Part shown: positions 1-64,000 of the stretch, piece after piece
How positions within the stretch are numbered: the first letter of the stretch is position 1
How the letters are laid out: every line of letters starts with the position of its first letter
Source of the DNA: a virus
Reading direction: 5' to 3' (one strand)
DNA: 64,000 bases
IMG/VR virus record: IMGVR_UViG_3300025597_000012
Translations under genes and position numbers: made by a program
Notes under the pieces: model-generated
Seen by the model: the letters and a program-made list of their open reading frames with translations, nothing else
The model's database searches: none
What the model was told of the DNA's origin: nothing

Positions 1-1979
1 GCTACACCAGTATAAGCATCAGCTAATACAAGTGTATAGTTTGTTGTTTGTGTTGTAAAAATAAGTGAATTAAGTCCTGATGTACCTGCTGTTCCAGATG
101 TACCTGAAACACCAGATGTACCATTTGCACCATTTACTCCACTTGTACCTGAAACACCAGATGTACCTGAAACACCAGATGTACCATTTACACCATTAAT
201 TCCAGAGGTTCCATTTACTCCAGAAGTTCCATCTATACCATTCACACCAGAAGTTCCATTTGCGCCATTTACTCCAGATGTACCATTTACACCATTTACT
301 CCAGATGTTCCTGAAACACCACTAGTTCCAGATACACCACTTGTGCCACTAATACCCGATGTTCCATTAATACCATTAACTCCAGAAGTTCCATTTATAC
401 CATTAACTCCAGATGTACCATCAATTCCAGAAGTTCCATTTATACCATTAACTCCAGATGTACCATCAATTCCAGAAGTTCCATTAACACCATTAATCCC
501 AGATGTGCCGTTAACTCCAGAAGTACCACTCACACCAGAAGCACCAGATGTACCACTAGTTCCATTTATACCAGATGTGCCACTAGTTCCATCAGCAGCA
601 GAACCATTAAGTACAATTCTACCTGCAAATCTATCATCAGGTGAAGAAGGTACTTTTATTGTTACATTATTAGCATCAGTCTGTTCTACTATATCAACAT
701 TTACTTGAACAGGAGTTGAAGTAGTATCCCATAATTCTATTGTATAATTGAAAGTACCAAGTAAGTGATTAAAAGTTATAAAATAATAACCACTTATAGG
801 GCCACTCCAATCTGTAGTTGCATTAAAAATTTGATTAAAGCCAATAGCAGAAAGTCCAGAAGTACCAGAACTACCGAAAAAAGTACCATCAAGTCCTGAA
901 GTTCCTGATACACCAGAAGAACCAGATGTTCCAGAAATTCCAGAAGTTCCTGAAACACCACTAGTTCCAGAAATTCCAGAAGTTCCTGATACTCCAGATG
1001 TACCTGAAACACCAGATGTACCATTGAGACCATTAATACCCGAAGTACCAGATAAACCTGATGTACCATTAATTCCAGAAGTACCATTTATTCCAGAAGT
1101 TCCTGACACACCACTAGTTCCAGATATACCGCTAGTACCATTAATACCATTTACTCCACTTGTACCTGAAATACCAGATGTACCATTTACACCACTTGTA
1201 CCATTTATACCTGACGTTCCGTTTACACCTGACGTTCCATTTATACCTGAAGTACCAGATGTGCCATTTACTCCAGAAGTTCCATTTATACCATTTGCAC
1301 CATTTATTCCAGAAGTTCCATTTACTCCACTTGTACCATTAACACCACTAGTGCCATTAACTCCACTAGTTCCTGAAGTTCCGTTCACACCTGAAGTTCC
1401 GTTCACACCTGAAGTACCAGATGTTCCAGATATACCACTAGTTCCTGATAGTCCACTAGTACCTGATACTCCACTAGTTCCAGATATACCGCTAGTACCA
1501 TTAATACCATTAATACCCGAAGTACCATTTATTCCAGAAGAACCGGAAGTACCATTAATACCTGAAGTTCCTGATATACCAGAACTACCTGAACTACCAC
1601 TAGTTCCAGATATACCGCTGGTACCATTTAATCCAGAAGTTCCTGATATACCAGAACTACCAGATGCACCAGATGAACCTGTAATTCCAGAAGTACCAGA
1701 TGAACCAAAAAATATACCATCAACACCTGAAGTACCAGATGAACCAAAAAATGTACCATCTAAACCAGATGTACCTGATATACCAGAAGAACCAGATGTA
1801 CCAGCTATACCAATACCAGAAGTACCTGAAGTACCTGCACTACCTCTACTACCAGAAGTACCTGCAGTACCAGAAGTACCTGCTGCGTATTTCAGAAGAT
1901 TAACCTCTTTCCAAAGATTATCAATCTGTTTTTCGCAGTTAGTTAAATTAAACTTTATATTTAAATCACCAAGACCCAT
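1..1979 (-). CDS. Collagen-like (Gly-X-Y repeat) fibre protein, 5' part only; the gene runs off the left edge of the window
   Basis: Minus-strand ATG at 1979 overlaps the TAA stop of the giant gene (TAATG). Manual translation gives MGLGDLNIKFNLTNCEKQIDNLWKEVNLLKYAAGTSGTAGTSG... with long GTSG(I/V)NG triplet runs, interrupted near 600-900 by a non-collagenous block (…IGFNQIFNATTDWSGPISGYYFITFNHLLGTFNYTIELWDTT…). No in-frame stop down to position 1, where checked. Confidence 0.7.
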   Translation of the reverse strand, partial: MGLGDLNIKFNLTNCEKQIDNLWKEVNLLKYAAGTSGTAGTSGSRGSAGTSGTSGIGIAGTSGSSGISGTSGLDGTFFGSSGTSGVDGIFFGSSGTSGITGSSGASGSSGISGTSGLNGTSGISGTSGSSGSSGISGTSGINGTSGSSGINGTSGINGINGTSGISGTSGVSGTSGLSGTSGISGTSGTSGVNGTSGVNGTSGTSGVNGTSGVNGTSGVNGTSGINGANGINGTSGVNGTSGTSGINGTSGVNGTSGINGTSGVNGTSGISGTSGVNGINGTSGISGTSGVSGTSGINGTSGINGTSGLSGTSGINGLNGTSGVSGTSGVSGTSGISGTSGVSGTSGISGTSGSSGVSGTSGLDGTFFGSSGTSGLSAIGFNQIFNATTDWSGPISGYYFITFNHLLGTFNYTIELWDTTSTPVQVNVDIVEQTDANNVTIKVPSSPDDRFAGRIVLNGSAADGTSGTSGINGTSGTSGASGVSGTSGVNGTSGINGVNGTSGIDGTSGVNGINGTSGIDGTSGVNGINGTSGVNGINGTSGISGTSGVSGTSGVSGTSGVNGVNGTSGVNGANGTSGVNGIDGTSGVNGTSGINGVNGTSGVSGTSGVSGTSGVNGANGTSGVSGTSGTAGTSGLNSLIFTTQTTNYTLVLADAYTGV

Positions 1980-4900
1980 TAATATTTATTTAATAGTCTA
2001 TAATATTGTAATTGTTCTTCCGGTTGCATCATGTTAACAGCTTGTCTTACAATCGGAATTGCTTTAAAGAGTTTGGCTTTTAATATAGAGTCTCCTTTAT
2101 CAAAGGCTCCTGTTTTTCTTTTATATACTTCTGTAGGATTAGTTACTAATTGAGTAAAGAAATCAGTATATCTTGTAGCTGTAAGAATTACGGCTGAAGG
2201 ATTTTGAAGCACCTGCATAATATCAGTAGCTCCAAAGATACTATACATACCTATATCTTTTCTAAGTCTAAGCATTTGAAGAGTAAGGGTATTTTGTAAC
2301 CAAGATTTATCCTTATCATCTCCTGAAGCATTAGCTAAAGCTATTGTTAAAATACCCATTCCTACAAGTAATGAGAGTTCAAACATAGTTTTATTATAGG
2401 CATACTTTTCATCAGCAGACCAACCTTTTCTATTAAAGAAGTTAGCTGCAGCGTTGAATTTCATTTCTTTAATATCAGAAGCAACCTTACTGAAGAATTT
2501 ACGATAGTATCCCTCCATTTCATCACCTATCTCATAATCAAAGCGTTGTCTTCCGTATCTTGACCTGAAAGCGTTGTACATGAACTTACGGTAAATTAAC
2601 ATAAGTTTACCATAAAAGGTTCTCTGCAGTTGAACTTTATCGAATTTACTATAGTTACCGTTAAGTATTTTATTTACACCATGTAGTCTTTGAGTGAAAA
2701 GTCTTTCATCTTCAGCAGTCCAGATAATATCATCTCTAAGTCTCAAGAAACCTTTTTCATTAATTTTATGAGCATCAAATAGAGATATAGTTTCTCCAGA
2801 CGTAGTTTTAACTTTGGTAGCGTTCATTAAAGAAAGCATACCTACAAGCTGAATCTGGTGTTCTGCTGCGTGGTTAATAATAAAGATAGTATCGGCATTT
2901 GCGTATCTTTGTGTAGCATTACCAACAAACTTTTTACCATATTTATCACGGAACTCACCTTGGATAGCATCGTATTTAATACCTAACTGAGTAATCTTTG
3001 ATTTCTTAAGATTAAAGGCATCCTTCATAAACTCATTAAAGTTACTGAAGTATTGTCCTTGAGCTTTTCTCCAGTCAGCAGGTGTATAATATTTAGCACC
3101 AAGAGATTCTCCAAGTGTCATAATATTACCGATACTTACGTTACCTATACCTGCTGTTACGTTGAAAGCCATGTTATTAAGAGCAGTAAGAAAGGCAAAG
3201 TTTCCACCAAGTTTATTTAAATCTACAGCTCTGCCAAAAATTCTAGCAGTATCTTGTAATTCTTCTTGACCATATACTACATCATCTAACCAGCTAAGTA
3301 GTTGTTTATTAAGACGTTCTGCTGTAGTTTTCTTAGAAGGAAGTTTAAGGAATCTATCAAAAATAGTTTTTCTATCAGATGTAACAGGAATTATTTTTCT
3401 TGCTTCCATCTTAAACTGAGCATTACCTTCAAGAACCATTCTTAAAGTTCTTACATTAGGTTCAACTTCTCTCATCATTTCAACAAGATTAGCTGCACCT
3501 GCAAACTTAAAGATTGTTTCGGGGAGAACTAAGCTTACATTAGAATCATCAATAGATTGTACATAAGGAGTTTTAATTCTCTTGTACATACTACCATCAA
3601 GATTTATGTCATTTTGTGCTGTAGTACTTTCTTCAGCTTTAGGTAAAAAGAAATTCAATACTTTATTACCTACTACTTTTGCTTTATTACCAGCACCTTC
3701 AGCAGTTTTAACATCTTGAATTTGACTGGGTTTGTCAAATACCTGAGGTACTATACCAAATTGAAGTCTTTCTTCTTCTCCATATTTATCATTACCTTCT
3801 TTATAGGTATCATACATTTTTGTAAAGAACTCGTCTTTATTGTAGAGTCTATCAAATTCTGCATTTTTATACTTATCAGCAGGTTTTGAAAGGCTACCAT
3901 TCTGTTCTTCCCAAGCAAAAATTTTATCTACATAATTTTGATATAAAGCTCTTTCTGCTGCTGTAGAATTTTCACTTGGCGCATCAGGCATTTCTCCTAA
4001 TGTTTCTAAGAAGGCAGCTTTATCTTTAGTATAAAGGTCATAGAAGTAAGGTTGGTGCAAAGCCCATTTCTGAGTGTAAGCCCATTTGAATTTACCTTCA
4101 TCATCTTTCTCTTCAGTTTTCTGAAGGATAGTAGCTTTTCTTAAGAAATTTTTCTTGTAGTATTCTACAGTACTTTTAGTTTCATTAGCTAAACCTTTTG
4201 CTTTCAAGAATTTAGCATAATCAATTTTAATTTCTTCACCAAGTTTTGCTTCATATAAATGGTTATCTTCCATTACATCAAATAAGGCTGTTCTTGTAAT
4301 AGCAGAAACAGGGTCATTATTTGAGCCAACAGAACCTAAATGGAACTGTAAGAAGCTTAAATCTTCATCAGCATTATACAGTTTATTTTTAAACTGCTCT
4401 TTTGTAAGTACATAACTAGGGTACTTATCTTTAATTCTTTCATTAACTTCCTCAATGTAAGGGAATAACCATTCAGCAGTAAGGTCTATTGAACGTGCCT
4501 TAATCTTATAGTCAGCTATATTTCTAGCTTCTGCAAGAGTTATTTGCATAGCTTTATATGCTTCAGGGGCAAGGTCTTGTGCTACTCTACCAAATAAACC
4601 ATGTACATCTTCGTACATAGCTAAAAGGTTTCTAACTAAGTCAAGGTCTCTATGAAGTTGTTTTACATCTTTCTGAGTAAGCTTATTTTCTTTATCAGAA
4701 AGCTTACCACTAATTCTCTTGAACTCATCACTAGCATAACGAAGACCATCTATACCTTGATAGATATATTGGTTAATACTTTCAAACTCATCATAGTTTT
4801 TAAGTAAAGACCTAACAGCTATAAGTTCAGAAAGAAGTTCAGGAGAAGGTGTTCTTCTTCTGGCTGTATCATCTAAAACAGCTAGTCTTCTTTTAATTCT

Positions 4901-7900
4901 TTCTATAAGTTTCTGGTCGTCAGTCTTTTCTGTAGCATCTGCTTGGAAAGCTTTAACGGCAGTAATTAAGTCTTTTCTTTCAGTAAAGTCAAAAGGCATA
5001 CCATTACTTGAAGTAAGGTCGGCAAACTCGGCAAGATTCATAGCCGGAAGATATTTTATTTTAGCAACTCCTTGTTCACCTGCTTTTGCACCTTTTACAT
5101 TAGCTTTTAAAGCTCCATAAAAACCACTAAGTACACTTACAAACCAATCAAAGAATTTTCTAGCTAAACTAGCTCCAGATTTATGATATTTATCATAAAG
5201 GAATCTACCAGTTCTGTCAAAATTTCTAGCTCCAAGTTTACCTAAATAGTTAACTAAAGCTTCGTCTTGGATTTCTTCTTTATTTTTACCTTTATATAAA
5301 GGACTCTTTAAAGTTTCAGACATAGCTTCACCAGCTATATCATCGTTCTCAAGTACAAGAGCTTTATACTCCTCCATTAAGCTTGTATATAGAGCATGGT
5401 TATCTACTTTAAGTACAGCCATAAATGGGTGAAGATATTCGTGAAATGGTGTATCTCTTGATACTCTACTTAAGTTAATAACAGCTACACTATTTTCAAA
5501 TTTACCTTTCCAATCTTCATCAACATCTACTACTTGATAAGGTATATTATATTTTTGTTTAAGATGCTCAAGTATAACTTTAAGACCAACATAATCAACT
5601 GTTAAGTTATCTTCATCTTCTGTAGATACAGTAAAAGGTTCATTTTGTTTACCATATTCAGTTTTATGATTTTCTGAATAATCTGTATCATAAGATTTAG
5701 GTATAACTATTTCTTTAAGAACACCTTCATCAAAAGGTTCTTCTGTTTCTTCTTGAATTTCAGGAGCAACTTTAGTAAGTTTATCTGAAGCAACAATTTG
5801 TTCACCATACTTTGTACCATCAGTAATAGTAACAAAAGTAGTTCCTTTTACAGTTCCGAAAGGTGTTTCTTTATCAAGACCTTCATTAACTTCAGTAACG
5901 GTAAGTTCTTTACCATTATACATAACTTTAGAACCTACATCTTCCTTAGTGAATACTTCAGGAATACGTTCTTCCTCAGGTTGAGGTTGTTCTTCAGTCT
6001 GTTGTTCAACTGGTTCAGTTTGTTGAGTTTCAGTTTCTTGTGCAGGAGTTATTTCTTTTTCTTGTGTATTTCCTGCATTTAATTTATCAATGATTGACTG
6101 AATAGCCTCATCTTTATTTAAACCTATTGCATCACCAGCTTCATCATACCAAGCACCATCAAATTCATCAATAGTATTGATAAGAGTACCATTATGTTTT
6201 ATCTCTACAAGACCATCTCCTGTAGTACGAATACTTAATTCTTTACGAGTTATAGCTTTAGTAGGTACTGGAGCAGGTTCTTCGGCTTGTGCTTCTTCAA
6301 CCTTTTTCTCTTCTTCCTGTTCAGTTTTTACCTCTTCTTTAATAACAGTCTCATATTTTTCACCAAGCATAGCAGCATAAATCTTTTTCATGCTGTCATT
6401 AAGGGTTACGTCAATATCAGAACCTACGATACCTTTATAAATATCAGTTAACCATTTCTTAAAATTATCAAAGAGTTTTTGTAATGTAGAAGTAGGAGCT
6501 TCACCATCAGCAAGGTATTTCTCAAAACCTCTAGCAAATTTCTCAGATGTTTCTCTACTCCAATCTTCAGTTCCAGCCCATTCTAATACGTCAGCTCTCT
6601 CAGTATCAGTAAGTTGTCCTTCCCAATAGTGAGCAAGTTCATGTAAAGGAGTTGATACATCAGGATTAGTTAATGAATAAATAATAGCCTGACTATCACC
6701 TAAAAGTCTTATAGCACCTTTTGGGCCTTGATTAAACTGTACATTAGTCCAATTAGCAATTTTAGAAGTATCGTTTCTTTTTAAATCATTATCTGAAAAT
6801 TCAGGACGACCTGAATAAGTAGGTTTAAGTAGTCGTGTAAATCTGTGTTCTGAATTTTTTAATTTTTTAATTTGTTCTTTTATTTCACTTAATTTTGCCT
6901 CTATATTATTTTTAAATTCAAGATATTCAGTTATAGAATCAAAATCGTCTTCAGTTACACTATCTAAATTATTTTTAACTAGGTTATATAGTTGTATTGC
7001 CCCTTTATATTTATCTTCTCTAGTACGAGTATTTGTACCACCTTCTATATTTAAATGATTTTTAAGTTGATTATATATAGAATTAGATAATCTATCTTCT
7101 ATTACTTTTTGTTCATCTGATGTAATATTAGATATTAATTTAGAAATATCTTGAACTTTTCTAAAAGTTTCAGTCTGGTCTACTTTTAATAATTTTTTAT
7201 ATAAACTTGCTTCAGCTAAAATATAATGTACATTATCATCTCTTACAAAAGGAGAATTTATAATTTTATCTTCATAAGAATTATTTTCAATATCTTTATC
7301 TGTAACATTAAATTCACGAAGTATGCTTCTTAATCGAGTTACAAAAGAACCTATTTTTATATTTGTTAAAGTAGCTTCTTTATCTAACCCTCCATGACCG
7401 TTATTAAATCTATTCCAAAGTCCTGAAAGTCCTACTTTTATAGAATCATATTGTTGTGTTATTCCATTAAGTGCTTCAATCTCAGCGTCTGTTAAGTTAA
7501 AGATTTGTTTAAATTGAGATAAAGTTTCTTTATCAATATAGTCTACAATACGACCAAAATTTGATATAAGTTGATTTTTATATTCCTCTTCTGTAACAAA
7601 TTCTGTTCCATCACGAAAAACTTTAAGACCTTTGGAAATATCAGTAATAAAGTTTGTAGGATTTTTTATTTTAGAGATATTTTCTAAAATATTAGCTACA
7701 GGTATTCTTAATTTAGACTCAACTGATTGATTTTGAAATAAAAGATTACCTTCATTTATGAAAGGATTAACAGTTCCGTGAGTTGCCTCATATACGAATT
7801 TAAGGGTATTACCATATCCATTATCAGCAAGCCACTTGTTAATTTTCTTAGCAAGTTCGGGGGTAGCTTTACCATTCTTAGTTTGGAAGGCAAGGTTACC

Positions 7901-10900
7901 AAAGCTTTTAGCTTTTTGAAGCTCAAAGCCTTTTACCACGTTTGCTATCATAGCAGAATTAGAATACTGATAATAAATATCAGGATTCTCTGTAGAGAAT
8001 GTGGCATTTCTACCAGAGGCATCTTTAACTTGGTCTGCTTCGTAAACAGCTAAGTTCTTGATTCCCTGTTCTTTAACATAGTAACCATCATAACCATTAT
8101 CTTTGATAAGCTTTTGGAAAGCTTTATCTTCTAAGACTTGCCAGTTATGTTCTTCAGAAAGGTAGAAATTACCATTCTCATCTTCACCACCTGTTAGTCT
8201 GCTATATATAGTTTTATTGTGTTCTTTTAGGAAAGCAAGGTCTTGTTTATTCTCATAGTCAAAAGGTTTATTTGCTTTTACAAATAAAGATAAAACATTG
8301 TTACCTCTTGTCACCATAGCATAGTCTTCAGAAAAATCATACTCTGGTGATAAGAACAGACCCATTCCTCTACCTTGTGTTTTGTCAAAGATACTCCAAT
8401 TTTCAGGAGTACCATGAAACATAACCATAGGCTCACCATTAACATCAAGAACTTTAGAGTTACCAAACCAGTTCTTAAATGCTTTAGTCTTAGTTAAAAG
8501 CCATGTATCTTCATCAAGTAATGAAGGTCTTCCGTTTGGAGCTTTTCTGAAAGTACCATTCTTTTTAGCAGCTTCTTTGATTTGAGCTTTTTCCTGCTCA
8601 ATAGATGGATTCTGCCAAATAGTATCTTCTGAACCTTGAAGACTTTCAGGAGTTGTTTTTCTGAAAGTTATGGATTTATAGAAGTCTTCTTTGGTCTTAC
8701 CATTTCTTAAAGCCCAAGTAGTAGCTACTCTATCATAGATTTCAGATACAGCTTTAGCCTGAGTTGATTTAAGGCTGAATAATGTCTCCATTACTTTAGC
8801 CATACTTTTCTTATCGGCAGCCACTTGGACTGTTTCAAAAGCTCTTTTTTCAGCTTCAGCAGCTTCAGGAATAAGTCTTACCAGTGCATCAGAAACCTTT
8901 TTACCAAAGATATTCTTACCTGCTTCTGGATTATCTATGTATTGAGATACGACTGCATTAAATACATCCTCATCATTAGAGCCGGCAATACCACTCTTAT
9001 AAGGTTCTTTAATGTCAGTTAAGTTCTCTCTAACTATACTTATAAACTCTTCTTTAGGAGTTTGAATTTTCTTTTCTTCAATTCTAGCTTGCTTAACTGC
9101 TTTAGCTGCAGCGGGTTCTTGCTTAGGTTGAGGTTTTACCTCTTGTTTAGCTTCAGTAGGAGCTGAAGGTTTAACAGCAGCTTTCTGACCTTTTTGTAGA
9201 GGGAATACTCTTAAAGAAAACTGTTTGAATACATCAGGTTGAGCTGCTATTGAAAGAGAGTTATTAAGTTGGTCTTGAGTAACTTCTGCGTCATTCAAGA
9301 TACCTGATTTAAAGTCTTGTTTAGCAAGTGAAAGATTAAGTTTGTCTATACTCTTAGTTTCGTAAGATACTTTTCTAATCTTTTCATCAATAGCTCTAAC
9401 CATTCCGTCAAAGTCTTTGGCTTGCTTTATCTCATTAACTTTAACTCTTTTATGTATAGGATTCTCAGGGTCAACTGTTTTATTGAATACATTAAGATAG
9501 ATATTGCCTTGAGTATCAACAGTTAATTTAAGGTCAGTTCTTCTTTCATCTCTATTTCTAGAGTCTGCAATATAAAGTTTTTCTGTAAGTTCAGAATTAA
9601 TTTTATCTACCTGTGCTTTTGTTAAAGTATTAGGAAGATTTTTAAGTTCATTATATACTTCATTAAGAATCTTTTCATCAGCCGCAGAAGGTCTTGCTAC
9701 AAGATGTCTGAAAGTACTGTCAGGCATTTTCATAACATAAAGATAGCGTCTATCAAAAGATTGAATATTCTTCAGATTATTAGCAACATAAGTTACAATA
9801 TCTGTAATTTCATCTTGAGAAAGTTCTGCTTTATTAAGAATAGTAGGTTTAGTACTTCTTTCGTATTGTTTATTTTCTTTGTTATAAACAACTGGGAATG
9901 AAAGTATTGCACTACCTTTTTGACCTTTGTATGTAAGATTTTTAAGTAATGTAGAAGAAGATTCTGATTTTGAATAATTTATACCGCCATAAGAAGTTAC
10001 AATATCAAATAAAGCCTTAAGCTCCTGATTAGTAAATTCAGTTTTACCTGATTTAAATTGAGAATAGAAATGCTCACTAAGTGCTTTATAATCAGTCATT
10101 TGCTGAATAAAGTCAGAATAAGTTGAAGGTTCATTACCTGTAATTCTTTCATATTCTTCAGGAGCAATCTCAATTAACGGAGTATATTTTTCACCTCTTT
10201 TAAAATAAAGTCTATCAGCGTCACTAAGAAAACCAATAGTCTCACCTTCAAATTTTAATTCAATTTGAGTATGTGAACCTGTGTAGTAAACACCCGGAAT
10301 ATTTTTAAAACCTTGATATGCACCATGAGGAAGCCCTTTAGTGCTTTCTGCTACAGTAGCAGTAAGACCATCATAAATTTGTTGAGGTGTTTTACTGAAT
10401 AAAACTTTTCTAAGATTGTCATTATTTTTTTGACCATCTTGATAGTTTACAGAGTTAATCTTGTTAAATAAAACTGAAGGGTTAGCAACCATTTGGATGC
10501 TATTAGTCTTCACACCTTTTCTTTTCTTATCAGCTTCTTTTACACCTTCTTGAATTTCTGCAACATCCTCAGAATCAAATGTTTCGTGAGTAGGAGTATT
10601 GTCTATAAAAGTAACTGGGCCAGCAGAAGTTTGAACTTCTTTAGAAGTATTTTCTTCTAATGTAGCCAGTTCTGCATCATATTTAGCATTAATTTTTTTT
10701 GAATAAGCGTTTAAACTGGATTCCTCCCCTGTTCTTTCTCCTGTTTTAGAGTATTTACCAAAAGAAGTTTGAGAATACGCAACTTTTAAGTAATCTTCTG
10801 TTGTTTGTTCTTTACTGATTTCAAAAGGAGAGTTATCATTAACATTACCATATTTATTTTTTTCAATACCTTGGTAAGCCATTCTTTTTCCATCAGGATA

Positions 10901-13858
10901 CGTTCTTATTTGAACATAAGTAATATCTCCATCATCATTAGTAAATGTAAATTCTTCTACTTTAGACGCATCTTTATCTTTATATTCATTTAATTCTTCC
11001 TGTCTTCTTTTTTCTATATCAGCTTTCTTAGCTTCTATATCAGTAGCTTTATTTTTATTTTCAGCTCTTTGAGCTTGTGCTTTCTTAGTTACTTCTGCTT
11101 TTACTTTAGAAGAAACTTTACCTTTTACTTCTTTACCGTTTTTATCAACGGCTGTAACTTCCCCATTAGGTTTAACTATATAAGTCTTACCTTCATTTTT
11201 TACAAGTACGTCTTTAGTTTCTTTCTTAGTTTCAGCAGGTTTAGCCTCAGTAGCTTTAGTAGCTGCTGCAGCTTTAGGAGCTGGTTCATCTACAACGTCT
11301 TCTACATCAGCACCATTAACATCACCGGGTTTAACTTCAGTATCTAAGAAAGGTGATTTATCAAAGTTATCTTCAGCTCTTTGATATTCAGCCATTACAT
11401 CAGCAAAGAATTTATTATATCCGTTCTTATTTGTAAGTTGCTGATAATGATAAATAGCACCATCTGTAGCACTTATAAGTTTAAATCCATCTTGTGCTTT
11501 GTTTAAAATATCATAAGCATCAATAGGATTAATTATTTTTTCATTACTAAAAGTTTTGTTATTAGCATAATAATTTAATAACTCTGTAGCAGTTTTTGTA
11601 TAGTTTCCTTTATAATCATCAGCTAAAGCATCTTTAAGTTCTTCAACTTTTTTATTTAAAAAGTCTCTTTCTTTTGTTTGCTTTTTATATAAATCGGAAT
11701 CCTTATCTTCAACATCTTTTGTTAATTCATCAATCTCTTTAACTCTTTTTTCAAATCTATTTATAGTATCTTGTACACCTTTATCATTAGTTAAATTAAT
11801 TACTTCATCAACATTAGCACCAGTGGATTGAGCTATCTCTGTAGATATTTTAGAAAGTCTTCTTTTATTATCATTAATTTCTGATAAGTTAAGACCTAAC
11901 TGTGTTTTATATTCATCAAATACAAAATAATTATTAGTTCCTTTTTTATAAGGATTAGGGAAAACTTTTTCTACTTTATCAATATTATCTTTAATATCGT
12001 GAGCTTTTTTGATAATATTATCAACAAAAGCATCTGTAGTTTTTTTGTTTTCTTCTGAGAAATTTATACCAAACATATTTTGGAACTCTTCAGGCTTAAG
12101 TTCTTTAAGCATATTAAGTTGTTCCATTCTTAAATCAAAGCGATTAGCTCTGACTCCACTTTCAACAAAGTTAAATAATTGTTGAAATTTAAGATTTTTA
12201 TGTTCAAAAATATCACCTTTAGCTAAAGCTTCATCCATAGAAGACTTAATAGATTGAGCTACTACAGCTTCATCATAAGTATTTCTAAATAAACCAGAAA
12301 GTCTTTGACTATTAAGTAAAGAAACGGCAGAATTAATTATTTGATTTTTTCCACCATCAATACCTTTTCTACGCTCAAGAGCACCTCTACCAACATGAAT
12401 AACAGCACCGCTAAGAATACCTAAGAATACATTCTCAAGACCTTCTCTTGTAGTTAGTACTTCTTTTAATCCTGTTGCTAAAGATTGGGTAAAATTATCA
12501 ACAGTATCAATATCCTTATTAGAGAATTTACGCTTATAATAATCTTCGGCAGTTCTTTGAATTACAAATTGAGAACCTTCTTCAAATCCTTCAGTAAGAC
12601 TTGTAGTTATAGGTCTAGCTATTTTACCTGCTGATTTAAATAAATCAAATTTTGTACTATTCTTTAATGTATTTTCAAATACATCCATAGATGCTTTAGA
12701 TAATGCAATATCCGCATCACTCATTACTTCAGATTGTACTGCTTTTCTAGCTGCATTTGTAGGACTAAATAGTGAACCAAAAATTTGTGAATTTGTAAAA
12801 GTAAGAAGAGCTACGTTAGCAAGCATACCAGCATTACCACCACCTCTTGCATATTCCTTAATCTGTTCTAAATCATAACCAGATGGGTCACGATGATATG
12901 TATTTCTATAATCTTCTGTTAAATTTTTTTCAATATTACGATATGTTTGATTTGCCTCAAATGTACCTTCAGCAATAGCAGAAGTACCTATAGCCAGACC
13001 ATATCTGAATTTATCAACAATATTTTTTGTTTTATTAGCTGCATTTATAGTAGCAAGAAGTTCATCGGCCTTATCTAAAGATTCAATAACAGCAGTTGAA
13101 ACTCTTTTTTCAGCAGTAAAGTATTTTCCTATTTTACCAAAAGCACTCATTATTTGAGAGCTTACTAATGGAACATCACCAACACCTCCAGTTAAAACTC
13201 CAACTACAGCATCTTCAGCAATAGCACCACCAATAGCACCTGCAGTGAAGCCAAGGTTATTTAATAAAGTACTCCAGTTATTAGCAGAACCATTAGTAAA
13301 AGGAATCCAACTAGCAATAGGATGTAACTGATTAGCAGTAGATTGATATGTAGGATGACTTATTTCTAAATTTTCCATCATATCTGCAATAGAATTTGCT
13401 AATTTTCCATTATATGTTTTATCTATATCTCCTGATGATAAAGCATCTAAAGTTTGGGGAACAGCAACAATAGCTTGTGCAAAAGAACCTGTAGTATTAC
13501 CTAAAAATTTTAAAATATTATTTCCCCATGTAGTCCAAGCACTTTGTCTATCACCATATTGAGCTTCTTGATTTGTATTATATGGGTCAAATCCATAAAT
13601 AGGTGACTGATATCTTAGAGTTTGTTCAAGAGGTGTTCTAACAGGCTGATTTATTTCTAAAGAAGATGACCAAGGTGCAGATTCAGTTCTTACTTTATCA
13701 AAGATACTTGATAAGATTTCTTTAGGAGAAGGAGTAACCTGAGCACCCGGAACATTAGGCATAGGCTGAGTATGTAACTCAGGACTAACTAAGTTATTCA
13801 TTCCTGTATTCAGGAAATCCAAGTTTCTGTTATATGTACCATTTGGAACGTCAGGCAT
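1979..13858 (-). CDS. Giant virion/tail protein (3959 aa), probable ejected or tail-associated protein; zincin-type HExxH motif (PLHELAHYWEG, ~6626-6640), low-complexity K/A/E-rich linker, possible ADP-ribosyltransferase-like HGT motif (~8408-8419)
   Basis: Uninterrupted 11.9 kb ORF at the distal end of the structural block. HELAH confirmed by reverse translation of 6626-6640. Crude screen for the crAss-type RNAP DxDGD motif negative. Confidence 0.85.
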   Translation of the reverse strand: MPDVPNGTYNRNLDFLNTGMNNLVSPELHTQPMPNVPGAQVTPSPKEILSSIFDKVRTESAPWSSSLEINQPVRTPLEQTLRYQSPIYGFDPYNTNQEAQYGDRQSAWTTWGNNILKFLGNTTGSFAQAIVAVPQTLDALSSGDIDKTYNGKLANSIADMMENLEISHPTYQSTANQLHPIASWIPFTNGSANNWSTLLNNLGFTAGAIGGAIAEDAVVGVLTGGVGDVPLVSSQIMSAFGKIGKYFTAEKRVSTAVIESLDKADELLATINAANKTKNIVDKFRYGLAIGTSAIAEGTFEANQTYRNIEKNLTEDYRNTYHRDPSGYDLEQIKEYARGGGNAGMLANVALLTFTNSQIFGSLFSPTNAARKAVQSEVMSDADIALSKASMDVFENTLKNSTKFDLFKSAGKIARPITTSLTEGFEEGSQFVIQRTAEDYYKRKFSNKDIDTVDNFTQSLATGLKEVLTTREGLENVFLGILSGAVIHVGRGALERRKGIDGGKNQIINSAVSLLNSQRLSGLFRNTYDEAVVAQSIKSSMDEALAKGDIFEHKNLKFQQLFNFVESGVRANRFDLRMEQLNMLKELKPEEFQNMFGINFSEENKKTTDAFVDNIIKKAHDIKDNIDKVEKVFPNPYKKGTNNYFVFDEYKTQLGLNLSEINDNKRRLSKISTEIAQSTGANVDEVINLTNDKGVQDTINRFEKRVKEIDELTKDVEDKDSDLYKKQTKERDFLNKKVEELKDALADDYKGNYTKTATELLNYYANNKTFSNEKIINPIDAYDILNKAQDGFKLISATDGAIYHYQQLTNKNGYNKFFADVMAEYQRAEDNFDKSPFLDTEVKPGDVNGADVEDVVDEPAPKAAAATKATEAKPAETKKETKDVLVKNEGKTYIVKPNGEVTAVDKNGKEVKGKVSSKVKAEVTKKAQAQRAENKNKATDIEAKKADIEKRRQEELNEYKDKDASKVEEFTFTNDDGDITYVQIRTYPDGKRMAYQGIEKNKYGNVNDNSPFEISKEQTTEDYLKVAYSQTSFGKYSKTGERTGEESSLNAYSKKINAKYDAELATLEENTSKEVQTSAGPVTFIDNTPTHETFDSEDVAEIQEGVKEADKKRKGVKTNSIQMVANPSVLFNKINSVNYQDGQKNNDNLRKVLFSKTPQQIYDGLTATVAESTKGLPHGAYQGFKNIPGVYYTGSHTQIELKFEGETIGFLSDADRLYFKRGEKYTPLIEIAPEEYERITGNEPSTYSDFIQQMTDYKALSEHFYSQFKSGKTEFTNQELKALFDIVTSYGGINYSKSESSSTLLKNLTYKGQKGSAILSFPVVYNKENKQYERSTKPTILNKAELSQDEITDIVTYVANNLKNIQSFDRRYLYVMKMPDSTFRHLVARPSAADEKILNEVYNELKNLPNTLTKAQVDKINSELTEKLYIADSRNRDERRTDLKLTVDTQGNIYLNVFNKTVDPENPIHKRVKVNEIKQAKDFDGMVRAIDEKIRKVSYETKSIDKLNLSLAKQDFKSGILNDAEVTQDQLNNSLSIAAQPDVFKQFSLRVFPLQKGQKAAVKPSAPTEAKQEVKPQPKQEPAAAKAVKQARIEEKKIQTPKEEFISIVRENLTDIKEPYKSGIAGSNDEDVFNAVVSQYIDNPEAGKNIFGKKVSDALVRLIPEAAEAEKRAFETVQVAADKKSMAKVMETLFSLKSTQAKAVSEIYDRVATTWALRNGKTKEDFYKSITFRKTTPESLQGSEDTIWQNPSIEQEKAQIKEAAKKNGTFRKAPNGRPSLLDEDTWLLTKTKAFKNWFGNSKVLDVNGEPMVMFHGTPENWSIFDKTQGRGMGLFLSPEYDFSEDYAMVTRGNNVLSLFVKANKPFDYENKQDLAFLKEHNKTIYSRLTGGEDENGNFYLSEEHNWQVLEDKAFQKLIKDNGYDGYYVKEQGIKNLAVYEADQVKDASGRNATFSTENPDIYYQYSNSAMIANVVKGFELQKAKSFGNLAFQTKNGKATPELAKKINKWLADNGYGNTLKFVYEATHGTVNPFINEGNLLFQNQSVESKLRIPVANILENISKIKNPTNFITDISKGLKVFRDGTEFVTEEEYKNQLISNFGRIVDYIDKETLSQFKQIFNLTDAEIEALNGITQQYDSIKVGLSGLWNRFNNGHGGLDKEATLTNIKIGSFVTRLRSILREFNVTDKDIENNSYEDKIINSPFVRDDNVHYILAEASLYKKLLKVDQTETFRKVQDISKLISNITSDEQKVIEDRLSNSIYNQLKNHLNIEGGTNTRTREDKYKGAIQLYNLVKNNLDSVTEDDFDSITEYLEFKNNIEAKLSEIKEQIKKLKNSEHRFTRLLKPTYSGRPEFSDNDLKRNDTSKIANWTNVQFNQGPKGAIRLLGDSQAIIYSLTNPDVSTPLHELAHYWEGQLTDTERADVLEWAGTEDWSRETSEKFARGFEKYLADGEAPTSTLQKLFDNFKKWLTDIYKGIVGSDIDVTLNDSMKKIYAAMLGEKYETVIKEEVKTEQEEEKKVEEAQAEEPAPVPTKAITRKELSIRTTGDGLVEIKHNGTLINTIDEFDGAWYDEAGDAIGLNKDEAIQSIIDKLNAGNTQEKEITPAQETETQQTEPVEQQTEEQPQPEEERIPEVFTKEDVGSKVMYNGKELTVTEVNEGLDKETPFGTVKGTTFVTITDGTKYGEQIVASDKLTKVAPEIQEETEEPFDEGVLKEIVIPKSYDTDYSENHKTEYGKQNEPFTVSTEDEDNLTVDYVGLKVILEHLKQKYNIPYQVVDVDEDWKGKFENSVAVINLSRVSRDTPFHEYLHPFMAVLKVDNHALYTSLMEEYKALVLENDDIAGEAMSETLKSPLYKGKNKEEIQDEALVNYLGKLGARNFDRTGRFLYDKYHKSGASLARKFFDWFVSVLSGFYGALKANVKGAKAGEQGVAKIKYLPAMNLAEFADLTSSNGMPFDFTERKDLITAVKAFQADATEKTDDQKLIERIKRRLAVLDDTARRRTPSPELLSELIAVRSLLKNYDEFESINQYIYQGIDGLRYASDEFKRISGKLSDKENKLTQKDVKQLHRDLDLVRNLLAMYEDVHGLFGRVAQDLAPEAYKAMQITLAEARNIADYKIKARSIDLTAEWLFPYIEEVNERIKDKYPSYVLTKEQFKNKLYNADEDLSFLQFHLGSVGSNNDPVSAITRTALFDVMEDNHLYEAKLGEEIKIDYAKFLKAKGLANETKSTVEYYKKNFLRKATILQKTEEKDDEGKFKWAYTQKWALHQPYFYDLYTKDKAAFLETLGEMPDAPSENSTAAERALYQNYVDKIFAWEEQNGSLSKPADKYKNAEFDRLYNKDEFFTKMYDTYKEGNDKYGEEERLQFGIVPQVFDKPSQIQDVKTAEGAGNKAKVVGNKVLNFFLPKAEESTTAQNDINLDGSMYKRIKTPYVQSIDDSNVSLVLPETIFKFAGAANLVEMMREVEPNVRTLRMVLEGNAQFKMEARKIIPVTSDRKTIFDRFLKLPSKKTTAERLNKQLLSWLDDVVYGQEELQDTARIFGRAVDLNKLGGNFAFLTALNNMAFNVTAGIGNVSIGNIMTLGESLGAKYYTPADWRKAQGQYFSNFNEFMKDAFNLKKSKITQLGIKYDAIQGEFRDKYGKKFVGNATQRYANADTIFIINHAAEHQIQLVGMLSLMNATKVKTTSGETISLFDAHKINEKGFLRLRDDIIWTAEDERLFTQRLHGVNKILNGNYSKFDKVQLQRTFYGKLMLIYRKFMYNAFRSRYGRQRFDYEIGDEMEGYYRKFFSKVASDIKEMKFNAAANFFNRKGWSADEKYAYNKTMFELSLLVGMGILTIALANASGDDKDKSWLQNTLTLQMLRLRKDIGMYSIFGATDIMQVLQNPSAVILTATRYTDFFTQLVTNPTEVYKRKTGAFDKGDSILKAKLFKAIPIVRQAVNMMQPEEQLQYYRLLNKY

Positions 13859-16488
13859 TATTTATAATTTCTTAATTCTTCTATAAATTGTTCGTGTGTA
13901 AGTCCTTGTTGCGATGCAAGTTTAACTACTTGTTTTGCTTTATTATAAGCATCAGAAGGACTTAAACCATTGGTTGCTGGTATTGTAATTCTATCTACTC
14001 TATTTGTTTTATTACCATTTTCATCTAAATAATAAACTACAGCTTGTGCATAAGAGTTATTATCATTTAAATCTGATGAATTTCTATCTACTATATTTAC
14101 AAAGATAGACATATCTTTATTTCCATAAATAGGTAAATCAGAACTTCTACCGTTTATTTTTACACTATAGTTAAGTGAGTTTTCATAAGGGTCTCTTACA
14201 ATTCCCATTTTAGCAGCTTGACTATCACTAATAAAAGTTTTATATTTAGTTTTTACTGTTTTATCACCATTACCTACTTCAATATCAGATATAACAAAGT
14301 AACGTCCAGTACCATCAGATGCTTTTCCTATCATTGTAGGAGTAATCTTTTTTTCTACTGTTAAATCACTATTGCTAAGTTTAGGAGAATCTCTATAAGG
14401 TTCTGATTTTCCATTTATTAATTCTGTACTTATTAAATTAGATAATTGTCCATCACTAACAAAAGGGTCTTTATTTGAAATAGTTCTTAAACCATAAACA
14501 TCTCTTGTTTTTGTAGTTTTAAGACCTTCATTAATATTTTGTATGACTGTAGTTAAATAATCTCCAAATTCAGAATTTGCATAACCGGGAGTTACAAAAC
14601 CAAGAGCAGCAAGTCCATTTTGAATTATTGAAGCTGCTTCATTTGTGCTTTTTGAACTAAGTTCTGGATGTTTATTAATAAACTCAGTTATTTTTTCTCT
14701 AGCTGCTTCTGGAATGTTAAAATCATCATAAACTTTATTACGAACAGCTTCTACTTTTTTATTGTTAGCTTTGATAACTTCATTGTTCATTAATATCTTC
14801 TCAACATCAGCATCAAAACCATCTATTAAATCGGGAGTTACTGAACCTTTTCCTAAAGCTAAAGCTTCATAGTTCTTATATTGATTAGCAATAAATTGTA
14901 ATTGAGAACTATTTAAATTTGCTAAATGACCATATTGCTGAACTACAGCGTCATGTTTATAAACAGGTTTTCCATCAGGGCCTGTTGTCGTTTCAAACAT
15001 AGCTAAGTCATCTGCTTGTAATCCGGGTTGACCATTAAAATCTTCTATAAACTTCTGATTCTTAAGAAGTCTGGCTGTTCCTTTACCTATAGTTGTTACT
15101 TCTGTAACACCAACTTCAGGGTGTTCACCAACTAGCTTGTTTATAATAGATGCGGATATTTGGTCATTTTCTAGCTTTAATGCTGTATTTTCATCTGTAA
15201 TTTTAGCTAATGTTGGAATAGATGCTTCTTCTGTATTAGGGTCATCTGTTACTAAGTGGTTATCTCCTGTTGGTAAATCAAGTAATTCAATTTCTCCTGT
15301 TATAGGATTAACATGTCTATACTTACCTGCAGCAGCTAACTTAACTTGAAGCTCTCCCTCTTTAATATCAAGCTCTCTATTTTTTAATTCTACTGTTTTA
15401 GCAAAATGTCTATCAGCTTGTTCCATCTTATCAGTGAACATCTTAGCTTGGTCAAATTGTATAGTTCTGTCTGTTCTATTAACTGAGAATCTATTACCTA
15501 ATCCTCTAAAATAATCATCTGCATATAGATTGTAATAGACTTCATCAGGGTTAGATTGAAGTGCTTTACCAAAATTCTGTGAGAATTGTGACTTAGCCGA
15601 GGCAATAGAAGATACTACTTTAGCTTGTTCATCTGCTAATTTATTGTAATTTTTTCTAGCTTGGGGGTCATTAACTGCTTGAGCAGCAAGGTCTTCGTAT
15701 TCTCTTTGAAGTCTTACAGCATCATCAACTTTAGTTTGATATTGTGCTTCTCCTTTTTGCATAAGAGCCTTAGGGTCAGCTCCTCTGTATAAAAACCAAG
15801 CATCTCTTTTCATTTGTTCTCTTTCCTGAGGAAGCATATTATCAGCAGCAATAGCCATTATTCTGTCTGGACTAATTCTTTCACCTGTTTCCTTAGTTAT
15901 GTAATATCCATTTTGCATGATATTAGTAGTAAGGTCAGATTTAATTTTATCAAATAACTTATAGTGAGCATCACGATAAGCTACATAAGGAGTAGCCTCA
16001 GATGGGCCATTATAACTACTTCCAATAGTTTTATCATTCATGTAAGCATTAACACTTTGCATGTCATATGCTTCATTTACTTGGCTATAAAGTTTTGAAA
16101 GTTTAGGGTCTGTTTTAAATTTTTCATAAGAACTCATTAAATTTCTAACTTTCTTTGTTGAAGCAAGTGCAGAAAGAACTTTATTATCAGAATAAATATC
16201 AGAACCTAAACCTTCTACTTGTGCTGTTACACTTTGGTCAGATAAGTCAATTCCACCATATGTATTTAAAGAACTAACAAGATTATTAATCTTACCGTTA
16301 AGATAGTCTCTATCTTCTGTCTTTAATACATCTAAGCTACCAAGTTGGTCTATATCAGATTGTATCTTTTGGCCTGCCTTATCAAACTGTTCTTGCTTGA
16401 TACTCAACACTTTAGAGAAAAGGTTGAGGTCAAGTGGTAGCTCGTAAGGGCTAGACTTAAAAGGTGTACTTAAATAACTTATCGCCAT
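13858..16488 (-). CDS. Large structural (tail) protein, 876 aa
   Basis: Long ORF in the tail gene block; 1-nt start/stop coupling with the neighbouring gene. Confidence 0.7.
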   Translation of the reverse strand: MAISYLSTPFKSSPYELPLDLNLFSKVLSIKQEQFDKAGQKIQSDIDQLGSLDVLKTEDRDYLNGKINNLVSSLNTYGGIDLSDQSVTAQVEGLGSDIYSDNKVLSALASTKKVRNLMSSYEKFKTDPKLSKLYSQVNEAYDMQSVNAYMNDKTIGSSYNGPSEATPYVAYRDAHYKLFDKIKSDLTTNIMQNGYYITKETGERISPDRIMAIAADNMLPQEREQMKRDAWFLYRGADPKALMQKGEAQYQTKVDDAVRLQREYEDLAAQAVNDPQARKNYNKLADEQAKVVSSIASAKSQFSQNFGKALQSNPDEVYYNLYADDYFRGLGNRFSVNRTDRTIQFDQAKMFTDKMEQADRHFAKTVELKNRELDIKEGELQVKLAAAGKYRHVNPITGEIELLDLPTGDNHLVTDDPNTEEASIPTLAKITDENTALKLENDQISASIINKLVGEHPEVGVTEVTTIGKGTARLLKNQKFIEDFNGQPGLQADDLAMFETTTGPDGKPVYKHDAVVQQYGHLANLNSSQLQFIANQYKNYEALALGKGSVTPDLIDGFDADVEKILMNNEVIKANNKKVEAVRNKVYDDFNIPEAAREKITEFINKHPELSSKSTNEAASIIQNGLAALGFVTPGYANSEFGDYLTTVIQNINEGLKTTKTRDVYGLRTISNKDPFVSDGQLSNLISTELINGKSEPYRDSPKLSNSDLTVEKKITPTMIGKASDGTGRYFVISDIEVGNGDKTVKTKYKTFISDSQAAKMGIVRDPYENSLNYSVKINGRSSDLPIYGNKDMSIFVNIVDRNSSDLNDNNSYAQAVVYYLDENGNKTNRVDRITIPATNGLSPSDAYNKAKQVVKLASQQGLTHEQFIEELRNYK

Positions 16489-16563
16489 ATCAAATGTAAG
16501 TTAAGCAAAGGTAGTGATTTTCATTGATTTAATGAAATCTCTAATGGATTGCTGTTAAAATTA

Positions 16564-18651
16564 TTATTTTTTAGGTTTAGCAGAAGCAGCAGCCGTAGGT
16601 ATTCCAAGTGGTCTTCTGAAAATATACTGTCTTCCGTTGAATTGTCCTTGTTGATTAAAGTTCGGGAATAGCTGCATAAGAAGATTTCCTTCTCTATTAA
16701 GTTTTGCATTTTGTGCAAGACGTTGATAAAGCTCATCCCAAGATGTTCTCTTTTGCTTGCTTTGTGCTTCTAAGCTACCAAGTTGCTTACGTTCAAACAA
16801 TTCTCTTGCTTGTTGGTCAGCTTGAGATTGTTGTCCTCTTGCTGTAGCATTATACATTGTTTCTTTATTCTTAATATCTTTATTTACATTCTCATCATTA
16901 CCAAGTATTTGATTATCAAGGGAATACTTGCTTGTAAAGATATTGGCTAGATTAGCATATCCTTGCCCGTTTGCAGGTAAAAGCTTTAATGCAGCATTAA
17001 AAGCAGCCTGACCTGATTGTAACGCAGGTGTAGGATTTTGTCTATTTAATCTTATTTGCGGAACCTCAATAGGATTATACTTTACAGGTATTCTTTGTGA
17101 AGCATCTAATAATCCTTGAAGCGGGCCAGCTACATCATACCAATTAAGAGGTTGATTAAATCTACTATCAGAACTACCATCACCATTTGCAGTATTAGCC
17201 GCAGTTGGTGTACCTTGACCTAAAGAACCACTAGCACCATCAGGATTTCCTGAAGTATTAGCAGCAGATACCCCATTTTCATTTCCTGTAGGTAATGTAG
17301 GAATTGGTGAATCTGGCATATACCAGTTATAATTTGGATTATTATCCGGTGTTAATTGAGGGCCAACACCAAGTCCATTACCCTGATTACCATGAGAGTA
17401 AACAGTAACATTACCTAATGTTTTTGACTTTGCTAAATTTCCAGTAGGTTCATCTGAACCAGCAGGAATATGATACCATTTACCATTAATATATTGCCAG
17501 TCATTAGGATTAAAATTAGGGTTTCTTCTATTAGGTCTCCAGTTATGACCTACACCAACTTGTGCTTTTGATACTTTATATTTACCACCGCATTTAGCTT
17601 TAGGTTGCTCTATACCAGCCATTTGTTTTATAAACTCTTGATGGTCAAATAGTTTATCAAAAAGTTCACCTTCTGTTGGTACAGTTTGGAGATGTTGTAA
17701 ATTCATATCCATTGAATTTTGTGCAAACTTATTGTTAGGAGTTTGTGTAAGTGATTTTACATTACTCTTTAACTTAGCTTGTAATTTATTTATATGTTTA
17801 TTATTTTTTTCAAGAGCTAATTCTAGAGCTTTTGAGTGTGAAACTTCTTTACCCGGATTATGACCAGTAAGAAGTTCTGCCATCATAGGACTAAGTTTAA
17901 GATGTTGAGAATCAGTATCTTTTCTCATAGTGCTTGTATTTTCAAGTACTCTTGATACATCTTGTAAAAGCTCTCCTCCTTGTTCATGTGTATTACCATT
18001 GTCTGAAACCTTCTTTATTTGCCCTGTAGCTTCCTGAAATACTTCACCCTTCTCTGCCTCTACATTAGGATTATCATCCTTAGAAACGCCTTTAACGGCC
18101 TCTAGACCATACTCAGCTTTCTTTGGCATTTTAGAATCAATCATTTTTCTTGCAGCTTCTGGACTTTTACCTCTTGCAACAAGTCTAAGAAAGGCAGCCT
18201 GTCTTGATGTAATTTTATGACCATATACAGTTCCTTGATTAAGTAAAGCGGATGCCTCACCTTTATCTAAAGCTCCACCGTTTTTAGCATACATAGGTAA
18301 ATCACCAATACCATCTTCTTGTCCACTTTCATAACTAGGTGATTGTAAAGCTTTTAGGTATTGTTCTTGCTCTTGTTTTCTATTTTTAATTTCTTGTATA
18401 TCATTTGCTGTCTTAGTTATAATTCTAGCAGCAGGATTGATTATATTAAACGGATTATTATTTCCAATATTTCCTATACCATTAGCAAGAGAAATAATGT
18501 CATCAATACCGCCACTGCCAGCAAGACTTAAACTATTCAAATCATAACGCCCTGTATTACGTACATCTATTCTTTTATCGGAAATAGAAGGAATAGGTAT
18601 ATCTTTATATAAACCAACTTGAGCTTTTTTTACTGTATATTTTTTAGCCAT
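16564..18651 (-). CDS. Structural protein, 695 aa, Gly/Asn/Pro-rich (possible fibre or baseplate component)
   Basis: Long ORF. N-terminal MAKKYTVKKAQVG motif is repeated internally (GGKYKVSKAQVG) and resembles the N-terminus of the adjacent 424-aa protein. Confidence 0.7.
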   Translation of the reverse strand: MAKKYTVKKAQVGLYKDIPIPSISDKRIDVRNTGRYDLNSLSLAGSGGIDDIISLANGIGNIGNNNPFNIINPAARIITKTANDIQEIKNRKQEQEQYLKALQSPSYESGQEDGIGDLPMYAKNGGALDKGEASALLNQGTVYGHKITSRQAAFLRLVARGKSPEAARKMIDSKMPKKAEYGLEAVKGVSKDDNPNVEAEKGEVFQEATGQIKKVSDNGNTHEQGGELLQDVSRVLENTSTMRKDTDSQHLKLSPMMAELLTGHNPGKEVSHSKALELALEKNNKHINKLQAKLKSNVKSLTQTPNNKFAQNSMDMNLQHLQTVPTEGELFDKLFDHQEFIKQMAGIEQPKAKCGGKYKVSKAQVGVGHNWRPNRRNPNFNPNDWQYINGKWYHIPAGSDEPTGNLAKSKTLGNVTVYSHGNQGNGLGVGPQLTPDNNPNYNWYMPDSPIPTLPTGNENGVSAANTSGNPDGASGSLGQGTPTAANTANGDGSSDSRFNQPLNWYDVAGPLQGLLDASQRIPVKYNPIEVPQIRLNRQNPTPALQSGQAAFNAALKLLPANGQGYANLANIFTSKYSLDNQILGNDENVNKDIKNKETMYNATARGQQSQADQQARELFERKQLGSLEAQSKQKRTSWDELYQRLAQNAKLNREGNLLMQLFPNFNQQGQFNGRQYIFRRPLGIPTAAASAKPKK

Positions 18652-19925
18652 TACGGATTCTTTTTAAATCGTGGAGAATAGAAGTTTTGTTTTTGTGTGT
18701 ATTGTATATCACCTGAACTAGGGTCAATATAATAAGGCAAATTTAATTTTTCATCCCAAAATAACTCATTTACTTGTTGAGGAACATAAGGAGAAACTAA
18801 AGACTTAGGAATAGGACTATAATCAGGAGATAATTTATTTCCATTTATATCTACATAATCAGGTACTCTATTACCAACGGTAGCATTTTCTCCCATTATT
18901 AAATTTCTTTCTACTGCAAATTTTTTAGCCTGCTTATTAGCTTCTGCTATTTGTTCTTTTGTATATCCACCAACTTGCATCTTATGTTCCTTTACAACTC
19001 CATACATAGCTACAGTATGATTAGGGCCATGTAATACAGCGGTCTTTCCTCTTTGGTCTGTTACCTTTATAGGTCTTCCAGAATCTAATCCGCGTATAAG
19101 ATTATACTGCGGTGGTAAATCAAGCGTCATACTTTGTAAAGAACTACCGTTCAATCCATTAGCTAGTTCTGTAGGTGTGCTTGCTACTCCACCCATTTGT
19201 CTTTTAGCGGGTTCTATATGCCAGTGAGGGCCAACTCCTTTTACATTTCTTTCATCAATTATTTCATAACCTTGACTTTGCATATATGCTCTTCCTTCAG
19301 GAGAAGCAAAAAAAGCATCTGTCTTAGGCTCTGTTCTAATATCGGCAGCTCTACCAGTTAAGTGAAACGAGTTCTTTGCAGAACCAGTTATCTTACTATT
19401 TTCTTGAGGTGTTCTAAGTCCACTTGTTACTGTAAAATTTCCTATTTTTGATTTAATCCCTGATAATACTCCAGTTAATTGATTAGATAATCCTTGTGAG
19501 CTAACTCCTTGTTTAAAAGATATTCCTTCTGCGCTTGGTGTTCTAGACACATTTGTATTAGGAGTTGAAGCAGGAGTTCCACTAACTTCCTCATCACTAA
19601 AAGTTATAGGCATATTATCATCATCCTGAAAAATAAAATTTAGGAAGGGGTCATTAAAATCCTTACCTATAGTTTGATTTCTTTGTAAACTTTCAAGTTG
19701 GCTAGCAAGGTCATTATATTTACCTAAAAGCTCCTGATAATTATCATCTCCAATATCTGAAGACGTTGTTTCGGCAGCCTCTTCGGTATTATTATCTTCA
19801 CTCTCTTGTTCGTCCTGTTGTGGTTGCTGTTGATTAGCTTGTAAATAACTAGCTACCTGATTAAAAAAATCAGTACTATATAAATCATTTTGACCACCAA
19901 CTTGATATTTAGATTTCTTTCTCAT
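18651..19925 (-). CDS. Virion-associated peptidoglycan hydrolase candidate; peptidase M15 (LAS/VanY-like) signature SFHLTGRAADI
   Basis: SxHxxGxAxD zinc-peptidase motif sitting inside the tail gene block. Confidence 0.6.
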   Translation of the reverse strand: MRKKSKYQVGGQNDLYSTDFFNQVASYLQANQQQPQQDEQESEDNNTEEAAETTSSDIGDDNYQELLGKYNDLASQLESLQRNQTIGKDFNDPFLNFIFQDDDNMPITFSDEEVSGTPASTPNTNVSRTPSAEGISFKQGVSSQGLSNQLTGVLSGIKSKIGNFTVTSGLRTPQENSKITGSAKNSFHLTGRAADIRTEPKTDAFFASPEGRAYMQSQGYEIIDERNVKGVGPHWHIEPAKRQMGGVASTPTELANGLNGSSLQSMTLDLPPQYNLIRGLDSGRPIKVTDQRGKTAVLHGPNHTVAMYGVVKEHKMQVGGYTKEQIAEANKQAKKFAVERNLIMGENATVGNRVPDYVDINGNKLSPDYSPIPKSLVSPYVPQQVNELFWDEKLNLPYYIDPSSGDIQYTQKQNFYSPRFKKNP

Positions 19926-22900
19926 TAACTATCCCTTTTAGTTTGGTTCTCTTGTCCAAAATTAAATATAAATTTATAGTTTGAATATTTATCGTTCTCT
20001 AATCTAATTCTAGTTTGTCGTCCAGCAATAGGCTGTTTGTAAACATCTGATTTATAATAGTTAAGAGAAGACGTATTAAGTACTTTGTTTACATTAGAAC
20101 ATTCATTTTTAATAAATGGTACATTATTTGTTTGTGATTTTACAGTATCAAAGAACTGATTAAATCTCCATTTATTATCTCTGTTTGTAACAAGTATCTT
20201 AATTTTGTTATTCTCTACTTTAGGATATTGTATACTAGCAAATAAGTCTTCCTCATTTTTAACTATAAGTTCAAGAGGGCCGCTACATTGTCTATCATTG
20301 TAAATCAATGCTTTATTAAATGTTATGTTTCTTAGATATACAGTATCATATAAATTATGGTATCTAATAACATCACAATCATATTGTACTGAATTTAAAA
20401 CTCCATTTAAAAGCATAGGTTCTGATAACAACTCTATGATAAACGGATATATTTTACCATAGTAAACTTGATAAGATTTATTAGTAAGATTATGTGACCA
20501 AAGAGAACTATGAGTTAAATTATGTTCAAGGTCATTTATACCAGACTGAGTATATTCTACATCATCCACATAAAAGTTAGGTATGAATGAATGGAAAGAT
20601 ACCCATGTCTTAGTCATAAAATTATACGAAGCAGTCCATGATTTATTACAGAAATACTTAGTATTTGTAACTCTAACTACTTGATTATCGTGTATAAATT
20701 CTTTTTGAACTGGGTCATAGATTACGCCTGCATGTATCCTTTTATAGTCAAGTTTAGTTATAAAGAATCTATTAAATCTTTTATCAAAAGAGAAGTGAAG
20801 GCCGATTCCTTTAAAGTTATTATCAATATCTTTCAAGTCAATAGCTGGAAAGTCTTTAATAATCTGGAACGGAAGATTTTCTTTAAACCAGTTTTTCATA
20901 CCTGAAGCACAAAGTTCGTCAAGACTATCTGCATTTGCTCCCATATTGAAAATCTGCCCTCTCTTAGCATCAGCCCAGATATGACCAAATTCAGTATTTA
21001 ATATATCAGAATGCTGAGAACCAGCGTATCCAAGATTTGTAGCACTAAACTGTTTAGGACGAGAAGTGAATAAGCCACCATTACTGATAGCTACCTCTTT
21101 TGCATCTAGCTTTAAGGTATCATAAGAATTAAATATCTGGGATGTATTCTCAAATCTAGCAAGTATTCTATTATTCTCAATACCATCAAGTCCAATGATT
21201 CTACCTAAAGAAGCAGGTGCATCATATAGGTCGTTTGCTTTGAACACCAACCAATTATCATAAGAGTTATCATTATAAGATTCCTGAGAATTAATAATTC
21301 TATAAGGATATACTGTCTTGCAATCTTCCACTTTTATAAAAGGTTGAGTTCCGATTACACTTTCTTTATTTTGTTTAGAATATGTTTTATTATAAAAGAA
21401 GTAATTATCTTCTGTTATAGGTACATTTTTCTCTTGAAACCAGAAATTCAAATCTTGCTGGTGAGGGTAGAAGTCTTTTTCCTTAGCGTTTTCACCGTGT
21501 CTGAAATCACAGTTGACATCAGATTCTGAAAGGAAATAAGGTATTCCGTAATTATATACGTGTATGAATCCACTTTGGTTGAATAATTTTTGTTTCTTTG
21601 CATCCAGTCTTGTATTAGCAACACCGATTAAATCTGCAAAGGATGCAAGTAATTTTGTTATATCGAATGTATTTCCCGATAGTCTATCTAATAGAGGTTC
21701 AGGAGTGTTAAAATAATAGTTAGGATAACCTACATTACCTAAATCACTATATCTTACATCAGCTTCATTGTTAAATCTGAATCTTGTTTGTAAGAAGAAA
21801 GGCATCTTTCTTTTTAAGGCAAATCTAGTTATAAAGGTATCTCCACCATATAATCCATCTTGAGATGTTGTATATGTTTTACTTAAATCAAAAGTACAAC
21901 TATTTGTTTCAAGATAAGCAATATCAGTTATAGCACCGTATTGGTCAGGTACAAAATTCTTAAGTGAAGCATAATAAGAAGATATATCTTTATATACTCT
22001 TTTATTTAAATCATCTTGTTTAAGACCTTCACTATCTAAAGTTATTCTACTTGTATCTTGAGTTATTGTAGAAGGGAATCCTATTTTAGCATTATCAAGT
22101 TTAAGATATACTGAACGCTCTCTATTCCAATTATTTACATATACATTAGTATATTGATTAGCTGTTGTATTTACAGCTTCATTTACTAATTGTATAATAG
22201 GCTCAAGATAAGCACTTCTTTCAATCTTTCTTATTTTGTTACCTGTAGAATTATTTACTAGTCTAAAATTATTATACTTACCAATAGAGTTATACTGAAT
22301 AGCAAAGTTTTTTAAAGAGATAATTGATTTGAATAAATCATTCATTATATCAATTTCCTTTAAGCTCATTACAGCTAAATAAGGTAACTGTTGGAAGAAA
22401 GCACCAGCAGGATTACCAGAAGCAAGATTTAATAATTGGAATGTTTTACCATGACAAGTATTTCTTTGTACTTCTGCTACTTGTAAACTAAGAGGGTCAA
22501 GAACACTTACAGGAAGTACAGGTAATCCTGTAAAATCTTCATATTTCATTACTCCACCGGGGTCAAGAACACTTATTGGTGCATATTGAACTCCTGGAAT
22601 TGCAGGAGCTGTAGTACCTGTACCAGCAACTAAATCAATAGCTTGTGTACTTCTTGATACAATAGTTTTACACTCTTTCTCTTTTTCAGCAGAGAAAGCA
22701 GCAGCTATACCAGCAGCAAAACTTACTAAAGTTGCAGCAGTAGATAAGAACTTATATTTAGCTTGTTCTTCAGCTTCATTGAAGTATCCTTCAGATTTAC
22801 CATATTCTTCAGTCTCAAGTTTAATCTCAGTTCCTATAAAAGGATTATTAAAATGAGTATCAGGAGAATGGAAAGTATATCTTTTAGAAGGAGCAAATGT

Positions 22901-24883
22901 ATTAGGTTTAGGACTTGAGTTATTACCAAAAGTATAAGTATTTGGATTATTACTTATAAGGTTATCAGGTCTTAAATCGTTATAAGGATAATTGGGATAA
23001 TAATATGTATTACCATGCTTGTCATACTTCCACATATCATAGAGCAATCCTTTGGCAACAATAGATTTATTACCTACACGATTACCTCTTACAATACGAT
23101 ATTCTGTTATTTCATCTCTTTCTTCTTGAGTTATAATACCATCTATAACTGCTTGAGTAAGAGCTGCTTTTACAGAATTATGGTCAACTCTAAGACCAAT
23201 AGGATATATAATATTAAGGTCAAAGTAAGACTTAGCACCATTTAACCCATCGTGAATATGTGTTACACGACTGTCTGGGAATTTGTGGTGTCTAATAGGT
23301 TTACCACAAAGGTCACCCCATACTTCAGGGTCATTAGGATATGTTCTGGTTGATTCCCAGTATGAGAATTCACCATACTCCCAAGTACCATCAGATTCAC
23401 AATTAGGAATACTTTCGTGTGGTGTTCCTATAACTGTAGCTGTATTGTATACTTGCCAAAGTTTATTTCTTGTAAGACCACTACAAGTAGTATCTTCTAA
23501 TACATCATTATTAGATACAGTAGCATCTACGTTAATACCATAAGTATTAAGAAATCTCGCTTTACTAGGGCCGGGAATATGGAAAGGCCCAAGTTCTTCA
23601 CCTGTGCCTTTTACAAAAATAATAGCAAAAGGATATACCTCATCTCTTTGGTATCCTCTGAATAAAAATGAATATTTAGGGTCTTTATATATAGTTTCTG
23701 GTACAGCAATAGTCTTCCAGTAAAGAGATACATTATTAGCTACTCTTTGTAGATTAGGTTTACTGAACTCCTCTAAGTCACTGAAAAACAGAATGTTATT
23801 GGAATCAGCAATACCTCCAGCAGTTTTATAAAAAGCACTTTTCGAAAAAACATCTTCAGCAGTAAGGTTTAATAATCCTTGCTCATTACCCGAATAAGTA
23901 ATAAATTTTTGTACAGTCGGGAAAGTTCCTACAAGTTTAAATGAAGTAAAATTGTTTATTGTTTCAGCTACTATTAAATTATAATAGTCATATACTTTAG
24001 GTTCATTTAGATTACTGATTACTAATGAAATAGCTTTGTCAGTTCTGTAATCAGTATCTATAGTAATTTCTTTTGAAAAAATAGGTATTGGATTTGTAGC
24101 AGGAAAAGCATCGCTAAAAGCATTTCCTTTAACATCAGAATATTGTATAATAAACTGATAAGTACCTGCCTGTAAACTACCTCCATAAACTACCTCTGCA
24201 AAATCAATACAAGGCTTGCTTATAAGAGGATGGTAGTTTAGCTTATTACAATCAAGCTCATCTGAATATATAGGTTCGTGACAAGCATCGTTAGTATATC
24301 CAATAATCTTCTTAAAATATTGATTTATAACAAGTTGATTTGATGCATTATAATCAAAGTATAAGAATCTTCTCTGGTTTAATTTATCGGTAAAATAGAT
24401 ATTTAAACTACAATCAGTTATTTTATATCTGATTTTTACAGGATAATTTATATTAAAATTTAAACACTTATTGCTAATGATTGTACGATATACACAATAA
24501 GGTTCTTGAGTTGTTTGTTCTAAAGGAGTAGTTTCTTTTTGTGTTACACAATCTATACAACTACCCATAAGTTTATCATCCTTATTATCATCATAGGGAC
24601 ATTCAATAACTTCACCAAATTCAGAATCTCCTGTTATTGTATTTAAAAGAGCATATATTGTTCTATTTTGCTCATGTATTTTTCTTTTACCTATTACTAC
24701 ATAATTTAAAGGAAAATTTATAGCTAAAATATTACTACCTTCATTTTGAATAGACAATAAGTTTCCTTCCTGTGAATTAGATTCTACAGAACCATTTAAC
24801 ATAAAAGGATATGATGTACCATCTAGATTAGATGGAACTATATCCTTTATCATGCCTTTTCTTGGAACACTGTTAGTTATCAT
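19925..24883 (-). CDS. Large tail protein, 1652 aa, Cys-containing (receptor-binding or baseplate candidate)
   Basis: Long intact ORF coupled to its neighbours. Confidence 0.75.
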   Translation of the reverse strand: MITNSVPRKGMIKDIVPSNLDGTSYPFMLNGSVESNSQEGNLLSIQNEGSNILAINFPLNYVVIGKRKIHEQNRTIYALLNTITGDSEFGEVIECPYDDNKDDKLMGSCIDCVTQKETTPLEQTTQEPYCVYRTIISNKCLNFNINYPVKIRYKITDCSLNIYFTDKLNQRRFLYFDYNASNQLVINQYFKKIIGYTNDACHEPIYSDELDCNKLNYHPLISKPCIDFAEVVYGGSLQAGTYQFIIQYSDVKGNAFSDAFPATNPIPIFSKEITIDTDYRTDKAISLVISNLNEPKVYDYYNLIVAETINNFTSFKLVGTFPTVQKFITYSGNEQGLLNLTAEDVFSKSAFYKTAGGIADSNNILFFSDLEEFSKPNLQRVANNVSLYWKTIAVPETIYKDPKYSFLFRGYQRDEVYPFAIIFVKGTGEELGPFHIPGPSKARFLNTYGINVDATVSNNDVLEDTTCSGLTRNKLWQVYNTATVIGTPHESIPNCESDGTWEYGEFSYWESTRTYPNDPEVWGDLCGKPIRHHKFPDSRVTHIHDGLNGAKSYFDLNIIYPIGLRVDHNSVKAALTQAVIDGIITQEERDEITEYRIVRGNRVGNKSIVAKGLLYDMWKYDKHGNTYYYPNYPYNDLRPDNLISNNPNTYTFGNNSSPKPNTFAPSKRYTFHSPDTHFNNPFIGTEIKLETEEYGKSEGYFNEAEEQAKYKFLSTAATLVSFAAGIAAAFSAEKEKECKTIVSRSTQAIDLVAGTGTTAPAIPGVQYAPISVLDPGGVMKYEDFTGLPVLPVSVLDPLSLQVAEVQRNTCHGKTFQLLNLASGNPAGAFFQQLPYLAVMSLKEIDIMNDLFKSIISLKNFAIQYNSIGKYNNFRLVNNSTGNKIRKIERSAYLEPIIQLVNEAVNTTANQYTNVYVNNWNRERSVYLKLDNAKIGFPSTITQDTSRITLDSEGLKQDDLNKRVYKDISSYYASLKNFVPDQYGAITDIAYLETNSCTFDLSKTYTTSQDGLYGGDTFITRFALKRKMPFFLQTRFRFNNEADVRYSDLGNVGYPNYYFNTPEPLLDRLSGNTFDITKLLASFADLIGVANTRLDAKKQKLFNQSGFIHVYNYGIPYFLSESDVNCDFRHGENAKEKDFYPHQQDLNFWFQEKNVPITEDNYFFYNKTYSKQNKESVIGTQPFIKVEDCKTVYPYRIINSQESYNDNSYDNWLVFKANDLYDAPASLGRIIGLDGIENNRILARFENTSQIFNSYDTLKLDAKEVAISNGGLFTSRPKQFSATNLGYAGSQHSDILNTEFGHIWADAKRGQIFNMGANADSLDELCASGMKNWFKENLPFQIIKDFPAIDLKDIDNNFKGIGLHFSFDKRFNRFFITKLDYKRIHAGVIYDPVQKEFIHDNQVVRVTNTKYFCNKSWTASYNFMTKTWVSFHSFIPNFYVDDVEYTQSGINDLEHNLTHSSLWSHNLTNKSYQVYYGKIYPFIIELLSEPMLLNGVLNSVQYDCDVIRYHNLYDTVYLRNITFNKALIYNDRQCSGPLELIVKNEEDLFASIQYPKVENNKIKILVTNRDNKWRFNQFFDTVKSQTNNVPFIKNECSNVNKVLNTSSLNYYKSDVYKQPIAGRQTRIRLENDKYSNYKFIFNFGQENQTKRDS

Positions 24884-24884
24884 A

Positions 24885-25775
24885 TTATACTTGCTGTGCT
24901 ATAACTTTTACTATATTTGAACTTCTTTGTCTTCTTACTGTATTTATCATATTTTGGAAAGAAGGAAGTCTGTTTATAAATTTGGCTTCTGCAAAATACT
25001 TATTATATTCAGCTTCTGCAAGCTGCCAACGATTTTGTAAATCAGGAACTTCCCCATTGATAAACCACTTTAGCATCAACTGGTAGATTATGTACCATTC
25101 TATAGTTTTTTCTACTTCCTTAATATCAGGAATTAAAGGTACACCATTTTCATCTTTAGCAAGTTCATAGTATTTTATATATACACAATCTTTATTAAAA
25201 TTTGTAAGTAAAAAACCATCATCTATAGTAATCTCAAATGGAGAAGTACCTAAGATATTTTGACAGTCATCTGTACACTTATTTCTTTTTACATTAGGGC
25301 TAAGAGAAAGTAATATAGGACTTGTAAAATTCATTATTACATTCTCTTCTTTTACATACTGTCTTACAGTTATTCTTTCAAGTATTTTATTATCTGAATT
25401 TGCAACACAATTAATATCACAATTTTTTCCAGAATCTAATACTTCCCATGTTACATCGTTATATACAGAAATAGGATTTCCTTGTTGATGAACAAAATCT
25501 TTTCCTTCAAAAACAGGAGTTACTTTATATGCAGCATAAAGTATTGAAAAATTTGCAGGTAGAGGAGCTTTAAAATTATTTACATTTAAAACAGCATCAC
25601 TTTCTTTATACACACCTACACCTAAACTTCTTAATACTTCATTTATATAAATAGGAAATTCACCTTCATCAATTAAGTTTGCAGCATTGTATGAAGATAA
25701 AAATCTTTTTACTTTAGAATACATCTCAGATGCACTCTTAAAAACATTATTACTATCAGGATTAATTATAGACAT
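24885..25775 (-). CDS. Hypothetical structural protein
   Basis: ORF in an operon with the tail genes. Confidence 0.55.
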   Translation of the reverse strand: MSIINPDSNNVFKSASEMYSKVKRFLSSYNAANLIDEGEFPIYINEVLRSLGVGVYKESDAVLNVNNFKAPLPANFSILYAAYKVTPVFEGKDFVHQQGNPISVYNDVTWEVLDSGKNCDINCVANSDNKILERITVRQYVKEENVIMNFTSPILLSLSPNVKRNKCTDDCQNILGTSPFEITIDDGFLLTNFNKDCVYIKYYELAKDENGVPLIPDIKEVEKTIEWYIIYQLMLKWFINGEVPDLQNRWQLAEAEYNKYFAEAKFINRLPSFQNMINTVRRQRSSNIVKVIAQQV

Positions 25776-25777
25776 TA

Positions 25778-26287
25778 TTAGTCTTTTTTGTATATTTTAT
25801 TAAATCTTCTCTCCATTTTCGTTGAACTCCAAAGGTCTGTATTTTCCCAAGTGAAATATTTTTTACCATCTTTAATACTCTTAGCCACACCTCTTTTAAG
25901 TATTCTATAAGGAACAAATTTATAGATATGTTTGTTAGCACAAATCATTCCTATTCTAAACCATTTTATATGATGTACAAAACCAAAAGAATGTAAATTA
26001 AGAAGTGGTATTTTCTTTTGAAACTTTATAGAGTTAATCCAGTCTGTAGGTACTTTTTTAGATTTATATTTTGTAACAATTACATTTCCTAAATTTTCCG
26101 GTAATTTAATTCCTGCCTCTTCCTCTATAACAGAATTTCTCATTATAGTATTGGTAGTTTTTATTATATTACAGAAAGTTTCATAGTCTATATTTATAAA
26201 AGTTTCATCTATAAACTGCTTATAGAGTTTCTTTCCTAATGGATTATGACGATTTCCTACTGTTAATTTTGAACCTTTTGAGGGCAT
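25778..26287 (-). CDS. Hypothetical protein
   Basis: ORF only. Confidence 0.5.
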   Translation of the reverse strand: MPSKGSKLTVGNRHNPLGKKLYKQFIDETFINIDYETFCNIIKTTNTIMRNSVIEEEAGIKLPENLGNVIVTKYKSKKVPTDWINSIKFQKKIPLLNLHSFGFVHHIKWFRIGMICANKHIYKFVPYRILKRGVAKSIKDGKKYFTWENTDLWSSTKMERRFNKIYKKD

Positions 26288-26955
26288 TACTTATTACTTT
26301 GGTTTGGATTTGTATCTTCTACTATTGCTTTATAAGTTCTTGCAAACTCGATAATTGTGTCTTTTTTAACAGGGTCTAAAAGATGTTCAGGACATGGAAA
26401 ATATTGGTCTAATGGTTTAGCACAATCAGCTCCTTTTTCTTCATTTAATTTGTCAACTTCTTCTGGTCTCTCAAAAAGTCCTTGTATACTAACTGCCTCT
26501 ACTTCTGAATCAGGTATATAAACATATTGGTCATCTATCCAAAAATACTTTACAGAAGGGTCAATAATTTCTCTATTTTTTATATCTTTATACTCACTAA
26601 AGCTTACCTGCTTATACTCTTTACTTCCATCTATGGTAAATACTTTTACAATGCTTCCGTAATTGCTATCAAAACTCTGTGGTATTCTTTTTGTGGATTT
26701 CATAAAACATTGACAATGAGGTATATCGAATCCACACTCCATAGGGTCATACGACTTCATATGAAGGCATTTGATTCTTTTCCAGATATTCGTTATTTTA
26801 AATAATCTTCTGGAGTCTAAATCTTGTTTTATCATATTACGAGCCTTATCTTTAGCACGGGATAAAACCAGTCTATTACTGATTCTATCATCAATATTCA
26901 TGCTGCGTAGTTGCCCTATAATATCTGATACTAATTGTCTGTTTGTTAATTCCAT
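26287..26955 (-). CDS. Hypothetical protein
   Basis: ORF only. Confidence 0.5.
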   Translation of the reverse strand: MELTNRQLVSDIIGQLRSMNIDDRISNRLVLSRAKDKARNMIKQDLDSRRLFKITNIWKRIKCLHMKSYDPMECGFDIPHCQCFMKSTKRIPQSFDSNYGSIVKVFTIDGSKEYKQVSFSEYKDIKNREIIDPSVKYFWIDDQYVYIPDSEVEAVSIQGLFERPEEVDKLNEEKGADCAKPLDQYFPCPEHLLDPVKKDTIIEFARTYKAIVEDTNPNQSNK

Positions 26956-26973
26956 TGAATTTGATTATTCCGG

Positions 26974-27384
26974 TTAGCGGTTATTAATTATATAGCTAAG
27001 TGCTTTTTCTAATGAAACAACAGAATCTTTAAAATAACCAAGTCCAGTATTGCAATTAGAACATAAAAGACCTCTTACTTTACCTGTTGAATGACAATGA
27101 TCTACACTTAATTTATTTTTTAAATGTGTTTGATGAATACCACAAATAGCACAACTACCATTTTGCATAGTAAACATATCATTGTATTCTGCCATTGTAA
27201 TACCGTATTTATGCTTATAAGCATCTTTCCTTTGTCTTTCTTTTTCTTTATTTCTTCTATGTGCTAAATCTTTTTCAAAACAACTATTACATTTATGGAA
27301 GGGCATATTTGTTTCTGGATGCTTATCAAAAAAGTCTGCACTTTTGTACGTCTCACATTTAAAACAATAAAACTTGTCTTCCAT
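26974..27384 (-). CDS. Recombination endonuclease VII (Holliday-junction resolvase; His-Me finger)
   Basis: CAICG…LSVDHCHSTGKVRGLLCSNCN matches the T4 gp49 endonuclease VII signature. Confidence 0.75.
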   Translation of the reverse strand: MEDKFYCFKCETYKSADFFDKHPETNMPFHKCNSCFEKDLAHRRNKEKERQRKDAYKHKYGITMAEYNDMFTMQNGSCAICGIHQTHLKNKLSVDHCHSTGKVRGLLCSNCNTGLGYFKDSVVSLEKALSYIINNR

Positions 27385-27484
27385 ATTAATTAAATAAAGT
27401 TATTTTGAATAGAGCTTTTTAGCGGATTCTCCGCTAAGGTACGAAAAATTAGGCACATACAGAAATGAGTAACCATAATTAATT

Positions 27485-27512
27485 AAAAAAGCCCCATCTA
27501 AAAAGATGAGGC
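27485..27512 (-). terminator. Intrinsic terminator downstream of the phosphoesterase gene
   Basis: GCCUCAUC…GAUGGGGC hairpin then U6. Confidence 0.5.
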
Positions 27513-27543
27513 TTACCTGCAAAGTCCCTGTCCGAATCGGGGA

Positions 27544-28815
27544 TTATATCGTGTATGTATATTCTGCTATTAGTCCTTCTTCAGGATGGAATAAGAAGGC
27601 TTTTGCTTGCTTAAGGCTAGCATATCCTTTTCCGGCATGCCAAGCATCGGTTCCACTTAAAGATGGCATAATTTGAATCTGGAAGCCCGGATGCGTGTCC
27701 ACAGATACGAAGTTTGTCTTCTTCTGTTTATGGAAGTGTCCAAGTTGACAGAATCTATACTTAGTACCTGCCCATAAAATAGGCTGCTCTGTGGCAAAAA
27801 TAAGCCCTAAATCAAGGTGTTTTTCACGGTCACCGTGTGTAAACTGGAAACCGTTTTTACCGTATTTGTAATACTTTCTAAGTTTAGGGGCATTATTAAC
27901 GGAGACATTAGGATTCTTGGAATACCAAGCATCTAAGATTTCTCCTATAAGGAATGTAACTGTTGTGTCGTGGTTACCCGGAACAATGAGAACATCAACC
28001 GGGGCTATAAGACTAAGTTCATCAATAGTTTCTATAAGAACCCTTTTTACAGTGGTTACTATTTTATGGAAACGTGTGTCTGCGTCTTGGGGTGTACCAG
28101 CAAAAGTCGTATTTACAATATTATCTACGTGTACCAAGTCATTACCTACAGGGAACAAAATCTTGCGTACAAGCTTGAGATTCACTCTTTTAAGTAGTTC
28201 TCTAAGTGCTGTTTTAAATCTTTTCTCAGCTATTTTAAGGTCGTAATCTTCACCTGTTTCATTCTTATGAGCAAGTTTACCAAAGTGAATATCAAATAAG
28301 CTGATTTCAAGGAGAGATTCTCTATCTTGTTCCTGATTATAGTCTATAGCTTCATAGATAGGAGCATGTTTCTTTAACTCACTGATAATCAATTCCTTCT
28401 GTTTACCAAGGTCAGTATCAAGTTTTCTACGCTCAAGTTTAGCTTTTACTTGGAATAAAGGTTCTACTGTAATAGTTCCATCATCAAGTTTTGCACCAAC
28501 CTCCCATTTGTTACATTCCCATCTTACTATATTCCACTCTTCAGTATCAATATTACATACTCTGATAAGGTCTTCAAGAGTAACAATTCTTTCTTTTACA
28601 AGACTTGTTATTTCAGTAATATCACCTTTAGCTACAAATTGTGATTTTGTTGCTTCATTTTCTACTAAGCCACTTTCTCTGAGTCTTCTATAAATTCTTC
28701 TAATAGTCTCAGTAGGCACTCCAAAATGATTAGCTGCTTTTGCATAGCAGTTGTTTTTTGAACGGTCTACAGGATTTTTTAAAAGATATTCTTTTATTTC
28801 TCTATTTTTTATCAT
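27544..28815 (-). CDS. Calcineurin-like metallophosphoesterase with N-terminal HTH
   Basis: Motifs GNDLVHVD, VPGNHD and LGHFHK; N-terminal helix-turn-helix (VPTETIRRIYRRLRESGLV). Confidence 0.7.
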   Translation of the reverse strand: MIKNREIKEYLLKNPVDRSKNNCYAKAANHFGVPTETIRRIYRRLRESGLVENEATKSQFVAKGDITEITSLVKERIVTLEDLIRVCNIDTEEWNIVRWECNKWEVGAKLDDGTITVEPLFQVKAKLERRKLDTDLGKQKELIISELKKHAPIYEAIDYNQEQDRESLLEISLFDIHFGKLAHKNETGEDYDLKIAEKRFKTALRELLKRVNLKLVRKILFPVGNDLVHVDNIVNTTFAGTPQDADTRFHKIVTTVKRVLIETIDELSLIAPVDVLIVPGNHDTTVTFLIGEILDAWYSKNPNVSVNNAPKLRKYYKYGKNGFQFTHGDREKHLDLGLIFATEQPILWAGTKYRFCQLGHFHKQKKTNFVSVDTHPGFQIQIMPSLSGTDAWHAGKGYASLKQAKAFLFHPEEGLIAEYTYTI

Positions 28816-29213
28816 AAGTTTTTATTTAAAATTACCCAAATAATAGTAGCTATTACAAAGAAAATACTCTTTTTAAAAGCACCATGCTTTCCAAATATTT
28901 TAATAAATATCTTATCAAACAAAGCTGTACTTCCTAAGTAAGTTACTGACAAGCCTGCCCACTTATTAAAAGCAATATCAAAAACTGCTAATCTAATAAG
29001 TAATGATGTTATTGGTACCTGCCAATATTGATGTGAATAATAAGCAAGTACTCCTGTAAATAAAGCGGCTAGTGCTACACCATCTCTATGCCATCTTTTA
29101 ATCCTCTTAAAATCAAGAGCATCAGCCGTATTTTTATCTTTGAGAAGAAAAGATGTTGCGTCTTTTCCTGCTAAAAATAAAGTAAAAATTAAAAGTAATA
29201 AGCCTTCTGTCAT
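28812..29213 (-). CDS. Membrane protein
   Basis: Several hydrophobic segments. Confidence 0.45.
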   Translation of the reverse strand: MTEGLLLLIFTLFLAGKDATSFLLKDKNTADALDFKRIKRWHRDGVALAALFTGVLAYYSHQYWQVPITSLLIRLAVFDIAFNKWAGLSVTYLGSTALFDKIFIKIFGKHGAFKKSIFFVIATIIWVILNKNL

Positions 29214-29473
29214 TATGCTTTGTAATAATCAATAGCTATTGCTATAAGAGAAACTATCCATAGAACGATTGCTACATAAGCTAATTTTGTTGTATCAAGT
29301 TTCCAAAAGGAAATATTCTCTTTGGATTCATGTACACCAAGAACATCGTTAGTATAAGAACCAGATTTTGAAGCTTTAAAAGACTGATATAAAAATATAC
29401 CAGTTATTAATGCAAAAACAGCAGATACACCTAAAGTGAGTCCACCAGTTTTAAAAAGATTAAGTAATGTCAT
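29213..29473 (-). CDS. Small membrane protein (2 TM)
   Basis: Two hydrophobic helices. Confidence 0.45.
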   Translation of the reverse strand: MTLLNLFKTGGLTLGVSAVFALITGIFLYQSFKASKSGSYTNDVLGVHESKENISFWKLDTTKLAYVAIVLWIVSLIAIAIDYYKA

Positions 29474-29490
29474 ATTTTGAGTTTTAAATT

Positions 29491-29520
29491 AAAAAAGAAA
29501 AGGGTAGGGAAACCCTACCC
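29491..29520 (-). terminator. Intrinsic terminator (perfect 8-bp GGGUAGGG/CCCUACCC stem then U-rich tract)
   Basis: Hairpin plus T-run on the minus strand. Confidence 0.6.
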
Positions 29521-29528
29521 TTAATCAC

Positions 29529-29717
29529 TTAGTTAGACAAATCTTTAATATAACGTCTCTTTACATTTACAAGAGAGCGTTTAACTTGACGAGCAGTTCT
29601 TTCAGAAACACCGAAGTTTTCAGAAAGCCATGAATCGCCTTTTTTCAGATAAGAAGGTTTTGTCTTAAGAATGTTTGTAAAATTTGTGATTGTCATATTG
29701 ATTAATTTATACAGCAA
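29529..29717 (-). CDS. Small HTH DNA-binding protein
   Basis: WLSENFGVSERTARQVKRSL helix-turn-helix; flanked by terminators. Confidence 0.45.
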   Translation of the reverse strand: MLYKLINMTITNFTNILKTKPSYLKKGDSWLSENFGVSERTARQVKRSLVNVKRRYIKDLSN

Positions 29718-29777
29718 ATGTACGACCTTTTCGCCATATAAAAAAATTTATTAAGTTAAAAGACTGTTAAAGGAAAG

Positions 29778-29802
29778 AAAAAAAAAGGGCGTAGAAACGC
29801 CC
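29778..29802 (-). terminator. Intrinsic terminator downstream of the collagen-like gene
   Basis: GGGCG-UUUCUA-CGCCC then U9. Confidence 0.6.
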
Positions 29803-29846
29803 GGTAGAAGGAAAACCAATATAACCTTTCTACTATCTTTAATTAC

Positions 29847-30782
29847 TTATACTAGAGTTCCTATGTAATAAGTAAATGTAAACCAATATGTTTCAGCTAC
29901 ACCTGTACCTATTCCTACAGCATAAAATTCAGCTAAATCATCAGCGGCTCTTGCTCGTATAGCAAAGCCTGCTCCTGAGTTACTACCATTACTACAAGCA
30001 GTTCCACCACAGTTTTCTTCTGCTGTAAAATTGGCAGCAATAGGTAAGCTAATTGTCATTTTTGTAACAGTTCCTGCATTTGTAAATACTAATCTAAATC
30101 TACCACTAACAGTAACTACATTACCAACTCTTAAATACTGACATTGGTATGCTGTTGTACTAGTTACGTTACCATCACCAGCTAATGTAGGTGTATATGT
30201 TCCAGCATCTAATGAAAATGAAGGGGATGTTCCAGAGGTACCTGCTGTACCAGAAGTACCGTGTGTTCCAGATGTACCAGAAGTTCCAGCGGCACCATTA
30301 ACTCCTGAAGTTCCGTTTGCTCCAGATGTGCCAGAAGTTCCAGCAGCACCGTTCACTCCTGAAGTTCCAGCAGCACCGTTCACTCCTGAAGTTCCAGCAG
30401 CACCATTTACACCAGATGTTCCATTAACTCCTGATGTTCCTGATGTTCCATTTGAACCAGCAACACCTGCAGCAGAAGTACCTGATGTACCATTTATGCC
30501 CGATGTACCATTACGTCCAGAAGTACCTGATGTACCACTAAAATTATCACCTATTAAGTCATCAATTTTTTCAAGAATTTGCTCAACAGTTGATAAATTA
30601 GGCATTGCAATATTGTTCAGTTTTGTTGGTTTATCATCTTTAGAATGATAAATAACACACTGAGAATCAATTTGCTCTATACATATATTCTGTTCGGTAC
30701 ATTGTTCACAATAGGGAACTTGTGGTTCAGAAATAGTAACTACGCTGCCTCCGGGTAATTCATTGCAATTTAAACAGCTCAT
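29847..30782 (-). CDS. Collagen-like fibre protein with Cys-rich N-terminal domain
   Basis: GTSGTSGRNGTSGINGTSG…(GAAGTSGVN)n Gly-X-Y triplets. N-terminal domain paralogous to the 30793 gene (…CVIYH…). Confidence 0.75.
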   Translation of the reverse strand: MSCLNCNELPGGSVVTISEPQVPYCEQCTEQNICIEQIDSQCVIYHSKDDKPTKLNNIAMPNLSTVEQILEKIDDLIGDNFSGTSGTSGRNGTSGINGTSGTSAAGVAGSNGTSGTSGVNGTSGVNGAAGTSGVNGAAGTSGVNGAAGTSGTSGANGTSGVNGAAGTSGTSGTHGTSGTAGTSGTSPSFSLDAGTYTPTLAGDGNVTSTTAYQCQYLRVGNVVTVSGRFRLVFTNAGTVTKMTISLPIAANFTAEENCGGTACSNGSNSGAGFAIRARAADDLAEFYAVGIGTGVAETYWFTFTYYIGTLV

Positions 30783-30792
30783 TTATTATAGT

Positions 30793-31254
30793 TTAGGCGG
30801 GAGTTATCGTAATTTTATAAATTACGTTATTTAAATTTATATGAAGTTCTGATAAGTCGGTTCTAAACCAGTATTGTCCGGGTTTAGAATCACTAAGTGT
30901 ACCATCAATATTTCCTAAATAAAAGGAGTTTTTAATATTACATAGTTCTGTGTCAACTGCTTGTATGAATTGTTGTAGGGTATTTACAACATAGTTTTGT
31001 CTTAAACAAGGCAAATCAAAATCAATTACATTAAGTTGTTTTATTTTTTCATCTATACTTTCTATTACAAGTTCTAGTGTTGCACCATTTGATAAATTTA
31101 ATCCATCAAGTTCAGATACAGCACTATTGCTTTTGTGATAAATCACGCAATCAAAGTCAAGTTGTACGGGACATCCACAATTTGTATTGTAGCTATAGTT
31201 TCCACAACTACATGAATTACATGAATTTCCGCATCTGTTACAATAACAAGACAT
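30793..31254 (-). CDS. Cys-rich small protein (fibre N-domain paralogue)
   Basis: MSCYCNRCGNSCNSCSCGN… and a shared QLDFDCVIYH motif. Confidence 0.55.
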   Translation of the reverse strand: MSCYCNRCGNSCNSCSCGNYSYNTNCGCPVQLDFDCVIYHKSNSAVSELDGLNLSNGATLELVIESIDEKIKQLNVIDFDLPCLRQNYVVNTLQQFIQAVDTELCNIKNSFYLGNIDGTLSDSKPGQYWFRTDLSELHINLNNVIYKITITPA

Positions 31255-31271
31255 TATATATTATTTTAAAA

Positions 31272-32369
31272 TTAAGAATAACAAGGGCCATTATTTGATA
31301 CTACTATATAACTTCCAAGAGGAACTATTCTTGAACATACAGTGTATTGTTGATATTCAGCTACAAATATGGATAAAGGTGCGCTTGTAGTGCAATCTTC
31401 CCATTCTAAAGTAGTTCCACCAGCGTTTGCTTGTATAGTATATGAGTTACAAGTACTAGATGAAACACAAGCATTACAATTAAGAAGAACACTCCAGTTT
31501 CCACTACCAATAGCAAAACCTGTAAAGGTATATACTCCTGCACCGCTATAATCTTGGCATTGTGATACACCGTTGCTATCAGTAACTGTTATAGAGCCTG
31601 CTATACCATCAGCAAATACAAGTAATGTACCTACAGAAGGAGTATTAGCAGTTGTTATAAATGTATTTCCAGAAGTTACTGGGAATGAACCACTTGATGC
31701 TGTAACAGATAATCCATTAAATTTAACATCTGTAATTCTACCAGTTGTTACACAATTTGAATTAGATATAGTACCTACACCACCAGCTACTCCAGAAGTA
31801 CCTGTTGTTCCAGATGTTCCTGAAGAACCTGATGTTCCGTTTGCTCCAGATGTTCCACTATTTCCAGAAGTACCAGAAGTACAATTACATCCAGAAGTAC
31901 CAGATGTTCCACCTCCACCACCATTTTCAATTAAATCACAAATAGCGTCTCTAAAAATAGATAAAATACTTAATAAAGAATAAGTATTTGTTCCTTGAAG
32001 ACAAGGTACTCCTTGAGGAGTAAGACATTTTAAATCTAAAGTTATAAGAGAAGAACCTATATTTAAATCACCAAGGGCTGTTTCTAAATAAGAAAGTCTT
32101 GTTCTTAAATCACAAATTTTATCTATTTCTTCTTGATGTAATTCTTTAATAGTTCCTGTAGCAGGAGTAAAATTAAAGCATTTTGCATCAATATCTGTTA
32201 AATTAGTTCCATCAAATAATTCTTGTAATTTATCATTTGTTAAATTCAATACGTCATCTAACATTGCATCACAATCAAGTGAATCTGCATTTATAAAAGA
32301 TGGTACTACTCCTGTAAAGAGTACGCAACCACTTGGAAAAATATTACCGCAAAATGTTTTGTTACCCAT
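31272..32369 (-). CDS. Collagen-like fibre protein
   Basis: GGGGTSGTSGCNCTSGTSGNSGTSGANGTSG… triplets; Cys-rich termini. Confidence 0.75.
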   Translation of the reverse strand: MGNKTFCGNIFPSGCVLFTGVVPSFINADSLDCDAMLDDVLNLTNDKLQELFDGTNLTDIDAKCFNFTPATGTIKELHQEEIDKICDLRTRLSYLETALGDLNIGSSLITLDLKCLTPQGVPCLQGTNTYSLLSILSIFRDAICDLIENGGGGGTSGTSGCNCTSGTSGNSGTSGANGTSGSSGTSGTTGTSGVAGGVGTISNSNCVTTGRITDVKFNGLSVTASSGSFPVTSGNTFITTANTPSVGTLLVFADGIAGSITVTDSNGVSQCQDYSGAGVYTFTGFAIGSGNWSVLLNCNACVSSSTCNSYTIQANAGGTTLEWEDCTTSAPLSIFVAEYQQYTVCSRIVPLGSYIVVSNNGPCYS

Positions 32370-32381
32370 TATAAATTTTAT

Positions 32382-32675
32382 TTAACACTTTCCTAAGTTA
32401 ATTAGAGAAAGAATAATTCCATTAATTTCGTCAAGTTGTTTTTTAAAAGGACAAGCATCACCTGTATTTATTGCAGAATCAACTGTTCCTATTGCAAAAT
32501 TTATTTTATATTTTTGTATGTTTAATTGGTCAAATAAATTATTAGTTCTTATACATTCTAATTTAGCTTTCCAAATATACATCAATTCTATAGTATAATC
32601 GCAAGTACTTATAGCTGATTGATTTGTATTAGATACAGGTGCTGATACACTAAATGCTGAAGCACAACCACACAT
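32382..32675 (-). CDS. Cys-containing small protein
   Basis: ORF only. Confidence 0.4.
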   Translation of the reverse strand: MCGCASAFSVSAPVSNTNQSAISTCDYTIELMYIWKAKLECIRTNNLFDQLNIQKYKINFAIGTVDSAINTGDACPFKKQLDEINGIILSLINLGKC

Positions 32676-32676
32676 A

Positions 32677-33228
32677 TTAGCAAGTTTGCGTTAATTTATT
32701 TAATGTTTTATTTACTAATGAACTTGCTTTTTGGTAAAGTGTTGATGCTTTTTTAACATTTCCTAAAGCCGCATTACTTTTACCAGATTCAATAGCCAAA
32801 ATAATATCAATTATATTATTTTTAAGTTTTATATCTCTTTCAATATCACAGTCAGATAAATCTAAATATTCATATATTTTTGCAAGTCTATTTTCTAAAT
32901 CTACTGTTCTTAAGTGATATTTTTGAATATATACTTCTTCATACGGACATACTTTAAATTTTAATTTCCAAACACCATCTGGTAAATCAGCTAAATCAAA
33001 AGTATTTAATGTTTCTGTTAAACCTATGGTATTAGAATTAAATGTATTTATTTTTCTTGCTGATACATTTAATAAAAAATATTTTGTATATCCCGGAAGT
33101 GTAACTTCTAAAAGAGGACTTTCAGGTTCTTTATAATACTGAGAAGAATCTAAAAATACTAATGTTCTAGGATTCTTTGTTTCAAGTATTTCAAAATCAA
33201 GTAAATGATGTTTTACTCCTAAACTCAT
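32677..33228 (-). CDS. Hypothetical protein
   Basis: ORF only. Confidence 0.5.
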   Translation of the reverse strand: MSLGVKHHLLDFEILETKNPRTLVFLDSSQYYKEPESPLLEVTLPGYTKYFLLNVSARKINTFNSNTIGLTETLNTFDLADLPDGVWKLKFKVCPYEEVYIQKYHLRTVDLENRLAKIYEYLDLSDCDIERDIKLKNNIIDIILAIESGKSNAALGNVKKASTLYQKASSLVNKTLNKLTQTC

Positions 33229-33229
33229 G

Positions 33230-33739
33230 TTATAAATTTAAATAGTGTGTACCGGGAATAAAATCTTTATTTTTATATTTGTTTAAAAGAGTACTAATAG
33301 AATAACCAAAAGATTTTTCAAAGTGAGGATAATCCTTCCATGATGCTCCCCAAGTCCAGCCATATTTGAGAAATATTTTAACTACTTCCATCCAGTCAAT
33401 AGTATTGTCTTTGTCTATGTCTGTATTTCTATCCCAAATAATTTCATCTCCAGAAATATGACCATCATTATTTTTATCACTTATAAGACAAAAATCTATA
33501 GCTAGTCCGTAATTATGATAAGATTTTCCACCGGGCGCATCTGTTACTTTAGGGCCTGGTTTAGTTCTACCTTGAGCATATAGAGCATCTTGTTCTTCAA
33601 AAGTTCTAAATACCTGAACAAAACGACAACCTAGATTTCCTCCTAAAACTGAACAAATTTCATCATATATCTTTAAAAGTTCATCTTTAAGTTTAGGATG
33701 AATATATTGTATTCTGTCTATTGTTACTTTATCTTTCAT
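33230..33739 (-). CDS. Endolysin, peptidase M15 (L-alanyl-D-glutamate peptidase type)
   Basis: YAQGRTKPGPKVTDAPGGKSYHNYGLAIDF resembles the T5-type endolysin signature; sits next to holin-like genes. Confidence 0.8.
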   Translation of the reverse strand: MKDKVTIDRIQYIHPKLKDELLKIYDEICSVLGGNLGCRFVQVFRTFEEQDALYAQGRTKPGPKVTDAPGGKSYHNYGLAIDFCLISDKNNDGHISGDEIIWDRNTDIDKDNTIDWMEVVKIFLKYGWTWGASWKDYPHFEKSFGYSISTLLNKYKNKDFIPGTHYLNL

Positions 33740-34014
33740 TAATCTACAATTTTTTCGTCACTATTAGTTGTTTCACAATGATTCTCATTAAAGTTTTCAG
33801 TTTCTTTAACTATTTGAGACTTAAGAAATTGTCTTATAAAACCTTCAATAGCTCCGGGAGCAAGCAATAGAATACTACCAGTGATAAGTCCAGCAACACC
33901 CTGCCAAACAAAGTCTATATCCTTTGTCCAGATGAGTACTAATGTTATTACCATTGTAATAGTACCTACTATACTTGTAATCCATCCTTTTACTATATTT
34001 GTTTGTACTGACAT
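33739..34014 (-). CDS. Holin candidate (2 TM)
   Basis: 91 aa with two hydrophobic helices, directly upstream of the endolysin. Confidence 0.5.
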   Translation of the reverse strand: MSVQTNIVKGWITSIVGTITMVITLVLIWTKDIDFVWQGVAGLITGSILLLAPGAIEGFIRQFLKSQIVKETENFNENHCETTNSDEKIVD

Positions 34015-34322
34015 TATTTTATAACAAATTTGAGAATAATCTCCAGACCAGCTATAAGAACTCCAACAAATATCATATTTCTTTGTTGTCTTTTTTCTGA
34101 TTCATCCTGAAGTTTTTTATTAATAGCCATTTCTGTTTCCAGTTGTACTATTCTTTTTGCCTGCTCTGCTAATTCTTTTTGTGTTGTATTGTTTTTTCTA
34201 TAATCATCGAACTCCGTTCTCAAATTATGTAATTCTCTATAAACAAGCTTTAACAATTCCTTTTCAGTGTATTCTGAAGGGTTAAAAATATCTTCCATAG
34301 CCATTTCTAAAACTTTATCCAT
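34014..34322 (-). CDS. Lysis-associated membrane protein (coiled coil plus C-terminal TM)
   Basis: C-terminal hydrophobic helix; lies in the lysis cassette. Confidence 0.4.
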   Translation of the reverse strand: MDKVLEMAMEDIFNPSEYTEKELLKLVYRELHNLRTEFDDYRKNNTTQKELAEQAKRIVQLETEMAINKKLQDESEKRQQRNMIFVGVLIAGLEIILKFVIK

Positions 34323-34332
34323 TTTTTAAATT

Positions 34333-34638
34333 TTAGGCACAATATACACACTTATTTACAAATATTTCAAGAACAGTTTTAGCTCTGTTTAAAGAAGCTC
34401 TATTAGCAGCGGTATTAGGCATACCATTAATATACATTTTTACTGCTCTAGTCAATGTATTATCTCTAAATGTATGAATATCTACAGGGCCAGTTCCTTC
34501 ACAACATGAAGGATTAAGCTTCTCAGAAATTAATGTGATTGCTTTTTGTATATAAACAAGTGCTACTTTACGTCTAGCAAATTGTCTAACATAAGAATTT
34601 ATAAATACCTCCAGAGGAGATTTTTTTAATACTGCCAT
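34333..34638 (-). CDS. Hypothetical protein
   Basis: ORF only. Confidence 0.45.
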   Translation of the reverse strand: MAVLKKSPLEVFINSYVRQFARRKVALVYIQKAITLISEKLNPSCCEGTGPVDIHTFRDNTLTRAVKMYINGMPNTAANRASLNRAKTVLEIFVNKCVYCA

Positions 34639-34651
34639 TTTTGTATTTATT

Positions 34652-34691
34652 AAAAAAGGTGGGTAGGATTCTTGTTAAACCCAAACCCACC
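34652..34691 (-). terminator. Terminator-like hairpin (GGUGGGU…ACCCACC then U6) after the 630-aa structural gene
   Basis: Inverted repeat plus T-run. Confidence 0.45.
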
Positions 34692-34714
34692 TTTGTGTTA
34701 GAAAATTATTACTA

Positions 34715-36607
34715 TTAGAGAACTACAGGTTCTATATTGATATTAGCACTTGAGATGTATCCGTTAACTGCGGCCTCAAAGTTTTTACCTTGACCAGCAG
34801 GGAAGAATACATGAAGATGATAACTATCAGTATATTGCTCTGACCATCCACCTACTTTATAAGAGAAGTCAAATTCAAGCACATACTCATCGTAGTATTT
34901 GTTCGGGTCAGCTTGGAAGCTATATCCTTCAACTTCTCTGATTACAGGGTCAAAAGAACGCTCTTTTAAAGCATAGCTCTTAGACTCTTTTTCAAGTTTT
35001 CTCACATTAGCTCCAAATCCAGCAGGATGTTGGTAAGCTTGGAGTTTCTTAACAGCCCATGCATCTTCTGTAGGAGCTGCGTTGTAATCAGGATTAAAGT
35101 TAGATACCTGAATATGAATTGTTTCTGCTTCGTAAGGGAAGTAATCAAAAGTACATTCACCTGTTACACGATTTACAAAAGCAACTTCAAGTTTAATACC
35201 ACAAAGACAAGTACCTTCGTCTGCAAGTGTAGTATCTGCTTTCCATTCAACTCCTTCAAATGCTTGAGGAATAGTCCATACTAAATCATCCTTAGAACAT
35301 CCTGCTTTTACTGCATTAGAGTAAACGGTTGTGCTATATGTGTGAACACATGAACCACTAGCATTTACAACAGCTACTGTAAGGTTAGGATAAGCTGCTT
35401 GAATATCAGTAAGACGATTTGTTCCACAAACGCTATCAGCGATTGTAAGTTTAAAAGTTTTACCGTATTTAGTTACAGTACCTGCTCCAAGCCATGCTGT
35501 AGTTGTCGGAGAAGTAAGAACACAAGAGTTTCTAGCTTTACCAAGGAATACAACAGTGTCTGTACCAGAAGCGGTAAGAGCAGTTGTAGAAACTACAACA
35601 TAAGTGGAAGTACCAAACTCATAACTTACTCTTGAAGCAACTTCATCACCAGTAAGACTATAATCAGATTTGAATGTAGTTAATGCACCAGCACTACCAG
35701 CATCAAGTCTTGAAATTTTGTAAGCAAATCCACCAGTTACTAAACTGTAACCAGAAGGACAAGTATCACAATCAGGAACGATTGCAATAGCACTGTTTGA
35801 GAAAGAAGTAGGAGTAGAGTTTGTATCTTTAACTACTTGATATACAGATAGATTTCCTTCAATACCTACTCTTTTTACTACATCATTAGGATATTGTGCT
35901 TGAACAATTCCAAGAGCAATATCATCTTTGGTATCACAAATTCTAAGCTCAAATACATAGTCTGTATCAGTTGTTCCTGCTACGGGAGCAGTACATTGGC
36001 TGATAACACTAGCTTTGATAAGAGGTTGTTTACCATAAGGTTGAGTACCGATAAGCGGGTCAGAGTTGATTTGTTTTACCAAATCAGCAGCTATTAGGCG
36101 GCAATCAACACTAGCACAAGGGTCATCACAATCAGGTGATGTACTACGAACAACTGTAGAGAATTGACGAGTAATACCTTGTCTTGAGAAAAGTTTGTCA
36201 ATAGGGCCACCAGTTAACTTGATATACAAGTTTTTGATTTCACCCGGTTTAGCAAATAAAGTGTTTGTATCAGTTACATCACCAGTGTTACCTACAGCCC
36301 ATACTTCTGTTTGACCAGTTTTTGCTGCTTTACCTCTAAAGTTTTTAAGAAGTTTCCCTTTAATGAGTTTTGAATACTCATTTTCATTAGGAACTCCTGA
36401 CATTAAAGATTTGTTAGGAACATCGGGTGTACCCCATACTAACTGAAATGCTTTTGTTGTCGCATAAGTGGGAGAAGTCAATCCTTTGTGGGTCTTGGCA
36501 TCTACAAAGCCAACTTGACCTACAGCGATGCTCTCAACGGTTGCGCCTTGTGCGAGTAAGGCAGGGTTGTTTGTAACGAACACCTGTCTGAACGATTCGT
36601 GAGCCAT
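34715..36607 (-). CDS. Major structural protein, 630 aa (capsid or decoration candidate)
   Basis: S/T/G-rich; followed directly by an intrinsic terminator, as expected for a highly expressed virion gene. Confidence 0.55.
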   Translation of the reverse strand: MAHESFRQVFVTNNPALLAQGATVESIAVGQVGFVDAKTHKGLTSPTYATTKAFQLVWGTPDVPNKSLMSGVPNENEYSKLIKGKLLKNFRGKAAKTGQTEVWAVGNTGDVTDTNTLFAKPGEIKNLYIKLTGGPIDKLFSRQGITRQFSTVVRSTSPDCDDPCASVDCRLIAADLVKQINSDPLIGTQPYGKQPLIKASVISQCTAPVAGTTDTDYVFELRICDTKDDIALGIVQAQYPNDVVKRVGIEGNLSVYQVVKDTNSTPTSFSNSAIAIVPDCDTCPSGYSLVTGGFAYKISRLDAGSAGALTTFKSDYSLTGDEVASRVSYEFGTSTYVVVSTTALTASGTDTVVFLGKARNSCVLTSPTTTAWLGAGTVTKYGKTFKLTIADSVCGTNRLTDIQAAYPNLTVAVVNASGSCVHTYSTTVYSNAVKAGCSKDDLVWTIPQAFEGVEWKADTTLADEGTCLCGIKLEVAFVNRVTGECTFDYFPYEAETIHIQVSNFNPDYNAAPTEDAWAVKKLQAYQHPAGFGANVRKLEKESKSYALKERSFDPVIREVEGYSFQADPNKYYDEYVLEFDFSYKVGGWSEQYTDSYHLHVFFPAGQGKNFEAAVNGYISSANINIEPVVL

Positions 36608-36629
36608 TTTTGTTTAATTTTTGTTTAAG

Positions 36630-37298
36630 TTATTCTTCTGTTAAAATTCTATCTTTTGAAATCTGAAATCCTTCAGCGTTCTCAGATATACCCTGAAATT
36701 CTAAAACACATCTGCTAATTATTTCATTAACAGCTATATCTGGTAAATCAGGATTTATATTCGTTGAATGACTACCATCTATTTTTATGTAGCCTTCAAT
36801 GTCTATACTAATTGGTTCTCTGTAATAAGTTAAATATGTTTCTTTAATTTTAAAGTCATTAAAATAGACTTTTAACTTATTATTTACTGCTGTACAAAGA
36901 CTTTCTTCATAATCAAAAGAGGGTTTAAAATTAGCATCTCTTAAAAGATTTCTGATATTTTTGTCTTTTGTAGGCCAGTTATCAAGTGTTCTAGTACAAT
37001 TACCTCTTGTAGCTATTGAAATACAACTTGATATATCAAAGAAGTCATCAGGGAGTGTGAAATCAAAATGGTCTAAATGCTTGCCCTGAGATTTTAACGA
37101 TAAGTCGTCAACAAGCAAATAGTTTAATTCGTCTAGCTCATTGGTTCCTAGTTTTCTTTTTAATTTCTGTTTAAGCCAGCGTTTAGCTTGCTCATTGTAA
37201 GAAATAACAAATTTACCTTTTGGAACATTTATATTAGAGTTAGAGTCGTTTCTATTCAGTTTAAGAAGAAAGCTGTTATATGCTTCCAGAGAGGTCAT
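36630..37298 (-). CDS. Hypothetical head-region protein
   Basis: ORF only. Confidence 0.5.
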   Translation of the reverse strand: MTSLEAYNSFLLKLNRNDSNSNINVPKGKFVISYNEQAKRWLKQKLKRKLGTNELDELNYLLVDDLSLKSQGKHLDHFDFTLPDDFFDISSCISIATRGNCTRTLDNWPTKDKNIRNLLRDANFKPSFDYEESLCTAVNNKLKVYFNDFKIKETYLTYYREPISIDIEGYIKIDGSHSTNINPDLPDIAVNEIISRCVLEFQGISENAEGFQISKDRILTEE

Positions 37299-38173
37299 TA
37301 TTCTAATTCTTCTTTAAGTGATAAAAATTCTGTAGCAAATTCAGGTTTCTTGAGATTTTCGTAAACCTCTAAAGGATTTGTACCTAAAGTAACCTGTCCT
37401 CTCTGATAGTAACCTTTGTTAAGTCTGATAATTTTCTTCTTAATAGCACGGTCAACAATAATTTTGAACTGAAGTTCTTCATTTGAGAGACCTACTGCTT
37501 TTACAAAGCGTTTGATATTATCAGGTTCAAGTACTGAAGAAATATAATCAGAGAGCATTTTGTATAAAGTCATTTGCTTCATACCAGCTTTATACTTATC
37601 TCCTTCGAGATACTGTCCTACGATAACCATACGATTTTCGTCTTCTGACAGTTTAAGAAGTTCAGAACGAGCTTTATCTCTGCTCATCTGAGTAGAAACT
37701 TCTTCATCATTTACTTTATCCTCTACAAAACAGTAATACTTTGTAGCCCTATATTCAGGCAATCCAGCTTTATTTTTATCAGGGATTGCATAGTGATTAG
37801 ATACTAAAACATGGTATCTTATTACATCTATAGGATTTGCACGATTAAGAACTAGGTCAGAATCACTAGAAAGTCTTACACCAAATGTTTCCCAAAAAGG
37901 ACTTGTTGCACTAAGGTCTTTACCTGTTAGTTTTTCAAGACTTTCACGAAGAGCTTTAGTTTCTTTTGCTACTTTTTCTCTTTCAAAGTCATCTTTAATT
38001 CTTTGAATTTGAAAACTGTCTTCGTCTATTCCTGTAACTGCCCTTCCACCTTCTATAGCAGGCTGGAGAAAATCTCCAGTTGACGGCATTTTACTTCTGT
38101 TGTACTTATTTAACCCTGTTAATGATGCTACATCATCAGGGATTTGTTTGATAGTTACTTTATCGTATATCAT
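37298..38173 (-). CDS. Hypothetical head-region protein
   Basis: ORF only. Confidence 0.5.
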   Translation of the reverse strand: MIYDKVTIKQIPDDVASLTGLNKYNRSKMPSTGDFLQPAIEGGRAVTGIDEDSFQIQRIKDDFEREKVAKETKALRESLEKLTGKDLSATSPFWETFGVRLSSDSDLVLNRANPIDVIRYHVLVSNHYAIPDKNKAGLPEYRATKYYCFVEDKVNDEEVSTQMSRDKARSELLKLSEDENRMVIVGQYLEGDKYKAGMKQMTLYKMLSDYISSVLEPDNIKRFVKAVGLSNEELQFKIIVDRAIKKKIIRLNKGYYQRGQVTLGTNPLEVYENLKKPEFATEFLSLKEELE

Positions 38174-38232
38174 ATTACTGGTTTTTTAAAAGAAATTTGC
38201 GCTTTTTGCGTTATCGCCCAACGACTTATATA

Positions 38233-39900
38233 TTAAGACAATGTATAGGAAGGTCTAGCCTTTTCTATAATAAGAGTCTTAGTTACGTCTTTTACCCAAA
38301 TGTTGGAGAAAGCTTTCATCCAAATTTGATAACCGTCATGGTGGTTAGCAGACATCATACCCTTCATAGCGGCGGGGCCGAGAGGAGAGTGTGTACCTAC
38401 AATGTAACCCCAATAGAGTTCACCATAGTTTTGAGGTTTAACAAGAACGATATTAGCGTTACTATTGAAACCATCATCAACACGGTATTTTACGTTGTCT
38501 ACTCTAGCAGCAGCATTACTTACTTTACCGTCAGTTACGTCCATAATCATATAAGTATATGATTCAATCGGATATTCACCGATAAGACCATCCTGAGTTC
38601 TGCTGTTGTAAACATTATCAAGTGCGGGGTTGATTTCGAACTCAAGCAATCCTGCAACAGGAGAGATGAATTTAACGAATCTGTAACCAAATCCAAGGTT
38701 CATTGAGTCTTTACCGAAAAGAACTCCACCCGGAACATCACCTGTATTTGTTAAGAACGGAACTGTTTGTTTGAATCTATCTTCAAGTTCTTTGGAGATT
38801 TGAATCATACCACCAGTACCAGTCATTACTTTAGTTCTACGTTGCTCAATGGGCACGCCTGATTTTGAGTAAAGGTTGGCTACTGCAGATTCGATAAGGT
38901 TAAGAGTAATCTTGTTATAGATATATCTGTTACCATTACGAAGTTGCTCATAAAGACCAGCACCAATACGGAGAGAACGGCGACCAGAACCTGTAGCGAA
39001 ACCACCTTTAGCCCACATAAGGTCTTTTTCGGTCATCATTTCCATTTCAGCACGAAGTAATACTTCAATAGTAGGCTGCCAAGTTAATGATTTAGGAAGG
39101 GGAGCACCTGTTTTGGGGTCTTTGTTCATATAAACCATTGTAGAACCCATACCTTCAAGACGTTGGTTGATGAAGGCAAGTTGAGGATGCTTAGACTCAT
39201 CAATACGAGCCATATCAGCATAACCTGTAATCCAGTGATTTACAGAACGGTGTCCACCACCAAGTTCCATTTCAAGGTGCATAAAACCAGTACGAAGACC
39301 TTCTGAAGAAATAGAAGATTTTTGAGTATCGTACTCGTTGTTTACGTTAGCTACTTTCATGTACTGAACACCGGGCTGAAGCCAAGCTTTCGGATAGTAA
39401 GTACCTTTACGATTTTTAGAAACGATTTCAACTGTATAAACGAAACCATCAGCTTCTTCTACAATTTCATCTTCTGTTACATATAGCTCGATACCATCAC
39501 GGAAATCGGCTGTAAGACGGTCTGTATTTTGATAGCAGTTTTCATTAAGTTTAAGTTTGAAACGCTGACCATCAAGACCGGGTTTATCGTTGTCTTTTTC
39601 TAAATCCTCAACAACGAAAGGAAGACCCAATTCATAAGGAACACTATAACGGAAACGACCTTCTGTATTAGGAACGTACATTACGTTATTCTTAAGCTCA
39701 GTCATGTTAATCAACGGAGTATTAATAATACTACGCTGGTTCCAAAGAGCGATAAGACCCTTATAAACAGTAAAAGAATCTTTACTGTAGTTGTTATACA
39801 AAAAGTTCAAATCTGTGAACTTCTTTGGGTCGAACTTAGTTTGTCCAACAATAACCGAGTTATTAATTTGATTTAATGTCGGTACTTTAAATTCTGACAT
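38233..39900 (-). CDS. Putative major capsid protein, 555 aa
   Basis: Position immediately after the scaffold-like gene, in the order terminase, portal, scaffold, capsid; few Cys. Confidence 0.45.
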   Translation of the reverse strand: MSEFKVPTLNQINNSVIVGQTKFDPKKFTDLNFLYNNYSKDSFTVYKGLIALWNQRSIINTPLINMTELKNNVMYVPNTEGRFRYSVPYELGLPFVVEDLEKDNDKPGLDGQRFKLKLNENCYQNTDRLTADFRDGIELYVTEDEIVEEADGFVYTVEIVSKNRKGTYYPKAWLQPGVQYMKVANVNNEYDTQKSSISSEGLRTGFMHLEMELGGGHRSVNHWITGYADMARIDESKHPQLAFINQRLEGMGSTMVYMNKDPKTGAPLPKSLTWQPTIEVLLRAEMEMMTEKDLMWAKGGFATGSGRRSLRIGAGLYEQLRNGNRYIYNKITLNLIESAVANLYSKSGVPIEQRRTKVMTGTGGMIQISKELEDRFKQTVPFLTNTGDVPGGVLFGKDSMNLGFGYRFVKFISPVAGLLEFEINPALDNVYNSRTQDGLIGEYPIESYTYMIMDVTDGKVSNAAARVDNVKYRVDDGFNSNANIVLVKPQNYGELYWGYIVGTHSPLGPAAMKGMMSANHHDGYQIWMKAFSNIWVKDVTKTLIIEKARPSYTLS

Positions 39901-39923
39901 GATTGTTAATTTTTACTTTAAAT

Positions 39924-41147
39924 TTATTTGAATATTACTGAAAAGTCAGTACCACTTTCTTTGGAAGAACTTGCTGAACCTTTTTCAACGTGATTACTTC
40001 CTTTATTTTTATCAAGAGTTCCGTTTCTTTTTATAAAGTTAAACGTCTTGTCTGTTACTTTATTTTCTACTTCGATAGCTTTTCTTTTAAGATAACCGTC
40101 TTTATCTAATATGAACTCTGCAAGTTCAATATATTTTGAAGGGTCATTTTGCCATTCAGCAAATTTTAAATAGAAATCATTTACTTTAGTTCCATCTTCA
40201 AGTGTTTTAAATTTAAAGATTGAATTTTTCAGTAATTGTTTTCTTTTACTATCGAATTCTTGATTAGAATCAATTACTTTGCTTATATTGCTCTCAAAGA
40301 CTTTTTGTTTTTCTTGTTGAGCTTTATTATAATCAAGCTGTTGTTGTTGAAGTTCTTGTAACTGATGTTTGTAGTTTTCTTCGTACTTACTCTTAATTTC
40401 TTCAGCTTCAGAGTCTAATGCGTTATCTTCTGCTTCTAAAGTATTAAGATATTTATTAATCTTATCGGATTTCCAACCGTGTACTTCTTTATACCACTTA
40501 GTTACAAGGGCTTTTTTAGAATCATCTGTAGAAATGTCAAATTCTTCTATTGCTTTTCTCTCTTTAAAGAGGTCAATTAATTTGTCAGCATCTCCACCGT
40601 TTTCTACATATTCAAGTACGGCTTCACCGAACTCTCCTGTAGATTTTTTTCTGCTTGTATATAGTTCATCAACTTTTGCTTCTACTTGTTTTTCAAGAAG
40701 TTGAGCAAAAATATCATCTGTAACTTCTAATTCTTCACTACCTTCAAAATCCTTAAAAAGACCTTTTTCTATAAGATATTGAACACTTGTTTTAAGAAGA
40801 GCTTTTCTTTCAGCTAGTAAAGTTTCTTCCTGAGCTTTTTCTTCTTCAGTTTTCTCTTCCTCTTTTTTAACCTCTTCAGGTTTCTTTACTTCTTCTACTT
40901 TTTCTACTTCTTCCTCAGTTTTCTCTTCCTCTTTAGGTTTAGTTTCAGTTTTAACTTCATCAAGTTTATCTAAATCTATTGTTTCTACATTAAAATTAGA
41001 TGATGTACTTACTTGAAGTGGTTTATCATTACCAGTAGGAAGGTTCAGATTATTTGCATTTACTTGATTATCAGGTGTTTCTGAGAATAAAGCATCTAAA
41101 CTTTCAGGTGAAATAGTTGCAACAGAAGTGTTTAAATCTCCTATCAT
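39924..41147 (-). CDS. Scaffold-like acidic coiled-coil protein
   Basis: EEEKTEEEVEKVEEVKKPEEVKKEEEK…; sits between portal and capsid candidate. Confidence 0.45.
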   Translation of the reverse strand: MIGDLNTSVATISPESLDALFSETPDNQVNANNLNLPTGNDKPLQVSTSSNFNVETIDLDKLDEVKTETKPKEEEKTEEEVEKVEEVKKPEEVKKEEEKTEEEKAQEETLLAERKALLKTSVQYLIEKGLFKDFEGSEELEVTDDIFAQLLEKQVEAKVDELYTSRKKSTGEFGEAVLEYVENGGDADKLIDLFKERKAIEEFDISTDDSKKALVTKWYKEVHGWKSDKINKYLNTLEAEDNALDSEAEEIKSKYEENYKHQLQELQQQQLDYNKAQQEKQKVFESNISKVIDSNQEFDSKRKQLLKNSIFKFKTLEDGTKVNDFYLKFAEWQNDPSKYIELAEFILDKDGYLKRKAIEVENKVTDKTFNFIKRNGTLDKNKGSNHVEKGSASSSKESGTDFSVIFK

Positions 41148-41246
41148 ATAATTGGTTTTTTTAAGTTCTTGATTGTCAGTGAATACAAAGGTAATTAATT
41201 AAATTGAATTAATAAAACGTATGAAAAAGTTTGAGCTATTATGGCA

Positions 41247-43958
41247 TTACTTAGTTTTCTTCTTAATTTTATCAGCTTTTGCCTTCTGTTCAAGCTCTTT
41301 TCCTTTCATTATTTTAGCATAATCTAGTTTCTTTTCTTCTACTTGTAGACCAGCTTCTATCTTCTTTTTATCAAGTTCAAGCTTTTTCATTCTATAATCA
41401 TGTTCTGAAATTGCTTTATCTCTTTCTAAAGAAGTTTTTTCACGTTGAGCTTCAATCTTATCGGAAGCTTCTTGTTGTTTTTGACCAAGTTTATCATACT
41501 CTAGAATATCTGGAGTTTGGTCTGTATTCTGGTCTTTAAGATTATCTTGTTGTCTTCCAAAAGTAGTGATATAAGCCACTTCTTTTTTATTCTCAAGAGT
41601 CTTATCAAGGTCAGCACTTTCTTGTTGCATCTTAAGTTCTTCCAGTTGTTTTTGCTGGTCAATCTTTTGTTGCTCAAGTTGGAATTGTTGGTCAAGTCTT
41701 TGTTGCTGCTTGTCATAAGATTCTTTAAGTTTAATCTTAATTTGAGCAGGAGAATTAGATGTAATAATTTCAGCAAGGTCTACAACCGTTGCATTTGTAG
41801 TATTATTACTTAAAGCAAGTTGTTTTAAACTTTCAAGTTGTCTAATATCTTCTTGAGAATTAGATACATATACGTGGAGGTCTGATAGTAAAAGGTCAGT
41901 TCCAAGTATTTTTACAAAAGCTCTACTTAGGTCAGATTTAACATAAGTAACTGTAACATCTTGTTCTTTAGATTGTACATATTGAGCTATATCCAAGTTC
42001 ATTTTATTACATCTTTGGATATAGTTACTAAAGTTAGTAAAGTAGGATTCTGTTTGTGCAAATGAACGTGTTTGTCCTGCTTCTGCAGTACCAACAGGTG
42101 TTGAATTAGATTGCTGTCCTAAACGATACTGGTTAAAACCAACTTGTTTAAGAGCAAATTCTTCAAATGCTTCTGCTATTTTAAGTCTTGAAAGTATTCT
42201 TGCTGAAGCATCTAAGTCAATTTCTTTAGGATAATGACCACCAGCTATACCAGCAGCACCTTGTACGTTTGCAGGAGAAGTATCTACTACAGTTACTCCA
42301 AGCTCTTTAGCAATAAGCATAAATCTTTCATATGCTTTTGCTCCTCCCCAGTCTTTCTTATCAGGGAACATATTAACATCCATGATAAGGAATTTACCAT
42401 AATCTTTTTGCATTTCAGCATAAGCTTGGTTCATAGCTACGTTATGACCAATTTGGTGAGGCTTTATTAAATCTACAAGTGATTGAGACTGAGAATTTCT
42501 TATGCTAAATACTTGTCCACAAACCGGTAATTTTGAGCCGTATAAATTATTATCTGCTTTAAATTGAAAATCTGTAGGTTTAACATCTACATAAATATCA
42601 GAAGTAAAGCCGGCATGATTTTTAACACAAATTTTAGTTCCTTTCCATGTTCTATTTACCCAAGTCCATGTCACAGTATTTTCTTCATTAGATTCATCAA
42701 ATACAGAATCTATTTCTTTAAAATTAGCCGGAACTACAAAATCTTCATCTACATAGACTTTTCTTATTTGTCCAGTTTCAGGGTCTTTAAATATTAGTTT
42801 GCCAATTTTTTCTTGTGATTTCCAATAACCTTCAACAACAAAAAAATAACCTCTTCTTTCATTAAAATAACGACCACCATATAGACTAGTAAAGAAATTA
42901 CTATCTAAATAAGGTAAATTATTTTCTGGTTGAAGAAATCCTTGTGATTGTCTTACAATGTCATATGCTGGATACCCTTTAAAAGGCATCATATAATTTT
43001 CATAAACATATTCAGTACCAGCAGCATAATTCCAATGTTTATCTTTTGGTTTGGCTAGTTCTTGAAGATGTTCAATATCTTCTTTTTTCATCTTATAACC
43101 GTATCTATCAATAATATCAGATACTGTAAGATAAAATACACGACCCACATAATCTCCATCTTCAATATAGTTTACATCAGGAGATTTATGAAAAAATACA
43201 TTTATAGGGTTCCAAGTTTCTTGGTTATAACCATTAGGTGTTAAGTAAAAGTGTCTAAAGCATCTATCTGCAATTAGCATATCTTCAAATTCAACTTTCT
43301 CTTTTTCTAGAAATTTGAAGCGTTTACGGTCAAGCTCTAACTGATGTTGTCCCCATAGTTCTGCTGAAGAACTCCATGTTGTCTTCATGTATTCAGAAAT
43401 TTGTGGGGGAGTAAGCTGTTGCTTTAACTGTTCTACTTGCTTTTGATAAGCTTGCATTTCTTCATCAGAGTTGAAATCTTGTTTATTCTCATCAACTCCC
43501 ATCTCAAGTAATTTACGACTTACTTCGGCATTTATCTTAGCCATTACATATTTCTGTAATAGGTCAGTTTGAGTTCTTTGATACTCATTTCCAGTCTTTT
43601 CATCATGAGCTTTAACTCTAAAAAAATCTGGTCTTGTTTGCCATTCACCAGATAGTGTGTTTACTACCTTTGATGCAATATCATAATGTCTTAAGTATGA
43701 AGGAATTGCAAACTCTTTTGTAAGTTGACCAATCATATCAGAGTAGTCATCTTCTTCAAAATAGTGCTTATATATAAAACGTCCTTTTACAAGTTCGTAG
43801 TTTTCTACGAATCTCATATTTTGTATAAACTGGCTTCTGCCCACAGACTCCAGTGCATCCATACAGTTTTGCCACCACTCTTCATTCTTTTCACTTTTCT
43901 TTAACATCTGCGGGGGCAGCATTGCTAAGATGGACGATGTATAAAACGCGTTGTACAT
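41247..43958 (-). CDS. Portal protein candidate, 903 aa
   Basis: Directly downstream of the large terminase; charged Q/E/K-rich C-terminal tail. Confidence 0.55.
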   Translation of the reverse strand: MYNAFYTSSILAMLPPQMLKKSEKNEEWWQNCMDALESVGRSQFIQNMRFVENYELVKGRFIYKHYFEEDDYSDMIGQLTKEFAIPSYLRHYDIASKVVNTLSGEWQTRPDFFRVKAHDEKTGNEYQRTQTDLLQKYVMAKINAEVSRKLLEMGVDENKQDFNSDEEMQAYQKQVEQLKQQLTPPQISEYMKTTWSSSAELWGQHQLELDRKRFKFLEKEKVEFEDMLIADRCFRHFYLTPNGYNQETWNPINVFFHKSPDVNYIEDGDYVGRVFYLTVSDIIDRYGYKMKKEDIEHLQELAKPKDKHWNYAAGTEYVYENYMMPFKGYPAYDIVRQSQGFLQPENNLPYLDSNFFTSLYGGRYFNERRGYFFVVEGYWKSQEKIGKLIFKDPETGQIRKVYVDEDFVVPANFKEIDSVFDESNEENTVTWTWVNRTWKGTKICVKNHAGFTSDIYVDVKPTDFQFKADNNLYGSKLPVCGQVFSIRNSQSQSLVDLIKPHQIGHNVAMNQAYAEMQKDYGKFLIMDVNMFPDKKDWGGAKAYERFMLIAKELGVTVVDTSPANVQGAAGIAGGHYPKEIDLDASARILSRLKIAEAFEEFALKQVGFNQYRLGQQSNSTPVGTAEAGQTRSFAQTESYFTNFSNYIQRCNKMNLDIAQYVQSKEQDVTVTYVKSDLSRAFVKILGTDLLLSDLHVYVSNSQEDIRQLESLKQLALSNNTTNATVVDLAEIITSNSPAQIKIKLKESYDKQQQRLDQQFQLEQQKIDQQKQLEELKMQQESADLDKTLENKKEVAYITTFGRQQDNLKDQNTDQTPDILEYDKLGQKQQEASDKIEAQREKTSLERDKAISEHDYRMKKLELDKKKIEAGLQVEEKKLDYAKIMKGKELEQKAKADKIKKKTK

Positions 43959-44032
43959 AAATTAATTAAAAAGCAAATATACGCAAAAATCAGGATTCAT
44001 TAAAATTTTGTGAAAATTTTAATCAATTCTAA

Positions 44033-46072
44033 TTAAAATGGTGAAGTATTAGTTCTAAATGTAGAAGCTCTACTTAATCTAAACGGAGAGCGTATAGGTT
44101 TAAACTCTTTAGTAGGTTGAGGAGTATCTGAATGATTTACTAAAGGACTTGTTTTTTGTAGGTGAGAATCATATGCTAAAGCGTGTCTAAATGCCACAAT
44201 TCTATCCACATTTACTGTACTACTATAATTAAGCATTTCTACAAGAAGCATTTTATCTGGGATTCTTGTTACTCCAAGTTTTTTGATTACTCTTCCATCC
44301 TCTAGAACAGTAGTCAATTCTTCTTTACAGTATTGGTAAAGTAGAGCCATACAGTGATTTATAACTCCTACTGTAGGAGGTAAACCCTTTGGTTTGTTTC
44401 TAATAGATGTATTTGGTGAAATCTGTACTAGCAAGTTATAGCCATCAGCAAGGTAGTGAGCCTTATTTTTGGCATCCATATACTCTATGAAGTTAGTACC
44501 TACGTTTTCTATCATCAGAGTTGCGTTGTATAATTCCAAGAGCATCTCTACTATATTATGCCACTCTTTCATTTGTGTTGGACGAGCTGCATAACTTGCT
44601 ACAATAGAGTTTTGGTATGTTCCGTTTACAGGGTCATAAAGTCTTTTATATATACAAACTGTACCTAATGAAGGACTATTGTTTGATGTACTTTGGTTAT
44701 ATGGGTCACCTCCCGCTATATATAAAAGAGGTGTAATATTTTCAGGTTCAGCTACAGGAGGCTCAAACATCATAATAGGAGCATCTTTAATAGTAGCTCC
44801 TGTTACAGGGAAATCTGTAATTTCTTTTAAAGATGTATTAAATGTATATTTTACTTTTCCTAATTGGTCTCTATAAAGTTCTACAGGAGTACCGCTTTTT
44901 TCTAAACTATTCAAATAAGCAAGATGCTCTCTAATAGCTTCAATAGGAAATTCATTTACTTCATCACTTAAGAAACAATCTTCTGGTTCCTTCGGAAAAT
45001 ACATTCTAGCTTTAAGAGCAGCTTTTGGGTCTTTAGCATTTTGAGCATCTGCTATTTCTCTATCTGTTACAGAATCTGCTAATGCTTTATCTGATTCATA
45101 AAAAGGAAGATTTAATAATTCAGAATCTTCTGGAAGTAATATATTATTTTTTCTTACAAAATTTCCAAAAGTTGTTTTAACTTTTCCTTCCATTCTATAA
45201 CTACCCGGAACAAAAAGACCATATTTTTTGGATTTACCCGGCCATTCTACACCTAAAAAACCATATGCTTCAGGGTCTGTAAATAGTTTTTCTGCATCTG
45301 AATTAGGGATGAAAGTACCACCTGTACCAGTTAGAATAGGTACACAACGCCATCCAAAGGGAGATGTAAAACCGGGTTTAGCAGCTTCAAAAGCTTCAAT
45401 AATTTTTTCAGCTTTACCAATCTCATCTATTACAAGAGTTTTAGGAGTAGTACCTGCAATAGCTTCCGTTTTTCTACCTTCTTCAAGGTTACGAATAAGT
45501 ATTTTAGACCATTCTACTTTCTCACCAGATTTCTTTTTAAGACCAAGAGAAACCTCTTTTCTCCAGTCATCTAATAGTCTATCAAATTTAAAATAAGGAT
45601 TTAATGATGCTAATCCTCTATCTGTAGAAGCAGCAATAATTTTAATATCAGATTCTGTAGTACTAGAAATGATATTTTGAGAACCTTCATAAATAGTAGC
45701 ACCTCTTCCAATCCAAGAGGCTTCAAATTCAGTCTTTGCAAAACGGCGTGTACCAAAAATTAATAGTCCTTTATTTTTTGCATCTTCCGCTTTCTTAATA
45801 TATTCTGCTATAAGCCACTCATTATCACGAAAATCAGGGTTTTTAAATACACGAATAATATCTTGTGGTCTATTTGGGTCTTCTTGGTCAAGATAAATTT
45901 TCCAGTGATTCAAATGCCAATATAACCAACCATGTATGTAAATACCATTAATTGTTACACCATATTTTATCTTTTTTAACTCTTCCTGAAAAAAAGGATG
46001 CCATTCCTCAGATTTCTCATCTGGAATGGCTTTCATATTAATAAATAATTCAGGACTTGTACTTAGGCTCAT
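44033..46072 (-). CDS. terL: Terminase large subunit
   Basis: Walker A-like FGTRRFAKT; 679 aa; followed by portal. Confidence 0.7.
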   Translation of the reverse strand: MSLSTSPELFINMKAIPDEKSEEWHPFFQEELKKIKYGVTINGIYIHGWLYWHLNHWKIYLDQEDPNRPQDIIRVFKNPDFRDNEWLIAEYIKKAEDAKNKGLLIFGTRRFAKTEFEASWIGRGATIYEGSQNIISSTTESDIKIIAASTDRGLASLNPYFKFDRLLDDWRKEVSLGLKKKSGEKVEWSKILIRNLEEGRKTEAIAGTTPKTLVIDEIGKAEKIIEAFEAAKPGFTSPFGWRCVPILTGTGGTFIPNSDAEKLFTDPEAYGFLGVEWPGKSKKYGLFVPGSYRMEGKVKTTFGNFVRKNNILLPEDSELLNLPFYESDKALADSVTDREIADAQNAKDPKAALKARMYFPKEPEDCFLSDEVNEFPIEAIREHLAYLNSLEKSGTPVELYRDQLGKVKYTFNTSLKEITDFPVTGATIKDAPIMMFEPPVAEPENITPLLYIAGGDPYNQSTSNNSPSLGTVCIYKRLYDPVNGTYQNSIVASYAARPTQMKEWHNIVEMLLELYNATLMIENVGTNFIEYMDAKNKAHYLADGYNLLVQISPNTSIRNKPKGLPPTVGVINHCMALLYQYCKEELTTVLEDGRVIKKLGVTRIPDKMLLVEMLNYSSTVNVDRIVAFRHALAYDSHLQKTSPLVNHSDTPQPTKEFKPIRSPFRLSRASTFRTNTSPF

Positions 46073-46404
46073 GTGGTTTCTTCTAGTTTGGAACTCATCA
46101 TTCCATTTATATTAGACCCTTTTCTTACTTGGGCTTCTACTTCTGCTTTTGTTTCTCTTGCTTCTTCTACTGCTTTTAAAAGTGATGCAAATTCTTTAAG
46201 AGCTAAAATCCAACCTTTTAAAGCAGCTTCTTTAGTAGCAATAATTTTAACTACAGGCTGACCTTTAGAAGAAGTAACTGTTTCAATTCTATCATCTATA
46301 TCTTCAATAGGATTATTATCTATAAATGTTTTAAGGCTTGCAAGTTTACTTTCAAGCCAATCAATTTCAAATTGTGTATATAAATGGTCTTTCTGTTTAG
46401 TCAT
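46069..46404 (-). CDS. Small protein upstream of terL (possible terminase small subunit)
   Basis: Position only. Confidence 0.3.
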   Translation of the reverse strand: MTKQKDHLYTQFEIDWLESKLASLKTFIDNNPIEDIDDRIETVTSSKGQPVVKIIATKEAALKGWILALKEFASLLKAVEEARETKAEVEAQVRKGSNINGMMSSKLEETT

Positions 46405-46936
46405 TTTTTACTGGTTCAACTTCGTTAAATATTCTTACTGAAGGTATGAGACCAATATCAGTCATTGTAAACTTCTCAATTTCAATACCCCATTTTTTTA
46501 CTTCTACTCTTAATTTCTTAGCAATAATATTGTCAATCTCATTATCATTACATTCTTGCCAATCTCTTTGTATAATTTGCTCTTTAATAATGGCTTGTGT
46601 TGTATCTGAAAGAGCATCTTTACTATCTGATACTTTTAAAAGGAAAGGAGTTACATCAGCTATGTTATATTTGATTACTCCTTTAACAACTACTTGTTTT
46701 TTATCTTTAGTCGTTAAGGATTGTGATGGTGTAGATAATGTAGTTGTTACAACACTTTGTGTAAAGATTTCATCTAAAAAAGGTATTTTAAGATAAAATC
46801 CGGGAGATAATGTTTTAATATAAGTACCACCTCTTAGACGTATTCCAGCTTCCCACTGTTTTATCATCCAGAAAGGAATTACTTTATCTATTATACCAAT
46901 TATCCATTGTATAAGAGAATCAAGCATTTGATGCAT
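46397..46936 (-). CDS. SPFH/band-7 domain protein
   Basis: …QVVVKGVIKYNIADV…ALSDTTQAIIKEQIIQRDWQE…VKKWGIEIEKFTMTDIGLIP matches the stomatin/prohibitin fold pattern. Confidence 0.5.
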   Translation of the reverse strand: MHQMLDSLIQWIIGIIDKVIPFWMIKQWEAGIRLRGGTYIKTLSPGFYLKIPFLDEIFTQSVVTTTLSTPSQSLTTKDKKQVVVKGVIKYNIADVTPFLLKVSDSKDALSDTTQAIIKEQIIQRDWQECNDNEIDNIIAKKLRVEVKKWGIEIEKFTMTDIGLIPSVRIFNEVEPVKND

Positions 46937-47177
46937 CCTCCTCGCCTAATGTCAGCTCTCTATCTAACTCATCTTTATAATCCTCTATTTTTTTCAATAG
47001 TTTATCATTATTCCAATGATAGGATTCTTCAGAATCTTCTTTCTTTCTGAGAATATGACATAAGTGTTGAGAAATAGTATATTGAGGAAATTGTTGTACA
47101 ACTTGCATAAAGTTGTAAAAAATTTGCTCTTCTATCTGTTTTCTCTTCTTGTCTATTGGTTTTTGAATGTTAATCAT
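46920..47177 (-). CDS. Hypothetical protein
   Basis: ORF only. Confidence 0.35.
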   Translation of the reverse strand: MINIQKPIDKKRKQIEEQIFYNFMQVVQQFPQYTISQHLCHILRKKEDSEESYHWNNDKLLKKIEDYKDELDRELTLGEEDASNA

Positions 47178-47538
47178 GTTTTTTATTTTTATCGTATGCT
47201 GTCCATTTTAACTCCATTTTATTATCTTTATTTGAAGCGTTAAATATTTCAATTCCACAATTTGAAGAAAGAGATGCCGTCTTTTTTACTATAGGACAGC
47301 CACACTGAATACAGTGTTCATCTTTTCTCATAGTTACATAATTGCCGGCAGCTACTGCATTCTTACTTAAAAAAGGACATCCTTCACAGATAGCTCTTCT
47401 TCTTACTATCTCTTTAACTTCATCTTCTTGTAGGTCTCCTGCTTCTAATTTAATATCATTAAGCCATCCTTCAAGTATTTTATCAGCATTAGTCAATGCT
47501 CTCGGTATCAATTTCAGGTATTCCAAAAGTGCGCTCAT
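47170..47538 (-). CDS. Cys-containing hypothetical protein
   Basis: CEGCPF…CIQCGCP metal-binding-like cysteine pairs. Confidence 0.4.
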   Translation of the reverse strand: MSALLEYLKLIPRALTNADKILEGWLNDIKLEAGDLQEDEVKEIVRRRAICEGCPFLSKNAVAAGNYVTMRKDEHCIQCGCPIVKKTASLSSNCGIEIFNASNKDNKMELKWTAYDKNKKHD

Positions 47539-47893
47539 CTTTTAATTTTTTCTGTTCTAATCTATAAATTGCTAAGTCGTTTCTTTTCTTTAATAACTTT
47601 CTAAGATTTTCATATTTATAATCTAAGATTAAATTTTTCTTTTTTTCTGTAAACTTAGGTGAATAATATATGTTTCTTATTTTAGCTATTTCATCTTTTA
47701 TTTCAAAATAAAGTTTTTTAGGACTTACACAAATAGTTCCAAAATTCTTTATATAGATAGCATCATAAACTACATTAGCCAGTTGTTTTTTAATTCCTTC
47801 TTTCCAATAAAAAGCATTTACTTTCTTAACTAGATTAACTGGTAGATTTAGTTCTTCGGCTGCCTGTTTATAATAATTATCGGGTGTCTTCAT
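47489..47893 (-). CDS. Hypothetical protein
   Basis: ORF only. Confidence 0.4.
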   Translation of the reverse strand: MKTPDNYYKQAAEELNLPVNLVKKVNAFYWKEGIKKQLANVVYDAIYIKNFGTICVSPKKLYFEIKDEIAKIRNIYYSPKFTEKKKNLILDYKYENLRKLLKKRNDLAIYRLEQKKLKDERTFGIPEIDTESID

Positions 47894-48234
47894 TAACTAT
47901 TATCAACTTTAATTAAAACTCCTATAGCTGCGTCAGATTGAAAATTAATTTTATCGTTTATATGATATTCTTTAAGAGATGTTGATTTTTTAAGCAAACC
48001 AACTCTTTTAAGTTTAGAAATTGTATTGTTTAAAGAATCTTCGCTTTTCAAAAGTTCACTTTTTAATATCAGTTGTCTTGTGCTCTCACTATCTTTATAA
48101 ACTAAAAAATAAGCTAATACGGTAAGTTCCGTATCTGAAAGTTTAATATCAGACAATAAACAAAAAATTGAAAGAACAACTTTTGCCTGTTCAATCTTTC
48201 CGTAGCTCTTTTTTTCAATCTTTATAAGTTGCAC
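47893..48234 (-). CDS. Hypothetical protein
   Basis: ORF only. Confidence 0.4.
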   Translation of the reverse strand: MQLIKIEKKSYGKIEQAKVVLSIFCLLSDIKLSDTELTVLAYFLVYKDSESTRQLILKSELLKSEDSLNNTISKLKRVGLLKKSTSLKEYHINDKINFQSDAAIGVLIKVDNS

Positions 48235-48407
48235 AACTAATTGGTTTTGAGGACAAAGATAAGTATTTTATTTGAAATAACAAAATTTTATATAAGACTT
48301 TAACATTTTGGTAACAAACAGGAAAGGCCGACTTACAACTAGTTGTAAATCAGCCTTTTAATTTAACCCTCCACCTTAGTCCTGTACCAGCGGGATTGGG
48401 GGAATAC

Positions 48408-48481
48408 GCACGGGCTGTGGGCATCGAACCCATCTCCATGCAAGGTTTTGGAGACCTGCTGCTTCCTAAAGCTAGCCCGGA
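48408..48481 (-). tRNA. tRNA-Trp (CCA), irregular T-arm/acceptor junction
   Basis: Anticodon loop CTCCAAA and T-loop TTCGATG found. Supported by the single TGG codon in the upstream leader peptide. Acceptor pairing imperfect. Confidence 0.45.
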
Positions 48482-48485
48482 TAAG

Positions 48486-48558
48486 TACACTCTAAAAGAT
48501 TCGAACTTTTATTTCTTGGTTCGTAGCCAAGTGTCCTCATCCATTGGACGAAGAGTGC
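48486..48558 (-). tRNA. tRNA-Arg (ACG)
   Basis: Manual cloverleaf: GCACTCT / GTCC..GGAC / CTTGG-CTACGAA-CCAAG / AAAAG-TTCGAAT-CTTTT. Confidence 0.8.
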
Positions 48559-48563
48559 AAAAG

Positions 48564-48635
48564 TGTGAATGACCAGACTCGAACTGGTACTTAGTAGCTC
48601 CACAAACTACCGCTCTACCATTAAGCTACATCCAC
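48564..48635 (-). tRNA. tRNA-His (GTG)
   Basis: Anticodon loop TTGTGGA; extra 5' G; T-arm ACCAG-TTCGAGT-CTGGT. Confidence 0.8.
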
Positions 48636-48643
48636 CATATGAG

Positions 48644-48714
48644 ATGCCTCTAAAGGACTCGAACCTGTAACTCTTGACCCAAAATCAAGCGTGTTGCCAT
48701 TACACTAAGAGGCA
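48644..48714 (-). tRNA. tRNA-Gln (TTG)
   Basis: Anticodon arm CTTGA-TTTTGGG-TCAAG; acceptor TGCCTCT/AGAGGCA. Confidence 0.8.
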
Positions 48715-48719
48715 AAAAG

Positions 48720-48791
48720 CGTGGAAGGTGGATTCCGAGACCACAACACCTTGCTCTTCAGGCAAGTGCTCTACCTTTGAGCTACATCCAC
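48720..48791 (-). tRNA. tRNA-Phe (GAA)
   Basis: Anticodon loop CTGAAGA; D-arm GCTC-AAAGGTA-GAGC. Confidence 0.75.
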
Positions 48792-48798
48792 ATAATTG

Positions 48799-48872
48799 AG
48801 CCTGAGAAGGGAATCGAACCCTCAACCGCTAGTTTACAAAACTAGTGCTCTACCGATTGAGCCACTGCAGGC
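48799..48872 (-). tRNA. tRNA-Thr (TGT)
   Basis: Anticodon arm CTAGT-TTTGTAA-ACTAG; acceptor stem has a bulge or mismatch. Confidence 0.65.
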
Positions 48873-48876
48873 ATAG

Positions 48877-48948
48877 TCTAGTTGACAGGGTTCGAACCTG
48901 CCTAGTCTTGCTCCCAAAGCAAGTGCCTAACCAATCGGCCACAACTAG
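48877..48948 (-). tRNA. tRNA-Pro (TGG)
   Basis: Anticodon arm CTTGC-TTTGGGA-GCAAG; acceptor CTAGTTG/CAACTAG. Confidence 0.8.
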
Positions 48949-48949
48949 A

Positions 48950-48978
48950 AATAAAAAACCCCGCTTTATAGGCGGGGC
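48950..48978 (-). terminator. Intrinsic terminator (CCCCGCC-UAUAAA-GCGGGG then U6AUUU) abutting the 5' end of tRNA-Pro; acts as the attenuator terminator of tRNA array A
   Basis: GC hairpin followed by a T-run on the minus strand. Confidence 0.7.
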
Positions 48979-49003
48979 TTTAAGTATAATAATTGAGTTT
49001 CAA

Positions 49004-49078
49004 TTAGTTACACGTAGTGCATCCGCCACCAGATATTGTGGGCGTAAACCAAAAGCGTGTATGTTGAAACTGTTTCAT
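49004..49078 (-). CDS. Leader peptide MKQFQHTRFWFTPTISGGGCTTCN (24 aa) of tRNA array A
   Basis: ATG about 57 nt downstream of the predicted TSS; stop 27 nt upstream of the terminator hairpin. Codons CAG TTT CAA CAT ACA CGC TTT TGG TTT ACG CCC ACA are read by exactly the seven downstream tRNAs (Gln, Phe, His, Thr, Arg, Trp, Pro). Confidence 0.6.
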   Translation of the reverse strand: MKQFQHTRFWFTPTISGGGCTTCN

Positions 49079-49141
49079 ATTTAAAAAAGACCAATTCTAA
49101 GCGCGCTGTTCTATAGGAAGCGGAACTGGTATATTGATGCA

Positions 49142-49172
49142 AACTTACGAAGAATTTTTCAATCCTCCAAAT
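49142..49172 (-). promoter_or_regulatory. Bacteroidota-type promoter (TTTG-N20-TAAGTTTG) for the array A leader
   Basis: Member of an extended consensus repeated six times in 48-58 kb (…AAATTTGG…AAATATTTTTCGTA(T/A)ATTTG). Confidence 0.55.
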
Positions 49173-49204
49173 TTATTTTGTTAAAATAACTAAAAAGAAT
49201 TAAT

Positions 49205-49741
49205 TTAACTTCCTAACTCATTGTCTAACAGACGTAAAGCTATTTTATCTGTACCAAAGGCAGCTAATCTATCCATAAGATTTTGAGTCTTTTCATGCTC
49301 TTCTATTTGTTCTTGTAAATATTTCATACCTAAAGTATAGAGCATAAAATCTGCTTCTTTTAAAGCATTAGCTGTCAATTCTTTACATTGCTTAGTTATA
49401 TCAATTTCATGTTGATAAGACTGTTTAATTATATCCGGTAAACCTGCAAATGTTTGTTTAGGTGAGTCTAGTTTTGGAGTTTCAGGTTGAACACCCATAG
49501 CTAAGAGATACTCTCTAGACCATTCTGCGTGTTTTAGCTCTTCCTCTGAATATTTTCTCCAAAGCTTTGCTGAACCTAGATAACCATTATTATTTAACCA
49601 CAGACTCATGGCTAAATATAGACGAGAAGAAAGCTCCTCTTGTTGGATTCTATTATTTAAAAATTGAACACATTTATTAGATAATAGTTCATTTTTACCT
49701 GTAAGGGAAATAGAATCTGTAGTTTTAAAATTAAGTTCCAT
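49205..49741 (-). CDS. ftn: Ferritin (non-haem, ferroxidase-type)
   Basis: Spacing of conserved E/H residues and overall motif pattern align with bacterial FtnA (…EELSSRLYLAMSLW…EEELKHAEW…QHEIDIT…EQIEEHEK…). Confidence 0.75.
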   Translation of the reverse strand: MELNFKTTDSISLTGKNELLSNKCVQFLNNRIQQEELSSRLYLAMSLWLNNNGYLGSAKLWRKYSEEELKHAEWSREYLLAMGVQPETPKLDSPKQTFAGLPDIIKQSYQHEIDITKQCKELTANALKEADFMLYTLGMKYLQEQIEEHEKTQNLMDRLAAFGTDKIALRLLDNELGS

Positions 49742-49753
49742 TAAAAATTTTTC

Positions 49754-49785
49754 ACAAATATAACACTTTTTTGTGAAATTACCAA
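49754..49785 (-). promoter_or_regulatory. Promoter TTTG-N20-TATATTTG for ferritin (predicted TSS about 6 nt before the ATG)
   Basis: Same extended consensus as above. Confidence 0.55.
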
Positions 49786-49790
49786 ATTTG

Positions 49791-49875
49791 TGAGAGTGGC
49801 TGGAGTCGAACCAGCACCCTTGCGGGACTACAGTTTTACAGACTGCTCCACCTAACCGATAGGTAGCTCACTCTC
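49791..49875 (-). tRNA. tRNA-Tyr (GTA), type II
   Basis: Anticodon arm GCAGT-CTGTAAA-ACTGT; variable arm TCCC-GCAA-GGGT. Confidence 0.8.
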
Positions 49876-49881
49876 AAATAG

Positions 49882-49967
49882 CGGAAACGAAAGGACTCGA
49901 ACCTTCAACCCAAATTAACGAGTAACGGTTTAGCAAACCGCTGCAGTACCATTATGCTTACGCTTCC
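49882..49967 (-). tRNA. tRNA-Ser (GCT), type II
   Basis: Anticodon loop TTGCTAA; long variable arm; acceptor GGAAGCG/CGTTTCC. Confidence 0.7.
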
Positions 49968-49972
49968 AATAG

Positions 49973-50056
49973 CGGTAGAGACAGGAATCGAACCTGTACG
50001 GCTATTACACCTTCATGGTTTTCAAGACCAATAAGCCCTCTCATTTGCGCTCTACC
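49973..50056 (-). tRNA. tRNA-Ser (TGA), type II
   Basis: Anticodon loop CTTGAAA; 84 nt; acceptor GGTAGAG/CTCTACC. Confidence 0.7.
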
Positions 50057-50062
50057 AATATG

Positions 50063-50148
50063 TACTCCTGACTGGACTCGAACCAGCACGTCCATTTCTG
50101 GACAAGGGATTTTAAGTCCCTCGTGTCTACCAATTCCACCACAGGAGC
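50063..50148 (-). tRNA. tRNA-Leu (TAA), type II
   Basis: D-arm GTG-GAATTGGTAGA-CAC; anticodon arm AGGGA-CTTAAAA-TCCCT. Confidence 0.8.
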
Positions 50149-50153
50149 ATATG

Positions 50154-50237
50154 TAGCCTCGGAGAGACTCGAACTCTCACGTCCTTACGGACACTAGCTC
50201 CTAAGGCTAGCGCGTCTACCAATTCCGCCACAAGGCC
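50154..50237 (-). tRNA. tRNA-Leu (TAG), type II
   Basis: D-arm GCG-GAATTGGTAGA-CGC; anticodon arm CTAGC-CTTAGGA-GCTAG. Confidence 0.8.
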
Positions 50238-50238
50238 A

Positions 50239-50269
50239 ATAAAAAACCCCGACTATTGCTCGCCGGGGT
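50239..50269 (-). terminator. Intrinsic terminator (7-bp GC stem then U6AUU) 2 nt upstream of tRNA-Leu(TAG); attenuator terminator of array B
   Basis: Hairpin plus T-run on the minus strand. Confidence 0.7.
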
Positions 50270-50300
50270 TTGAGGTTAAAGACCGTAGTCTAAAACAAGT

Positions 50301-50369
50301 TTACATAGTATTCCCAGCTCGATTTTTACTCGATAAACTGAGGGAATAATATGTGTTGTTTGTCTTCAT
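50301..50369 (-). CDS. Leader peptide MKTNNTYYSLSLSSKNRAGNTM (22 aa) of tRNA array B
   Basis: ATG 11 nt from the predicted TSS. Eight consecutive codons TAT TAT TCC CTC AGT TTA TCG AGT cover all five downstream tRNAs: Tyr-GTA, Ser-TGA, Leu-TAG, Ser-GCT, Leu-TAA. Confidence 0.6.
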   Translation of the reverse strand: MKTNNTYYSLSLSSKNRAGNTM

Positions 50370-50386
50370 TGCGTTTGAAAGGAATA

Positions 50387-50418
50387 CAAATATACGAAAA
50401 ATATTTGAAACTACCAAA
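50387..50418 (-). promoter_or_regulatory. Promoter TTTG-N20-TATATTTG for the array B leader
   Basis: Extended consensus copy. Confidence 0.55.
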
Positions 50419-50424
50419 TTTTTA

Positions 50425-52368
50425 TTAATAAATATTTATTGCTAGTTTTTCTTTAAATAACTGCTTTTGGTAAAAGCGTTGTTTTAAAAATGAATATCTA
50501 TCGTAAGATTTGTTAATATCATATAATAAATTAGCTAATAAAGAGTTACCAACAGAAGCTATAAAAGTATTTATTTTTTGAAATAACGCTCTGAAATACA
50601 AGATATTAGTTTCTCTTGTAGGAAGGTGAATCTTTACTGATTTAGGTACTCTTACTGGCGGTGCTTCATTTACTGTTACCTGAACAGTATCTGTTCCTAC
50701 TGCACCATTGTTATCAGTAACTGTTAATGTAAATGTATATATTCCGGCTGCTAAACCGCTAACTATAGTAGTTGGTGAAGTAGGTGTTTCTATTAAATGT
50801 GCTGTAGGCCCACTTGTTTTTGTCCAATTATAAGAAGAAATAGTGCCATCTGTATCAGTCCCGCTACCATTTAAAGTTGCACTATTAGCAGGAAGAGTTA
50901 TAATTTTATCTTCTCCTGCATTTGCAACTGGGGCTATATTTTGTGCAGCAATTACAGTAATTATTACATTAGAACTGCCTGTTGCACCGTTATTATCAGT
51001 AACTGTAAGTCTAAAAGTATATATACCTGTAGATAAAGCACTTACAACCGTTGATGCGGAATTAGGTGATTGTATAGTAGCATTTGTAGGGCCACTAACT
51101 TGAGTCCAAGCATATGAAGAAATAGTCCCATCACTATCCGAACCGGTTCCGTTTAAAGTCACAGAACTTGCTGGTGCTTGTATAGATTGATTATTTCCTG
51201 CATTTGCAGTGGGTGGGGTATTTCCAACACAATTTGTTGTATATACTATTCCCGGTGTAACATCTATATCCGATGGAGAATTATCTGCTAATTTTGTATT
51301 TCCACAAATTATATTATCTGTGTTATATCTATTTGGATAATTTCCTCCATTATCATCAACACTAATATCAAAAGTTTGAAGAGAACCGCGAGAACCTGTT
51401 CTATTATTCTTGATAATAAATGTAGTATTCTCTACAGGAATTGTATTTCTTGGAGAAACAATAATAGCCCAAGGCCATACAAGACTATGGTCTAAACCAT
51501 CTCTTGTAGCTGAAGCAGGAAGAAATCCACTATGATTAATAGTATTATTTTCAATTCTTACATAAGTTCCTCCAAGTGAAGCAATACCCCAAACATAAGT
51601 ATAATCAATATTATTATCATGAATATACACTTTTGAATAAAGTCCTATATTAATACCGTTACCTTGACCATCACTAATTTCAAGACCTGCATTAGTAATT
51701 GTATTATTATAAATTTCACTTATACCAAGTTCAGCATCAGAAAGTTGAATAGCGGCACGACCTGTTTTATCAAATATGTTATGGTGAATTTTAAAATTAC
51801 CAAGGCGTGTCGGTTTATATTGTCCTTGAGTTGCAGGCACTCCATTACAAACAATAGGATTTCTATCTAACCAAAGAGCATTAGGGTCTGTAGAACCACA
51901 GTACATACCTTCGTATGTAATATTTCTTACTCTACAGTGATGAACTTCAATATTATTTATATACCAGTTAGGATATTGTAATGATGGGTCACAACTAGCT
52001 TCATTTTTAATCCAAAAACCAAAGGCTCCACCATCTATATCTATGTTAGAAACTTCTATATCAGAAACTCTTCCATGTAAAGAACATCCTGTTGAAACAA
52101 AACCATAGGTATCTGCTGAACCAGTTCCTAAAATTTTAATATGTGTACAATGTTCAATATCAAATGATACTTGAACTTGTCCGCCTTCATTTATAATGGT
52201 GATAGGCTGGTCAGCAGTACCATGTACTTCTGCCATATAAAAATAACTTCTAGGATTATCTGAAGCTCTAAGTACAATAGTATCTCCCGGATTAAAAATA
52301 CCCGGACTATTGATACCATTAAACATGTAACCGTTGTCTCCCTGTTTACCGGGATAATGTATTGCCAT
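50425..52368 (-). CDS. Tailspike/depolymerase candidate: right-handed beta-helix (NNTI/HDNNI repeats) with two C-terminal PKD/Ig-like repeats
   Basis: …IYNNTITNAGLEISDGQGNGINIG…IHDNNIDYT…IENNTINHSG… and duplicated …NAG(N/E)…TLNG(T/S)G(S/T)D(S/T)DGTISSY.WT.(V/T)SGP… segments. Confidence 0.7.
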   Translation of the reverse strand: MAIHYPGKQGDNGYMFNGINSPGIFNPGDTIVLRASDNPRSYFYMAEVHGTADQPITIINEGGQVQVSFDIEHCTHIKILGTGSADTYGFVSTGCSLHGRVSDIEVSNIDIDGGAFGFWIKNEASCDPSLQYPNWYINNIEVHHCRVRNITYEGMYCGSTDPNALWLDRNPIVCNGVPATQGQYKPTRLGNFKIHHNIFDKTGRAAIQLSDAELGISEIYNNTITNAGLEISDGQGNGINIGLYSKVYIHDNNIDYTYVWGIASLGGTYVRIENNTINHSGFLPASATRDGLDHSLVWPWAIIVSPRNTIPVENTTFIIKNNRTGSRGSLQTFDISVDDNGGNYPNRYNTDNIICGNTKLADNSPSDIDVTPGIVYTTNCVGNTPPTANAGNNQSIQAPASSVTLNGTGSDSDGTISSYAWTQVSGPTNATIQSPNSASTVVSALSTGIYTFRLTVTDNNGATGSSNVIITVIAAQNIAPVANAGEDKIITLPANSATLNGSGTDTDGTISSYNWTKTSGPTAHLIETPTSPTTIVSGLAAGIYTFTLTVTDNNGAVGTDTVQVTVNEAPPVRVPKSVKIHLPTRETNILYFRALFQKINTFIASVGNSLLANLLYDINKSYDRYSFLKQRFYQKQLFKEKLAINIY

Positions 52369-52378
52369 TTATTTTAAT

Positions 52379-52780
52379 TTAGGATATTACTTTAGTTGTT
52401 GAATCACTATAGGTTATAGTGACTATTTTTGTATCAAAATCTACTACTACATCATCTATTACTCTAGTAACAGTTACTTTTACACTATCTGAACTAGTTG
52501 CTCCTTTGTTATCAGTAGCAGTTAATTTAAACGTATAACTACCTAAAAGAAGTCCTGTAATTGTAGGAGTAAGGGTATTTTGTCCTGTAATTGTACAAGT
52601 ACCTCCGCTAGTTTTAGTCCAAACTACTGAAGAAATAGTACCATCAGGGTCTGTGGCAGTTCCAGTTAGAACTATTTGATTATTAGGAAGTTGTACTATT
52701 TTATCAACTCCTGCATTTACTATAGGTACTTTATTTATTGCCATATTTACAAATATACAAAAAAAAAACCATATTGCCAA
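52379..52780 (-). CDS. Ig-like/PKD-domain protein
   Basis: VNAGVDKIVQLPNN…GTATDPDGTISSVVWTKTSG… is paralogous to the tailspike C-terminal repeats. Confidence 0.5.
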   Translation of the reverse strand: MAIWFFFCIFVNMAINKVPIVNAGVDKIVQLPNNQIVLTGTATDPDGTISSVVWTKTSGGTCTITGQNTLTPTITGLLLGSYTFKLTATDNKGATSSDSVKVTVTRVIDDVVVDFDTKIVTITYSDSTTKVIS

Positions 52781-52784
52781 ATTT

Positions 52785-53243
52785 CTAGTTTCGGCAAATA
52801 TGGTCTGCTGCTTTTGAAGCTATCATCTCGTCTGGTTTTACTAAAACATTATATCCTAGTGATTTAACCCAACCGGTAATAGCTGGAACAAGATTTGTTG
52901 ATTTTGTTATTTTTGCATTATTATAATCGAACTCAAGGGCTTCAAATTGGACTGGAACTTCTGCATTTATAGTTTGAGCTGTATCTATTGTTATTTCAGC
53001 TTCCTTCCATAAACGGCTAAAAGTATCCCTTATCCTAGGGATTCTTTGCTTTCTATATACAAAGTGTGCTCCCCTAAGTCCATATCTGAACACAACCGCC
53101 GTAGCGTAAACTGTATTCGACCCGTAATTCTGTGAGTCAGTAGCTATGTAAATCTTTAGGTTTGGATTCTGCTGTATTTGTTCTACAACGTGTTCCACTA
53201 TGTTTACTAACTTTCCTTCCTCTGTCCGAAAGTATTTGTCCAT
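52785..53243 (-). CDS. Hypothetical protein (weak RNase H-like KIYIATDSQ…ATAVVF pattern)
   Basis: ORF; the motif match is only weakly suggestive. Confidence 0.45.
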   Translation of the reverse strand: MDKYFRTEEGKLVNIVEHVVEQIQQNPNLKIYIATDSQNYGSNTVYATAVVFRYGLRGAHFVYRKQRIPRIRDTFSRLWKEAEITIDTAQTINAEVPVQFEALEFDYNNAKITKSTNLVPAITGWVKSLGYNVLVKPDEMIASKAADHICRN

Positions 53244-53255
53244 TGGTTTTATTTG

Positions 53256-53331
53256 TGGAATCTATGGGCATCGAACCCATCTGGTATTCTGCTTGCAAGG
53301 CAGACGACCACTCCAAGCAGTCCCAGACCCC
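53256..53331 (-). tRNA. tRNA-Ala (TGC)
   Basis: Anticodon arm TCTGC-CTTGCAA-GCAGA; acceptor GGGGTCT/AGATTCC with G3:U70; unusual G8. Confidence 0.65.
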
Positions 53332-53335
53332 AAAT

Positions 53336-53456
53336 GCGGGGGACTACGGCCCCCTAAAGATGTCTTATTAGGTTTCATCTCTGTCCCGGATTACGCTAGC
53401 GAGCTACCGGGGAAACCACGCTACATACTTTCGTAGAGGTTATGCGGGTTACACTG
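53336..53456 (-). ncRNA. Unresolved ~120-nt structured spacer between tRNA-Ala and tRNA-Ile; hairpin-rich but no canonical cloverleaf found
   Basis: GGGGG-CCGTAGT-CCCCC and TAGCG…CGCTA stems. Confidence 0.2.
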
Positions 53457-53529
53457 TGCTCACGCTAAGACTCGAACTTAGACTCTCTCGCGTATCAGGC
53501 GAGAGCTTTAACCATTAAGCTACATGAGC
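53457..53529 (-). tRNA. tRNA-Ile (GAT)
   Basis: Anticodon arm CTCGC-CTGATAC-GCGAG; T-arm CTAAG-TTCGAGT-CTTAG. Confidence 0.8.
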
Positions 53530-53581
53530 TGGAGAGGGACAGGTTATTTATACCTTCAAAGGACTCCCTCAGACCTCTTCG

Positions 53582-53654
53582 TACTCTCAAAGGGATTCGA
53601 ACCCTAAATTGCCTGTGTATAAGACAGGAGTTTTCACCGTTAAACTATGAGAGC
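53582..53654 (-). tRNA. tRNA-Ile (TAT) (AUA-decoding, or a modified-Met type)
   Basis: Anticodon arm CCTGT-CTTATAC-ACAGG; acceptor GCTCTCA/TGAGAGT. Confidence 0.55.
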
Positions 53655-53659
53655 AAGTA

Positions 53660-53740
53660 AAGAGAGTGGGATTAGATTTCCGGGGATTGACCCAACCTGT
53701 GTCCTAATCTTATTTATCCTTGTACGGAGGCACACTCTCT
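53660..53740 (-). ncRNA. tRNA-like element (~80 nt) with 7-bp terminal pairing AGAGAGT/ACTCTCT but no canonical T-loop
   Basis: Pairing of the two ends is seen; no cloverleaf could be built. Confidence 0.25.
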
Positions 53741-53801
53741 TTGAATGGTCGGGCGGATTGCTTCTTTCAGCCTCAGACATTAATTACAATGTTGCCCGAT
53801 G

Positions 53802-53874
53802 CGGTCTATCACGGATTCGAACCGAGACTACCGCATAGACAGTGCGGCGTGTTCAACCATTACACTAATAGACC
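53802..53874 (-). tRNA. tRNA-Asp (GTC)
   Basis: Anticodon arm CCGCA-CTGTCTA-TGCGG; acceptor GGTCTAT/ATAGACC; overlaps the 3' end of the upstream ORF by ~15 nt. Confidence 0.8.
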
Positions 53875-54504
53875 ATAAACTTTATCCATGTTTGTTTTTC
53901 CGTTGCCATGAATAATCAACGGCTGAGTACCAGTTTTTTTATTAATCAGGATTCCATGTCTGTACTCAAAGTCATCTTCTGATTCAAAAGCTACAGATTG
54001 AAATAAATCACAGTTGGTATCCAACTTCATGTTATATTTATCTCTGTGCTTCAGATAAATTTCTGCTAAGTTAACTTGGTCATTATCACTATGTTTTATT
54101 GGATAATCCTCAAACATCTTGATAAATAAATCTACATTAACAAAGCATGCACCACCATTCAGATATTTCCAATCACTTTTTACTTTAGGATATTTTTCTG
54201 CCCAATCTGAATAAGGCCAGCATCCTTTTTCTGCGTTAAATATAATAGAATCAATATCATCTATTCTATCTATTGCTTGTTGCATTGTACCCAAAACTAT
54301 GATGTCATAAGTGTCTAGGATAAACAAGTGAGTACAATCTGTTTGCTTTGCATAGTTATAAGCGTTAACCATTTTACTACCATAAGCTTTATAGGTATCA
54401 GTCAGAATATCATAATTCCAATCAAACCTATCAAGTGAATCTTTAAACTGTTTAAACCCTTCGTGGTTTAAGTTGGTTGCTGTTCCTATTACGTTTACTT
54501 TCAT
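53860..54504 (-). CDS. Hypothetical protein, possible glycosyltransferase-like
   Basis: ORF; weak resemblance only. Confidence 0.35.
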   Translation of the reverse strand: MKVNVIGTATNLNHEGFKQFKDSLDRFDWNYDILTDTYKAYGSKMVNAYNYAKQTDCTHLFILDTYDIIVLGTMQQAIDRIDDIDSIIFNAEKGCWPYSDWAEKYPKVKSDWKYLNGGACFVNVDLFIKMFEDYPIKHSDNDQVNLAEIYLKHRDKYNMKLDTNCDLFQSVAFESEDDFEYRHGILINKKTGTQPLIIHGNGKTNMDKVYGLLV

Positions 54505-55289
54505 TTGAATGGATTATAATAAATAGATATTGTATTATTCTTATAACCCTGAACGGTTTCGTGATAGGTTTTCCATTGTTCAGAAGCATGGTTTTCTTTC
54601 CATTTCTGGTATGGTGTTCCTCCTGTATCTATGTGTTCTATCTCTATATGAGGTAAGAATACACTTTTAAACCCTGATAGTCTTGCTCTTATAGACATAA
54701 GGACATCATCAAATCCGTATAAACTAGGTTGGTATAAATAACCTATTTTATCAAGTAAAGCTGCTGAGTGCATAACACAAGTACCCATCACATGATTTAC
54801 TTGTTCTACTACTACCCATTTTTCACCGGGCTGGTGTTGAAGCATTAGTAATTCTGACTTATAAAAATCAGTTCTATTTGGTGATTCCCAACAATCTTTT
54901 CTTTTCAAGCCCACCTGTCCAATAGTATTGTCACGGCGAAAAACTTCTTCCATCTGTTCTATCCAACCTGATTGATGTATTACTACATCATCATCAATTT
55001 TAACACAATTCTCTCCGGGTTTTCTTTCTTTCCATGCTAAATTAATAGCTTCAGCAGTTCCTAGATTTTTATCATTCCAGATAACTTTATCAATTACAGA
55101 AAAAATTCCATTTGATTCAGAAAAATCTTCTATTATTTCTTTTGTTCTAGTAGTATAGGAATTTACAGAAAGTATTAATCTGTGTGAATCCCAGTCAACT
55201 GTTTTTTCTAAAGAATCTAATGTTTTATAAAGATATGTATCTTTATCATTATCTTCAGTACAATAAACAGCCATTGCTATTAAAGCCAT
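54501..55289 (-). CDS. Glycosyltransferase family 2-like; start moved to the internal Met at 55289 because the track start (55331) lies inside tRNA-Glu
   Basis: …NDKNLGTAEAINLAWKE…CVKIDDDVVI… (DxD) and YGFDDVLMSIRARLSGFK. Confidence 0.55.
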   Translation of the reverse strand: MALIAMAVYCTEDNDKDTYLYKTLDSLEKTVDWDSHRLILSVNSYTTRTKEIIEDFSESNGIFSVIDKVIWNDKNLGTAEAINLAWKERKPGENCVKIDDDVVIHQSGWIEQMEEVFRRDNTIGQVGLKRKDCWESPNRTDFYKSELLMLQHQPGEKWVVVEQVNHVMGTCVMHSAALLDKIGYLYQPSLYGFDDVLMSIRARLSGFKSVFLPHIEIEHIDTGGTPYQKWKENHASEQWKTYHETVQGYKNNTISIYYNPFK

Positions 55290-55304
55290 TGGTTTTATTT
55301 TTAG

Positions 55305-55379
55305 TATTCTGGAAGGGACTCGAACCCTCACTGACCACAGTGAAAGTGTGGTGACTTATTCCAATTTGTCAACCAGAAC
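55305..55379 (-). tRNA. tRNA-Glu (TTC)
   Basis: Anticodon arm CCACA-CTTTCAC-TGTGG; acceptor GTTCTGG/CCAGAAT. Confidence 0.75.
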
Positions 55380-55459
55380 ATTTGCAGTTTAGTCGGCCTC
55401 TACTATACCTAGGCCGCAGAGAGTATAGACTCGTATTCCATCTACTGCAAAAAGGAATT

Positions 55460-55530
55460 GAGCGAGTAGTGGGAGTCAAACCCACGCCTTAACCTTGGAA
55501 GGGTCATATGCTATCGTAACACTTCACTCG
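55460..55530 (-). tRNA. tRNA-Gly (TCC)
   Basis: Anticodon arm TGACC-CTTCCAA-GGTTA; T-arm GTGGG-TTTGACT-CCCAC; the 5' end overlaps the HNH stop. Confidence 0.6.
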
Positions 55531-55942
55531 CTAATGCTTCTTTATAATGTAAATCTCTATGACAATTAGCACATAAAACTTTACATTTATTTATTTCTTC
55601 TTGTAATAGTTTTTTAGAACATTTTGTTACAAGTTGTGATACTTCTGAATCTTTTTCATTTGGATTTTTATGATGAAAATCTAAAACCCAATATCTACTA
55701 TCTCCACATGATTCACAAGATAAAGTACTTTTGTATTCAGAAAACCATTTTCTAAAGTCTTGTTTATACTTTACTGCTTTTTGAATATACTTTTCTTTAT
55801 TTTTTTCGTAATGCTTTTTTCTATATTCTTTTTGACAAGCTTTACAATTACTTTGATAAAGTAAATTTTTTCTATCTTTTCTTGTAGCAAACTCCGTTAA
55901 AGGAAGTTCTTTTTTACAAATTGTACATTTTTTAATTTTCAT
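55511..55942 (-). CDS. HNH homing endonuclease (leaderless; start at MKIKKCTICKK)
   Basis: CESCGDS…DFHHKNP…LCANCHRDLH; the predicted promoter places the TSS on the ATG, so the N-terminal extension in the ORF track is rejected. Confidence 0.7.
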   Translation of the reverse strand: MKIKKCTICKKELPLTEFATRKDRKNLLYQSNCKACQKEYRKKHYEKNKEKYIQKAVKYKQDFRKWFSEYKSTLSCESCGDSRYWVLDFHHKNPNEKDSEVSQLVTKCSKKLLQEEINKCKVLCANCHRDLHYKEALASEVLR

Positions 55943-55947
55943 ATATG

Positions 55948-55979
55948 TAAATATACGAAAAATAATTGATACTTCCAAA
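55948..55979 (-). promoter_or_regulatory. Promoter TTTG-N20-TATATTTA for the HNH endonuclease
   Basis: Extended consensus copy. Confidence 0.5.
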
Positions 55980-56001
55980 TTTTATTTTATTTGGAAGGAT
56001 G

Positions 56002-56073
56002 TTGCGTAGGCTGGATTCGAACCAGCGACCTAATGGTTATGAGCCATCCGAGCTACCTCTGCTCTACCACGCA
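56002..56073 (-). tRNA. tRNA-Met (CAT), elongator-like
   Basis: Anticodon arm GATGG-CTCATAA-CCATT; T-arm GCTGG-TTCGAAT-CCAGC. Confidence 0.8.
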
Positions 56074-56183
56074 ATTTATCCCCGGACTAGTGCGCCTTCC
56101 TCCGGGGGTGTTATTGCTTATCTTCTTCGTCAATAACTAAACCCTTTTGGGTCGGCCAACGGATACTATCCGCAGGGGGGGGG

Positions 56184-56396
56184 CTATCTTAATATCTTTA
56201 AACCGCTGGTAGCAGTCCAAAGAACATAATTGTTTTTCTTTACTTCACCCATTACTATTTTCTTTTCATAATTAGTAACTCGTGAAGTAGGAAGGGTAAC
56301 CAACCAGTGAATGAATTTTTCTCGTTCACCTTTGTATTTTTTAATACTGGCTATCCTACGGTATTCCTTACCGTCTTTTATGACTGTATCATTCAT
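56184..56396 (-). CDS. Small basic hypothetical protein
   Basis: ORF; its TAG stop directly abuts a G9 homopolymer. Confidence 0.35.
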   Translation of the reverse strand: MNDTVIKDGKEYRRIASIKKYKGEREKFIHWLVTLPTSRVTNYEKKIVMGEVKKNNYVLWTATSGLKILR

Positions 56397-56397
56397 G

Positions 56398-56472
56398 CGG
56401 GACAGGATGGACTCGAACCAACGACCTTAGAGTTAACAGCTCTCTGCTCTCGACCAACTGAGCTACAGTCCC
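56398..56472 (-). tRNA. tRNA-Asn (GTT)
   Basis: Anticodon loop CTGTTAA; D-arm GCTC..GAGC. Confidence 0.7.
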
Positions 56473-56513
56473 CTTTTGTATTTTTAACTCCACGCAGAAT
56501 ACTAACTGACCTG

Positions 56514-56587
56514 AAGCCCTGAAAGGAGTCGAACCTTCATCTAATAGTTTAGAAAACTATGACATTCATCCATTATGCTACAGGGCC
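56514..56587 (-). tRNA. tRNA-Arg (TCT)
   Basis: Anticodon arm ATAGT-TTTCTAA-ACTAT; acceptor GGCCCTG/CAGGGCT. Confidence 0.8.
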
Positions 56588-56590
56588 ATG

Positions 56591-56665
56591 TACATCTGGA
56601 ATGAGTCGAACATTCGGTCTCCGTCTTGTAAGGGCGGTGCTTTCAACCAACTAAGCTACAGATGC
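56591..56665 (-). tRNA. tRNA-Val (TAC)
   Basis: Anticodon loop CTTACAA; acceptor GCATCTG/CAGATGT. Confidence 0.75.
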
Positions 56666-56720
56666 AAATATAATACTTTATTTAAAGCTTACCAAATAAA
56701 GTATGTTAAAGTTTTGTTAG

Positions 56721-56791
56721 AGGACAAGATAGGAATCGAACCTACGCTGGAGGTGTTGCAGACCTCTGCCTTACCGCTTGGCTACTTGTCC
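56721..56791 (-). tRNA. tRNA-Cys (GCA)
   Basis: Anticodon arm GAGGT-CTGCAAC-ACCTC; acceptor GGACAAG/CTTGTCC. Confidence 0.8.
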
Positions 56792-56794
56792 ATG

Positions 56795-56868
56795 TGCTAC
56801 CGAAGGGACTCGAACCCATAACCTCCTGATTAAAAGTCAGAAGCTCTACACTATTGAGCTACGATAGC
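56795..56868 (-). tRNA. tRNA-Lys (TTT)
   Basis: Anticodon loop CTTTTAA; acceptor GCTATCG/CGGTAGC. Confidence 0.75.
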
Positions 56869-56871
56869 AAA

Positions 56872-56898
56872 TAAAAAACCCTCCTTTAAGGGGAGGGC
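56872..56898 (-). terminator. Intrinsic terminator (CCCUCC…GGAGGG then U6AUUU) 4 nt upstream of tRNA-Lys; attenuator terminator of array D
   Basis: Hairpin plus T-run. Confidence 0.7.
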
Positions 56899-56920
56899 TT
56901 CAGTAATATTCGTGGTTAAA

Positions 56921-57013
56921 TTAAACCAGTTCTATATCAGACATAGCTCTCCTGATGATGGTATCTCTACCCACCTCTTTACAAATCATATTTATGGCTA
57001 TGTTCTTTCTCAT
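56921..57013 (-). CDS. Leader peptide MRKNIAINMICKEVGRDTIIRRAMSDIELV (30 aa) of tRNA array D
   Basis: ATG 11 nt from the predicted TSS. Codons AGA AAG AAC…AAT…TGT AAA…GTG…AGA…AGG AGA…GTT are read by the downstream Arg-TCT, Lys-TTT, Asn-GTT, Cys-GCA and Val-TAC tRNAs (13 of 29 codons). Three ATA codons also match tRNA-Ile(TAT). Confidence 0.55.
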   Translation of the reverse strand: MRKNIAINMICKEVGRDTIIRRAMSDIELV

Positions 57014-57030
57014 TTTAAATTTAAGTTATG

Positions 57031-57062
57031 CAAACTTACGACAAATATTTGGATTTTCCAAA
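57031..57062 (-). promoter_or_regulatory. Promoter TTTG-N20-TAAGTTTG for the array D leader
   Basis: Extended consensus copy. Confidence 0.55.
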
Positions 57063-57080
57063 TTTATTAATAGAAAATAA

Positions 57081-57281
57081 TTAAATCTTTTGTGAATATC
57101 TTTTCCAGCCTGTAACTTTATTGATAGCGTCTACTAGTTTATTGTAATCTTTACGCCAGTTTTTATAAGCTTTGGAGCGTTTATCTGATGGCTCCTTAGC
57201 GGCCTGTTCAGCTAAAAGTTCATCAGCATGACCTACGTTTACAATAATTATTTCTTTATCGTCAATCATTACTCTTTCCAT
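57081..57281 (-). CDS. Small hypothetical protein
   Basis: ORF coupled to its upstream gene. Confidence 0.4.
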   Translation of the reverse strand: MERVMIDDKEIIIVNVGHADELLAEQAAKEPSDKRSKAYKNWRKDYNKLVDAINKVTGWKRYSQKI

Positions 57282-57607
57282 TACTTTATTCTTTTAATAA
57301 GTTCACCACTAAGCTCCTCATAAATTCTTGAGAATTTTTCATAACCCATTCTTATTAAGAACATTCCGTAGTTTAAAAATATCTTTACGTGCTCATCATC
57401 TTCTTTACCATAAGCTACAATATCATTTAAATTGACTACTAATGGTTTATATGTAGTTTCTGAATCATCTTCATCTTCTTCATCTTCTTCATATTTATCA
57501 CCTTTAATCAGACGTTTAGCTATTCTTGCAGCTTTGTCTTCTTCTGATTCATTGTTCTTGTCTTTAAAGACTCTTACTTTTACAAAAAATTCTACGCGTT
57601 GTGCCAT
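57281..57607 (-). CDS. Acidic hypothetical protein
   Basis: ORF; EEDEEDEDD tract. Confidence 0.45.
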   Translation of the reverse strand: MAQRVEFFVKVRVFKDKNNESEEDKAARIAKRLIKGDKYEEDEEDEDDSETTYKPLVVNLNDIVAYGKEDDEHVKIFLNYGMFLIRMGYEKFSRIYEELSGELIKRIK

Positions 57608-57620
57608 GTTTTTTATTTTG

Positions 57621-57736
57621 CAGTATGGGAAGGATTCGAACCTTCATAGTTTAATGTATCGTTCACTAGGAATACTTAATACTTATAAACTGCCACCGAG
57701 ACTAGGTGGTGCGTCTGCCAGTTCCGCCACCGTACT
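57621..57736 (-). tRNA. Atypical 116-nt tRNA-like gene: Leu-like D-arm (TG-GCG-GAACTGGCAGA-CGC), canonical T-arm (GAAGG-TTCGAAT-CCTTC), paired acceptor, ~46-nt hairpin insertion in the variable region, non-canonical anticodon loop UAGUCUC
   Basis: Own promoter whose predicted TSS coincides with the 5' end. Confidence 0.4.
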
Positions 57737-57743
57737 ATAAGTA

Positions 57744-57774
57744 CAAAGATAGTGAAAAATTTTGAGATTACAAA
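57744..57774 (-). promoter_or_regulatory. Promoter TTTG-N19-TATCTTTG driving the atypical tRNA-like gene
   Basis: Predicted TSS falls at the tRNA-like 5' end (57736-57737). Confidence 0.5.
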
Positions 57775-57776
57775 AT

Positions 57777-58544
57777 TTATAATCGACTTCCTAGAAAAAT
57801 TAATCCTCCAAATTCCAGAGCTTTTAACAAAATATTAGGTTTTTTAACAGGAGAATAGATTACTGAATTCTGTCCCATTACGTTAATAAATTGTGAACTA
57901 TGCAATACCTGAACCTGAAATTTAGGTTTAGAGAAAGGATGGAAAAATCCTCTTTTAAGTTTTACTACTCTAATATATTGAGTATCAGCTATTGAGATAG
58001 TTCCAAGATGAAATCCTGTCTTTGTGATTACTCCTGAAAGTCTTATACCTTCCTGATATTTATCTTCAACGCTATCTAAAGTTACAGCTTTAGGAACCTT
58101 AATCATATTGTTCAGGACGTAGTTATATAAAGAGGCTGTGTCTTTATATTTACTTAATTCCTTTCTAACACTGTCTATGGTAGCTGTGTCCTTATAAGGA
58201 ATGAAGGTATTATCTATATGAGCTGAGAGTTGTGCTTCGTAGTAGAATGTGACATCCTTAATTTTCTTCTCATACTTTTTAGTCAGATTAAACTTCTGGT
58301 CAGTAAGGTCTTTAATCTCAGCTTGATTATCTGTGATAATAGAAGTCTGAGTATAAACGGTTTGTTTTAACTCATTTTTAATACTGTCTAATTTTTGGTT
58401 AGCTAAGGTCAAAGAATCCAATGCCACGTTCTGACGAGCTACTTGGGATTCGTAATTACACTTGTTAAGAAAAAGACAAAGAAATAATCCAGCTATTACT
58501 GAGAAATAAATGTAGTCTTTGAAATTAATTTTAGGGAATGTCAT
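57777..58544 (-). CDS. Membrane-anchored coiled-coil protein
   Basis: N-terminal TM helix (SVIAGLFLCLFL); ORF. Confidence 0.5.
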   Translation of the reverse strand: MTFPKINFKDYIYFSVIAGLFLCLFLNKCNYESQVARQNVALDSLTLANQKLDSIKNELKQTVYTQTSIITDNQAEIKDLTDQKFNLTKKYEKKIKDVTFYYEAQLSAHIDNTFIPYKDTATIDSVRKELSKYKDTASLYNYVLNNMIKVPKAVTLDSVEDKYQEGIRLSGVITKTGFHLGTISIADTQYIRVVKLKRGFFHPFSKPKFQVQVLHSSQFINVMGQNSVIYSPVKKPNILLKALEFGGLIFLGSRL

Positions 58545-58604
58545 GTTTTTGATTTGTTCAAATATAAGGCATTTGGATACCCAAATCCAAATCTTTTAAG
58601 TTAA

Positions 58605-59090
58605 TTAAATGTTAAGGAGTCTACAGATATAGCGGAAGGCAGATTTATCTTTACATTCTCCTTCAAAAAGTATTTTGTCACTATTATGTATTTTAAAAAT
58701 ACTTAGATATGTAGTGTCATCTTCATCTTCTTTTTGTCCATTGAAAAAATGAATAATTCTATTTTCTTTCTCCCAAAGGTATTCTCTCCAATGAATACAT
58801 CTCCATCCCTCAGCTATTATATCTTCCTTGGTAAGATAGGGTACTCTAATAAGTCCTCTTTCCAAATTGGAGGCTAAAGTTGGGCTTCCGTCTGATAAGA
58901 ATGTTTCTTTAACCCAGTTGTCCTCAAGTACCCAGTCTGCTACAGGTTGGGGATAATCCATTTTAATTAGCTGTTCCTTAGGTATATATCTAAGGAAATT
59001 TTGTTCATACTCGTACCCGTAAATAAAGTCTTCCAGTTTAGGAGTGAAATACTTACTGTCCATTGTCTTTGGTTTTATGTGAGCCGTCAC
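58605..59090 (-). CDS. Hypothetical protein
   Basis: ORF only. Confidence 0.45.
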   Translation of the reverse strand: MTAHIKPKTMDSKYFTPKLEDFIYGYEYEQNFLRYIPKEQLIKMDYPQPVADWVLEDNWVKETFLSDGSPTLASNLERGLIRVPYLTKEDIIAEGWRCIHWREYLWEKENRIIHFFNGQKEDEDDTTYLSIFKIHNSDKILFEGECKDKSAFRYICRLLNI

Positions 59091-59271
59091 AGAAGATACC
59101 GTCTTTACTTTTCCCGCAGCGGCACAGGGCTATTGTTCCGTTTTTTGAAGTATTGAAGATTCCTTGGATACCTTGATTAGGTTGTTTATCCTTAGGGTGA
59201 AGTTCAATTTCGTAGTCGGTGCATGCTATAAGAGCAGGGCCACCTTCGAGCAGTTTAATCTTTAATGCCAT
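59053..59271 (-). CDS. CDGSH iron-sulfur domain (mitoNEET-like) protein
   Basis: CRCGKSKDGIFCDGSH matches C-X-C-X2-S-X5-C-D-G-S-H. Confidence 0.65.
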   Translation of the reverse strand: MALKIKLLEGGPALIACTDYEIELHPKDKQPNQGIQGIFNTSKNGTIALCRCGKSKDGIFCDGSHKTKDNGQ

Positions 59272-59295
59272 AATATATTGGTTTTTTTAGGGGTT

Positions 59296-59544
59296 TTACT
59301 GTTTTGATGTCTTCATTGATTGATTATAAGAAGGGCCAAAAAAGGAGAAGCTTGGCTTAATGTAGGAGGAGCCTTTAACGGCGTTGCCTTCCTTCTCGAT
59401 AAACTCAACAGCTTGTCTGGCCTCTTCGTTATCCCTAGAGTCAACTACAGGGATATTAAAAGTCTCACCTTTGGTATTGGTTACCTTCAGTTGGTAGGAG
59501 CGTTCTCCGGGCGTTGTAATCTTTTCGATTTTCGTCTTATTCAT
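59296..59544 (-). CDS. Hypothetical protein
   Basis: ORF only. Confidence 0.4.
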   Translation of the reverse strand: MNKTKIEKITTPGERSYQLKVTNTKGETFNIPVVDSRDNEEARQAVEFIEKEGNAVKGSSYIKPSFSFFGPSYNQSMKTSKQ

Positions 59545-59884
59545 TTTCAGGCGTTTTAACGGGGTTAATTGAATCTGGTGTCTCGGTCTGGGGTTCTTGG
59601 GTAGTGTCGGTTAAATCGACCGTAATAGCTTCAGGGATGGTCATAGAGGCTAACTGTTCAGGAGTAATCCTAGATAAAGGGAAAACTCCATTAGGAGTAT
59701 GAACGAATATATGGTTCTCTAGGATGGCATCCTCTATATGTAATCTGCGGCATACCTGTACATAATCTATAAAGGCTTTATAGTCGGAAGTGTACTGGAT
59801 TGTATAGGTCTTGTCAATTACACCACCTGCCTGCCCAACACTATAAGCAAATCCGGGTATTAGTTTGTCTGTAATCATAACCAC
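59537..59884 (-). CDS. Hypothetical protein (first gene of the leftward transcription unit)
   Basis: ORF; candidate promoter …TAAATTTG… about 20-35 nt upstream at 59905-59945. Confidence 0.45.
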   Translation of the reverse strand: MVMITDKLIPGFAYSVGQAGGVIDKTYTIQYTSDYKAFIDYVQVCRRLHIEDAILENHIFVHTPNGVFPLSRITPEQLASMTIPEAITVDLTDTTQEPQTETPDSINPVKTPENE

Positions 59885-60433
59885 AAAGGTAGTGTTTTTC
59901 TCTCACTTAACCAAATTTAATTTGTTAAAATAGGCCCCCGGTATTTAACATTTGAAAAAGATACCCCCGTACTTACCTAAAGGGGAAATAAGGGGAGGCT
60001 CTCACTCTTAGGAACCCGGTTATAACTCCTCCCCCGCGTTCCCTTAGTCCGTGACCTATCCCCCTGCTTAAAGCCGTAACGAATTGAGAACCAGCGACTT
60101 ACAACTATTTTCAAAGTTTTTGCCCTGAATAGTTGGAAACGGTCAGCAGGATGACCTACTTTTGTCTGGTAATCCTACCACACAGCCCAAAGGGGCAAAG
60201 CAAAGTAAGGCAAGCCGCAAGGCCATCCCTGAACTGTTCGTGGCGTGATTACCCTGCATATAAACTATAGGCAAACTTTGCCTACAGTCCAAAGTATGGA
60301 ATGTCGGAATAACTGATGTTTATTGGTGTCTATGTAGCATCCAACTCAGGTGTTAGTCTACATAGGATTAAACAGTAGGCCAGTTGACCAGTCGGGGTAT
60401 TTTTATACCTAACTGCAAACCATTGGTTAATCC

Positions 60434-60457
60434 AAAAAACCCGTCCTTTACGCGGGC
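60434..60457 (-). terminator. Possible minus-strand terminator inside the GC-rich region
   Basis: CCCGC-GUAAAGGA-CGGG then U6. Confidence 0.3.
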
Positions 60458-61397
60458 TTGCTAAAAACAGGCTCTTAAATTGGACTCCCTAAGGGGATAT
60501 GCTTATACGATTGTGTCTGCTCATGCAGGTACATCGGTCAAGGGCAAAGTGTTACCGTCATCAGAATACAGGAACAAACCTGTATACGGTAGGGGTATAT
60601 CCCAACGCAGCCGGCTTGGTACGGACTTGGCAAGTCCAAACCATGACAATACTCGGTCAAACAACCCTGCTGTCCTAAATGGGCATCATATAGGCAGGGA
60701 CTGCGAAGCAACGTAGTGGACAACTCCCTGCTTAGGGTAGGGGTATATAGTGTCCGGTGCGTAGTGTAAAGGTGGCTATTGTTACCTGAAAGCGTAACGA
60801 AAGGAATAAACTGCAAAGTTTTTGAGGCTCGTCATGTACTAACGGGCTATTTTGCGTGTAGAATAATATTCAACCACGTTTCTGAATAGTACAAAGTAAG
60901 GTAAGCTACCTGCGAAAACGGTCTAAACGGGCTAATTGCACCCGCAAGGATTAGACTAAACTCACAATTATTTCTATAATTGAGTATAAAGCGGAAGCAC
61001 TCTTGTCATTTAGTGACAGGACTAATCTGCAAGTAAGGTATGAGGGTGGCCGCAAGGTTGCACCCTCATGTCGGGGTCAAATCCGGCGGAAGGCTCATAA
61101 CTTTCCGCCTTACCACATTTGGACACGGACGGATAACACAATAGGGGATGGGGCACGTCAAAGCACTACTAATGTAGGCGAGCACGGCACTCATTCCCTT
61201 GTTGTGTTAAAGTTGTGTTACATTTTACGTTATGTAAAGCCAGCAGTGTGCCGCGAGGTTCTTTTGCTGGCTCAATGTACTGAAAGAGAACCGTTTGCGG
61301 GTTGTTCCGTATGGGTCGGTATGTCCATATCTTTTGCTCGTAAATTGTTGATTTTCAATGTTTCAAAGGCTCTCATTAGTTATTACTGGGTCTTTAT

Positions 61398-61436
61398 GGG
61401 GGGTGTGTCGGTACTGTCCTGCACACCCCTTTTCTA
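61398..61436 (+). terminator. Plus-strand intrinsic terminator (GGGGUGUG…CACACCCC then UUUUC)
   Basis: 8-bp GC-rich stem plus T-run ending the ORF-poor region. Confidence 0.55.
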
Positions 61437-61474
61437 TTAGGATTATCGTGCCTCTTATGGCATAATGATACAAT

Positions 61475-61669
61475 ATGGCTGAACTTACTCTTGCACAGTT
61501 GGTTGAAAGGTGTTATGCCTCTAATACCGAACTGAAACCTCACGTTAAAAGTACGTGGCGTAGTCCTGAACCGTGTGAATTCGGGTGGCATATTGAAGAG
61601 GCTACCTGTAATGACGGCAGCGTATGGGAGTGGATACCGGAAGACCATATCTGGGAACTTAAAAGATAA
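61475..61669 (+). CDS. Small hypothetical protein (GC-rich rightward operon)
   Basis: First of five tightly spaced plus-strand ORFs with ~48% GC codon usage. Confidence 0.4.
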   Translation: MAELTLAQLVERCYASNTELKPHVKSTWRSPEPCEFGWHIEEATCNDGSVWEWIPEDHIWELKR

Positions 61670-61671
61670 GT

Positions 61672-61920
61672 ATGCCTTTACCTAATGACCTTCACCCTAT
61701 CCTTAGGACTTGTTGGCTTGAGGATATTGTGCCTGTTTGTAAAAAAGTGTGGCAAAGTGAAGGTACACAAAGATGGCACAATAAGACAGATGCCAAAGAT
61801 GTAATATCTAAGGCATTACAAGCCATGTATCCATATAAAATTAGCAATCTGGAGATAAACTTTGTTTACTTTCAGGCTATGCAGTATGTGGATGACCTTG
61901 AGAAATCATTAAATTCCTAA
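61672..61920 (+). CDS. Small hypothetical protein
   Basis: Operon member. Confidence 0.4.
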   Translation: MPLPNDLHPILRTCWLEDIVPVCKKVWQSEGTQRWHNKTDAKDVISKALQAMYPYKISNLEINFVYFQAMQYVDDLEKSLNS

Positions 61921-61987
61921 TATGCACAAAGCAATTCGGATTTTTATCCATGCCATGTTTGGCATTTTCTTCTAAACCAATACATCT

Positions 61988-62257
61988 ATGCGTATCCAAT
62001 TTGGATGCACTCAAACTGTCTTGGATAATACAGGACGGCTTGTGTGCTATCGTGGCTCTTTACCTGTTCATAAGGGTTTGGCACATAGTAATCCTGCTAT
62101 TAAATTGATTAAGGGCAAGGCATTCTATATGCCTGAGAGTCAGGACTTTGAAGAGTTATGGAGATTATTGGATGATATGAGGATAGTTAACCACAAGTTT
62201 AAGATAAAAGAACTGAACCAGCGCATTAAACAAATTAAAAAGAAATCAACGTGGTAA
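61988..62257 (+). CDS. Small hypothetical protein with basic C-terminus
   Basis: Operon member. Confidence 0.4.
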   Translation: MRIQFGCTQTVLDNTGRLVCYRGSLPVHKGLAHSNPAIKLIKGKAFYMPESQDFEELWRLLDDMRIVNHKFKIKELNQRIKQIKKKSTW

Positions 62258-62340
62258 ACACAATCATTCACATCTGTGAGGCGGGGACTATTCATGTCCT
62301 TACCGCTTCGGGGCTTGCTCGTAAATAATAGGCTCAATAT

Positions 62341-62730
62341 ATGCACGTTAGAATCCATTGGAAAGTGGATAGTTCGGGCGTGGCTAAAAAGGATGAAAAA
62401 TCTTTATCCTTCAAGCACAGGCTCGGAACTAAACCGCTATCCTTGAATCAAAGCGTGGAGTTTACGTTAGACGGCAAGATTAACAAGACGTGGAAACGTA
62501 ACTTCACTAAGAAAATCAACGCACAGTTCCGGCGCAATTCTACTGCTGTCTTATTCATTGACGGTAAACGGATTGAGCACGGGACAGGACTGCGTGATGC
62601 AGGTTCTTTTGCCAACGAGATTGCCAACATTTTGTTGGAACTCCGGCATACCCACAAAGAAACTTTTGATGCAGTTTCCAACCGTAAAGGTAAGGAGATT
62701 GCAGGGAGTATAGCTAACGCACTGGCTTAG
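62341..62730 (+). CDS. Hypothetical basic protein, 129 aa
   Basis: Operon member. Confidence 0.45.
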   Translation: MHVRIHWKVDSSGVAKKDEKSLSFKHRLGTKPLSLNQSVEFTLDGKINKTWKRNFTKKINAQFRRNSTAVLFIDGKRIEHGTGLRDAGSFANEIANILLELRHTHKETFDAVSNRKGKEIAGSIANALA

Positions 62731-62763
62731 TAGTGCTATTTTAAACGCATAAAACAAAAACAA

Positions 62764-63351
62764 ATGCGTACAACTAACAAAGTAAGCGTGAGATTCTCAC
62801 AGGACTTGTCTTATGTCGGGCCTTCCCGCAAAGGCAAGGACGGCGTAGTCAAACCGGGCAGGCTCATTACTTTCGGTAATGAGATGGTATTCTCGGATGA
62901 GACTGAAGAGGAAGTAACAGCCGAAAACGTAGGTTCGTGGGCTGTGGCTAAAGTCGGCCACGCCTTGAAACTGATGCGTTTGCAGGGCAAAACCGGTTTC
63001 AAAATCAGCAAGCCTATCGTGATGGAAGTAACCATCAACGGTAAGCGTGTTGAATTGAGTTACTGGAAAATGTCACTGAACCTTGACCGTATTGAGCGTA
63101 TCATGGGTAAATCACCCGAATTGCTCGCGTATGCCTTTACCGGCTACAAACACAACGTGTCAAAGTCAACTGCAAAAGACGGTTTCGCGTTCCTCGCCAA
63201 TGCTGCAAGTGGTAAAACACTGCTGGCTCCCGCTGTTACCAACAACCCGCTGCTGCCCGCTGTCAACACAGAAGGACTGGAAGAACTGGAAGTTGAGGAA
63301 ACTCAACCCGTAGTTACTGACAACCTGCCTGTGGATGAAGAAGCAAAGTAA
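62764..63351 (+). CDS. Hypothetical protein, 195 aa, acidic C-terminal tail
   Basis: Operon member; followed by a terminator-like hairpin. Confidence 0.5.
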   Translation: MRTTNKVSVRFSQDLSYVGPSRKGKDGVVKPGRLITFGNEMVFSDETEEEVTAENVGSWAVAKVGHALKLMRLQGKTGFKISKPIVMEVTINGKRVELSYWKMSLNLDRIERIMGKSPELLAYAFTGYKHNVSKSTAKDGFAFLANAASGKTLLAPAVTNNPLLPAVNTEGLEELEVEETQPVVTDNLPVDEEAK

Positions 63352-63613
63352 GCGGTACCGGCCGGAACGAATACCGTGCCTATTGTAAGGTAGGTTAGCC
63401 CTTAGTAGGTGCTAAGTATATCGTTCCCGCTGCCTGTATGTTTATCCGGAAACTAAAACACCGGAAACGATCAAAAATCCTTGTACCTCCCGTAATTATG
63501 CGGCAGGTAGGGTGTGCTGTAGCTGCCAACTGTAATCAGTAAGACGGCAAGCATTATGTATAATCAGCAGGAGGGTGGTAGCAAAAATGGGTAGCCAACC
63601 CATGATACCTAAA

Positions 63614-63651
63614 CAGTCGTTAAGTGTGCCTGTCCCGACTGCTGATTTTTT
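63614..63651 (+). terminator. Weak terminator candidate (CAGUCG…CGACUG then U6)
   Basis: Stem with a long loop plus T-run. Confidence 0.3.
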
Positions 63652-64000
63652 AACAAAAGATTATTCTTATTTAGTCTTATATCTTAGGCAACGACTATAA
63701 CAAGTAATAAGGAATCAGTCACCTCAGATAATATCTCCTATGATATAGACTAATGAGTATATAAAGAATACCTCGCGTCTGTAATCTATCCACTAACTGT
63801 CGTAAAGTGGGCACCTGTATGTTAGCCTGACGAATGGCATACAGAAAGCTACCTATGTGTGCTCGTTGGCACATCAATGTTAAGGGGACAGGGTTATGGA
63901 CGCGAGGTATTTTTTTTGCTATGGGTGTTACTCGTAGTGGTTCAACTCCACTAAGCAAAGCATGAAGCACATCCTCGCCTTTCACTACAAGGCAAATGAA

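Follow-up and report, generated by a model that had tools for sequence, protein, structure and literature searches.

A crAss-like phage tRNA block arranged in three units with codon-matched leader ORFs suggestive of transcription attenuation

Introduction

The attenuators of amino-acid operons (trpL, hisL, leuL, pheL, thrL and ilvL) combine a promoter-proximal short ORF containing regulatory codons with an intrinsic terminator located before the regulated genes. Past the regulatory codons they contain a segment able to pair with the 5' arm of this terminator, and what they read out is ribosome position. The multivalent enterobacterial leaders ilvL and thrL sense more than one amino acid, and leader-peptide attenuators of amino-acid operons have also been predicted in Bacteroidetes. 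Feedback on the translation apparatus, governed by the state of the cognate tRNA and exerted via conditional transcription termination, is found in pheST, where the pheM leader controls a synthetase in response to a single amino acid, and in T-box riboswitches of aminoacyl-tRNA synthetase genes, which bind uncharged tRNA directly without a leader ORF and are typical of Firmicutes. In phages, many tRNA genes are clustered upstream of the packaging/structural module in the Bacteroides phage crAss001, the Cellulophaga phages phi17:2 and phi4:1, T4 and T5; ferritin/Dps-like and HNH genes are interleaved in these blocks, with HNH beside tRNA-Gly. In crAss001, 23 annotated tRNAs lie with DpsA and HNH upstream of TerL.

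Here we describe a block of this kind in a crAss-like phage, contained in a 64,000-nucleotide stretch of IMG/VR record IMGVR_UViG_3300025597_000012 (the window). The block shares the elements of amino-acid operon attenuators listed above, but the putative phage units regulate tRNAs instead of enzymes, so that the cognate-tRNA supply sensed would be their own product. Their phage-encoded leaders also discriminate isoacceptors and devote one to three codons to each tRNA, for up to 12-14 species, in place of single-codon runs. The units differ likewise from pheM and from T-boxes, and an Rfam search of the window detected no T-box or other riboswitch. In crAss001 the promoter directly precedes the first tRNA, with no leader ORF or terminator, whereas phi17:2 does contain leaders, annotated only as hypothetical proteins (gp077, gp078) or unannotated. 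While phage tRNA blocks with ferritin/Dps and HNH genes were already known from crAss001, the leader/terminator attenuators are new; they had been overlooked in a prior sequence-only reading of this DNA, and no description of codon-matched attenuators ahead of phage tRNA arrays was found in the literature searched.

tRNA complement and decoding capacity

The block contains 24 tRNA genes, all on the minus strand (48408-56868), covering 20/20 amino acids. The sequence-only reading, which had listed at least 24 tRNAs for all 20 amino acids and proposed automated prediction as a check, was borne out by ARAGORN and Rfam, with anticodons exactly as listed: 22 of the 24 genes pass standard thresholds, and the remaining two, Trp(CCA) and Ser(TGA), are atypical but supported by relaxed thresholds plus homologues. 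ARAGORN with default settings reported 21 tRNAs, on the minus strand only (48485-56868), and the Rfam tRNA model (RF00005) recovered 20 at its gathering score. The latter include Gly(TCC) at 55461-55531, which ARAGORN missed by default and recovered at a slightly relaxed threshold; conversely, the Tyr and Ala tRNAs pass ARAGORN but fail the Rfam tRNA model. Both atypical genes were recovered by ARAGORN with -ps80. Trp(CCA) (48408-48480) had no Rfam match even at E<1, but has a canonical CUCCAAA loop and a G73 ending (..GTGC) common to the Trp tRNAs of three relatives, and it is last in its array, as in Lbo-JY46. Ser(TGA), whose true span is 49973-50056, presents a GGTAGAG/CTCTACC acceptor, G73 and a CUUGAAA loop, and matches the Rfam tRNA-Sec model (35.6 bits, E=4e-4). 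The one tRNA with a CAU anticodon resembles an elongator, having U1-A72 and no more than two G-C pairs where the anticodon stem meets its base, and the set hence lacks an initiator tRNA.

As proposed earlier, the set constitutes a minimal wobble-based decoding system, with one U34 tRNA per four-codon box; two-codon boxes are read by G34 or U34, and Arg by ACG plus UCU. Across 41 phage ORFs (17,068 codons) GC3 is 0.174, and CGG, the one sense codon unreadable by the set, occurs once. The host can be placed at phylum level only, as putatively Bacteroidota, from the promoter type and from a MAG fragment of that phylum.

Three units with leader ORFs and intrinsic terminators

The four tRNA arrays outlined previously resolve into three regulatory units, each comprising a Bacteroidota-type promoter, a leader ORF of 22-30 codons with codons matching the downstream tRNAs, an intrinsic terminator starting 20-29 nt after the ORF, and the first tRNA 3-8 nt further on, too close for another promoter to fit in between. 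None of the three leaders is more than about 130 nt away from the array that it precedes. The promoter motif, TTTGGN{16,21}TANNTTTG, has 9 matches in the window against 0.75 expected, and 8 of the 9 fall between 49 and 60 kb on the minus strand. At 47-60 kb, the four strongest minus-strand terminators comprise the three attenuator terminators and the one that closes array A. All features listed below are on the minus strand.

Unit A
49140..49171, minus strand: promoter, Bacteroidota-type motif TTTGG-N-TAagTTTG
49004..49078, minus strand: leader ORF A, MKQFQHTRFWFTPTISGGGCTTCN plus stop; regulatory codons 3-14 at 49037-49072
49024-49032, minus strand: region 2 (antiterminator strand), CUGGUGGCG
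48955..48981, minus strand: intrinsic terminator (attenuator), 10-bp stem with 6 G-C pairs and T-run
48408..48948, minus strand: array A (ARAGORN and Rfam; Trp by relaxed ARAGORN and homologues), in transcription order Pro(TGG) 48876-48948, Thr(TGT) 48798-48872, Phe(GAA) 48719-48791, Gln(TTG) 48643-48714, His(GTG) 48563-48635, Arg(ACG) 48485-48558, Trp(CCA) 48408-48480
48323..48358, minus strand: terminator closing the unit, 16-bp hairpin after tRNA-Trp

Unit B
50387..50418, minus strand: promoter motif TTTGG..TAtaTTTG
50301..50369, minus strand: leader ORF B, MKTNNTYYSLSLSSKNRAGNTM plus stop; regulatory codons 7-14 at 50328-50351
50312-50319, minus strand: region 2, AGCUGGGA
50244..50271, minus strand: intrinsic terminator (attenuator), best-scoring terminator at 47-60 kb
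49790..50237, minus strand: array B (ARAGORN and Rfam; Ser(TGA) by tRNA-Sec model, relaxed ARAGORN and homologues), Leu(TAG) 50153-50237, Leu(TAA) 50062-50148, Ser(TGA) 49973-50056, Ser(GCT) 49881-49967, Tyr(GTA) 49790-49875

Unit D
57031..57062, minus strand: promoter motif TTTGG..TAagTTTG
56921..57013, minus strand: leader ORF D, MRKNIAINMICKEVGRDTIIRRAMSDIELV plus stop; regulatory codons 1-17 at 56963-57013
56944-56953, minus strand: region 2, AGGAGAGCUA
56875..56901, minus strand: intrinsic terminator (attenuator), with the Lys tRNA starting about 6 nt after
56397..56868, minus strand: proximal tRNAs, Lys(TTT) 56794-56868, Cys(GCA) 56720-56791, Val(TAC) 56590-56665, Arg(TCT) 56513-56587, Asn(GTT) 56397-56472
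55304..56073, minus strand: middle tRNAs, Met(CAT, elongator-like) 56001-56073, Gly(TCC) 55460-55531, Glu(TTC) 55304-55379
53255..53874, minus strand: distal tRNAs, Asp(GTC) 53801-53874, Ile(TAT) 53581-53654, Ile(GAT) 53456-53529, Ala(TGC) 53255-53331

In unit A the first tRNA begins 6 nt past the attenuator T-run, and in unit B 6 nt past the hairpin/T-run. The closest Rfam family to the unit A leader is Trp_leader, which matches 48951-49037 with 33.9 bits, short of its gathering score of 41. The arrays had been thought to be grouped by tRNA type, and the five long-arm tRNAs are indeed adjacent; this is not the organising principle, however, because relatives keep Leu with Ser and Tyr even where the Leu tRNAs are just 74-77 nt and lack the long arm, and because phi17:2 partitions amino acids differently among its arrays. 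The real grouping is by regulatory unit.

Interleaved genes and an additional RNA element

Pfam and phrog matches corroborated the ferritin, glycosyltransferase and HNH genes previously noted between the tRNAs:

49205..49741, minus strand: ferritin-like gene between arrays B and A (PF00210, 1.8e-21), with its own promoter at 49755-49786
53860-54504, minus strand: GT_PLOD gene in unit D (PF25342, 3.5e-32)
54501 to about 55290, minus strand: GT2 gene in unit D (PF00535, 2.9e-8)
55511-55978, minus strand: HNH endonuclease ORF inserted between the Met and Gly tRNAs (phrog_2255, 1e-35)
57620..57736, minus strand: non-canonical tRNA-like RNA, a 25th element

The gene at 50425-52368, taken earlier for a tailspike, showed just PKD/Ig-like domains and no tailspike evidence. 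An RNaseH-like gene (PF04308, 52785-53243) had gone unmentioned. Unit D is broken up by a 70-aa ORF, the HNH gene and the two glycosyltransferase genes, and promoter-like motifs occur within it, one before the HNH gene and one abutting tRNA-Val; control of its distal tRNAs by leader D is therefore uncertain.

The upper limit formerly assigned to the tRNA region, 57736, is the start of the tRNA-like RNA. Its acceptor stem of 7 bp contains a single C-A mismatch, its D arm is of class-II type and its T arm is perfect; it further has G73, a 5-bp stem with loop UAGUCUC and a variable hairpin of about 46 nt. A homologue with compensatory stem changes is found at the syntenic site of Lbo-JY46. The element stands outside the attenuator model.

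Leader codons match the downstream tRNAs

In each leader the matched codons form a contiguous block near the start, addressing 7 (A), 5 (B) and 12 (D) downstream tRNAs. The leader A block, QFQHTRFWFTPT, names exactly the seven array-A tRNAs, with a CGC codon that fits the ACG tRNA for Arg, and in six frames of the whole window it is the sole codon run covering all seven. Leader D, with block MRKNIAINMICKEVGRD, covers exactly the 12 tRNAs outside arrays A and B and is likewise the sole run in the window to do so; Arg is represented by AGA, fitting UCU, and Ile by ATA plus ATT, for both Ile tRNAs. The codons of leader B, TAT TAT TCC CTC AGT TTA TCG AGT (YYSLSLSS), address Tyr, Ser(UGA), Leu(UAG), Ser(GCU) and Leu(UAA), splitting the isoacceptors into TCC/TCG plus AGT for Ser and CTC plus TTA for Leu. 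This is the longest of four full-cover runs for array B in the window. Random sequences yielded 0.007 full-cover runs per 64 kb for unit A, likewise for unit D, and 0.77 for unit B at a length of at least 8.

Relatives, among them the cultured phage phi17:2, show the leader design in 22 distinct units. In phi17:2, leader QRLHLQELEQP precedes a Pro, Glu, Gln, His, Leu, Leu, Arg array; TKTGITVIDKTKGARA precedes Ala, Lys, Ile, Gly, Met, Asp, Thr, Val, Arg, Met; and NYCTYNNSNWSFSY precedes Tyr, Ser, Ser, Asn, Trp, Phe and a 'pseudo' tRNA with a GCA anticodon. Elsewhere, an array that gained Cys has a leader that gained TGC (L001), leader MMMNNWFNIIDTAFATRNCGKVG precedes a 14-tRNA array (L051), and NNWHNTFTFTPNQPD precedes an array containing Asp and Asn (L074). 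Among the 22 unique units, codons 3-14 match their own array at 0.57 versus 0.25 for other arrays (0/100,000 permutations as good), and for 95% of proximal tRNAs the leader of the same unit contains a cognate codon. Residue order is not conserved among the leader peptides, whereas composition tracks tRNA content. Exceptions were observed: the L012 leader mismatches its array, and leader B of Lbo-JY46 still carries codons for Tyr and AGY-Ser, with no matching tRNAs found there.

These data bear on the alternative that corresponds to the sequence-only reading, an ordinary constitutive tRNA block offsetting a codon-usage mismatch with the host, in which the ORFs arise by chance and the hairpins are terminators or insulators of upstream genes. 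The tRNA set does fit the AT-rich codon usage of the phage, and crAss001 carries a comparable leaderless block, but the rarity of the unit A and D runs in random sequence, a design shared by 22 units and terminators that, placed 3-8 nt before the first tRNA, allow the tRNAs to be made only by readthrough all speak against it. Together with the own-arm pairing described below, the codon runs and co-variation leave this explanation already strongly disfavoured, with hardly any probability attached to it.

A further alternative is that the leader units act mainly in trans, with the terminated attenuator RNAs, of about 130-150 nt, or the Gly-rich peptides as functional products and the codon match being secondary. 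Terminated leader transcripts would be abundant small RNAs, and rnTrpL/peTrpL of Sinorhizobium is among the precedents for trans-acting attenuator RNAs and peptides (PMC6614838, PMC7298713). We consider this very unlikely, given the unconserved residue order of the peptides beside a composition that follows tRNA content, the GGN codons of region 2 that account for their Gly-rich tails, and the lack of any known target. Action in trans could coexist with attenuation.

Predicted antiterminator pairing

The matched codons are followed closely by a G-rich region 2 that pairs with the unit's own terminator arm; it occupies codons ~16-24, except in two outliers where it lies further downstream. Every leader pairs most strongly with its own terminator arm (-11.3 versus -8.0 kcal/mol; 0/100,000 permutations). 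The GGN codons that form this region account for the Gly-rich tails of the peptides.

Folding with a ribosome mask was performed on 12 leaders. In nine of them the predicted antiterminator survives to within 0-2 codons of the last matched codon and then collapses; it drops 2-4 codons early in L020_2 and L007_2, and L020_3 shows no clear boundary. For leader A it is predicted with the A site on codons 2-14 and lost at codon 15, and for leader D it lasts to codon 17 and collapses at codon 18. For leader B the prediction is confined to A-site positions on codons 5-14: the antiterminator does not form in the ribosome-free fold (P=0.06) or once the A site reaches codon 15. Ribosome-free folding does give the antiterminator in leaders A and D (P 0.5-0.8), and a ribosome at the stop codon partly allows it (~0.5-0.6); a clean 'terminate' state is thus obtained only for B-type leaders.

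That leaders A and D lack a clean terminator-permissive state would also suit a reversed logic built on the same elements, whereby a ribosome that translates the leader efficiently stays close behind RNA polymerase and so prevents termination or blocks Rho, while stalling uncouples the two and leads to termination. Expression of the tRNAs would then rise in healthy translation, as positive feedback or a simple translation check, and ribosome proximity has been reported to modulate intrinsic terminators (PMC4824070). We regard this arrangement as unlikely. In all units the terminator stem starts 20-35 nt past the leader stop codon, beyond the ribosome footprint, and the reversed logic gives no role to the own-arm-specific complementarity of region 2, nor to the fact that the cognate block ends where stalling would bring the ribosome over region 2. 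It also leaves unexplained why the codons match specifically the downstream tRNAs.

Discussion

The reading that we favour, with a probability of roughly three in four, is classical ribosome-mediated attenuation through the leader peptides, whereby a ribosome that stalls because a tRNA is lacking switches on transcription of the matching tRNA block. The direction of the switch is that suggested by thermodynamic folding. Provided that the leaders are translated, scarcity of any tRNA in the block would stall the ribosome inside the matched codons, leaving region 2, located 4-10 nt further on, free to pair with the C-rich 5' arm of the terminator. With the terminator blocked, RNA polymerase would read into the tRNA genes, and RNase P and 3'-processing enzymes would release the tRNAs from the readthrough transcript. 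With an ample tRNA supply, the ribosome would instead run on over region 2, the terminator would form and few tRNAs would be made, so that phage tRNAs would be supplied under negative feedback. The trigger may be decay of host tRNAs, a tRNA-cleaving defence or the codon demand of late genes.

Several tRNAs are represented by one codon only in the leader, whereas classical attenuators usually carry runs of codons, and sensitivity to a single tRNA may therefore be low. The leaderless block of crAss001 indicates, in turn, that attenuation is not required for phage tRNA blocks. The best explanation for this 9-kb region is nonetheless a crAss-like phage tRNA block organised as three demand-controlled operons, through which the phage probably makes its own tRNAs only when ribosomes run short of them.

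tRNA complement and decoding capacity

The 24 tRNAs for all 20 amino acids, with the anticodons assigned to them in the sequence-only reading, are all present in the window. ARAGORN at default settings called 21 tRNA genes, all on the minus strand between 48485 and 56868, and the Rfam tRNA model identified 20 at its gathering score, including a Gly(TCC) at 55461-55531 that default ARAGORN did not call. The union of both comprises 22 tRNAs with canonical 7-nt anticodon loops, and automated prediction therefore recovers most of the cloverleaves originally built by hand. Lowering the ARAGORN threshold regained Gly(TCC), followed by Trp(CCA) at 48408-48480 and Ser(TGA). These last two required relaxed thresholds, but have canonical loops and homologues. 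The true span of Ser(TGA) is 49973-50056. All seven base pairs of its acceptor stem can form (GGTAGAG/CTCTACC), position 73 is G and the loop reads CUUGAAA. The Rfam tRNA-Sec model, which frequently picks up long-arm tRNAs, gives this gene 35.6 bits. No Rfam match was obtained for Trp(CCA), even at E<1. Its loop (CUCCAAA) and 3' end (..GTGC, with G73) are both common to the Trp tRNAs of three relatives, and it is the final gene of its array, the same position that it holds in Leptolyngbya phage Lbo-JY46 (PP438436.1). Overall, 22 of the tRNA calls are robust and two (Trp and Ser(TGA)) are atypical.

The set contains one U34 tRNA per four-codon box and reads two-codon boxes with G34 or U34 tRNAs, with ACG and UCU anticodons for Arg and GAU and UAU for Ile. 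Across 41 phage ORFs (17,068 codons), GC3 is 0.174, AGA and ATA are heavily used, and CGG, the sole sense codon that the set cannot read, is used once. Anticodons and codon usage hence support the minimal, wobble-based decoding set proposed from the sequence. The lone CAU tRNA has a paired position 1-72 and just two G-C pairs at the base of the anticodon stem, indicating that it is of the elongator type and that no initiator tRNA is present. Stop-codon recoding and suppressor tRNAs, which are common among crAss-like phages, were ruled out, since the standard code keeps long ORFs open, ORFs end with TAA 36 times, with TGA 3 times and with TAG 2 times, and the set includes no suppressor anticodon.

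A tRNA-like RNA upstream of the arrays

An additional structured RNA was identified directly 3' of a TAtcTTTG -7 box, together with a homologue in Lbo-JY46:

57620-57736, minus strand: tRNA-like RNA, 117 nt
Lbo-JY46 ~19036-19146, minus strand: homologue of this RNA

The RNA presents a 7-bp acceptor stem, a class-II-type D arm, a variable hairpin of ~46 nt, a perfect T arm and G73, followed by CAAAA. Its 5-bp stem carries the loop UAGUCUC, whose G34, U35 and C36 are those of tRNA-Asp; positions 33 and 37 are A and U, and with A33 the loop is not a canonical anticodon loop. In the Lbo-JY46 homologue the loop core, AGUCU, is retained and the acceptor, D and T stems differ by compensatory changes. 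An intron-containing tRNA was rejected because the ARAGORN intron model requires a poor anticodon stem, and a group I intron because the 46-nt insert is too short. It may serve as a decoy or represent an atypical tRNA of the Asp type. Searches of IMG/VR yielded no other copy of the RNA or of its neighbouring ORF. The GUCU motif is also present in tRNA-Asp (53801-53874, minus strand), whose anticodon loop, CUGUCUA, has U at position 37, a position that is usually a purine.

Genome identity and genes interleaved with the arrays

Crass-type structural and packaging proteins were identified in the window, together with a giant ORF:

minus strand: major capsid protein (PF23898 Crass_capsid, 2.5e-36)
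minus strand: portal protein (phrog_6547, 4e-104)
minus strand: large terminase, TerL (phrog_6681, 4e-84)
1979-13858, minus strand: 3959-aa ORF, known by length and position

The capsid, portal and TerL matches and the giant ORF, which would correspond to the virion-RNAP-like protein of the co-linear crAss-type module, mark the phage at the sequence level as crAss-like (Crassvirales). The nearest GenBank TerL is that of Lbo-JY46 (49% identity), with Cellulophaga phages phi17:2 and phi4:1 at 31%; at the DNA level, GenBank phages yielded only short tRNA matches and no close relative. That the nearest GenBank relative of a crAss-like phage is Lbo-JY46, whose host on record is cyanobacterial, yet whose leaders have Bacteroidota-type TTTGG..TAnnTTTG promoters (14100-14990 and 18480-18560), suggests that its stated host may need checking. 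The tRNA region of the window is identical on 96-118-kb contigs from several metagenomes, and contigs with an identical ferritin gene give no comparative signal because identity is 100% across the region. Host searches of genome contigs returned only a 1.6-kb Bacteroidota MAG fragment and one probably mis-binned contig.

Among the genes reported as interleaved with the tRNAs, ferritin (PF00210), two glycosyltransferases and an HNH gene were recovered, whereas the tailspike reading was not borne out, PKD/Ig-like domains alone being detectable in that protein; an RNaseH-like protein (PF04308), absent from the original list, is also interleaved. The starts following tRNA-Ala (RNaseH-like) and tRNA-Glu (GT2) have the common context AAATAAAACCAATGG (53240-53261 and 55286-55307), so that GT2 is taken to begin near 55290 and not with the GTG codon at 55331. 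The HNH ORF (55511-55978, minus strand) overlaps the 5' part of tRNA-Gly (55460-55531) by ~20 nt, and an HNH or homing endonuclease gene also adjoins tRNA-Gly in crAss001 (5238-5712) and Lbo-JY46 (15925-16905). This recurrence suggests a conserved homing site at or near tRNA-Gly.

Several inter-tRNA spacers of the large downstream unit (unit D, below), 51-146 nt long, are GC-rich and hairpin-rich in a 32% GC genome:

53332-53455, minus strand: GC-rich spacer
53530-53580, minus strand: GC-rich spacer
53655-53800, minus strand: GC-rich spacer
55380-55459, minus strand: GC-rich spacer
56074-56183, minus strand: GC-rich spacer

They have no Rfam match, are not repeats of one another and are missing in the close relatives L022-L024, where Ile-Ile-Ala are spaced 2-5 nt; processing signals, small RNAs and insertion remnants are all possibilities. 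Between ~58000 and 64000, GC content climbs from ~0.32 to 0.44, the GC skew is reversed in sign and coding switches to the other strand near 60-61 kb; this segment is probably a divergent early/replication module. The ORFs at both ends of the window (~58000-64000 and 343-2037) had no Pfam match.

Three leader units precede the tRNA arrays

Upstream of arrays A, B and D, the minus strand presents one layout three times, consisting of a promoter, a short ORF, a hairpin with a T-run and the tRNA genes. These three codon-matched units had escaped the sequence-only reading. The promoters are of the Bacteroidota type (TTTG ... TAnnTTTG). The motif TTTGG-N16-21-TANNTTTG occurs nine times in the window against 0.75 expected, with eight of the nine instances on the minus strand at 49.1-59.9 kb and one preceding each of the three leaders. 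The elements of the units are as follows:

49078-49004, minus strand: leader A, MKQFQHTRFWFTPTISGGGCTTCN; matched codons 3-14, for Gln, Phe, His, Thr, Arg, Trp and Pro
50369-50301, minus strand: leader B, MKTNNTYYSLSLSSKNRAGNTM; matched block TAT TAT TCC CTC AGT TTA TCG AGT
57013-56921, minus strand: leader D, MRKNIAINMICKEVGRDTIIRRAMSDIELV; matched block the first 17 codons
48955-48981, minus strand: intrinsic terminator A, 10-bp GC-rich stem and T-run
50244-50271, minus strand: intrinsic terminator B, 10-bp GC-rich stem and T-run
56875-56901, minus strand: intrinsic terminator D, 10-bp GC-rich stem and T-run

The putative leader ORFs, of 22-30 codons, start with ATG-AAA/AAG/AGA 10-55 nt 3' of the promoters, supplying the leader reading frame expected of a ribosome-mediated attenuator. 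The expected terminator is likewise in place, the first tRNA starting 3-8 nt past each hairpin, and the four strongest minus-strand terminators in 47-60 kb are the three leader hairpins and the one closing array A.

The residues of the matched block of leader A are exactly those of the seven tRNAs of array A, with an Arg codon, CGC, that is read by the ACG tRNA. The codons of leader B address Tyr, both Ser and both Leu isoacceptors, and the matched block of leader D addresses exactly the other 12 tRNAs (Lys, Cys, Val, Arg-UCU, Asn, Met, Gly, Glu, Asp, Ile-UAU, Ile-GAU and Ala), its Arg codons being AGA and both ATA and ATT being present. Many tRNAs have just one codon in their leader. Unit D is interrupted by protein genes and a possible HNH promoter; its leader would also control the distal tRNAs, as we infer only from the codon match and from the contiguous large arrays of relatives. 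A promoter-like TTTGG..TAtaTTTG was also noted at 56665-56696 (minus strand), in the gap separating the Cys and Val tRNAs. Because the last base of its -7 box is also the first of tRNA-Val, transcription from it would start within the tRNA, and the motif was therefore left out of the functional internal promoters; it may drive the downstream tRNAs or have arisen by chance (0.75 matches are expected per window).

Leader codons match the downstream arrays

In all six frames of the 64-kb window, leader A is the sole uninterrupted run of codons covering all seven array-A tRNAs and leader D the sole one covering all 12 tRNAs of unit D, while four runs fully cover unit B, leader B being the longest. 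First-order Markov random sequences yielded 0.007, 0.007 and 0.77 such runs per 64 kb for A, D and B, respectively, before adding the requirement that the run be on the right strand and ~130 nt or less upstream of its own array.

Units in relatives were collected by scanning IMG/VR with a TerL profile and then searching automatically for terminator-preceded arrays. A leader ORF was found in 28 of 32 such arrays, with its stop codon 20-35 nt before the terminator stem, and leaders span 18-36 residues across 22 distinct units. Using a deliberately crude statistic (fixed codons 3-14, and tRNAs from slightly relaxed ARAGORN (-ps) only), the match of these 22 leaders to their own arrays was 0.57, versus 0.25 to other arrays, and none of 100,000 random re-pairings was as good. 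A cognate codon in the own leader was present for 95% of proximal-array tRNAs. Uniqueness in the window, the expectation of 0.007 and the 22-unit permutation all reveal the enrichment in regulatory codons that characterizes attenuators. G/C-ending codons, rare in these genomes, are modestly enriched in the matched blocks (31% vs 22%, p=6e-4), recalling the rare codons of the leu leader. That leader codons match the downstream arrays is practically certain.

Where arrays differ among relatives, the leader follows the array content. In Lbo-JY46, MKITRQHTQFWFPT.. precedes Pro, Thr, Phe, Gln, His, Arg and Trp, YYSLSLSLS precedes Leu, Leu and Ser, and a long leader in which I, N, D, R, V, C, A, E, G and K abound precedes the third group. 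In the cultured Cellulophaga phage phi17:2, the amino acids are distributed otherwise among the arrays, and the three leaders change accordingly: QRLHLQELEQP precedes Pro, Glu, Gln, His, Leu, Leu and Arg; TKTGITVIDKTKGARA precedes Ala, Lys, Ile, Gly, Met, Asp, Thr, Val, Arg and Met; and NYCTYNNSNWSFSY precedes Tyr, Ser, Ser, Asn, Trp, Phe and a 'pseudo' tRNA, which carries a GCA (Cys) anticodon and matches the Cys codons of its leader. Two of these leaders are annotated as hypothetical proteins (gp077 and gp078). In relative L001, the Leu/Tyr/Ser array includes a Cys tRNA and a TGC codon is present in its leader, SLYSLLSLCYS, and in another relative MMMNNWFNIIDTAFATRNCGKVG precedes a 14-tRNA array with exactly those 13 amino acids.

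Three exceptions were observed, one of them being crAss001, in which leaders are absent altogether. In L012 (IMGVR_UViG_3300020020_000045, 6230-6660), the leader MNTFLRPSLSLYSQHLYAGQGNSV and a strong terminator precede an array in which Pro, Val and Gly tRNAs alone were detected, and which the leader does not fit; this unit may be rearranged or decaying. In unit B of Lbo-JY46, Tyr and AGY-Ser tRNAs were not found, although the leader retains codons for them. Overall, the arrangement as three codon-matched units is statistically secure, and it is conserved across a phage clade with cultured members.

The Leu tRNAs of relatives are only 74-77 nt long (Lbo-JY46 14632-14784; L001 17774-17927; L007 5312-5388; L022 5785-6014), as against 85-87 nt in the window, and hence do not have the long variable arm that is normal in bacterial tRNA-Leu; they are still grouped with Ser and Tyr behind a Y/S/L leader.

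Predicted antitermination and its dependence on ribosome position

In folds of full-length transcripts the terminator always forms, and the minimum-free-energy fold never contains an antiterminator because the terminators are very stable. The alternative structure is seen in co-transcriptional (truncated) folds only: in transcripts ending before the terminator 3' arm, a G-rich segment in the 3' portion of the leader ORF (region 2) is predicted to pair with the C-rich 5' arm of the terminator. Region 2 lies at codons ~16-24, with two outliers further downstream, and the Gly-rich tails of the leader peptides are explained by GGN codons supplying this G-rich strand. Mean duplex energy between region 2 and the terminator arm is -11.3 kcal/mol within units and -8.0 kcal/mol with the arms of other units (0 of 100,000 permutations).

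A ribosome mask with a footprint from -15 to +12 nt of the A site was moved codon by codon along 12 leaders. In nine of these the predicted antiterminator lasts until the mask is roughly at the last cognate codon, give or take 0-2 codons, and is lost immediately afterwards.

Table. Antiterminator boundary under the ribosome mask in six leaders (codon up to which the antiterminator forms / codon from which it is lost).
Window A: 14 / 15
Window B: 14 / 15
Window D: 17 / 18
Lbo-JY46 B: 15 / 16
phi17:2 leader 1: 14 / 15
L001: 15 / 16

The antiterminator drops 2-4 codons ahead of the block end in leaders L020_2 and L007_2, and L020_3 shows no clear boundary. Codon-to-tRNA reading and RNA complementarity, which are independent properties, thus converge on one boundary, and duplex energies and mask folding computationally outline an antiterminator that is mutually exclusive with the terminator and dependent on ribosome position. 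The folding predicts a clean 'off' state in B-type leaders only: without a ribosome, the antiterminator probability is 0.06-0.11 in window B, L007_2 and L020_1, and 0.52 and 0.81 in window A and D, where the antiterminator partly persists also with a ribosome at the stop codon.

These models point to classical ribosome-mediated attenuation with stall-induced readthrough, to which we assign a probability of roughly 75%. Shortage of any tRNA of a unit would stall the ribosome within the matched block and leave region 2 free; the antiterminator would then form and the polymerase read into the tRNA genes, whereas unhindered translation would cover region 2 and transcription would terminate. The reverse logic, in which readthrough depends on the coupling of translation to transcription, is unlikely, and leaves the specific complementarity of region 2 unexplained. 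The units most likely provide demand-driven control of phage tRNA synthesis.

Relation to known attenuators and biological significance

Among known systems, the nearest are the leader-peptide attenuators that govern pheST and the trp, his, leu, phe, thr and ilv operons, and the leader of unit A presents a sub-threshold match to the Rfam Trp_leader model (33.9 bits; gathering score 41). Apart from the anti-antiterminator (1:2) or pause hairpin, which is clear for window B, L007_2 and L020_1 but not for window A and D, the structural features that define these attenuators were all recovered computationally. Unlike in known attenuators, the regulated genes are tRNAs, and the sensed quantity is hence the product itself; the leader is a multiplex 'barcode' addressing up to 12-14 tRNA species with isoacceptor resolution; and the present units are viral. 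A full-text literature search, outside which most subscription-journal papers lie, returned no description of leader peptides or attenuation before phage or other tRNA genes. If the proposed mechanism is correct, these would be, to our knowledge, the first tRNA genes under leader-peptide attenuation and the first attenuators known to monitor as many as a dozen tRNA species while telling isoacceptors apart. The Bacteroides phage crAss001 also has a tRNA block (23 annotated) with ferritin/Dps and HNH genes upstream of TerL, and the tRNA block of the window is as such ordinary for a crAss-like phage; no leaders were found in the crAss001 block.

With these units, leader-peptide attenuation would reach beyond metabolic operons to tRNA genes, and sensing, so far of one or two amino acids, would become multiplexed and resolved by isoacceptor. 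They offer a basis for annotating the small 'hypothetical' ORFs that precede phage tRNA arrays, and for predicting atypical or missed downstream tRNAs from their leaders, which here support Trp and Ser(TGA). They could also serve as compact parts for synthetic sensors of tRNA availability.

The reasons for which phages have tRNAs, and the times at which these are used, are debated: the tRNAs have been proposed to compensate for codon usage, to replace a host pool that decays or to evade defences that cleave tRNAs. A sensor of stalling on the codons of the phage's own tRNAs would make their expression follow demand, and since a phage-host pair in culture (Cellulophaga baltica with phi17:2 or phi4:1) shares the design, the question would lend itself to direct tests. 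We consider it probable that this Bacteroidota-infecting crAss-like clade operates a closed-loop tRNA supply in which each operon is gated by a leader 'barcode' of its own tRNAs. Lack of any one tRNA, whether through host tRNA decay, anticodon-nuclease defences or the codon demand of late genes, would then turn on precisely the operon that encodes it.

Follow-up and report, generated by a model that had tools for sequence, protein, structure and literature searches.

What purpose tRNA genes serve in phages has been a matter of debate for 50 years, the proposals being codon compensation, the replacement of host tRNAs that have been degraded, and evasion of defences that cleave tRNAs (PMC10264068). 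The locus reported here raises the question of what decides when such genes are transcribed. It lies in a 64,000-nucleotide stretch of viral DNA (IMG/VR record IMGVR_UViG_3300025597_000012; the window hereafter, at its full length), where an array of seven tRNAs is preceded by a promoter, a short open reading frame (ORF), and an intrinsic terminator. The initial annotation took this arrangement for leader-peptide attenuation of the trp/his type, acting on tRNA genes. That reading is supported here, as every sequence-level prediction holds in the window and in its relatives; together with folding models, this makes trp-type ribosome-mediated attenuation, leading to demand-driven and feedback-controlled tRNA transcription, the probable mechanism. 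The parts, their order, the codon/tRNA match with its covariation, and the complementarity between leader tails and terminators come directly from sequence and computation.

Organization of the tRNA units

The annotated promoter of unit A (TTTG-N20-TAAGTTTG) was recovered on the minus strand, with TTTG at 49171-49168 and, after the 20-nt spacer, TAAGTTTG at 49147-49140. An extended motif, AAATTTGG-N15-21-TANNTTTG, occurs six times in the window, on the minus strand only (0.04 expected), and upstream of 20/28 leaders in relatives. The 5' untranslated region (UTR) is 61 nt long in leader A and 17 nt each in leaders B and D; in many relatives, merely 4 to 7 nt separate the −7 box from the ATG. 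The 24-codon ORF and the strong terminator running into tRNA-Pro were likewise found in place (Table 1). The T tract of this terminator stops one base short of tRNA-Pro (48948), and the terminator was among the top minus-strand matches in an independent terminator scan.

Table 1. Coordinates of the features of units A, B, and D in the window
Feature	Position	Strand	Description and basis
Unit A promoter	49140..49171	−	−33 TTTG(G), 20-nt spacer, −7 TAAGTTTG; Bacteroidota sigma-A type; read from sequence
Additional hairpin + U6, leader A 5' UTR (61 nt)	49085..49128	−	Predicted fold
Leader ORF A	49004..49078	−	24 codons, MKQFQHTRFWFTPTISGGGCTTCN + stop
Putative regulatory run A	49037..49072	−	Codons 3-14; 12/12 codons cognate to array A
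Leader A region 2, predicted antiterminator strand	49019..49030	−	GGUGGCGGAUGC; duplex energy and folding
Intrinsic terminator A	48949..48981	−	Stem AAAGCCCCGC / GCGGGGTTTT, loop CTATAAA, T tract; −13.6 kcal/mol
tRNA array A	48408..48948	−	Pro-TGG, Thr-TGT, Phe-GAA, Gln-TTG, His-GTG, Arg-ACG, divergent Trp-CCA
Terminator-like hairpin, end of unit A	48323..48358	−	Terminator scan
Unit B promoter	50387..50418	−	Promoter motif
Leader ORF B	50301..50369	−	MKTNNTYYSLSLSSKNRAGNTM
Run B	50351-50328	−	YYSLSLSS; codons 7-14
Predicted antiterminator strand B	50318-50313	−	GCUGGG; duplex energy and folding
Intrinsic terminator B	50238..50271	−	AAACCCCGGC-GAGCAATA-GTCGGGGTTT + T tract; −17.4 kcal/mol; also in independent scan
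tRNA array B	49790..50237	−	Leu-TAG, Leu-TAA, Ser-TGA (weak call), Ser-GCT, Tyr-GTA
Unit D promoter	57031..57062	−	Promoter motif
Leader ORF D	56921..57013	−	MRKNIAINMICKEVGRDTIIRRAMSDIELV; 11/11 unit D amino acids covered
Run D	57010-56963	−	Codons 2-17; 16 cognate codons
Predicted antiterminator strand D	56952-56944	−	Nascent-transcript folding
Intrinsic terminator D	56869..56901	−	GAAGCCCTCC-CCTTAAA-GGAGGGTTTT + T tract; −12.3 kcal/mol; also in independent scan
Unit D tRNAs	53255..56868	−	Lys, Cys, Val, Arg-TCT, Asn, Met, Gly-TCC, Glu, Asp, Ile-TAT, Ile-GAT, Ala

Six tRNAs of array A (Pro-TGG, Thr-TGT, Phe-GAA, Gln-TTG, His-GTG, and Arg-ACG) were called by both ARAGORN and Rfam. Several tRNAs in this study were called at relaxed detection thresholds, including two in the window: Trp-CCA of array A (48408-48480), called by ARAGORN at relaxed threshold only and without a call from Rfam, and Ser-TGA of array B (49974-50061), with 35.6 bits against the tRNA-Sec model. 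The Trp-CCA gene aligns with Trp tRNAs from the same array position in relatives, and the anticodon loop (CTCCAAAA) is identical.

The design was annotated as recurring at arrays B and D, and it does: leader MKTNNTYYSLSLSSKNRAGNTM precedes array B and leader MRKNIAINMICKEVGRDTIIRRAMSDIELV precedes array D. Unit D is 3.6 kb long; between its tRNAs lie a 70-aa ORF and genes for two glycosyltransferase-like proteins and for an HNH endonuclease, the last served by a promoter of its own. From 56875 to 53255, the terminator scan gave no strong hit on the minus strand. Because of the 3.6-kb span and at least one internal promoter (~55990), leader control of the distal tRNAs of this unit is uncertain.

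Leader codons and tRNA content

Codons 3 to 14 of leader A (CAG TTT CAA CAT ACA CGC TTT TGG TTT ACG CCC ACA) had been described as using exactly the seven amino acids decoded by array A. All of them are cognate and the leader contains 7/7 of these amino acids, Trp through the relaxed-threshold Trp-CCA call. When cognate-codon enrichment was tested as the annotation had suggested, a run of at least 12 cognate codons had P = 5.6e-7 (random 23-codon peptide, this genome's composition); the cognate run of leader B had P = 2.2e-5, and the run of 16 in leader D had P = 1.4e-3. Jointly, the three leaders cover all 20 amino acids, partitioned exactly like their tRNA units.

Relatives were found via the large terminase protein (TerL) only; when the region was compared with 50,697 phage records by megablast, there was no hit. 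The leader design is present in 16 related phage genomes, including those of Cellulophaga phage phi4:1 and of Lbo-JY46, both in culture; the cultured Cellulophaga phage phi17:2 has it as well. In at least 28 homologous cases, the leader ORF has 21 to 42 codons. Its start codon is almost always ATG, with AAA or AAT as the usual second codon (the single GTG is in phi4:1 unit 2), and its stop codon lies 14 to 33 nt upstream of the terminator.

Statistics were drawn from 28 nonredundant leaders in 13 genomes. Cognate runs are mostly 8 to 23 codons long, with two weaker leaders (4 to 5 codons) and two exceptions (L007 and leader B of Lbo-JY46, described below). Per-leader P values are mostly between 1e-3 and 1e-8, and −log10 P sums to 122, although the genomes are related and these values are not phylogenetically independent. 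The true assignment of leaders to units outranked every permutation in 9/9 genomes with at least two leaders, and 184/189 unit amino acids occur in the leader of their unit (expectation, 126). The longest cognate run averages 11.1 codons in the ORF frame, compared with 2.1 and 2.8 in the remaining frames. Under strict wobble rules, the unit anticodons can read 257/312 run codons; as a point against the match, 15% of run codons are NNY in boxes with a U34 tRNA only. The Arg codon box agrees with the Arg isoacceptor of the unit in 16/17 cases (CGN with tRNA-Arg(ACG), AGR with tRNA-Arg(UCU)), while CGN accounts for just 25% of Arg codons genome-wide. Judged from these sequences, the leader-unit correspondence is specific down to the codon level.

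Rearrangement of arrays in relatives

In eight or more cases, tRNAs have changed arrays and the leader content has changed with them. Cys moved into array A in three genomes (L062, L063, and L067), Asn and Asp were relocated in two (L012 and L044, with Arg-ACG also relocated in L012), and Leu, Ser, and Tyr were joined with Pro, Gln, His, and Arg in a further three (L002, L031, and L155), where Thr, Phe, and Trp were relocated too; in each case, the leader content followed. The units of phi4:1 have yet another composition, matched by their leaders, and in L079 the run HPQPQH stands upstream of a Pro, Gln, and His array. Homologous arrays lacking a leader or the correspondence had been named in advance as evidence against attenuation; this outcome was absent in the clade, where 30+ leaders in 16 genomes have content that tracks rearrangements.

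Two leaders depart from the pattern: L007 retains leader TFLRPSLSLYSQHLY though its array is now just Pro, Val, Gly, and Cys, and leader B of Lbo-JY46 has Tyr codons, with no Tyr tRNA found. The design is also not universal, since no leader ORF was found at the four-tRNA array of csAssE-Sib, a human-gut relative by terminase, which does have a hairpin. In most metagenome terminase relatives (~40% identity), the surroundings of the terminase gene lack a tRNA array.

The partitioning of codons bears on the nature of the signal. The attenuator could work as described and yet sense amino-acid starvation (uncharged tRNA generally), which would make it a global translation-stress switch and not an isoacceptor sensor. 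Leader-peptide attenuators respond to charged tRNA and hence to amino-acid supply, as established for the trp, his, and leu leaders, so the charged-tRNA level would drive any of them, and all 20 amino acids are covered by the three leaders together. Starvation, however, gives no reason for amino acids to be partitioned by array content or to track tRNA relocations, nor for the Arg codon box to follow the isoacceptor of the unit, and more tRNA would not ease a shortage of amino acids. We consider this signal unlikely.

Predicted antiterminator pairing and folding

A GGUGGCGG segment after the run had been annotated as complementary to the terminator 5' arm (CCGCC). The pairing is present but modest: region 2 of leader A pairs with the 5' arm of terminator A (48978-48972) at −12.1 kcal/mol (z = −2.0 against shuffles). 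With the ribosome absent, region 2 is predicted to pair with the run end ACGCCCAC.

Each of the 28 leaders has a GC-rich hairpin (−10 to −22 kcal/mol) with a T tract whose end lies 4 to 13 nt upstream of the first tRNA. In 25/28 leaders, the segment forming the most stable duplex with the terminator 5' arm follows the run and is still within the ORF; duplex energies are between −10 and −27 kcal/mol, with z averaging −3.1. Tails after the runs are G-rich (31% G), with Gly at 17% versus 6% genome-wide. Formal base-pair covariation counts were dropped, the MAFFT alignment of seven A-type leaders being out of structural register; in their place, an alignment-free comparison of matched and mismatched pairs gave mean tail-terminator duplexes of −15.6 versus −10.3 kcal/mol, and 0/100,000 permutations reached the matched value. 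The antiterminators of the three window leaders belong to the weaker group (own-leader rank 14, 3, and 18 of 28).

Alternative-structure prediction, which the annotation had proposed as a check, supported mutually exclusive antiterminator and terminator, for the window leaders in a nascent-transcript model only. In equilibrium ribosome-mask folding, ~10 leaders go from terminator to antiterminator exactly with the A site in the run, whereas the terminator is always favoured in leaders A, B, and D, with no switch. The ribosome-free terminator probability in the equilibrium model is ≥0.5 in 27/28 leaders. In nascent-transcript folding, mean sequestration of the 5' arm was 0.73 when the ribosome was in the run and 0.37 when it was in the tail; the ribosome-free value was 0.57 (Wilcoxon p = 1.4e-7). 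Antiterminator pairing in leader A occurs with the A site at codons 6 to 12 and is gone from codon 15 (run 3-14); it is gone at codon ≥15 in leader B (run 7-14) and at codon ≥18 in leader D (run 2-17). Ribosome-mask folding predicts, then, an antiterminator with the A site in the run that disappears 1 to 3 codons beyond it. A protector (1:2) pairing, which would give termination of an untranslated leader, was seen in leaders A and B and is implied by the ribosome-free terminator probability in the 27/28 leaders; the nascent model of leader D has no clear one.

The direction of regulation comes from folding models alone, and the window leaders lack any switch in the equilibrium model, both of which leave room for a reversed logic, in which efficient leader translation would give read-through and stalling would give termination, as feed-forward or quality control. 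Against this, 25 of the 28 leaders carry the segment that can pair with the terminator 5' arm on the downstream side of the run, where it is predicted to be free with the ribosome in the run and masked afterwards; from this placement, stalling should give read-through. Reversal is in our estimation highly unlikely.

Lower still in probability is a T-box-like, ribosome-independent element, whose leader codon string would pair directly with tRNA anticodons and so stabilize one structure. T-box elements do sense tRNA via codon-anticodon pairing, which gives precedent, and the string is cognate to the tRNAs. The runs are, however, always in frame between start and stop codons, with no signal in the two other frames; 8 to 23 contiguous specifier codons have no precedent; and Rfam detected no T-box or other riboswitch family, its T-box models giving no hit either at gathering thresholds or with E-values of up to 1. 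Just as improbable are constitutive terminators, insulators, or processing signals with untranslated ORFs and a nonregulatory correspondence: a hairpin and U tract adjoining a tRNA 5' end could serve processing, but the correspondence cannot be chance, it is kept, like the tail-terminator complementarity, across at least eight array rearrangements and TerL identities of 31-63%, and a strong constitutive terminator after the promoter would silence the arrays.

Proposed mechanism

In the attenuation that we favour, the leader ORF of each unit would be a test string of codons read by the unit's own tRNAs; we infer that the leader is translated, that transcription and translation are coupled, which way regulation runs, and what triggers it. 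Host RNA polymerase would initiate at the Bacteroidota-type promoter, and a ribosome would translate the leader of 21 to 42 codons. Scarcity of any aminoacyl-tRNA of the run would stall the ribosome within it, leaving the G-rich segment 1 to 4 codons downstream unmasked and able to pair with the emerging C-rich 5' arm of the terminator, so that the terminator would be blocked and the polymerase would proceed into the tRNA genes. With quick decoding, the ribosome would instead cover the G-rich segment, the terminator would fold, and transcription would stop a few bases before the first tRNA. With no ribosome, the run or nearby sequence would sequester the G-rich segment and termination would follow. 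The outcome would be OR-logic over all isoacceptors of the unit, with negative feedback, supplying tRNAs on demand and switching off upon their accumulation.

A further step, which we offer tentatively and hold to be possible but doubtful, is that the leaders sense the host decoding pool at isoacceptor resolution, such that loss of host tRNAs switches on exactly the replacement unit that is needed. If so, the source of the loss could be anticodon nucleases, other tRNA-targeting defences, or the phage's own host shut-off, and the circuit of three sensors would be an inducible counter-defence and would provide closed-loop homeostasis for the whole genetic code. Pfam and PHROG scans of the neighbouring proteins found no tRNA repair or modification genes to indicate a specific trigger.

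Comparison with known systems

The closest parallels are the enterobacterial leaders trpL, hisL, leuL, pheL, thrL, and ilvL, which also have a short ORF with a regulatory codon run and a terminator 5' arm with an alternative upstream pairing (2:3 versus 3:4), ribosome position deciding between the two; thrL and ilvL are already multivalent, sensing more than one amino acid. Unlike these, the phage leaders are phage encoded and would regulate tRNAs rather than biosynthetic enzymes. Their run is a near-complete list of 3 to 13 amino acids, usually present one to three times each, with isoacceptor-level specificity (Arg CGN versus AGR), in place of a repeat of one amino acid, and many copies appear to be leaderless mRNAs. 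Membership in the Trp, Thr, His, and Phe leader families was rejected: Rfam Trp_leader (RF00513) scored 33.9 bits at 48951-49037 of the window, below the gathering score of 41, and the Thr, His, and Phe leaders scored 23 to 25 bits on Lbo-JY46, below gathering scores of 49 to 55, the resemblance consisting of the terminator and a UGGUGGCG string.

The pheM leader attenuator of E. coli pheST controls phenylalanyl-tRNA synthetase in response to charged tRNA-Phe. It is likewise leader-peptide attenuation of a component of the translation apparatus, but it is cellular, concerns one amino acid, and acts on a protein-coding operon. A Phe-rich, attenuator-like leader of E. coli tRNA-Phe (pheV and pheU) was considered as a precedent and rejected, as the region upstream of MG1655 pheV has no such ORF. 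T-box riboswitches also turn tRNA status into a choice between terminator and antiterminator before translation-apparatus genes, with codon-level specificity; they differ in binding uncharged tRNA directly without a ribosome, in their conserved stem I and T-box motifs, and in having one specifier codon, features absent from the phage leaders.

In mycobacteria, leaderless poly-cysteine short ORFs are Cys-responsive attenuators (bioRxiv 10.1101/834739). They too have their start at, or close to, the 5' end of the transcript, and a codon content that sets the sensitivity of downstream expression; unlike the phage leaders, they concern one amino acid and protein-coding operons in a different phylum, and do not necessarily use an intrinsic-terminator switch. 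Studies of phage tRNA arrays deal with the same cargo, large phage tRNA sets, and attribute to it codon compensation or counter-defence, replacing scarce or cleaved host tRNAs (PMC10264068, PMC11555353, PMC11464382); they are about tRNA function and describe no cis-acting transcription sensor.

Implications

No description of leader peptides upstream of tRNA genes was found in the literature, although subscription journals were mostly outside the coverage and absence is not proof. We know of no other attenuator that regulates tRNA genes. The trp-type mechanism itself is known; new would be its application to tRNA genes, with codon-matched multi-amino-acid leaders. It would show the trp-type switch to be generalizable to a multi-input OR gate with up to 13 amino acids. 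As by-products, the leaders would delimit phage tRNA transcription units from sequence alone and may offer compact modular parts for synthetic tRNA-availability sensors in Bacteroidota. Since the design is present in the cultured phages phi4:1, phi17:2, and Lbo-JY46, the idea is directly testable. If true, expression of phage tRNA arrays would be demand-driven and feedback-limited, and the leader sequences would state the decoding deficits that the phage expects.

Three minus-strand tRNA clusters in the window (units A, B, and D) each follow a promoter, a short open reading frame (ORF), and a terminator, and functionally the arrangement is very likely a leader-peptide attenuator. 5′ of tRNA-Pro (48948) in unit A, the order is promoter, untranslated region (UTR), leader ORF, 24-nt spacer, terminator hairpin, and T tract; the initial annotation had described this leader up to tRNA-Pro, accurately, and each part was located. 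It had also stated that the design recurs at arrays B and D, which the same order of parts and the cognate runs there bear out. The −33 TTTG/−7 TAnnTTTG pattern corresponds to the Bacteroidota sigma-A promoter consensus, and the extended motif has six copies in the window, every one on the minus strand (expected, 0.04).

Each leader contains a run of contiguous in-frame codons cognate to the tRNAs of its own unit. The leader A run, QFQHTRFWFTPT, uses exactly Pro, Thr, Phe, Gln, His, Arg, and Trp; the leader B run, YYSLSLSS, stands ahead of Leu-TAG, Leu-TAA, Ser-TGA, Ser-GCT, and Tyr; and the leader D run, RKNIAINMICKEVGRD (16 codons), stands ahead of Lys, Cys, Val, Arg-TCT, Asn, Met, Gly, Glu, Asp, Ile-TAT, Ile-GAT, and Ala. 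All 20 amino acids are divided among the three runs exactly as among the three tRNA units. Arg occurs in two leaders: leader A has CGC, which corresponds to its tRNA-Arg ACG, and leader D has AGA, which corresponds to tRNA-Arg TCT. Likewise, ATA and ATT in leader D correspond to Ile-TAT and Ile-GAT. The 5′ UTR of leader A is unusually long (61 nt, against 17 nt each for leaders B and D), as it is in the closest relative, L008 (70 nt), and its hairpin may act as an additional terminator or cause pausing.

Coordinates of features in the window and in Cellulophaga phage phi4:1
Feature	Position	Strand	Remarks
Promoter A	49171-49140	minus	TTTGG-N19-CGTAAGTTTG
UTR hairpin	49085-49128	minus	ACCAGUUC...GAAUUGGU then U6; between promoter A and ATG
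Leader ORF A	49078-49004	minus	MKQFQHTRFWFTPTISGGGCTTCN
Terminator A hairpin		minus	AAAGCCCCGC-CTATAAA-GCGGGGTTTT plus T tract, stopping one base short of tRNA-Pro
Leader A antiterminator	49026-49019 with 48978-48972	minus	Nascent minimum-energy model
Leader B antiterminator	50318-50313 with 50268-50263	minus	Nascent minimum-energy model
Leader D antiterminator	56952-56944 with 56899-56892	minus	Nascent minimum-energy model
tRNA Trp-CCA	48408-48480	minus	Relaxed ARAGORN
tRNA Ser-TGA	about 49978-50061	minus	Relaxed ARAGORN
tRNA Gly-TCC	55460-55531	minus	Relaxed ARAGORN, also Rfam
Ferritin-like protein gene (PF00210)	49205-49741	minus	Between arrays A and B
HNH endonuclease gene (155 aa, phrog_2255)	55511-55990	minus	Inside unit D, between tRNA-Met and tRNA-Gly
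Structured-looking unit D spacers	53332-53455, 53655-53800, 55380-55460, 56074-56183	minus
phi4:1 mis-annotated features	15352-15471 and 13242-13343	minus	NC_021788.1

The correspondence of leader A codons to array A, on which the initial annotation had relied, is not due to chance: against random peptides of the same length with each genome's own amino-acid composition, the observed longest cognate run had a probability of 5.6e-7 for leader A, 2.2e-5 for leader B, and 1.4e-3 for leader D. Relatives were gathered via the large terminase (71 IMG/VR loci, 80 metagenome loci, and GenBank records), and leaders were detected blind to amino acids, as ATG ORFs of 15 to 45 codons whose end lies 50 to 75 nt upstream of an array's first tRNA, with a hairpin and T tract after the ORF. 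This rule yielded 28 non-redundant leaders in 13 genomes. Longest cognate runs were mostly 8 to 23 codons (summed −log10 P = 122), although the genomes are related, which makes the relocation events (at least eight), rather than raw P values, the independent evidence. The mean longest run was 11.1 codons in the ORF frame versus 2.1 and 2.8 in the other frames, and 184 of 189 unit amino acids were found in the unit's own leader (expected, 126). For all nine genomes having at least two leaders, the true leader-to-unit assignment lay far above every permutation.

The strongest argument is that leader content tracks tRNA relocations; the parts and their covariation are observed directly. In the related phage loci L062, L063, and L067, tRNA-Cys lies in array A, and Cys is present in leader A (FRHTWFTCQPTQP) and absent from leader D. 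L012 groups Asp and Asn with Pro, Thr, Phe, Gln, His, and Trp behind a leader without Arg (NNWHNTFNNFTPDQQD), and its relocated tRNA-Arg(ACG) is in unit 1, with leader VIIAGRGAERIVK. In L044, NNQPSWNHQNTDD precedes Trp, Pro, Asp, Asn, Gln, and His. L002, L031, and L155 have Leu, Ser, and Tyr merged with Pro, Gln, His, and Arg (e.g., leader LSLHSSRPYQQLSLL), with Thr, Phe, and Trp moved to the other unit (e.g., leader MMNNWFNIIDTAFATRNCGKVGI), and in L079 HPQPQH precedes an array with Pro, Gln, and His only. Leader codons in related genomes thus match array content, also after tRNAs have moved. The leader of L007 (MNTFLRPSLSLYSQHLYAGQGNSV; 6230-8060) holds codons for Thr, Phe, Leu, Arg, Pro, Ser, Tyr, Gln, and His and is mismatched to an array that now has Pro, Val, Gly, and Cys only, which looks like a recent internal array deletion that left the sensor unadjusted. 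Leader B of Leptolyngbya phage Lbo-JY46 has Tyr codons, yet a Tyr tRNA was not found there, and the tRNA array of csAssE-Sib has no leader.

Unit anticodons can read 257 of the 312 run codons under strict wobble, and another 46 only if U34 decodes all four codons of a box. In units with one of two Arg isoacceptors, 16 of 17 Arg codons fall in the matching box despite a CGN share of only 25% of Arg codons in these genomes, which points to sensing of tRNA species rather than amino acids. Four-fold boxes are enriched in A/G-ending codons (63 versus 44 expected; p = 3e-4). Where such boxes have a U34 tRNA only, C-ending codons are over-represented in the runs and T-ending ones depleted; the CCC codon of leader A aids pairing of the run end with the G-rich segment in the nascent model. 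In 17 of the 28 leaders, the second codon encodes Lys or Asn. The ATG lies 4 to 7 nt past the −7 box in about nine relatives, so their leader mRNAs are probably leaderless.

In all 28 leaders, a hairpin (−10 to −22 kcal/mol) lies 14 to 33 nt past the stop codon; its 5′ arm is C-rich, and a T tract comes next. The best partner of this arm lies directly after the run, inside the ORF (about codons 15 to 21), in 25 of 28 leaders, giving antiterminator duplexes of 6 to 13 bp (−10 to −27 kcal/mol; mean z = −3.1 versus shuffles). Leader tails, the codons after the run, are G-rich (31%) and glycine-rich (17% versus 6%) because the antiterminator segments lie there. Tail and terminator covary: duplexes averaged −15.6 kcal/mol with the leader's own terminator arm versus −10.3 with the arms of other leaders, a matched value reached in 0 of 100,000 permutations.

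The ribosome was modeled by keeping 28 nt around the A site unpaired. Equilibrium folding gave a clean switch in about ten leaders: the antiterminator replaced the terminator exactly while the A site was in the run, and the terminator was restored with the ribosome in the tail or absent. In nascent transcripts, folded before the terminator 3′ arm exists, mean 5′-arm sequestration was 0.73 with the ribosome in the run, 0.37 in the tail, and 0.57 without a ribosome (run versus tail, Wilcoxon p = 1.4e-7). The mutually exclusive structures suggested for the window were found in the nascent minimum-energy model and failed to appear in the equilibrium model, where the terminators of leaders A, B, and D were never displaced. 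With nascent folding, the antiterminator was present at A-site codons 6 to 12 and lost from codon 15 in leaders A (run, 3-14) and B (run, 7-14), and present at codons 6 to 15 and lost from codon 18 in leader D (run, 2-17). In each case, then, the end of the run marks the point at which a ribosome translating the leader starts to cover the antiterminator strand, and this explains the run's length and position. Compared with the antiterminators of relatives, those of leaders A and D are weak, and leader D has no clear protector hairpin in the nascent model.

Ribosome-mediated attenuation of the trp/his type very likely controls these tRNA units, a reading of array A now supported in silico by cognate runs, array covariation, antiterminator pairing, and ribosome-mask folding. 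We infer translation, its coupling to transcription, and the direction and trigger of regulation as follows. Scarcity of any one cognate aminoacyl-tRNA would stall the ribosome at a run codon, leaving the G-rich strand free to capture the terminator 5′ arm, and polymerase would read through into the tRNA genes; rapid decoding would place the ribosome on the G-rich strand, and the terminator would form and end transcription a few bases before the first tRNA. Since the products are the tested tRNAs, this would be a negative-feedback homeostat with OR logic over all unit members.

The thr and ilv leaders are multivalent attenuators, and the pheST attenuator is the pheM leader; these are closest in logic, and T-box riboswitches are analogous in sensing tRNA. 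An Rfam search found no T-box and placed the leaders in no curated RNA family. Trp_leader was sub-threshold on 48951-49037 (minus; 33.9 bits versus a gathering score of 41), owing to a fortuitous UGGUGGCG string and a similar GCCCCGC...GCGGGG terminator; UGGUGG in this match does not represent Trp codons, the frame being UCU GGU GGC GGA. Thr, His, and Phe leader families scored 23 to 25 bits on Lbo-JY46 (thresholds, 49 to 55). The region before E. coli pheV, considered as a possible precedent, showed no Phe-rich leader. In a full-text literature search, no description of tRNA genes under leader-peptide control was found; the nearest literature concerns leaderless poly-Cys attenuator ORFs of mycobacteria (10.1101/834739) and phage tRNAs as counter-defence (PMC10264068, PMC11555353, PMC11464382).

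With a 3959-aa ORF (1979-13858, minus) and a large terminase that matches phrog_6681, the window resembles a large relative of crAss-type phages. ARAGORN called 21 tRNA genes (48485-56868, all minus strand), most confirmed by Rfam, which added one; three further tRNAs were called by ARAGORN only at relaxed thresholds, and of these the Trp-CCA candidate aligns with relatives' Trp tRNAs at the same array position. The ferritin-like gene has its own promoter, which begins one base past tRNA-Tyr, and PKD-domain proteins and two glycosyltransferase-like proteins are encoded among the tRNA units. A terminator scan found no strong minus-strand terminator from 56875 to 53255, so unit D is plausibly a 3.6-kb transcript running through inserted ORFs to the Asp/Ile/Ile/Ala group. 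Its HNH endonuclease gene is preceded by its own promoter copy, an internal promoter of the unit. In relatives such as L011, unit D is compact and lacks this gene, and homing-endonuclease-like genes occur elsewhere within the arrays of L002 and Lbo-JY46. Inter-tRNA spacers of unit D (50 to 145 nt) are GC-richer than their surroundings and structured-looking (e.g., GCCCCCCCCCUGCGGAUAGUAUCCG at about 56183); they matched no Rfam family at E-values up to 0.1.

Two deposited genomes, both reported isolates, share the design, with leaders unannotated or mis-annotated: Leptolyngbya phage Lbo-JY46 (PP438436.1) and Cellulophaga phage phi4:1 (NC_021788.1), with three leaders each. In phi4:1, QRLHLQELEQP precedes Pro, Glu, Gln, His, Leu, Leu, and Arg; TKTGITVIDKTKGARAY precedes Ala, Lys, Ile, Gly, Met, Asp, Thr, Val, and Arg; and YNNSNWSFSY precedes Tyr, Ser, Ser, Asn, Trp, and Phe. 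Annotated gp075, started at a TTG within the promoter, is actually the unit 2 leader, whose probable start codon is GTG (QLTKTGITVIDKTKGARAYLGDTVIG); gp076 overlaps an apparent tRNA-Ser(TGA), and two tRNA-Pseudo annotations are Asn and Ser by ARAGORN. Lbo-JY46 has TTTGG-N-TAnnTTTG promoters, of the Bacteroidota type, at 1780-1830, 5340-5390, and 6075-6120 despite its recorded cyanobacterial host, and its closest characterized relatives infect Cellulophaga. The recorded host may be worth rechecking; one candidate would be a member of the Bacteroidota growing in a non-axenic culture.

The initial observation is thus confirmed and generalized beyond array A. It bears on why and when phages express tRNAs, and the presence of the design in cultured Cellulophaga phages makes it directly testable.

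Follow-up and report, generated by a model that had tools for sequence, protein, structure and literature searches.

The window, by which we mean the whole 64,000-nucleotide stretch of viral DNA analysed here (IMG/VR record IMGVR_UViG_3300025597_000012), derives from a crAss-like phage and carries a gene predicted to encode a catalytically competent prokaryotic ferritin. Relatives of this ferritin make up a sizeable lineage in crAss-like phages, in which a slot behind a tail-ring gene is usually filled either by such a ferritin or by a Dps-like protein of the DUF5856 family. The likeliest role of the window ferritin, and one in which we have moderate confidence, is oxidation of Fe2+ and its sequestration inside the infected cell.

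The window derives from a crAss-like phage

The capsid, ring, muzzle, portal and TerL families in the window are those of crAss-like phages. A Crass-type capsid protein, ring 1, ring 2 and the muzzle, which we took as the marks of a Crassvirales-like genome, were all found, and a third ring paralogue was identified by fold search.

Major capsid protein (MCP): Crass_capsid PF23898, recorded on identical genomes
Ring 1 and ring 2 proteins: matches to PF25702 and PF24228
Muzzle protein: match to PF25731
Terminase (TerL), portal and MCP: PHROGs matches for portal and TerL
Polyvalent protein of 3,959 aa: ADP-ribosyltransferase domain

All 21 tRNA genes detected in the window by ARAGORN lie on the coding strand, and the identical ferritin also occurs on contigs reaching 118 kb. 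Among deposited phages, Leptolyngbya phage Lbo-JY46 comes closest and has the same gene order as the window phage (MCP 78%, portal 50% and TerL 49% identical). A nucleotide search of phage records with the window returned tRNA-sized matches only, so these records hold no close genome at the DNA level.

The ORF encodes a predicted prokaryotic ferritin with a complete di-iron centre

49205..49741, minus strand: ferritin ORF, prokaryotic non-heme Ftn type, 178 aa, ATG start

The initial annotation had described this ORF as a full-length, FtnA-like ferritin and had proposed profile searches (PF00210 and, for a second protein discussed below, zf-CDGSH PF09360) and an alignment of the ferroxidase centre as checks. 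Both profiles scored above threshold. Pfam PF00210 (Ferritin) matches residues 27–159 with a score of 77 bits (cut-off 24.5; E 1.8e-21), the Rubrerythrin profile matching more weakly, and 73 distinct solved ferritin sequences match the protein, the best being that of V. cholerae (3qz3, E 1.8e-23). Against FtnA-type sequences the alignment offset is constant at +18. At this offset E35, Y42, E68, H71, E112, Q145 and E148 fill the positions of E17, Y24, E50, H53, E94, Q127 and E130, which we take from the FtnA literature to be the ferroxidase ligands and Tyr, and E67, E144, E147 and E148 correspond to E49, E126, E129 and E130, the ligands of the third iron site (site C). None of the ten ferroxidase and site-C ligands is therefore missing, the description as a full-length ferritin stands, and 38 relatives of 57–79% identity have the same ten residues (E35, Y42, E67, E68, H71, E112, E144, Q145, E147 and E148) without exception, indicating purifying selection.

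An AlphaFold2 (AF2) model of the protein (pLDDT 89.8) has helices at residues 22–51, 55–81, 101–128, 132–162 and 166–177, that is, the four-helix bundle with a short fifth helix of a ferritin, and Foldseek superimposes it on 3qz3 and on E. coli FtnA (1eum) with TM 0.93–0.94 and an rmsd of 1.2 Å over 159 residues. The protein shares with these FtnA-type ferritins the fold, the di-iron and site-C ligands, the five helices, the long B–C loop and the short E helix, but is only 28–33% identical to 1EUM and 3QZ3, is phage-encoded and has an additional disordered N-terminal segment. The label "FtnA-like" is thus apt for fold (TM 0.93) and ligands but not for orthology, since the protein reaches 75.5 bits on the FtnA equivalog model NCBIfam NF007638, whose cut-off is 178. 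Two other assignments were rejected: the bacterioferritin model TIGR00754 reaches 14.8 bits against a cut-off of 125.55, and the ORF matches the ferritin profile and not the profile of the Dps-like DUF5856 mini-ferritins. From alignment and model, the ORF encodes a prokaryotic ferritin that is predicted to be catalytically competent and to assemble as a 24-mer.

The window ferritin gene is an accessory insertion in a tRNA region

On the minus strand the locus comprises the following elements.

49790..50237, minus strand: upstream tRNA array, Leu, Leu, Ser, Tyr (ARAGORN, Rfam)
49755..49786, minus strand: Bacteroidota-type promoter-like motif, TTTGGTAATTTCACAAAAAAGTGTTATATTTG (motif match)
48982..49171, minus strand: non-coding unit between ferritin stop and terminator, with a promoter-like motif at 49171-49140
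48955..48981, minus strand: intrinsic-terminator-like hairpin and T-run (10 pairs, 6 of them G-C, then TTATTT)
48485..48948, minus strand: downstream tRNA array, Pro, Thr, Phe, Gln, His, Arg (ARAGORN, Rfam)

As first annotated, the ferritin gene lies between tRNA arrays, with six tRNA genes downstream and four upstream on the same strand. The ferritin unit consists of a promoter motif, the gene and a terminator-like hairpin, all within this tRNA hot spot. The motif, TTTG-N20-TATATTTG at 49786-49755, belongs to a type known from Bacteroidota promoters and ends 13 nt before the ferritin ATG. The window contains 14 copies, a number reached in none of 100 shuffles, where 4.1 would be expected; the coding strand carries 12 of them, most of these intergenic and at 48–60 kb. 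A sigma-70 scan marks the same site (TTGGTA-17-TATATT at 49785-49757). The earlier statement that the gene has its own promoter can be kept for an upstream promoter-like motif of a kind enriched in the window, and holds as a motif match only. With this motif on one side and a strong terminator-like hairpin on the other, the ferritin unit looks self-contained.

The stretch between the ferritin stop and the hairpin has a fold z-score of −3.1 and may be a putative small RNA; Rfam gave only sub-threshold matches to it (48982..49171). Comparison of the two promoter-to-terminator units revealed no internal homology between them.

Nucleotide homology to Lbo-JY46 in this region spans 48576-48981, takes in the downstream tRNA array and ends exactly at the hairpin. 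At the place where the window has the ferritin and two extra tRNAs, Lbo-JY46 carries a 74-aa ORF, and tblastn did not find the ferritin in Lbo-JY46. Together these observations identify the window ferritin as an accessory gene inserted into a tRNA region that varies; the genes for terminase and head lie downstream of the cassette.

The ferritin lineage is widespread in crAss-like phages

A protein database search yielded 487 relatives of the window ferritin (90% clusters); the best 120 of these are 59–100% identical to it, and many lie on contigs of 100–131 kb. At least 106 IMG/VR contigs carry the lineage. We fetched 92 IMG/VR loci by their ferritin (L001-L012, L031-L109), and all but five of them have, on the strand of the ferritin, at least one crAss-type gene (TerL, portal, MCP, ring or muzzle); in those five (L009, L034, L082, L083 and L101) only the ferritin matched within the stretch examined.

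The ferritin gene occurs among these loci in four arrangements. The commonest is TerL-portal-...-MCP-...-p222-ferritin, named here after a gene of the window.

36630..37298, minus strand: tail-barrel ring protein p222 (R3/R4/R5 type); fold match, context gene

Sequence searches of the PDB with p222 and its neighbours p291 and p630 gave nothing significant. The AF2 model of p222 (pLDDT 86.9) matches the crAss001 tail-barrel chains 7qoj_D/E/F in Foldseek (E 8e-11 to 3e-9, TM 0.70–0.75), so p222 is called a ring protein through fold search only, sequence search being silent. Paralogous tail-barrel ring proteins are described in the crAss001 paper (PMC10172136). In the other three arrangements the ferritin gene follows TerL and portal (TerL-portal-ferritin), lies upstream of TerL as in the window, or is found between the muzzle gene and a gene for a giant, cargo-type protein (L010 and L011). 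In 59 non-redundant loci the ferritin ATG is −4 to +21 nt from the stop codon of the ring or portal gene, mostly 2 nt, a spacing at which the ferritin gene must be co-transcribed with the virion genes; in most relatives it is probably also translationally coupled to them.

Within the main clade the MCPs are 70–90% identical and the ferritins about 63%, and between clades whose MCPs are less than 30% identical the ferritins are still 58–60% identical. This steady ferritin identity, together with the differing insertion sites, points to horizontal movement, and a spread of the gene among crAss-like lineages is likely; saturation under strong constraint is the alternative.

The nearest cellular homologues found are chromosomal ferritins of Flavobacteriaceae (Maribacter, Sediminicola; 50–53% identity), one of which, that of Maribacter orientalis DSM 16471 (53%), lies among ordinary metabolic genes and has no N-terminal extension. 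The Flavobacteriaceae proteins share the helix-A motif RIEQEE.SSR with the phage lineage, but are 169–172 aa long with about six residues before helix A. In a neighbour-joining tree the main phage group stands beside them; in 200 bootstraps phage monophyly received 13% and the sister relation to Flavobacteriaceae 6%. Given these values we do not claim phage monophyly, and a Flavobacteriaceae origin is proposed from best-hit identity and the point-estimate tree. The ferritins of L002-L008 form a distinct group with 100% bootstrap and may represent a separate acquisition. A tblastn search of phage records with the ferritin returned five weak matches (26–29% identity), none of them crAss-like. 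A scan of bacterial genomes with the single protein gave no match, and an alignment-based scan gave seven loci, mostly on MAG contigs.

A ferritin or a Dps-like gene usually follows the ring gene

For a sample unbiased by ferritin we drew the main clade by its MCP, from at least 565 IMG/VR stretches of which 80 loci were kept. Enough sequence downstream of the ring gene was present in 38 loci, and in 34 of these the slot is occupied by a gene of the ferritin superfamily (26 Dps-like and 8 ferritin, with neither in the remaining 4). The Dps-like slot protein has 137–171 aa, matches Pfam DUF5856 (45–67 bits, cut-off 34.6) and phrog_858, and aligns to HP-NAP of the Dps family with the H..H..D..E ferroxidase positions kept. 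Some genomes carry the ferritin and Dps-like genes in tandem. In the window the slot after p222 is empty, the next ORF (34715-36607) starting 22 nt on, and it is likewise empty in Lbo-JY46 and in the near relatives L111-L113; no DUF5856 gene was found in any of these genomes or in the window.

The phage Dps-like proteins of DUF5856/phrog_858, which include rI.-1 of the T4 group and g280 of phiR1-37, belong to the ferritin superfamily as does the window protein, and those of the crAss-like relatives share with the phage ferritins both the slot after the ring gene and the type of N-terminal leader described below. They differ in architecture: DUF5856 proteins are mini-ferritins with an intersubunit H-H-D-E site, whereas the window ferritin has an intrasubunit E/E/H/E/Q/E site. 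The use of one slot by two such proteins appears, as judged from sequence, to be a case of functional convergence.

This pattern bears on the possibility that the window ferritin is of no use to the phage, a neutral passenger. The tRNA hot spot does gather other genes, namely homing endonucleases and small ORFs in Lbo-JY46, but the conservation of metal ligands across the phage copies (38 relatives aligned), the recurrent and independent placements of the lineage and the replacement of ferritin by a Dps-like protein in the same slot make a passenger gene very improbable.

The same pattern raises a second possibility, that the ferritin or the Dps-like protein alternating with it is associated with the virion or its DNA and is recruited, encapsulin-like, by its leader. 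The cage would then lie in the procapsid or cargo zone, or on the packaged DNA, and travel with the particle or within it. We hold this reading to be possible, if tentative. The position of the gene directly behind a tail-ring or portal gene in the 59 non-redundant relatives argues for it, as do the two loci in which ferritin separates the muzzle gene from that of the giant cargo-type protein, although the window copy itself lies outside the virion operon under its own promoter-like motif. Among other phages, g280, the Dps-like homologue of phiR1-37, is annotated as "phage structural protein", and a Dps-like gene abuts the portal gene in the unrelated podophage DSL-LC05.

An N-terminal leader is common to phage ferritins and Dps-like proteins

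49688..49741, minus strand: codons of the N-terminal extension, residues 1-18, MELNFKTTDSISLTGKNE

In the AF2 model residues 1-12 of the window ferritin have pLDDT below 50, and the first helix starts no earlier than residue 22. Cellular homologues have 0–6 residues before helix A and nearly all phage ferritins 13–48. The phage leaders are rich in K, T, P and S and in 64 of 67 phage ferritins are net positive on an acidic core. The leader of the window ferritin is short, has no LKR and, at −1, is the sole net negative one among the 67. It loosely resembles the MALDINK type of leader.

Within their first 15 residues, 16 of 68 ferritins and 19 of 31 Dps-like proteins have the motif [LIM]LKR, as compared to 1 of 2197 other ORFs of the same loci. 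The Leu and Arg codons of the motif differ synonymously, which suggests that the leader is constrained at the protein level. Ferritins and Dps-like proteins encoded in tandem share lineage-specific leaders (MQKIVRPTVF with MQKIPRPSVL; MALDINKINF with MALDINKSLV); a permutation test of within-genome leader sharing gave p = 0.09 with six pairs. Outside the crAss-like phages, DUF5856 homologues have about 118–120 aa and align only from crAss residues 26-34 onwards, and hence have no leader. No third leader-bearing protein family was found in the window, nor did one emerge from 72 exact matches to leader DNA in IMG/VR (53 Dps-like, 2 ferritin, the rest chance or truncated).

For virion association these leaders provide evidence of both kinds. 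A motif common to two protein types with synonymous codon changes, matching leaders in tandem pairs and a positive charge in nearly all ferritins are what a recruiting peptide might look like; the window leader, however, is negative and has no LKR, the sharing within genomes is no more than suggestive (p = 0.09, six pairs), a third family with the leader did not appear, and a common leader could be left over from gene replacement in place. Indeed, the leader could be either a remnant of such a replacement or a DNA-binding arm in the style of Dps.

The likeness to encapsulins with ferritin-like cargo is one of resemblance only: a gene for an HK97-fold shell beside a ferritin-superfamily gene with a short terminal peptide that free-living homologues do not have. 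In encapsulins the targeting peptide is usually at the C-terminus and the cargo an EncFtn or Flp, not a 24-mer Ftn. Furthermore, the shell here is a DNA-filled virus capsid, and what the sequences show is an N-terminal leader that is present and conserved. The crAss001 paper (PMC10172136) puts the cargo space of the capsid at about 5 MDa, but the virion mass spectrometry as quoted from it lists no ferritin-like protein, and a 12-nm cage with its mineral core would be too big for the tail constrictions of less than 50 Å that are reported in the same paper.

Taken together, the hints of virion association are indirect, and weaker for the window copy than for the family. In its broadest form, in which a large environmental crAss-like clade recruits a ferritin 24-mer or a Dps-like 12-mer to the particle or its DNA via the leader, as a viral equivalent of encapsulin/ferritin nanocompartments, and the window ferritin is a relocated copy, we consider the idea unlikely.

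The CDGSH gene is an accessory gene of its own

59053..59271, minus strand: CDGSH iron-sulfur domain protein, single domain, 72 aa

This ORF had been annotated as a mitoNEET-type CDGSH protein, and as an iron-sulfur protein of the CDGSH family it is confirmed by Pfam PF09360 (zf-CDGSH; 39 bits, cut-off 29.5) and by the presence of the 3Cys-1His ligands. Its CRCGKSKDGIFCDGSH motif is in register with 3tbn and 3tbm at C50, C52, C61 and H65. Compared with the motif used for recognition, C-x-C-x2-(S/T)-x3-P-x-C-D-G-(S/A/T)-H, the ligand run C50-R-C52-G-K-S55-K-D-G-I-F-C61-D-G-S-H65 has the right spacing, with Ile in place of the usual Pro. The mitoNEET subtype did not hold, however: CISD1 matches at E 0.004–0.02 and CISD2 at E >0.1, and bacterial CDGSH proteins, 3tbn and 3tbm foremost, score best. 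Bacterial CDGSH proteins such as 3TBN and 3TBM have one or two domains and the same motif with three Cys and one His; the phage protein differs from these and from mitoNEET in being a phage-encoded single domain of 72 aa with Ile for Pro and almost no relatives. We found no description of a phage CDGSH protein in the literature searched.

The initial annotation had also joined the ferritin and the CDGSH protein in a common manipulation of host iron or Fe-S homeostasis. Ferritin has hundreds of relatives and the CDGSH protein 13 detectable ones, at no more than 45% identity over most of their length; a single one of these is on an IMG/VR contig, which is not crAss-like and has nothing else in common with the window, and no CDGSH relative is on a ferritin locus apart from those of this same phage. 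The CDGSH gene being lineage-specific and not co-conserved, a ferritin/CDGSH system is unsupported. By sequence comparison the CDGSH gene is best described as an independent, rare and lineage-specific accessory gene.

A related proposal is that the ferritin serves as an iron reservoir or thief, feeding iron enzymes of phage or host late in infection, the [2Fe-2S] CDGSH protein among them, or starving the host. Ferritins do release iron as well as storing it, and in this phage the two genes share a strand and are separated by about 9.3 kb, with Bacteroidota-type promoter motifs near both. Considering that the two proteins are not co-conserved and that we found no further iron or Fe-S gene among the scanned proteins of the window, which makes up 64 of the approximately 118 kb of the genome, we judge this proposal improbable.

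Iron-loaded virions, the "Ferrojan horse" idea, had been named as well. In its strict form iron is displayed in tail fibres for the iron-uptake receptors of the host, with ferritin here as the donor. Bacteroidota hosts have many TonB-dependent receptors, and this, with the phage's handling of iron, is all that speaks for it; nothing found here points to iron in tail fibres. As presented by its source, the hypothesis concerns metal sites of tail fibres and not ferritin (10.1101/674382). We regard the strict form as highly improbable.

A proposed role: iron oxidation and sequestration in the infected cell

The explanation we favour is that the ferritin oxidises and sequesters iron in the infected cell. 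Host RNA polymerase would transcribe the ferritin cassette, presumably in the middle or late phase, and the product would assemble into a cage, probably a 24-mer, that would keep iron as ferric mineral after oxidising Fe2+ at the di-iron centre. Free iron and Fenton chemistry would thereby be lowered while phage DNA is replicated and packaged, which we infer to be the benefit. Most related phages would meet the same need with a ferritin or DUF5856 gene co-transcribed with the virion genes, and the window ferritin would be an accessory cassette with a host-type promoter, drawn from a lineage circulating among crAss-like phages. As a ferroxidase needs O2 or H2O2, the benefit hinges on the oxygen exposure of the habitat or host. 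The embedding in the virion operon and the conserved leader seen in relatives, neither of which a cytoplasmic role requires, argue against a role that is cytoplasmic only.

A comparable case is found in "Gratiaviridae" infecting Bacteroides, which in the passage on them encode Dps and Mn-catalase, interpreted by the authors as providing oxidative-stress tolerance for anaerobes (PMC8008677). These too are Bacteroidota phages with ferritin-superfamily genes, but they are another phage group and have Dps and catalase instead of Ftn, and that passage describes neither placement in a virion module nor a leader (PMC8008677).

Ferritin-like genes of phages are already known in outline, as scattered auxiliary genes. 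UniProt holds "putative bacterial non-heme ferritin" entries from uncultured phages, PHROGs contains a ferritin family that is unannotated, and a 2026 preprint lists ferritin in a myxophage. No paper linking crAss-like or Crassvirales phages with ferritin was found in the literature searched. What appears to be new is how large the phage lineage is and how constant its position in the virion operon, along with the alternation with DUF5856 and the shared leader.

About nine in ten loci of one abundant clade keep a ferritin-superfamily gene in the virion operon, which suggests that iron handling matters to this phage group. These phages, whose hosts are in many cases probably Bacteroidota, would then need control of iron and oxidants almost without exception. 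The finding raises the question of whether the cage acts as a cytoplasmic antioxidant only or is a component of the particle. If it is part of the particle, it would provide a functional link between phage capsids and the iron compartments of encapsulins, and would bear on the iron carried by viral particles in the environment.

Non-coding unit 3' of the ferritin gene

The promoter-like motif on the 3' side of the ferritin gene is listed here with the other features considered in this part.

Features of the window
49171-49140, minus strand: promoter-like motif TTTG-N20-TAAGTTTG, in the unit 48955-49171; it is the second such motif, the first being that of the ferritin gene
within 50425-55331, minus strand: 647-aa protein with repeated PKD/Big domains (Pfam as recorded for an identical genome)
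within 50425-55331, minus strand: 133-aa PKD-like protein (same Pfam source)
within 50425-55331, minus strand: RNaseH-like protein (same Pfam source)
within 50425-55331, minus strand: two glycosyltransferases (same Pfam source)
46397-46936, minus strand: Band_7 (SPFH) domain protein, two genes upstream of the terminase
1979-13858, minus strand: single 3,959-aa ORF, in which residues 1805-1954 make up an ADP-ribosyltransferase domain (ART-PolyVal)

Downstream of the motif at 49171-49140, no convincing ORF is present in the next 160 nt or so on the same strand; a strong terminator hairpin comes after this stretch, immediately 5' of tRNA-Pro. For this unit (minus strand) the RNA fold z-score is -3.1, and an Rfam search returned sub-threshold matches only (Trp_leader, 33.9 vs 41; GcvB, 23.5 vs 42). 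The unit may encode a small RNA. A similar arrangement of promoter, leader and hairpin occupies 50418-50244, 5' of the tRNA-Leu array; the interiors of the two units share no homology.

The tRNA region and its accessory genes

Within 50425-55331 (minus strand) tRNA arrays and protein genes are interleaved, and accessory genes collect in the tRNA region. In contrast, the same region of Leptolyngbya phage Lbo-JY46, the closest deposited phage relative, carries a homing endonuclease in place of these accessory genes. The number of tRNA-like genes in the window may be 22-23 instead of 21, because Rfam additionally matches a tRNA at 55461-55531 (minus strand, 50.1 bits), absent from the ARAGORN calls, and a sub-threshold tRNA-Sec-like sequence at 49974-50056 (minus strand), flanked by tRNA-Ser and tRNA-Leu.

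Virion-module neighbours and flanking modules

The portal ORF (41247-43958, minus strand) encodes 903 aa in the window and is called as 871, 886 or 891 aa on the contigs with an identical ferritin (L013-L017), differences that reflect how these near-identical genomes vary in the start codon or the N-terminus. The Band_7 protein is kept in the closest relatives (L013-L017 and L111). The muzzle gene is followed downstream by the 3,959-aa ORF, at the place taken in crAss001 by the cargo and RNA-polymerase genes; the predicted product of this ORF is probably an ejected polyvalent protein.

Several BFVD entries from uncultured Caudovirales (290-763 aa), named 'prohead protease' or 'Dps', match the ferritin model over a ferritin-like domain. 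These weak matches (E 0.015-0.13) suggest that ferritin-like domains are fused to head-maturation proteins in other phages.

Beyond about 60 kb ORF orientation changes to the plus strand, G+C increases from about 0.33 to 0.44 (60000-64000), and none of the ORFs tested in that interval had a Pfam match. This position is probably a late/early module boundary.

Promoter motif and host

The Bacteroidota-type motif TTTG-N17-23-TAnnTTTG is enriched in the window (14 occurrences vs 4.1 expected; region noted, 48-60 kb) and likewise, frequently in the form TTTGGTAGTTT...TATCTTTG, in Lbo-JY46 (10 vs 2.6 expected; PP438436.1, 95000-125312), the deposited host of which is the cyanobacterium Leptolyngbya boryana. 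Either that host assignment may be mistaken, or these phages use the motif independently of a Bacteroidota host.
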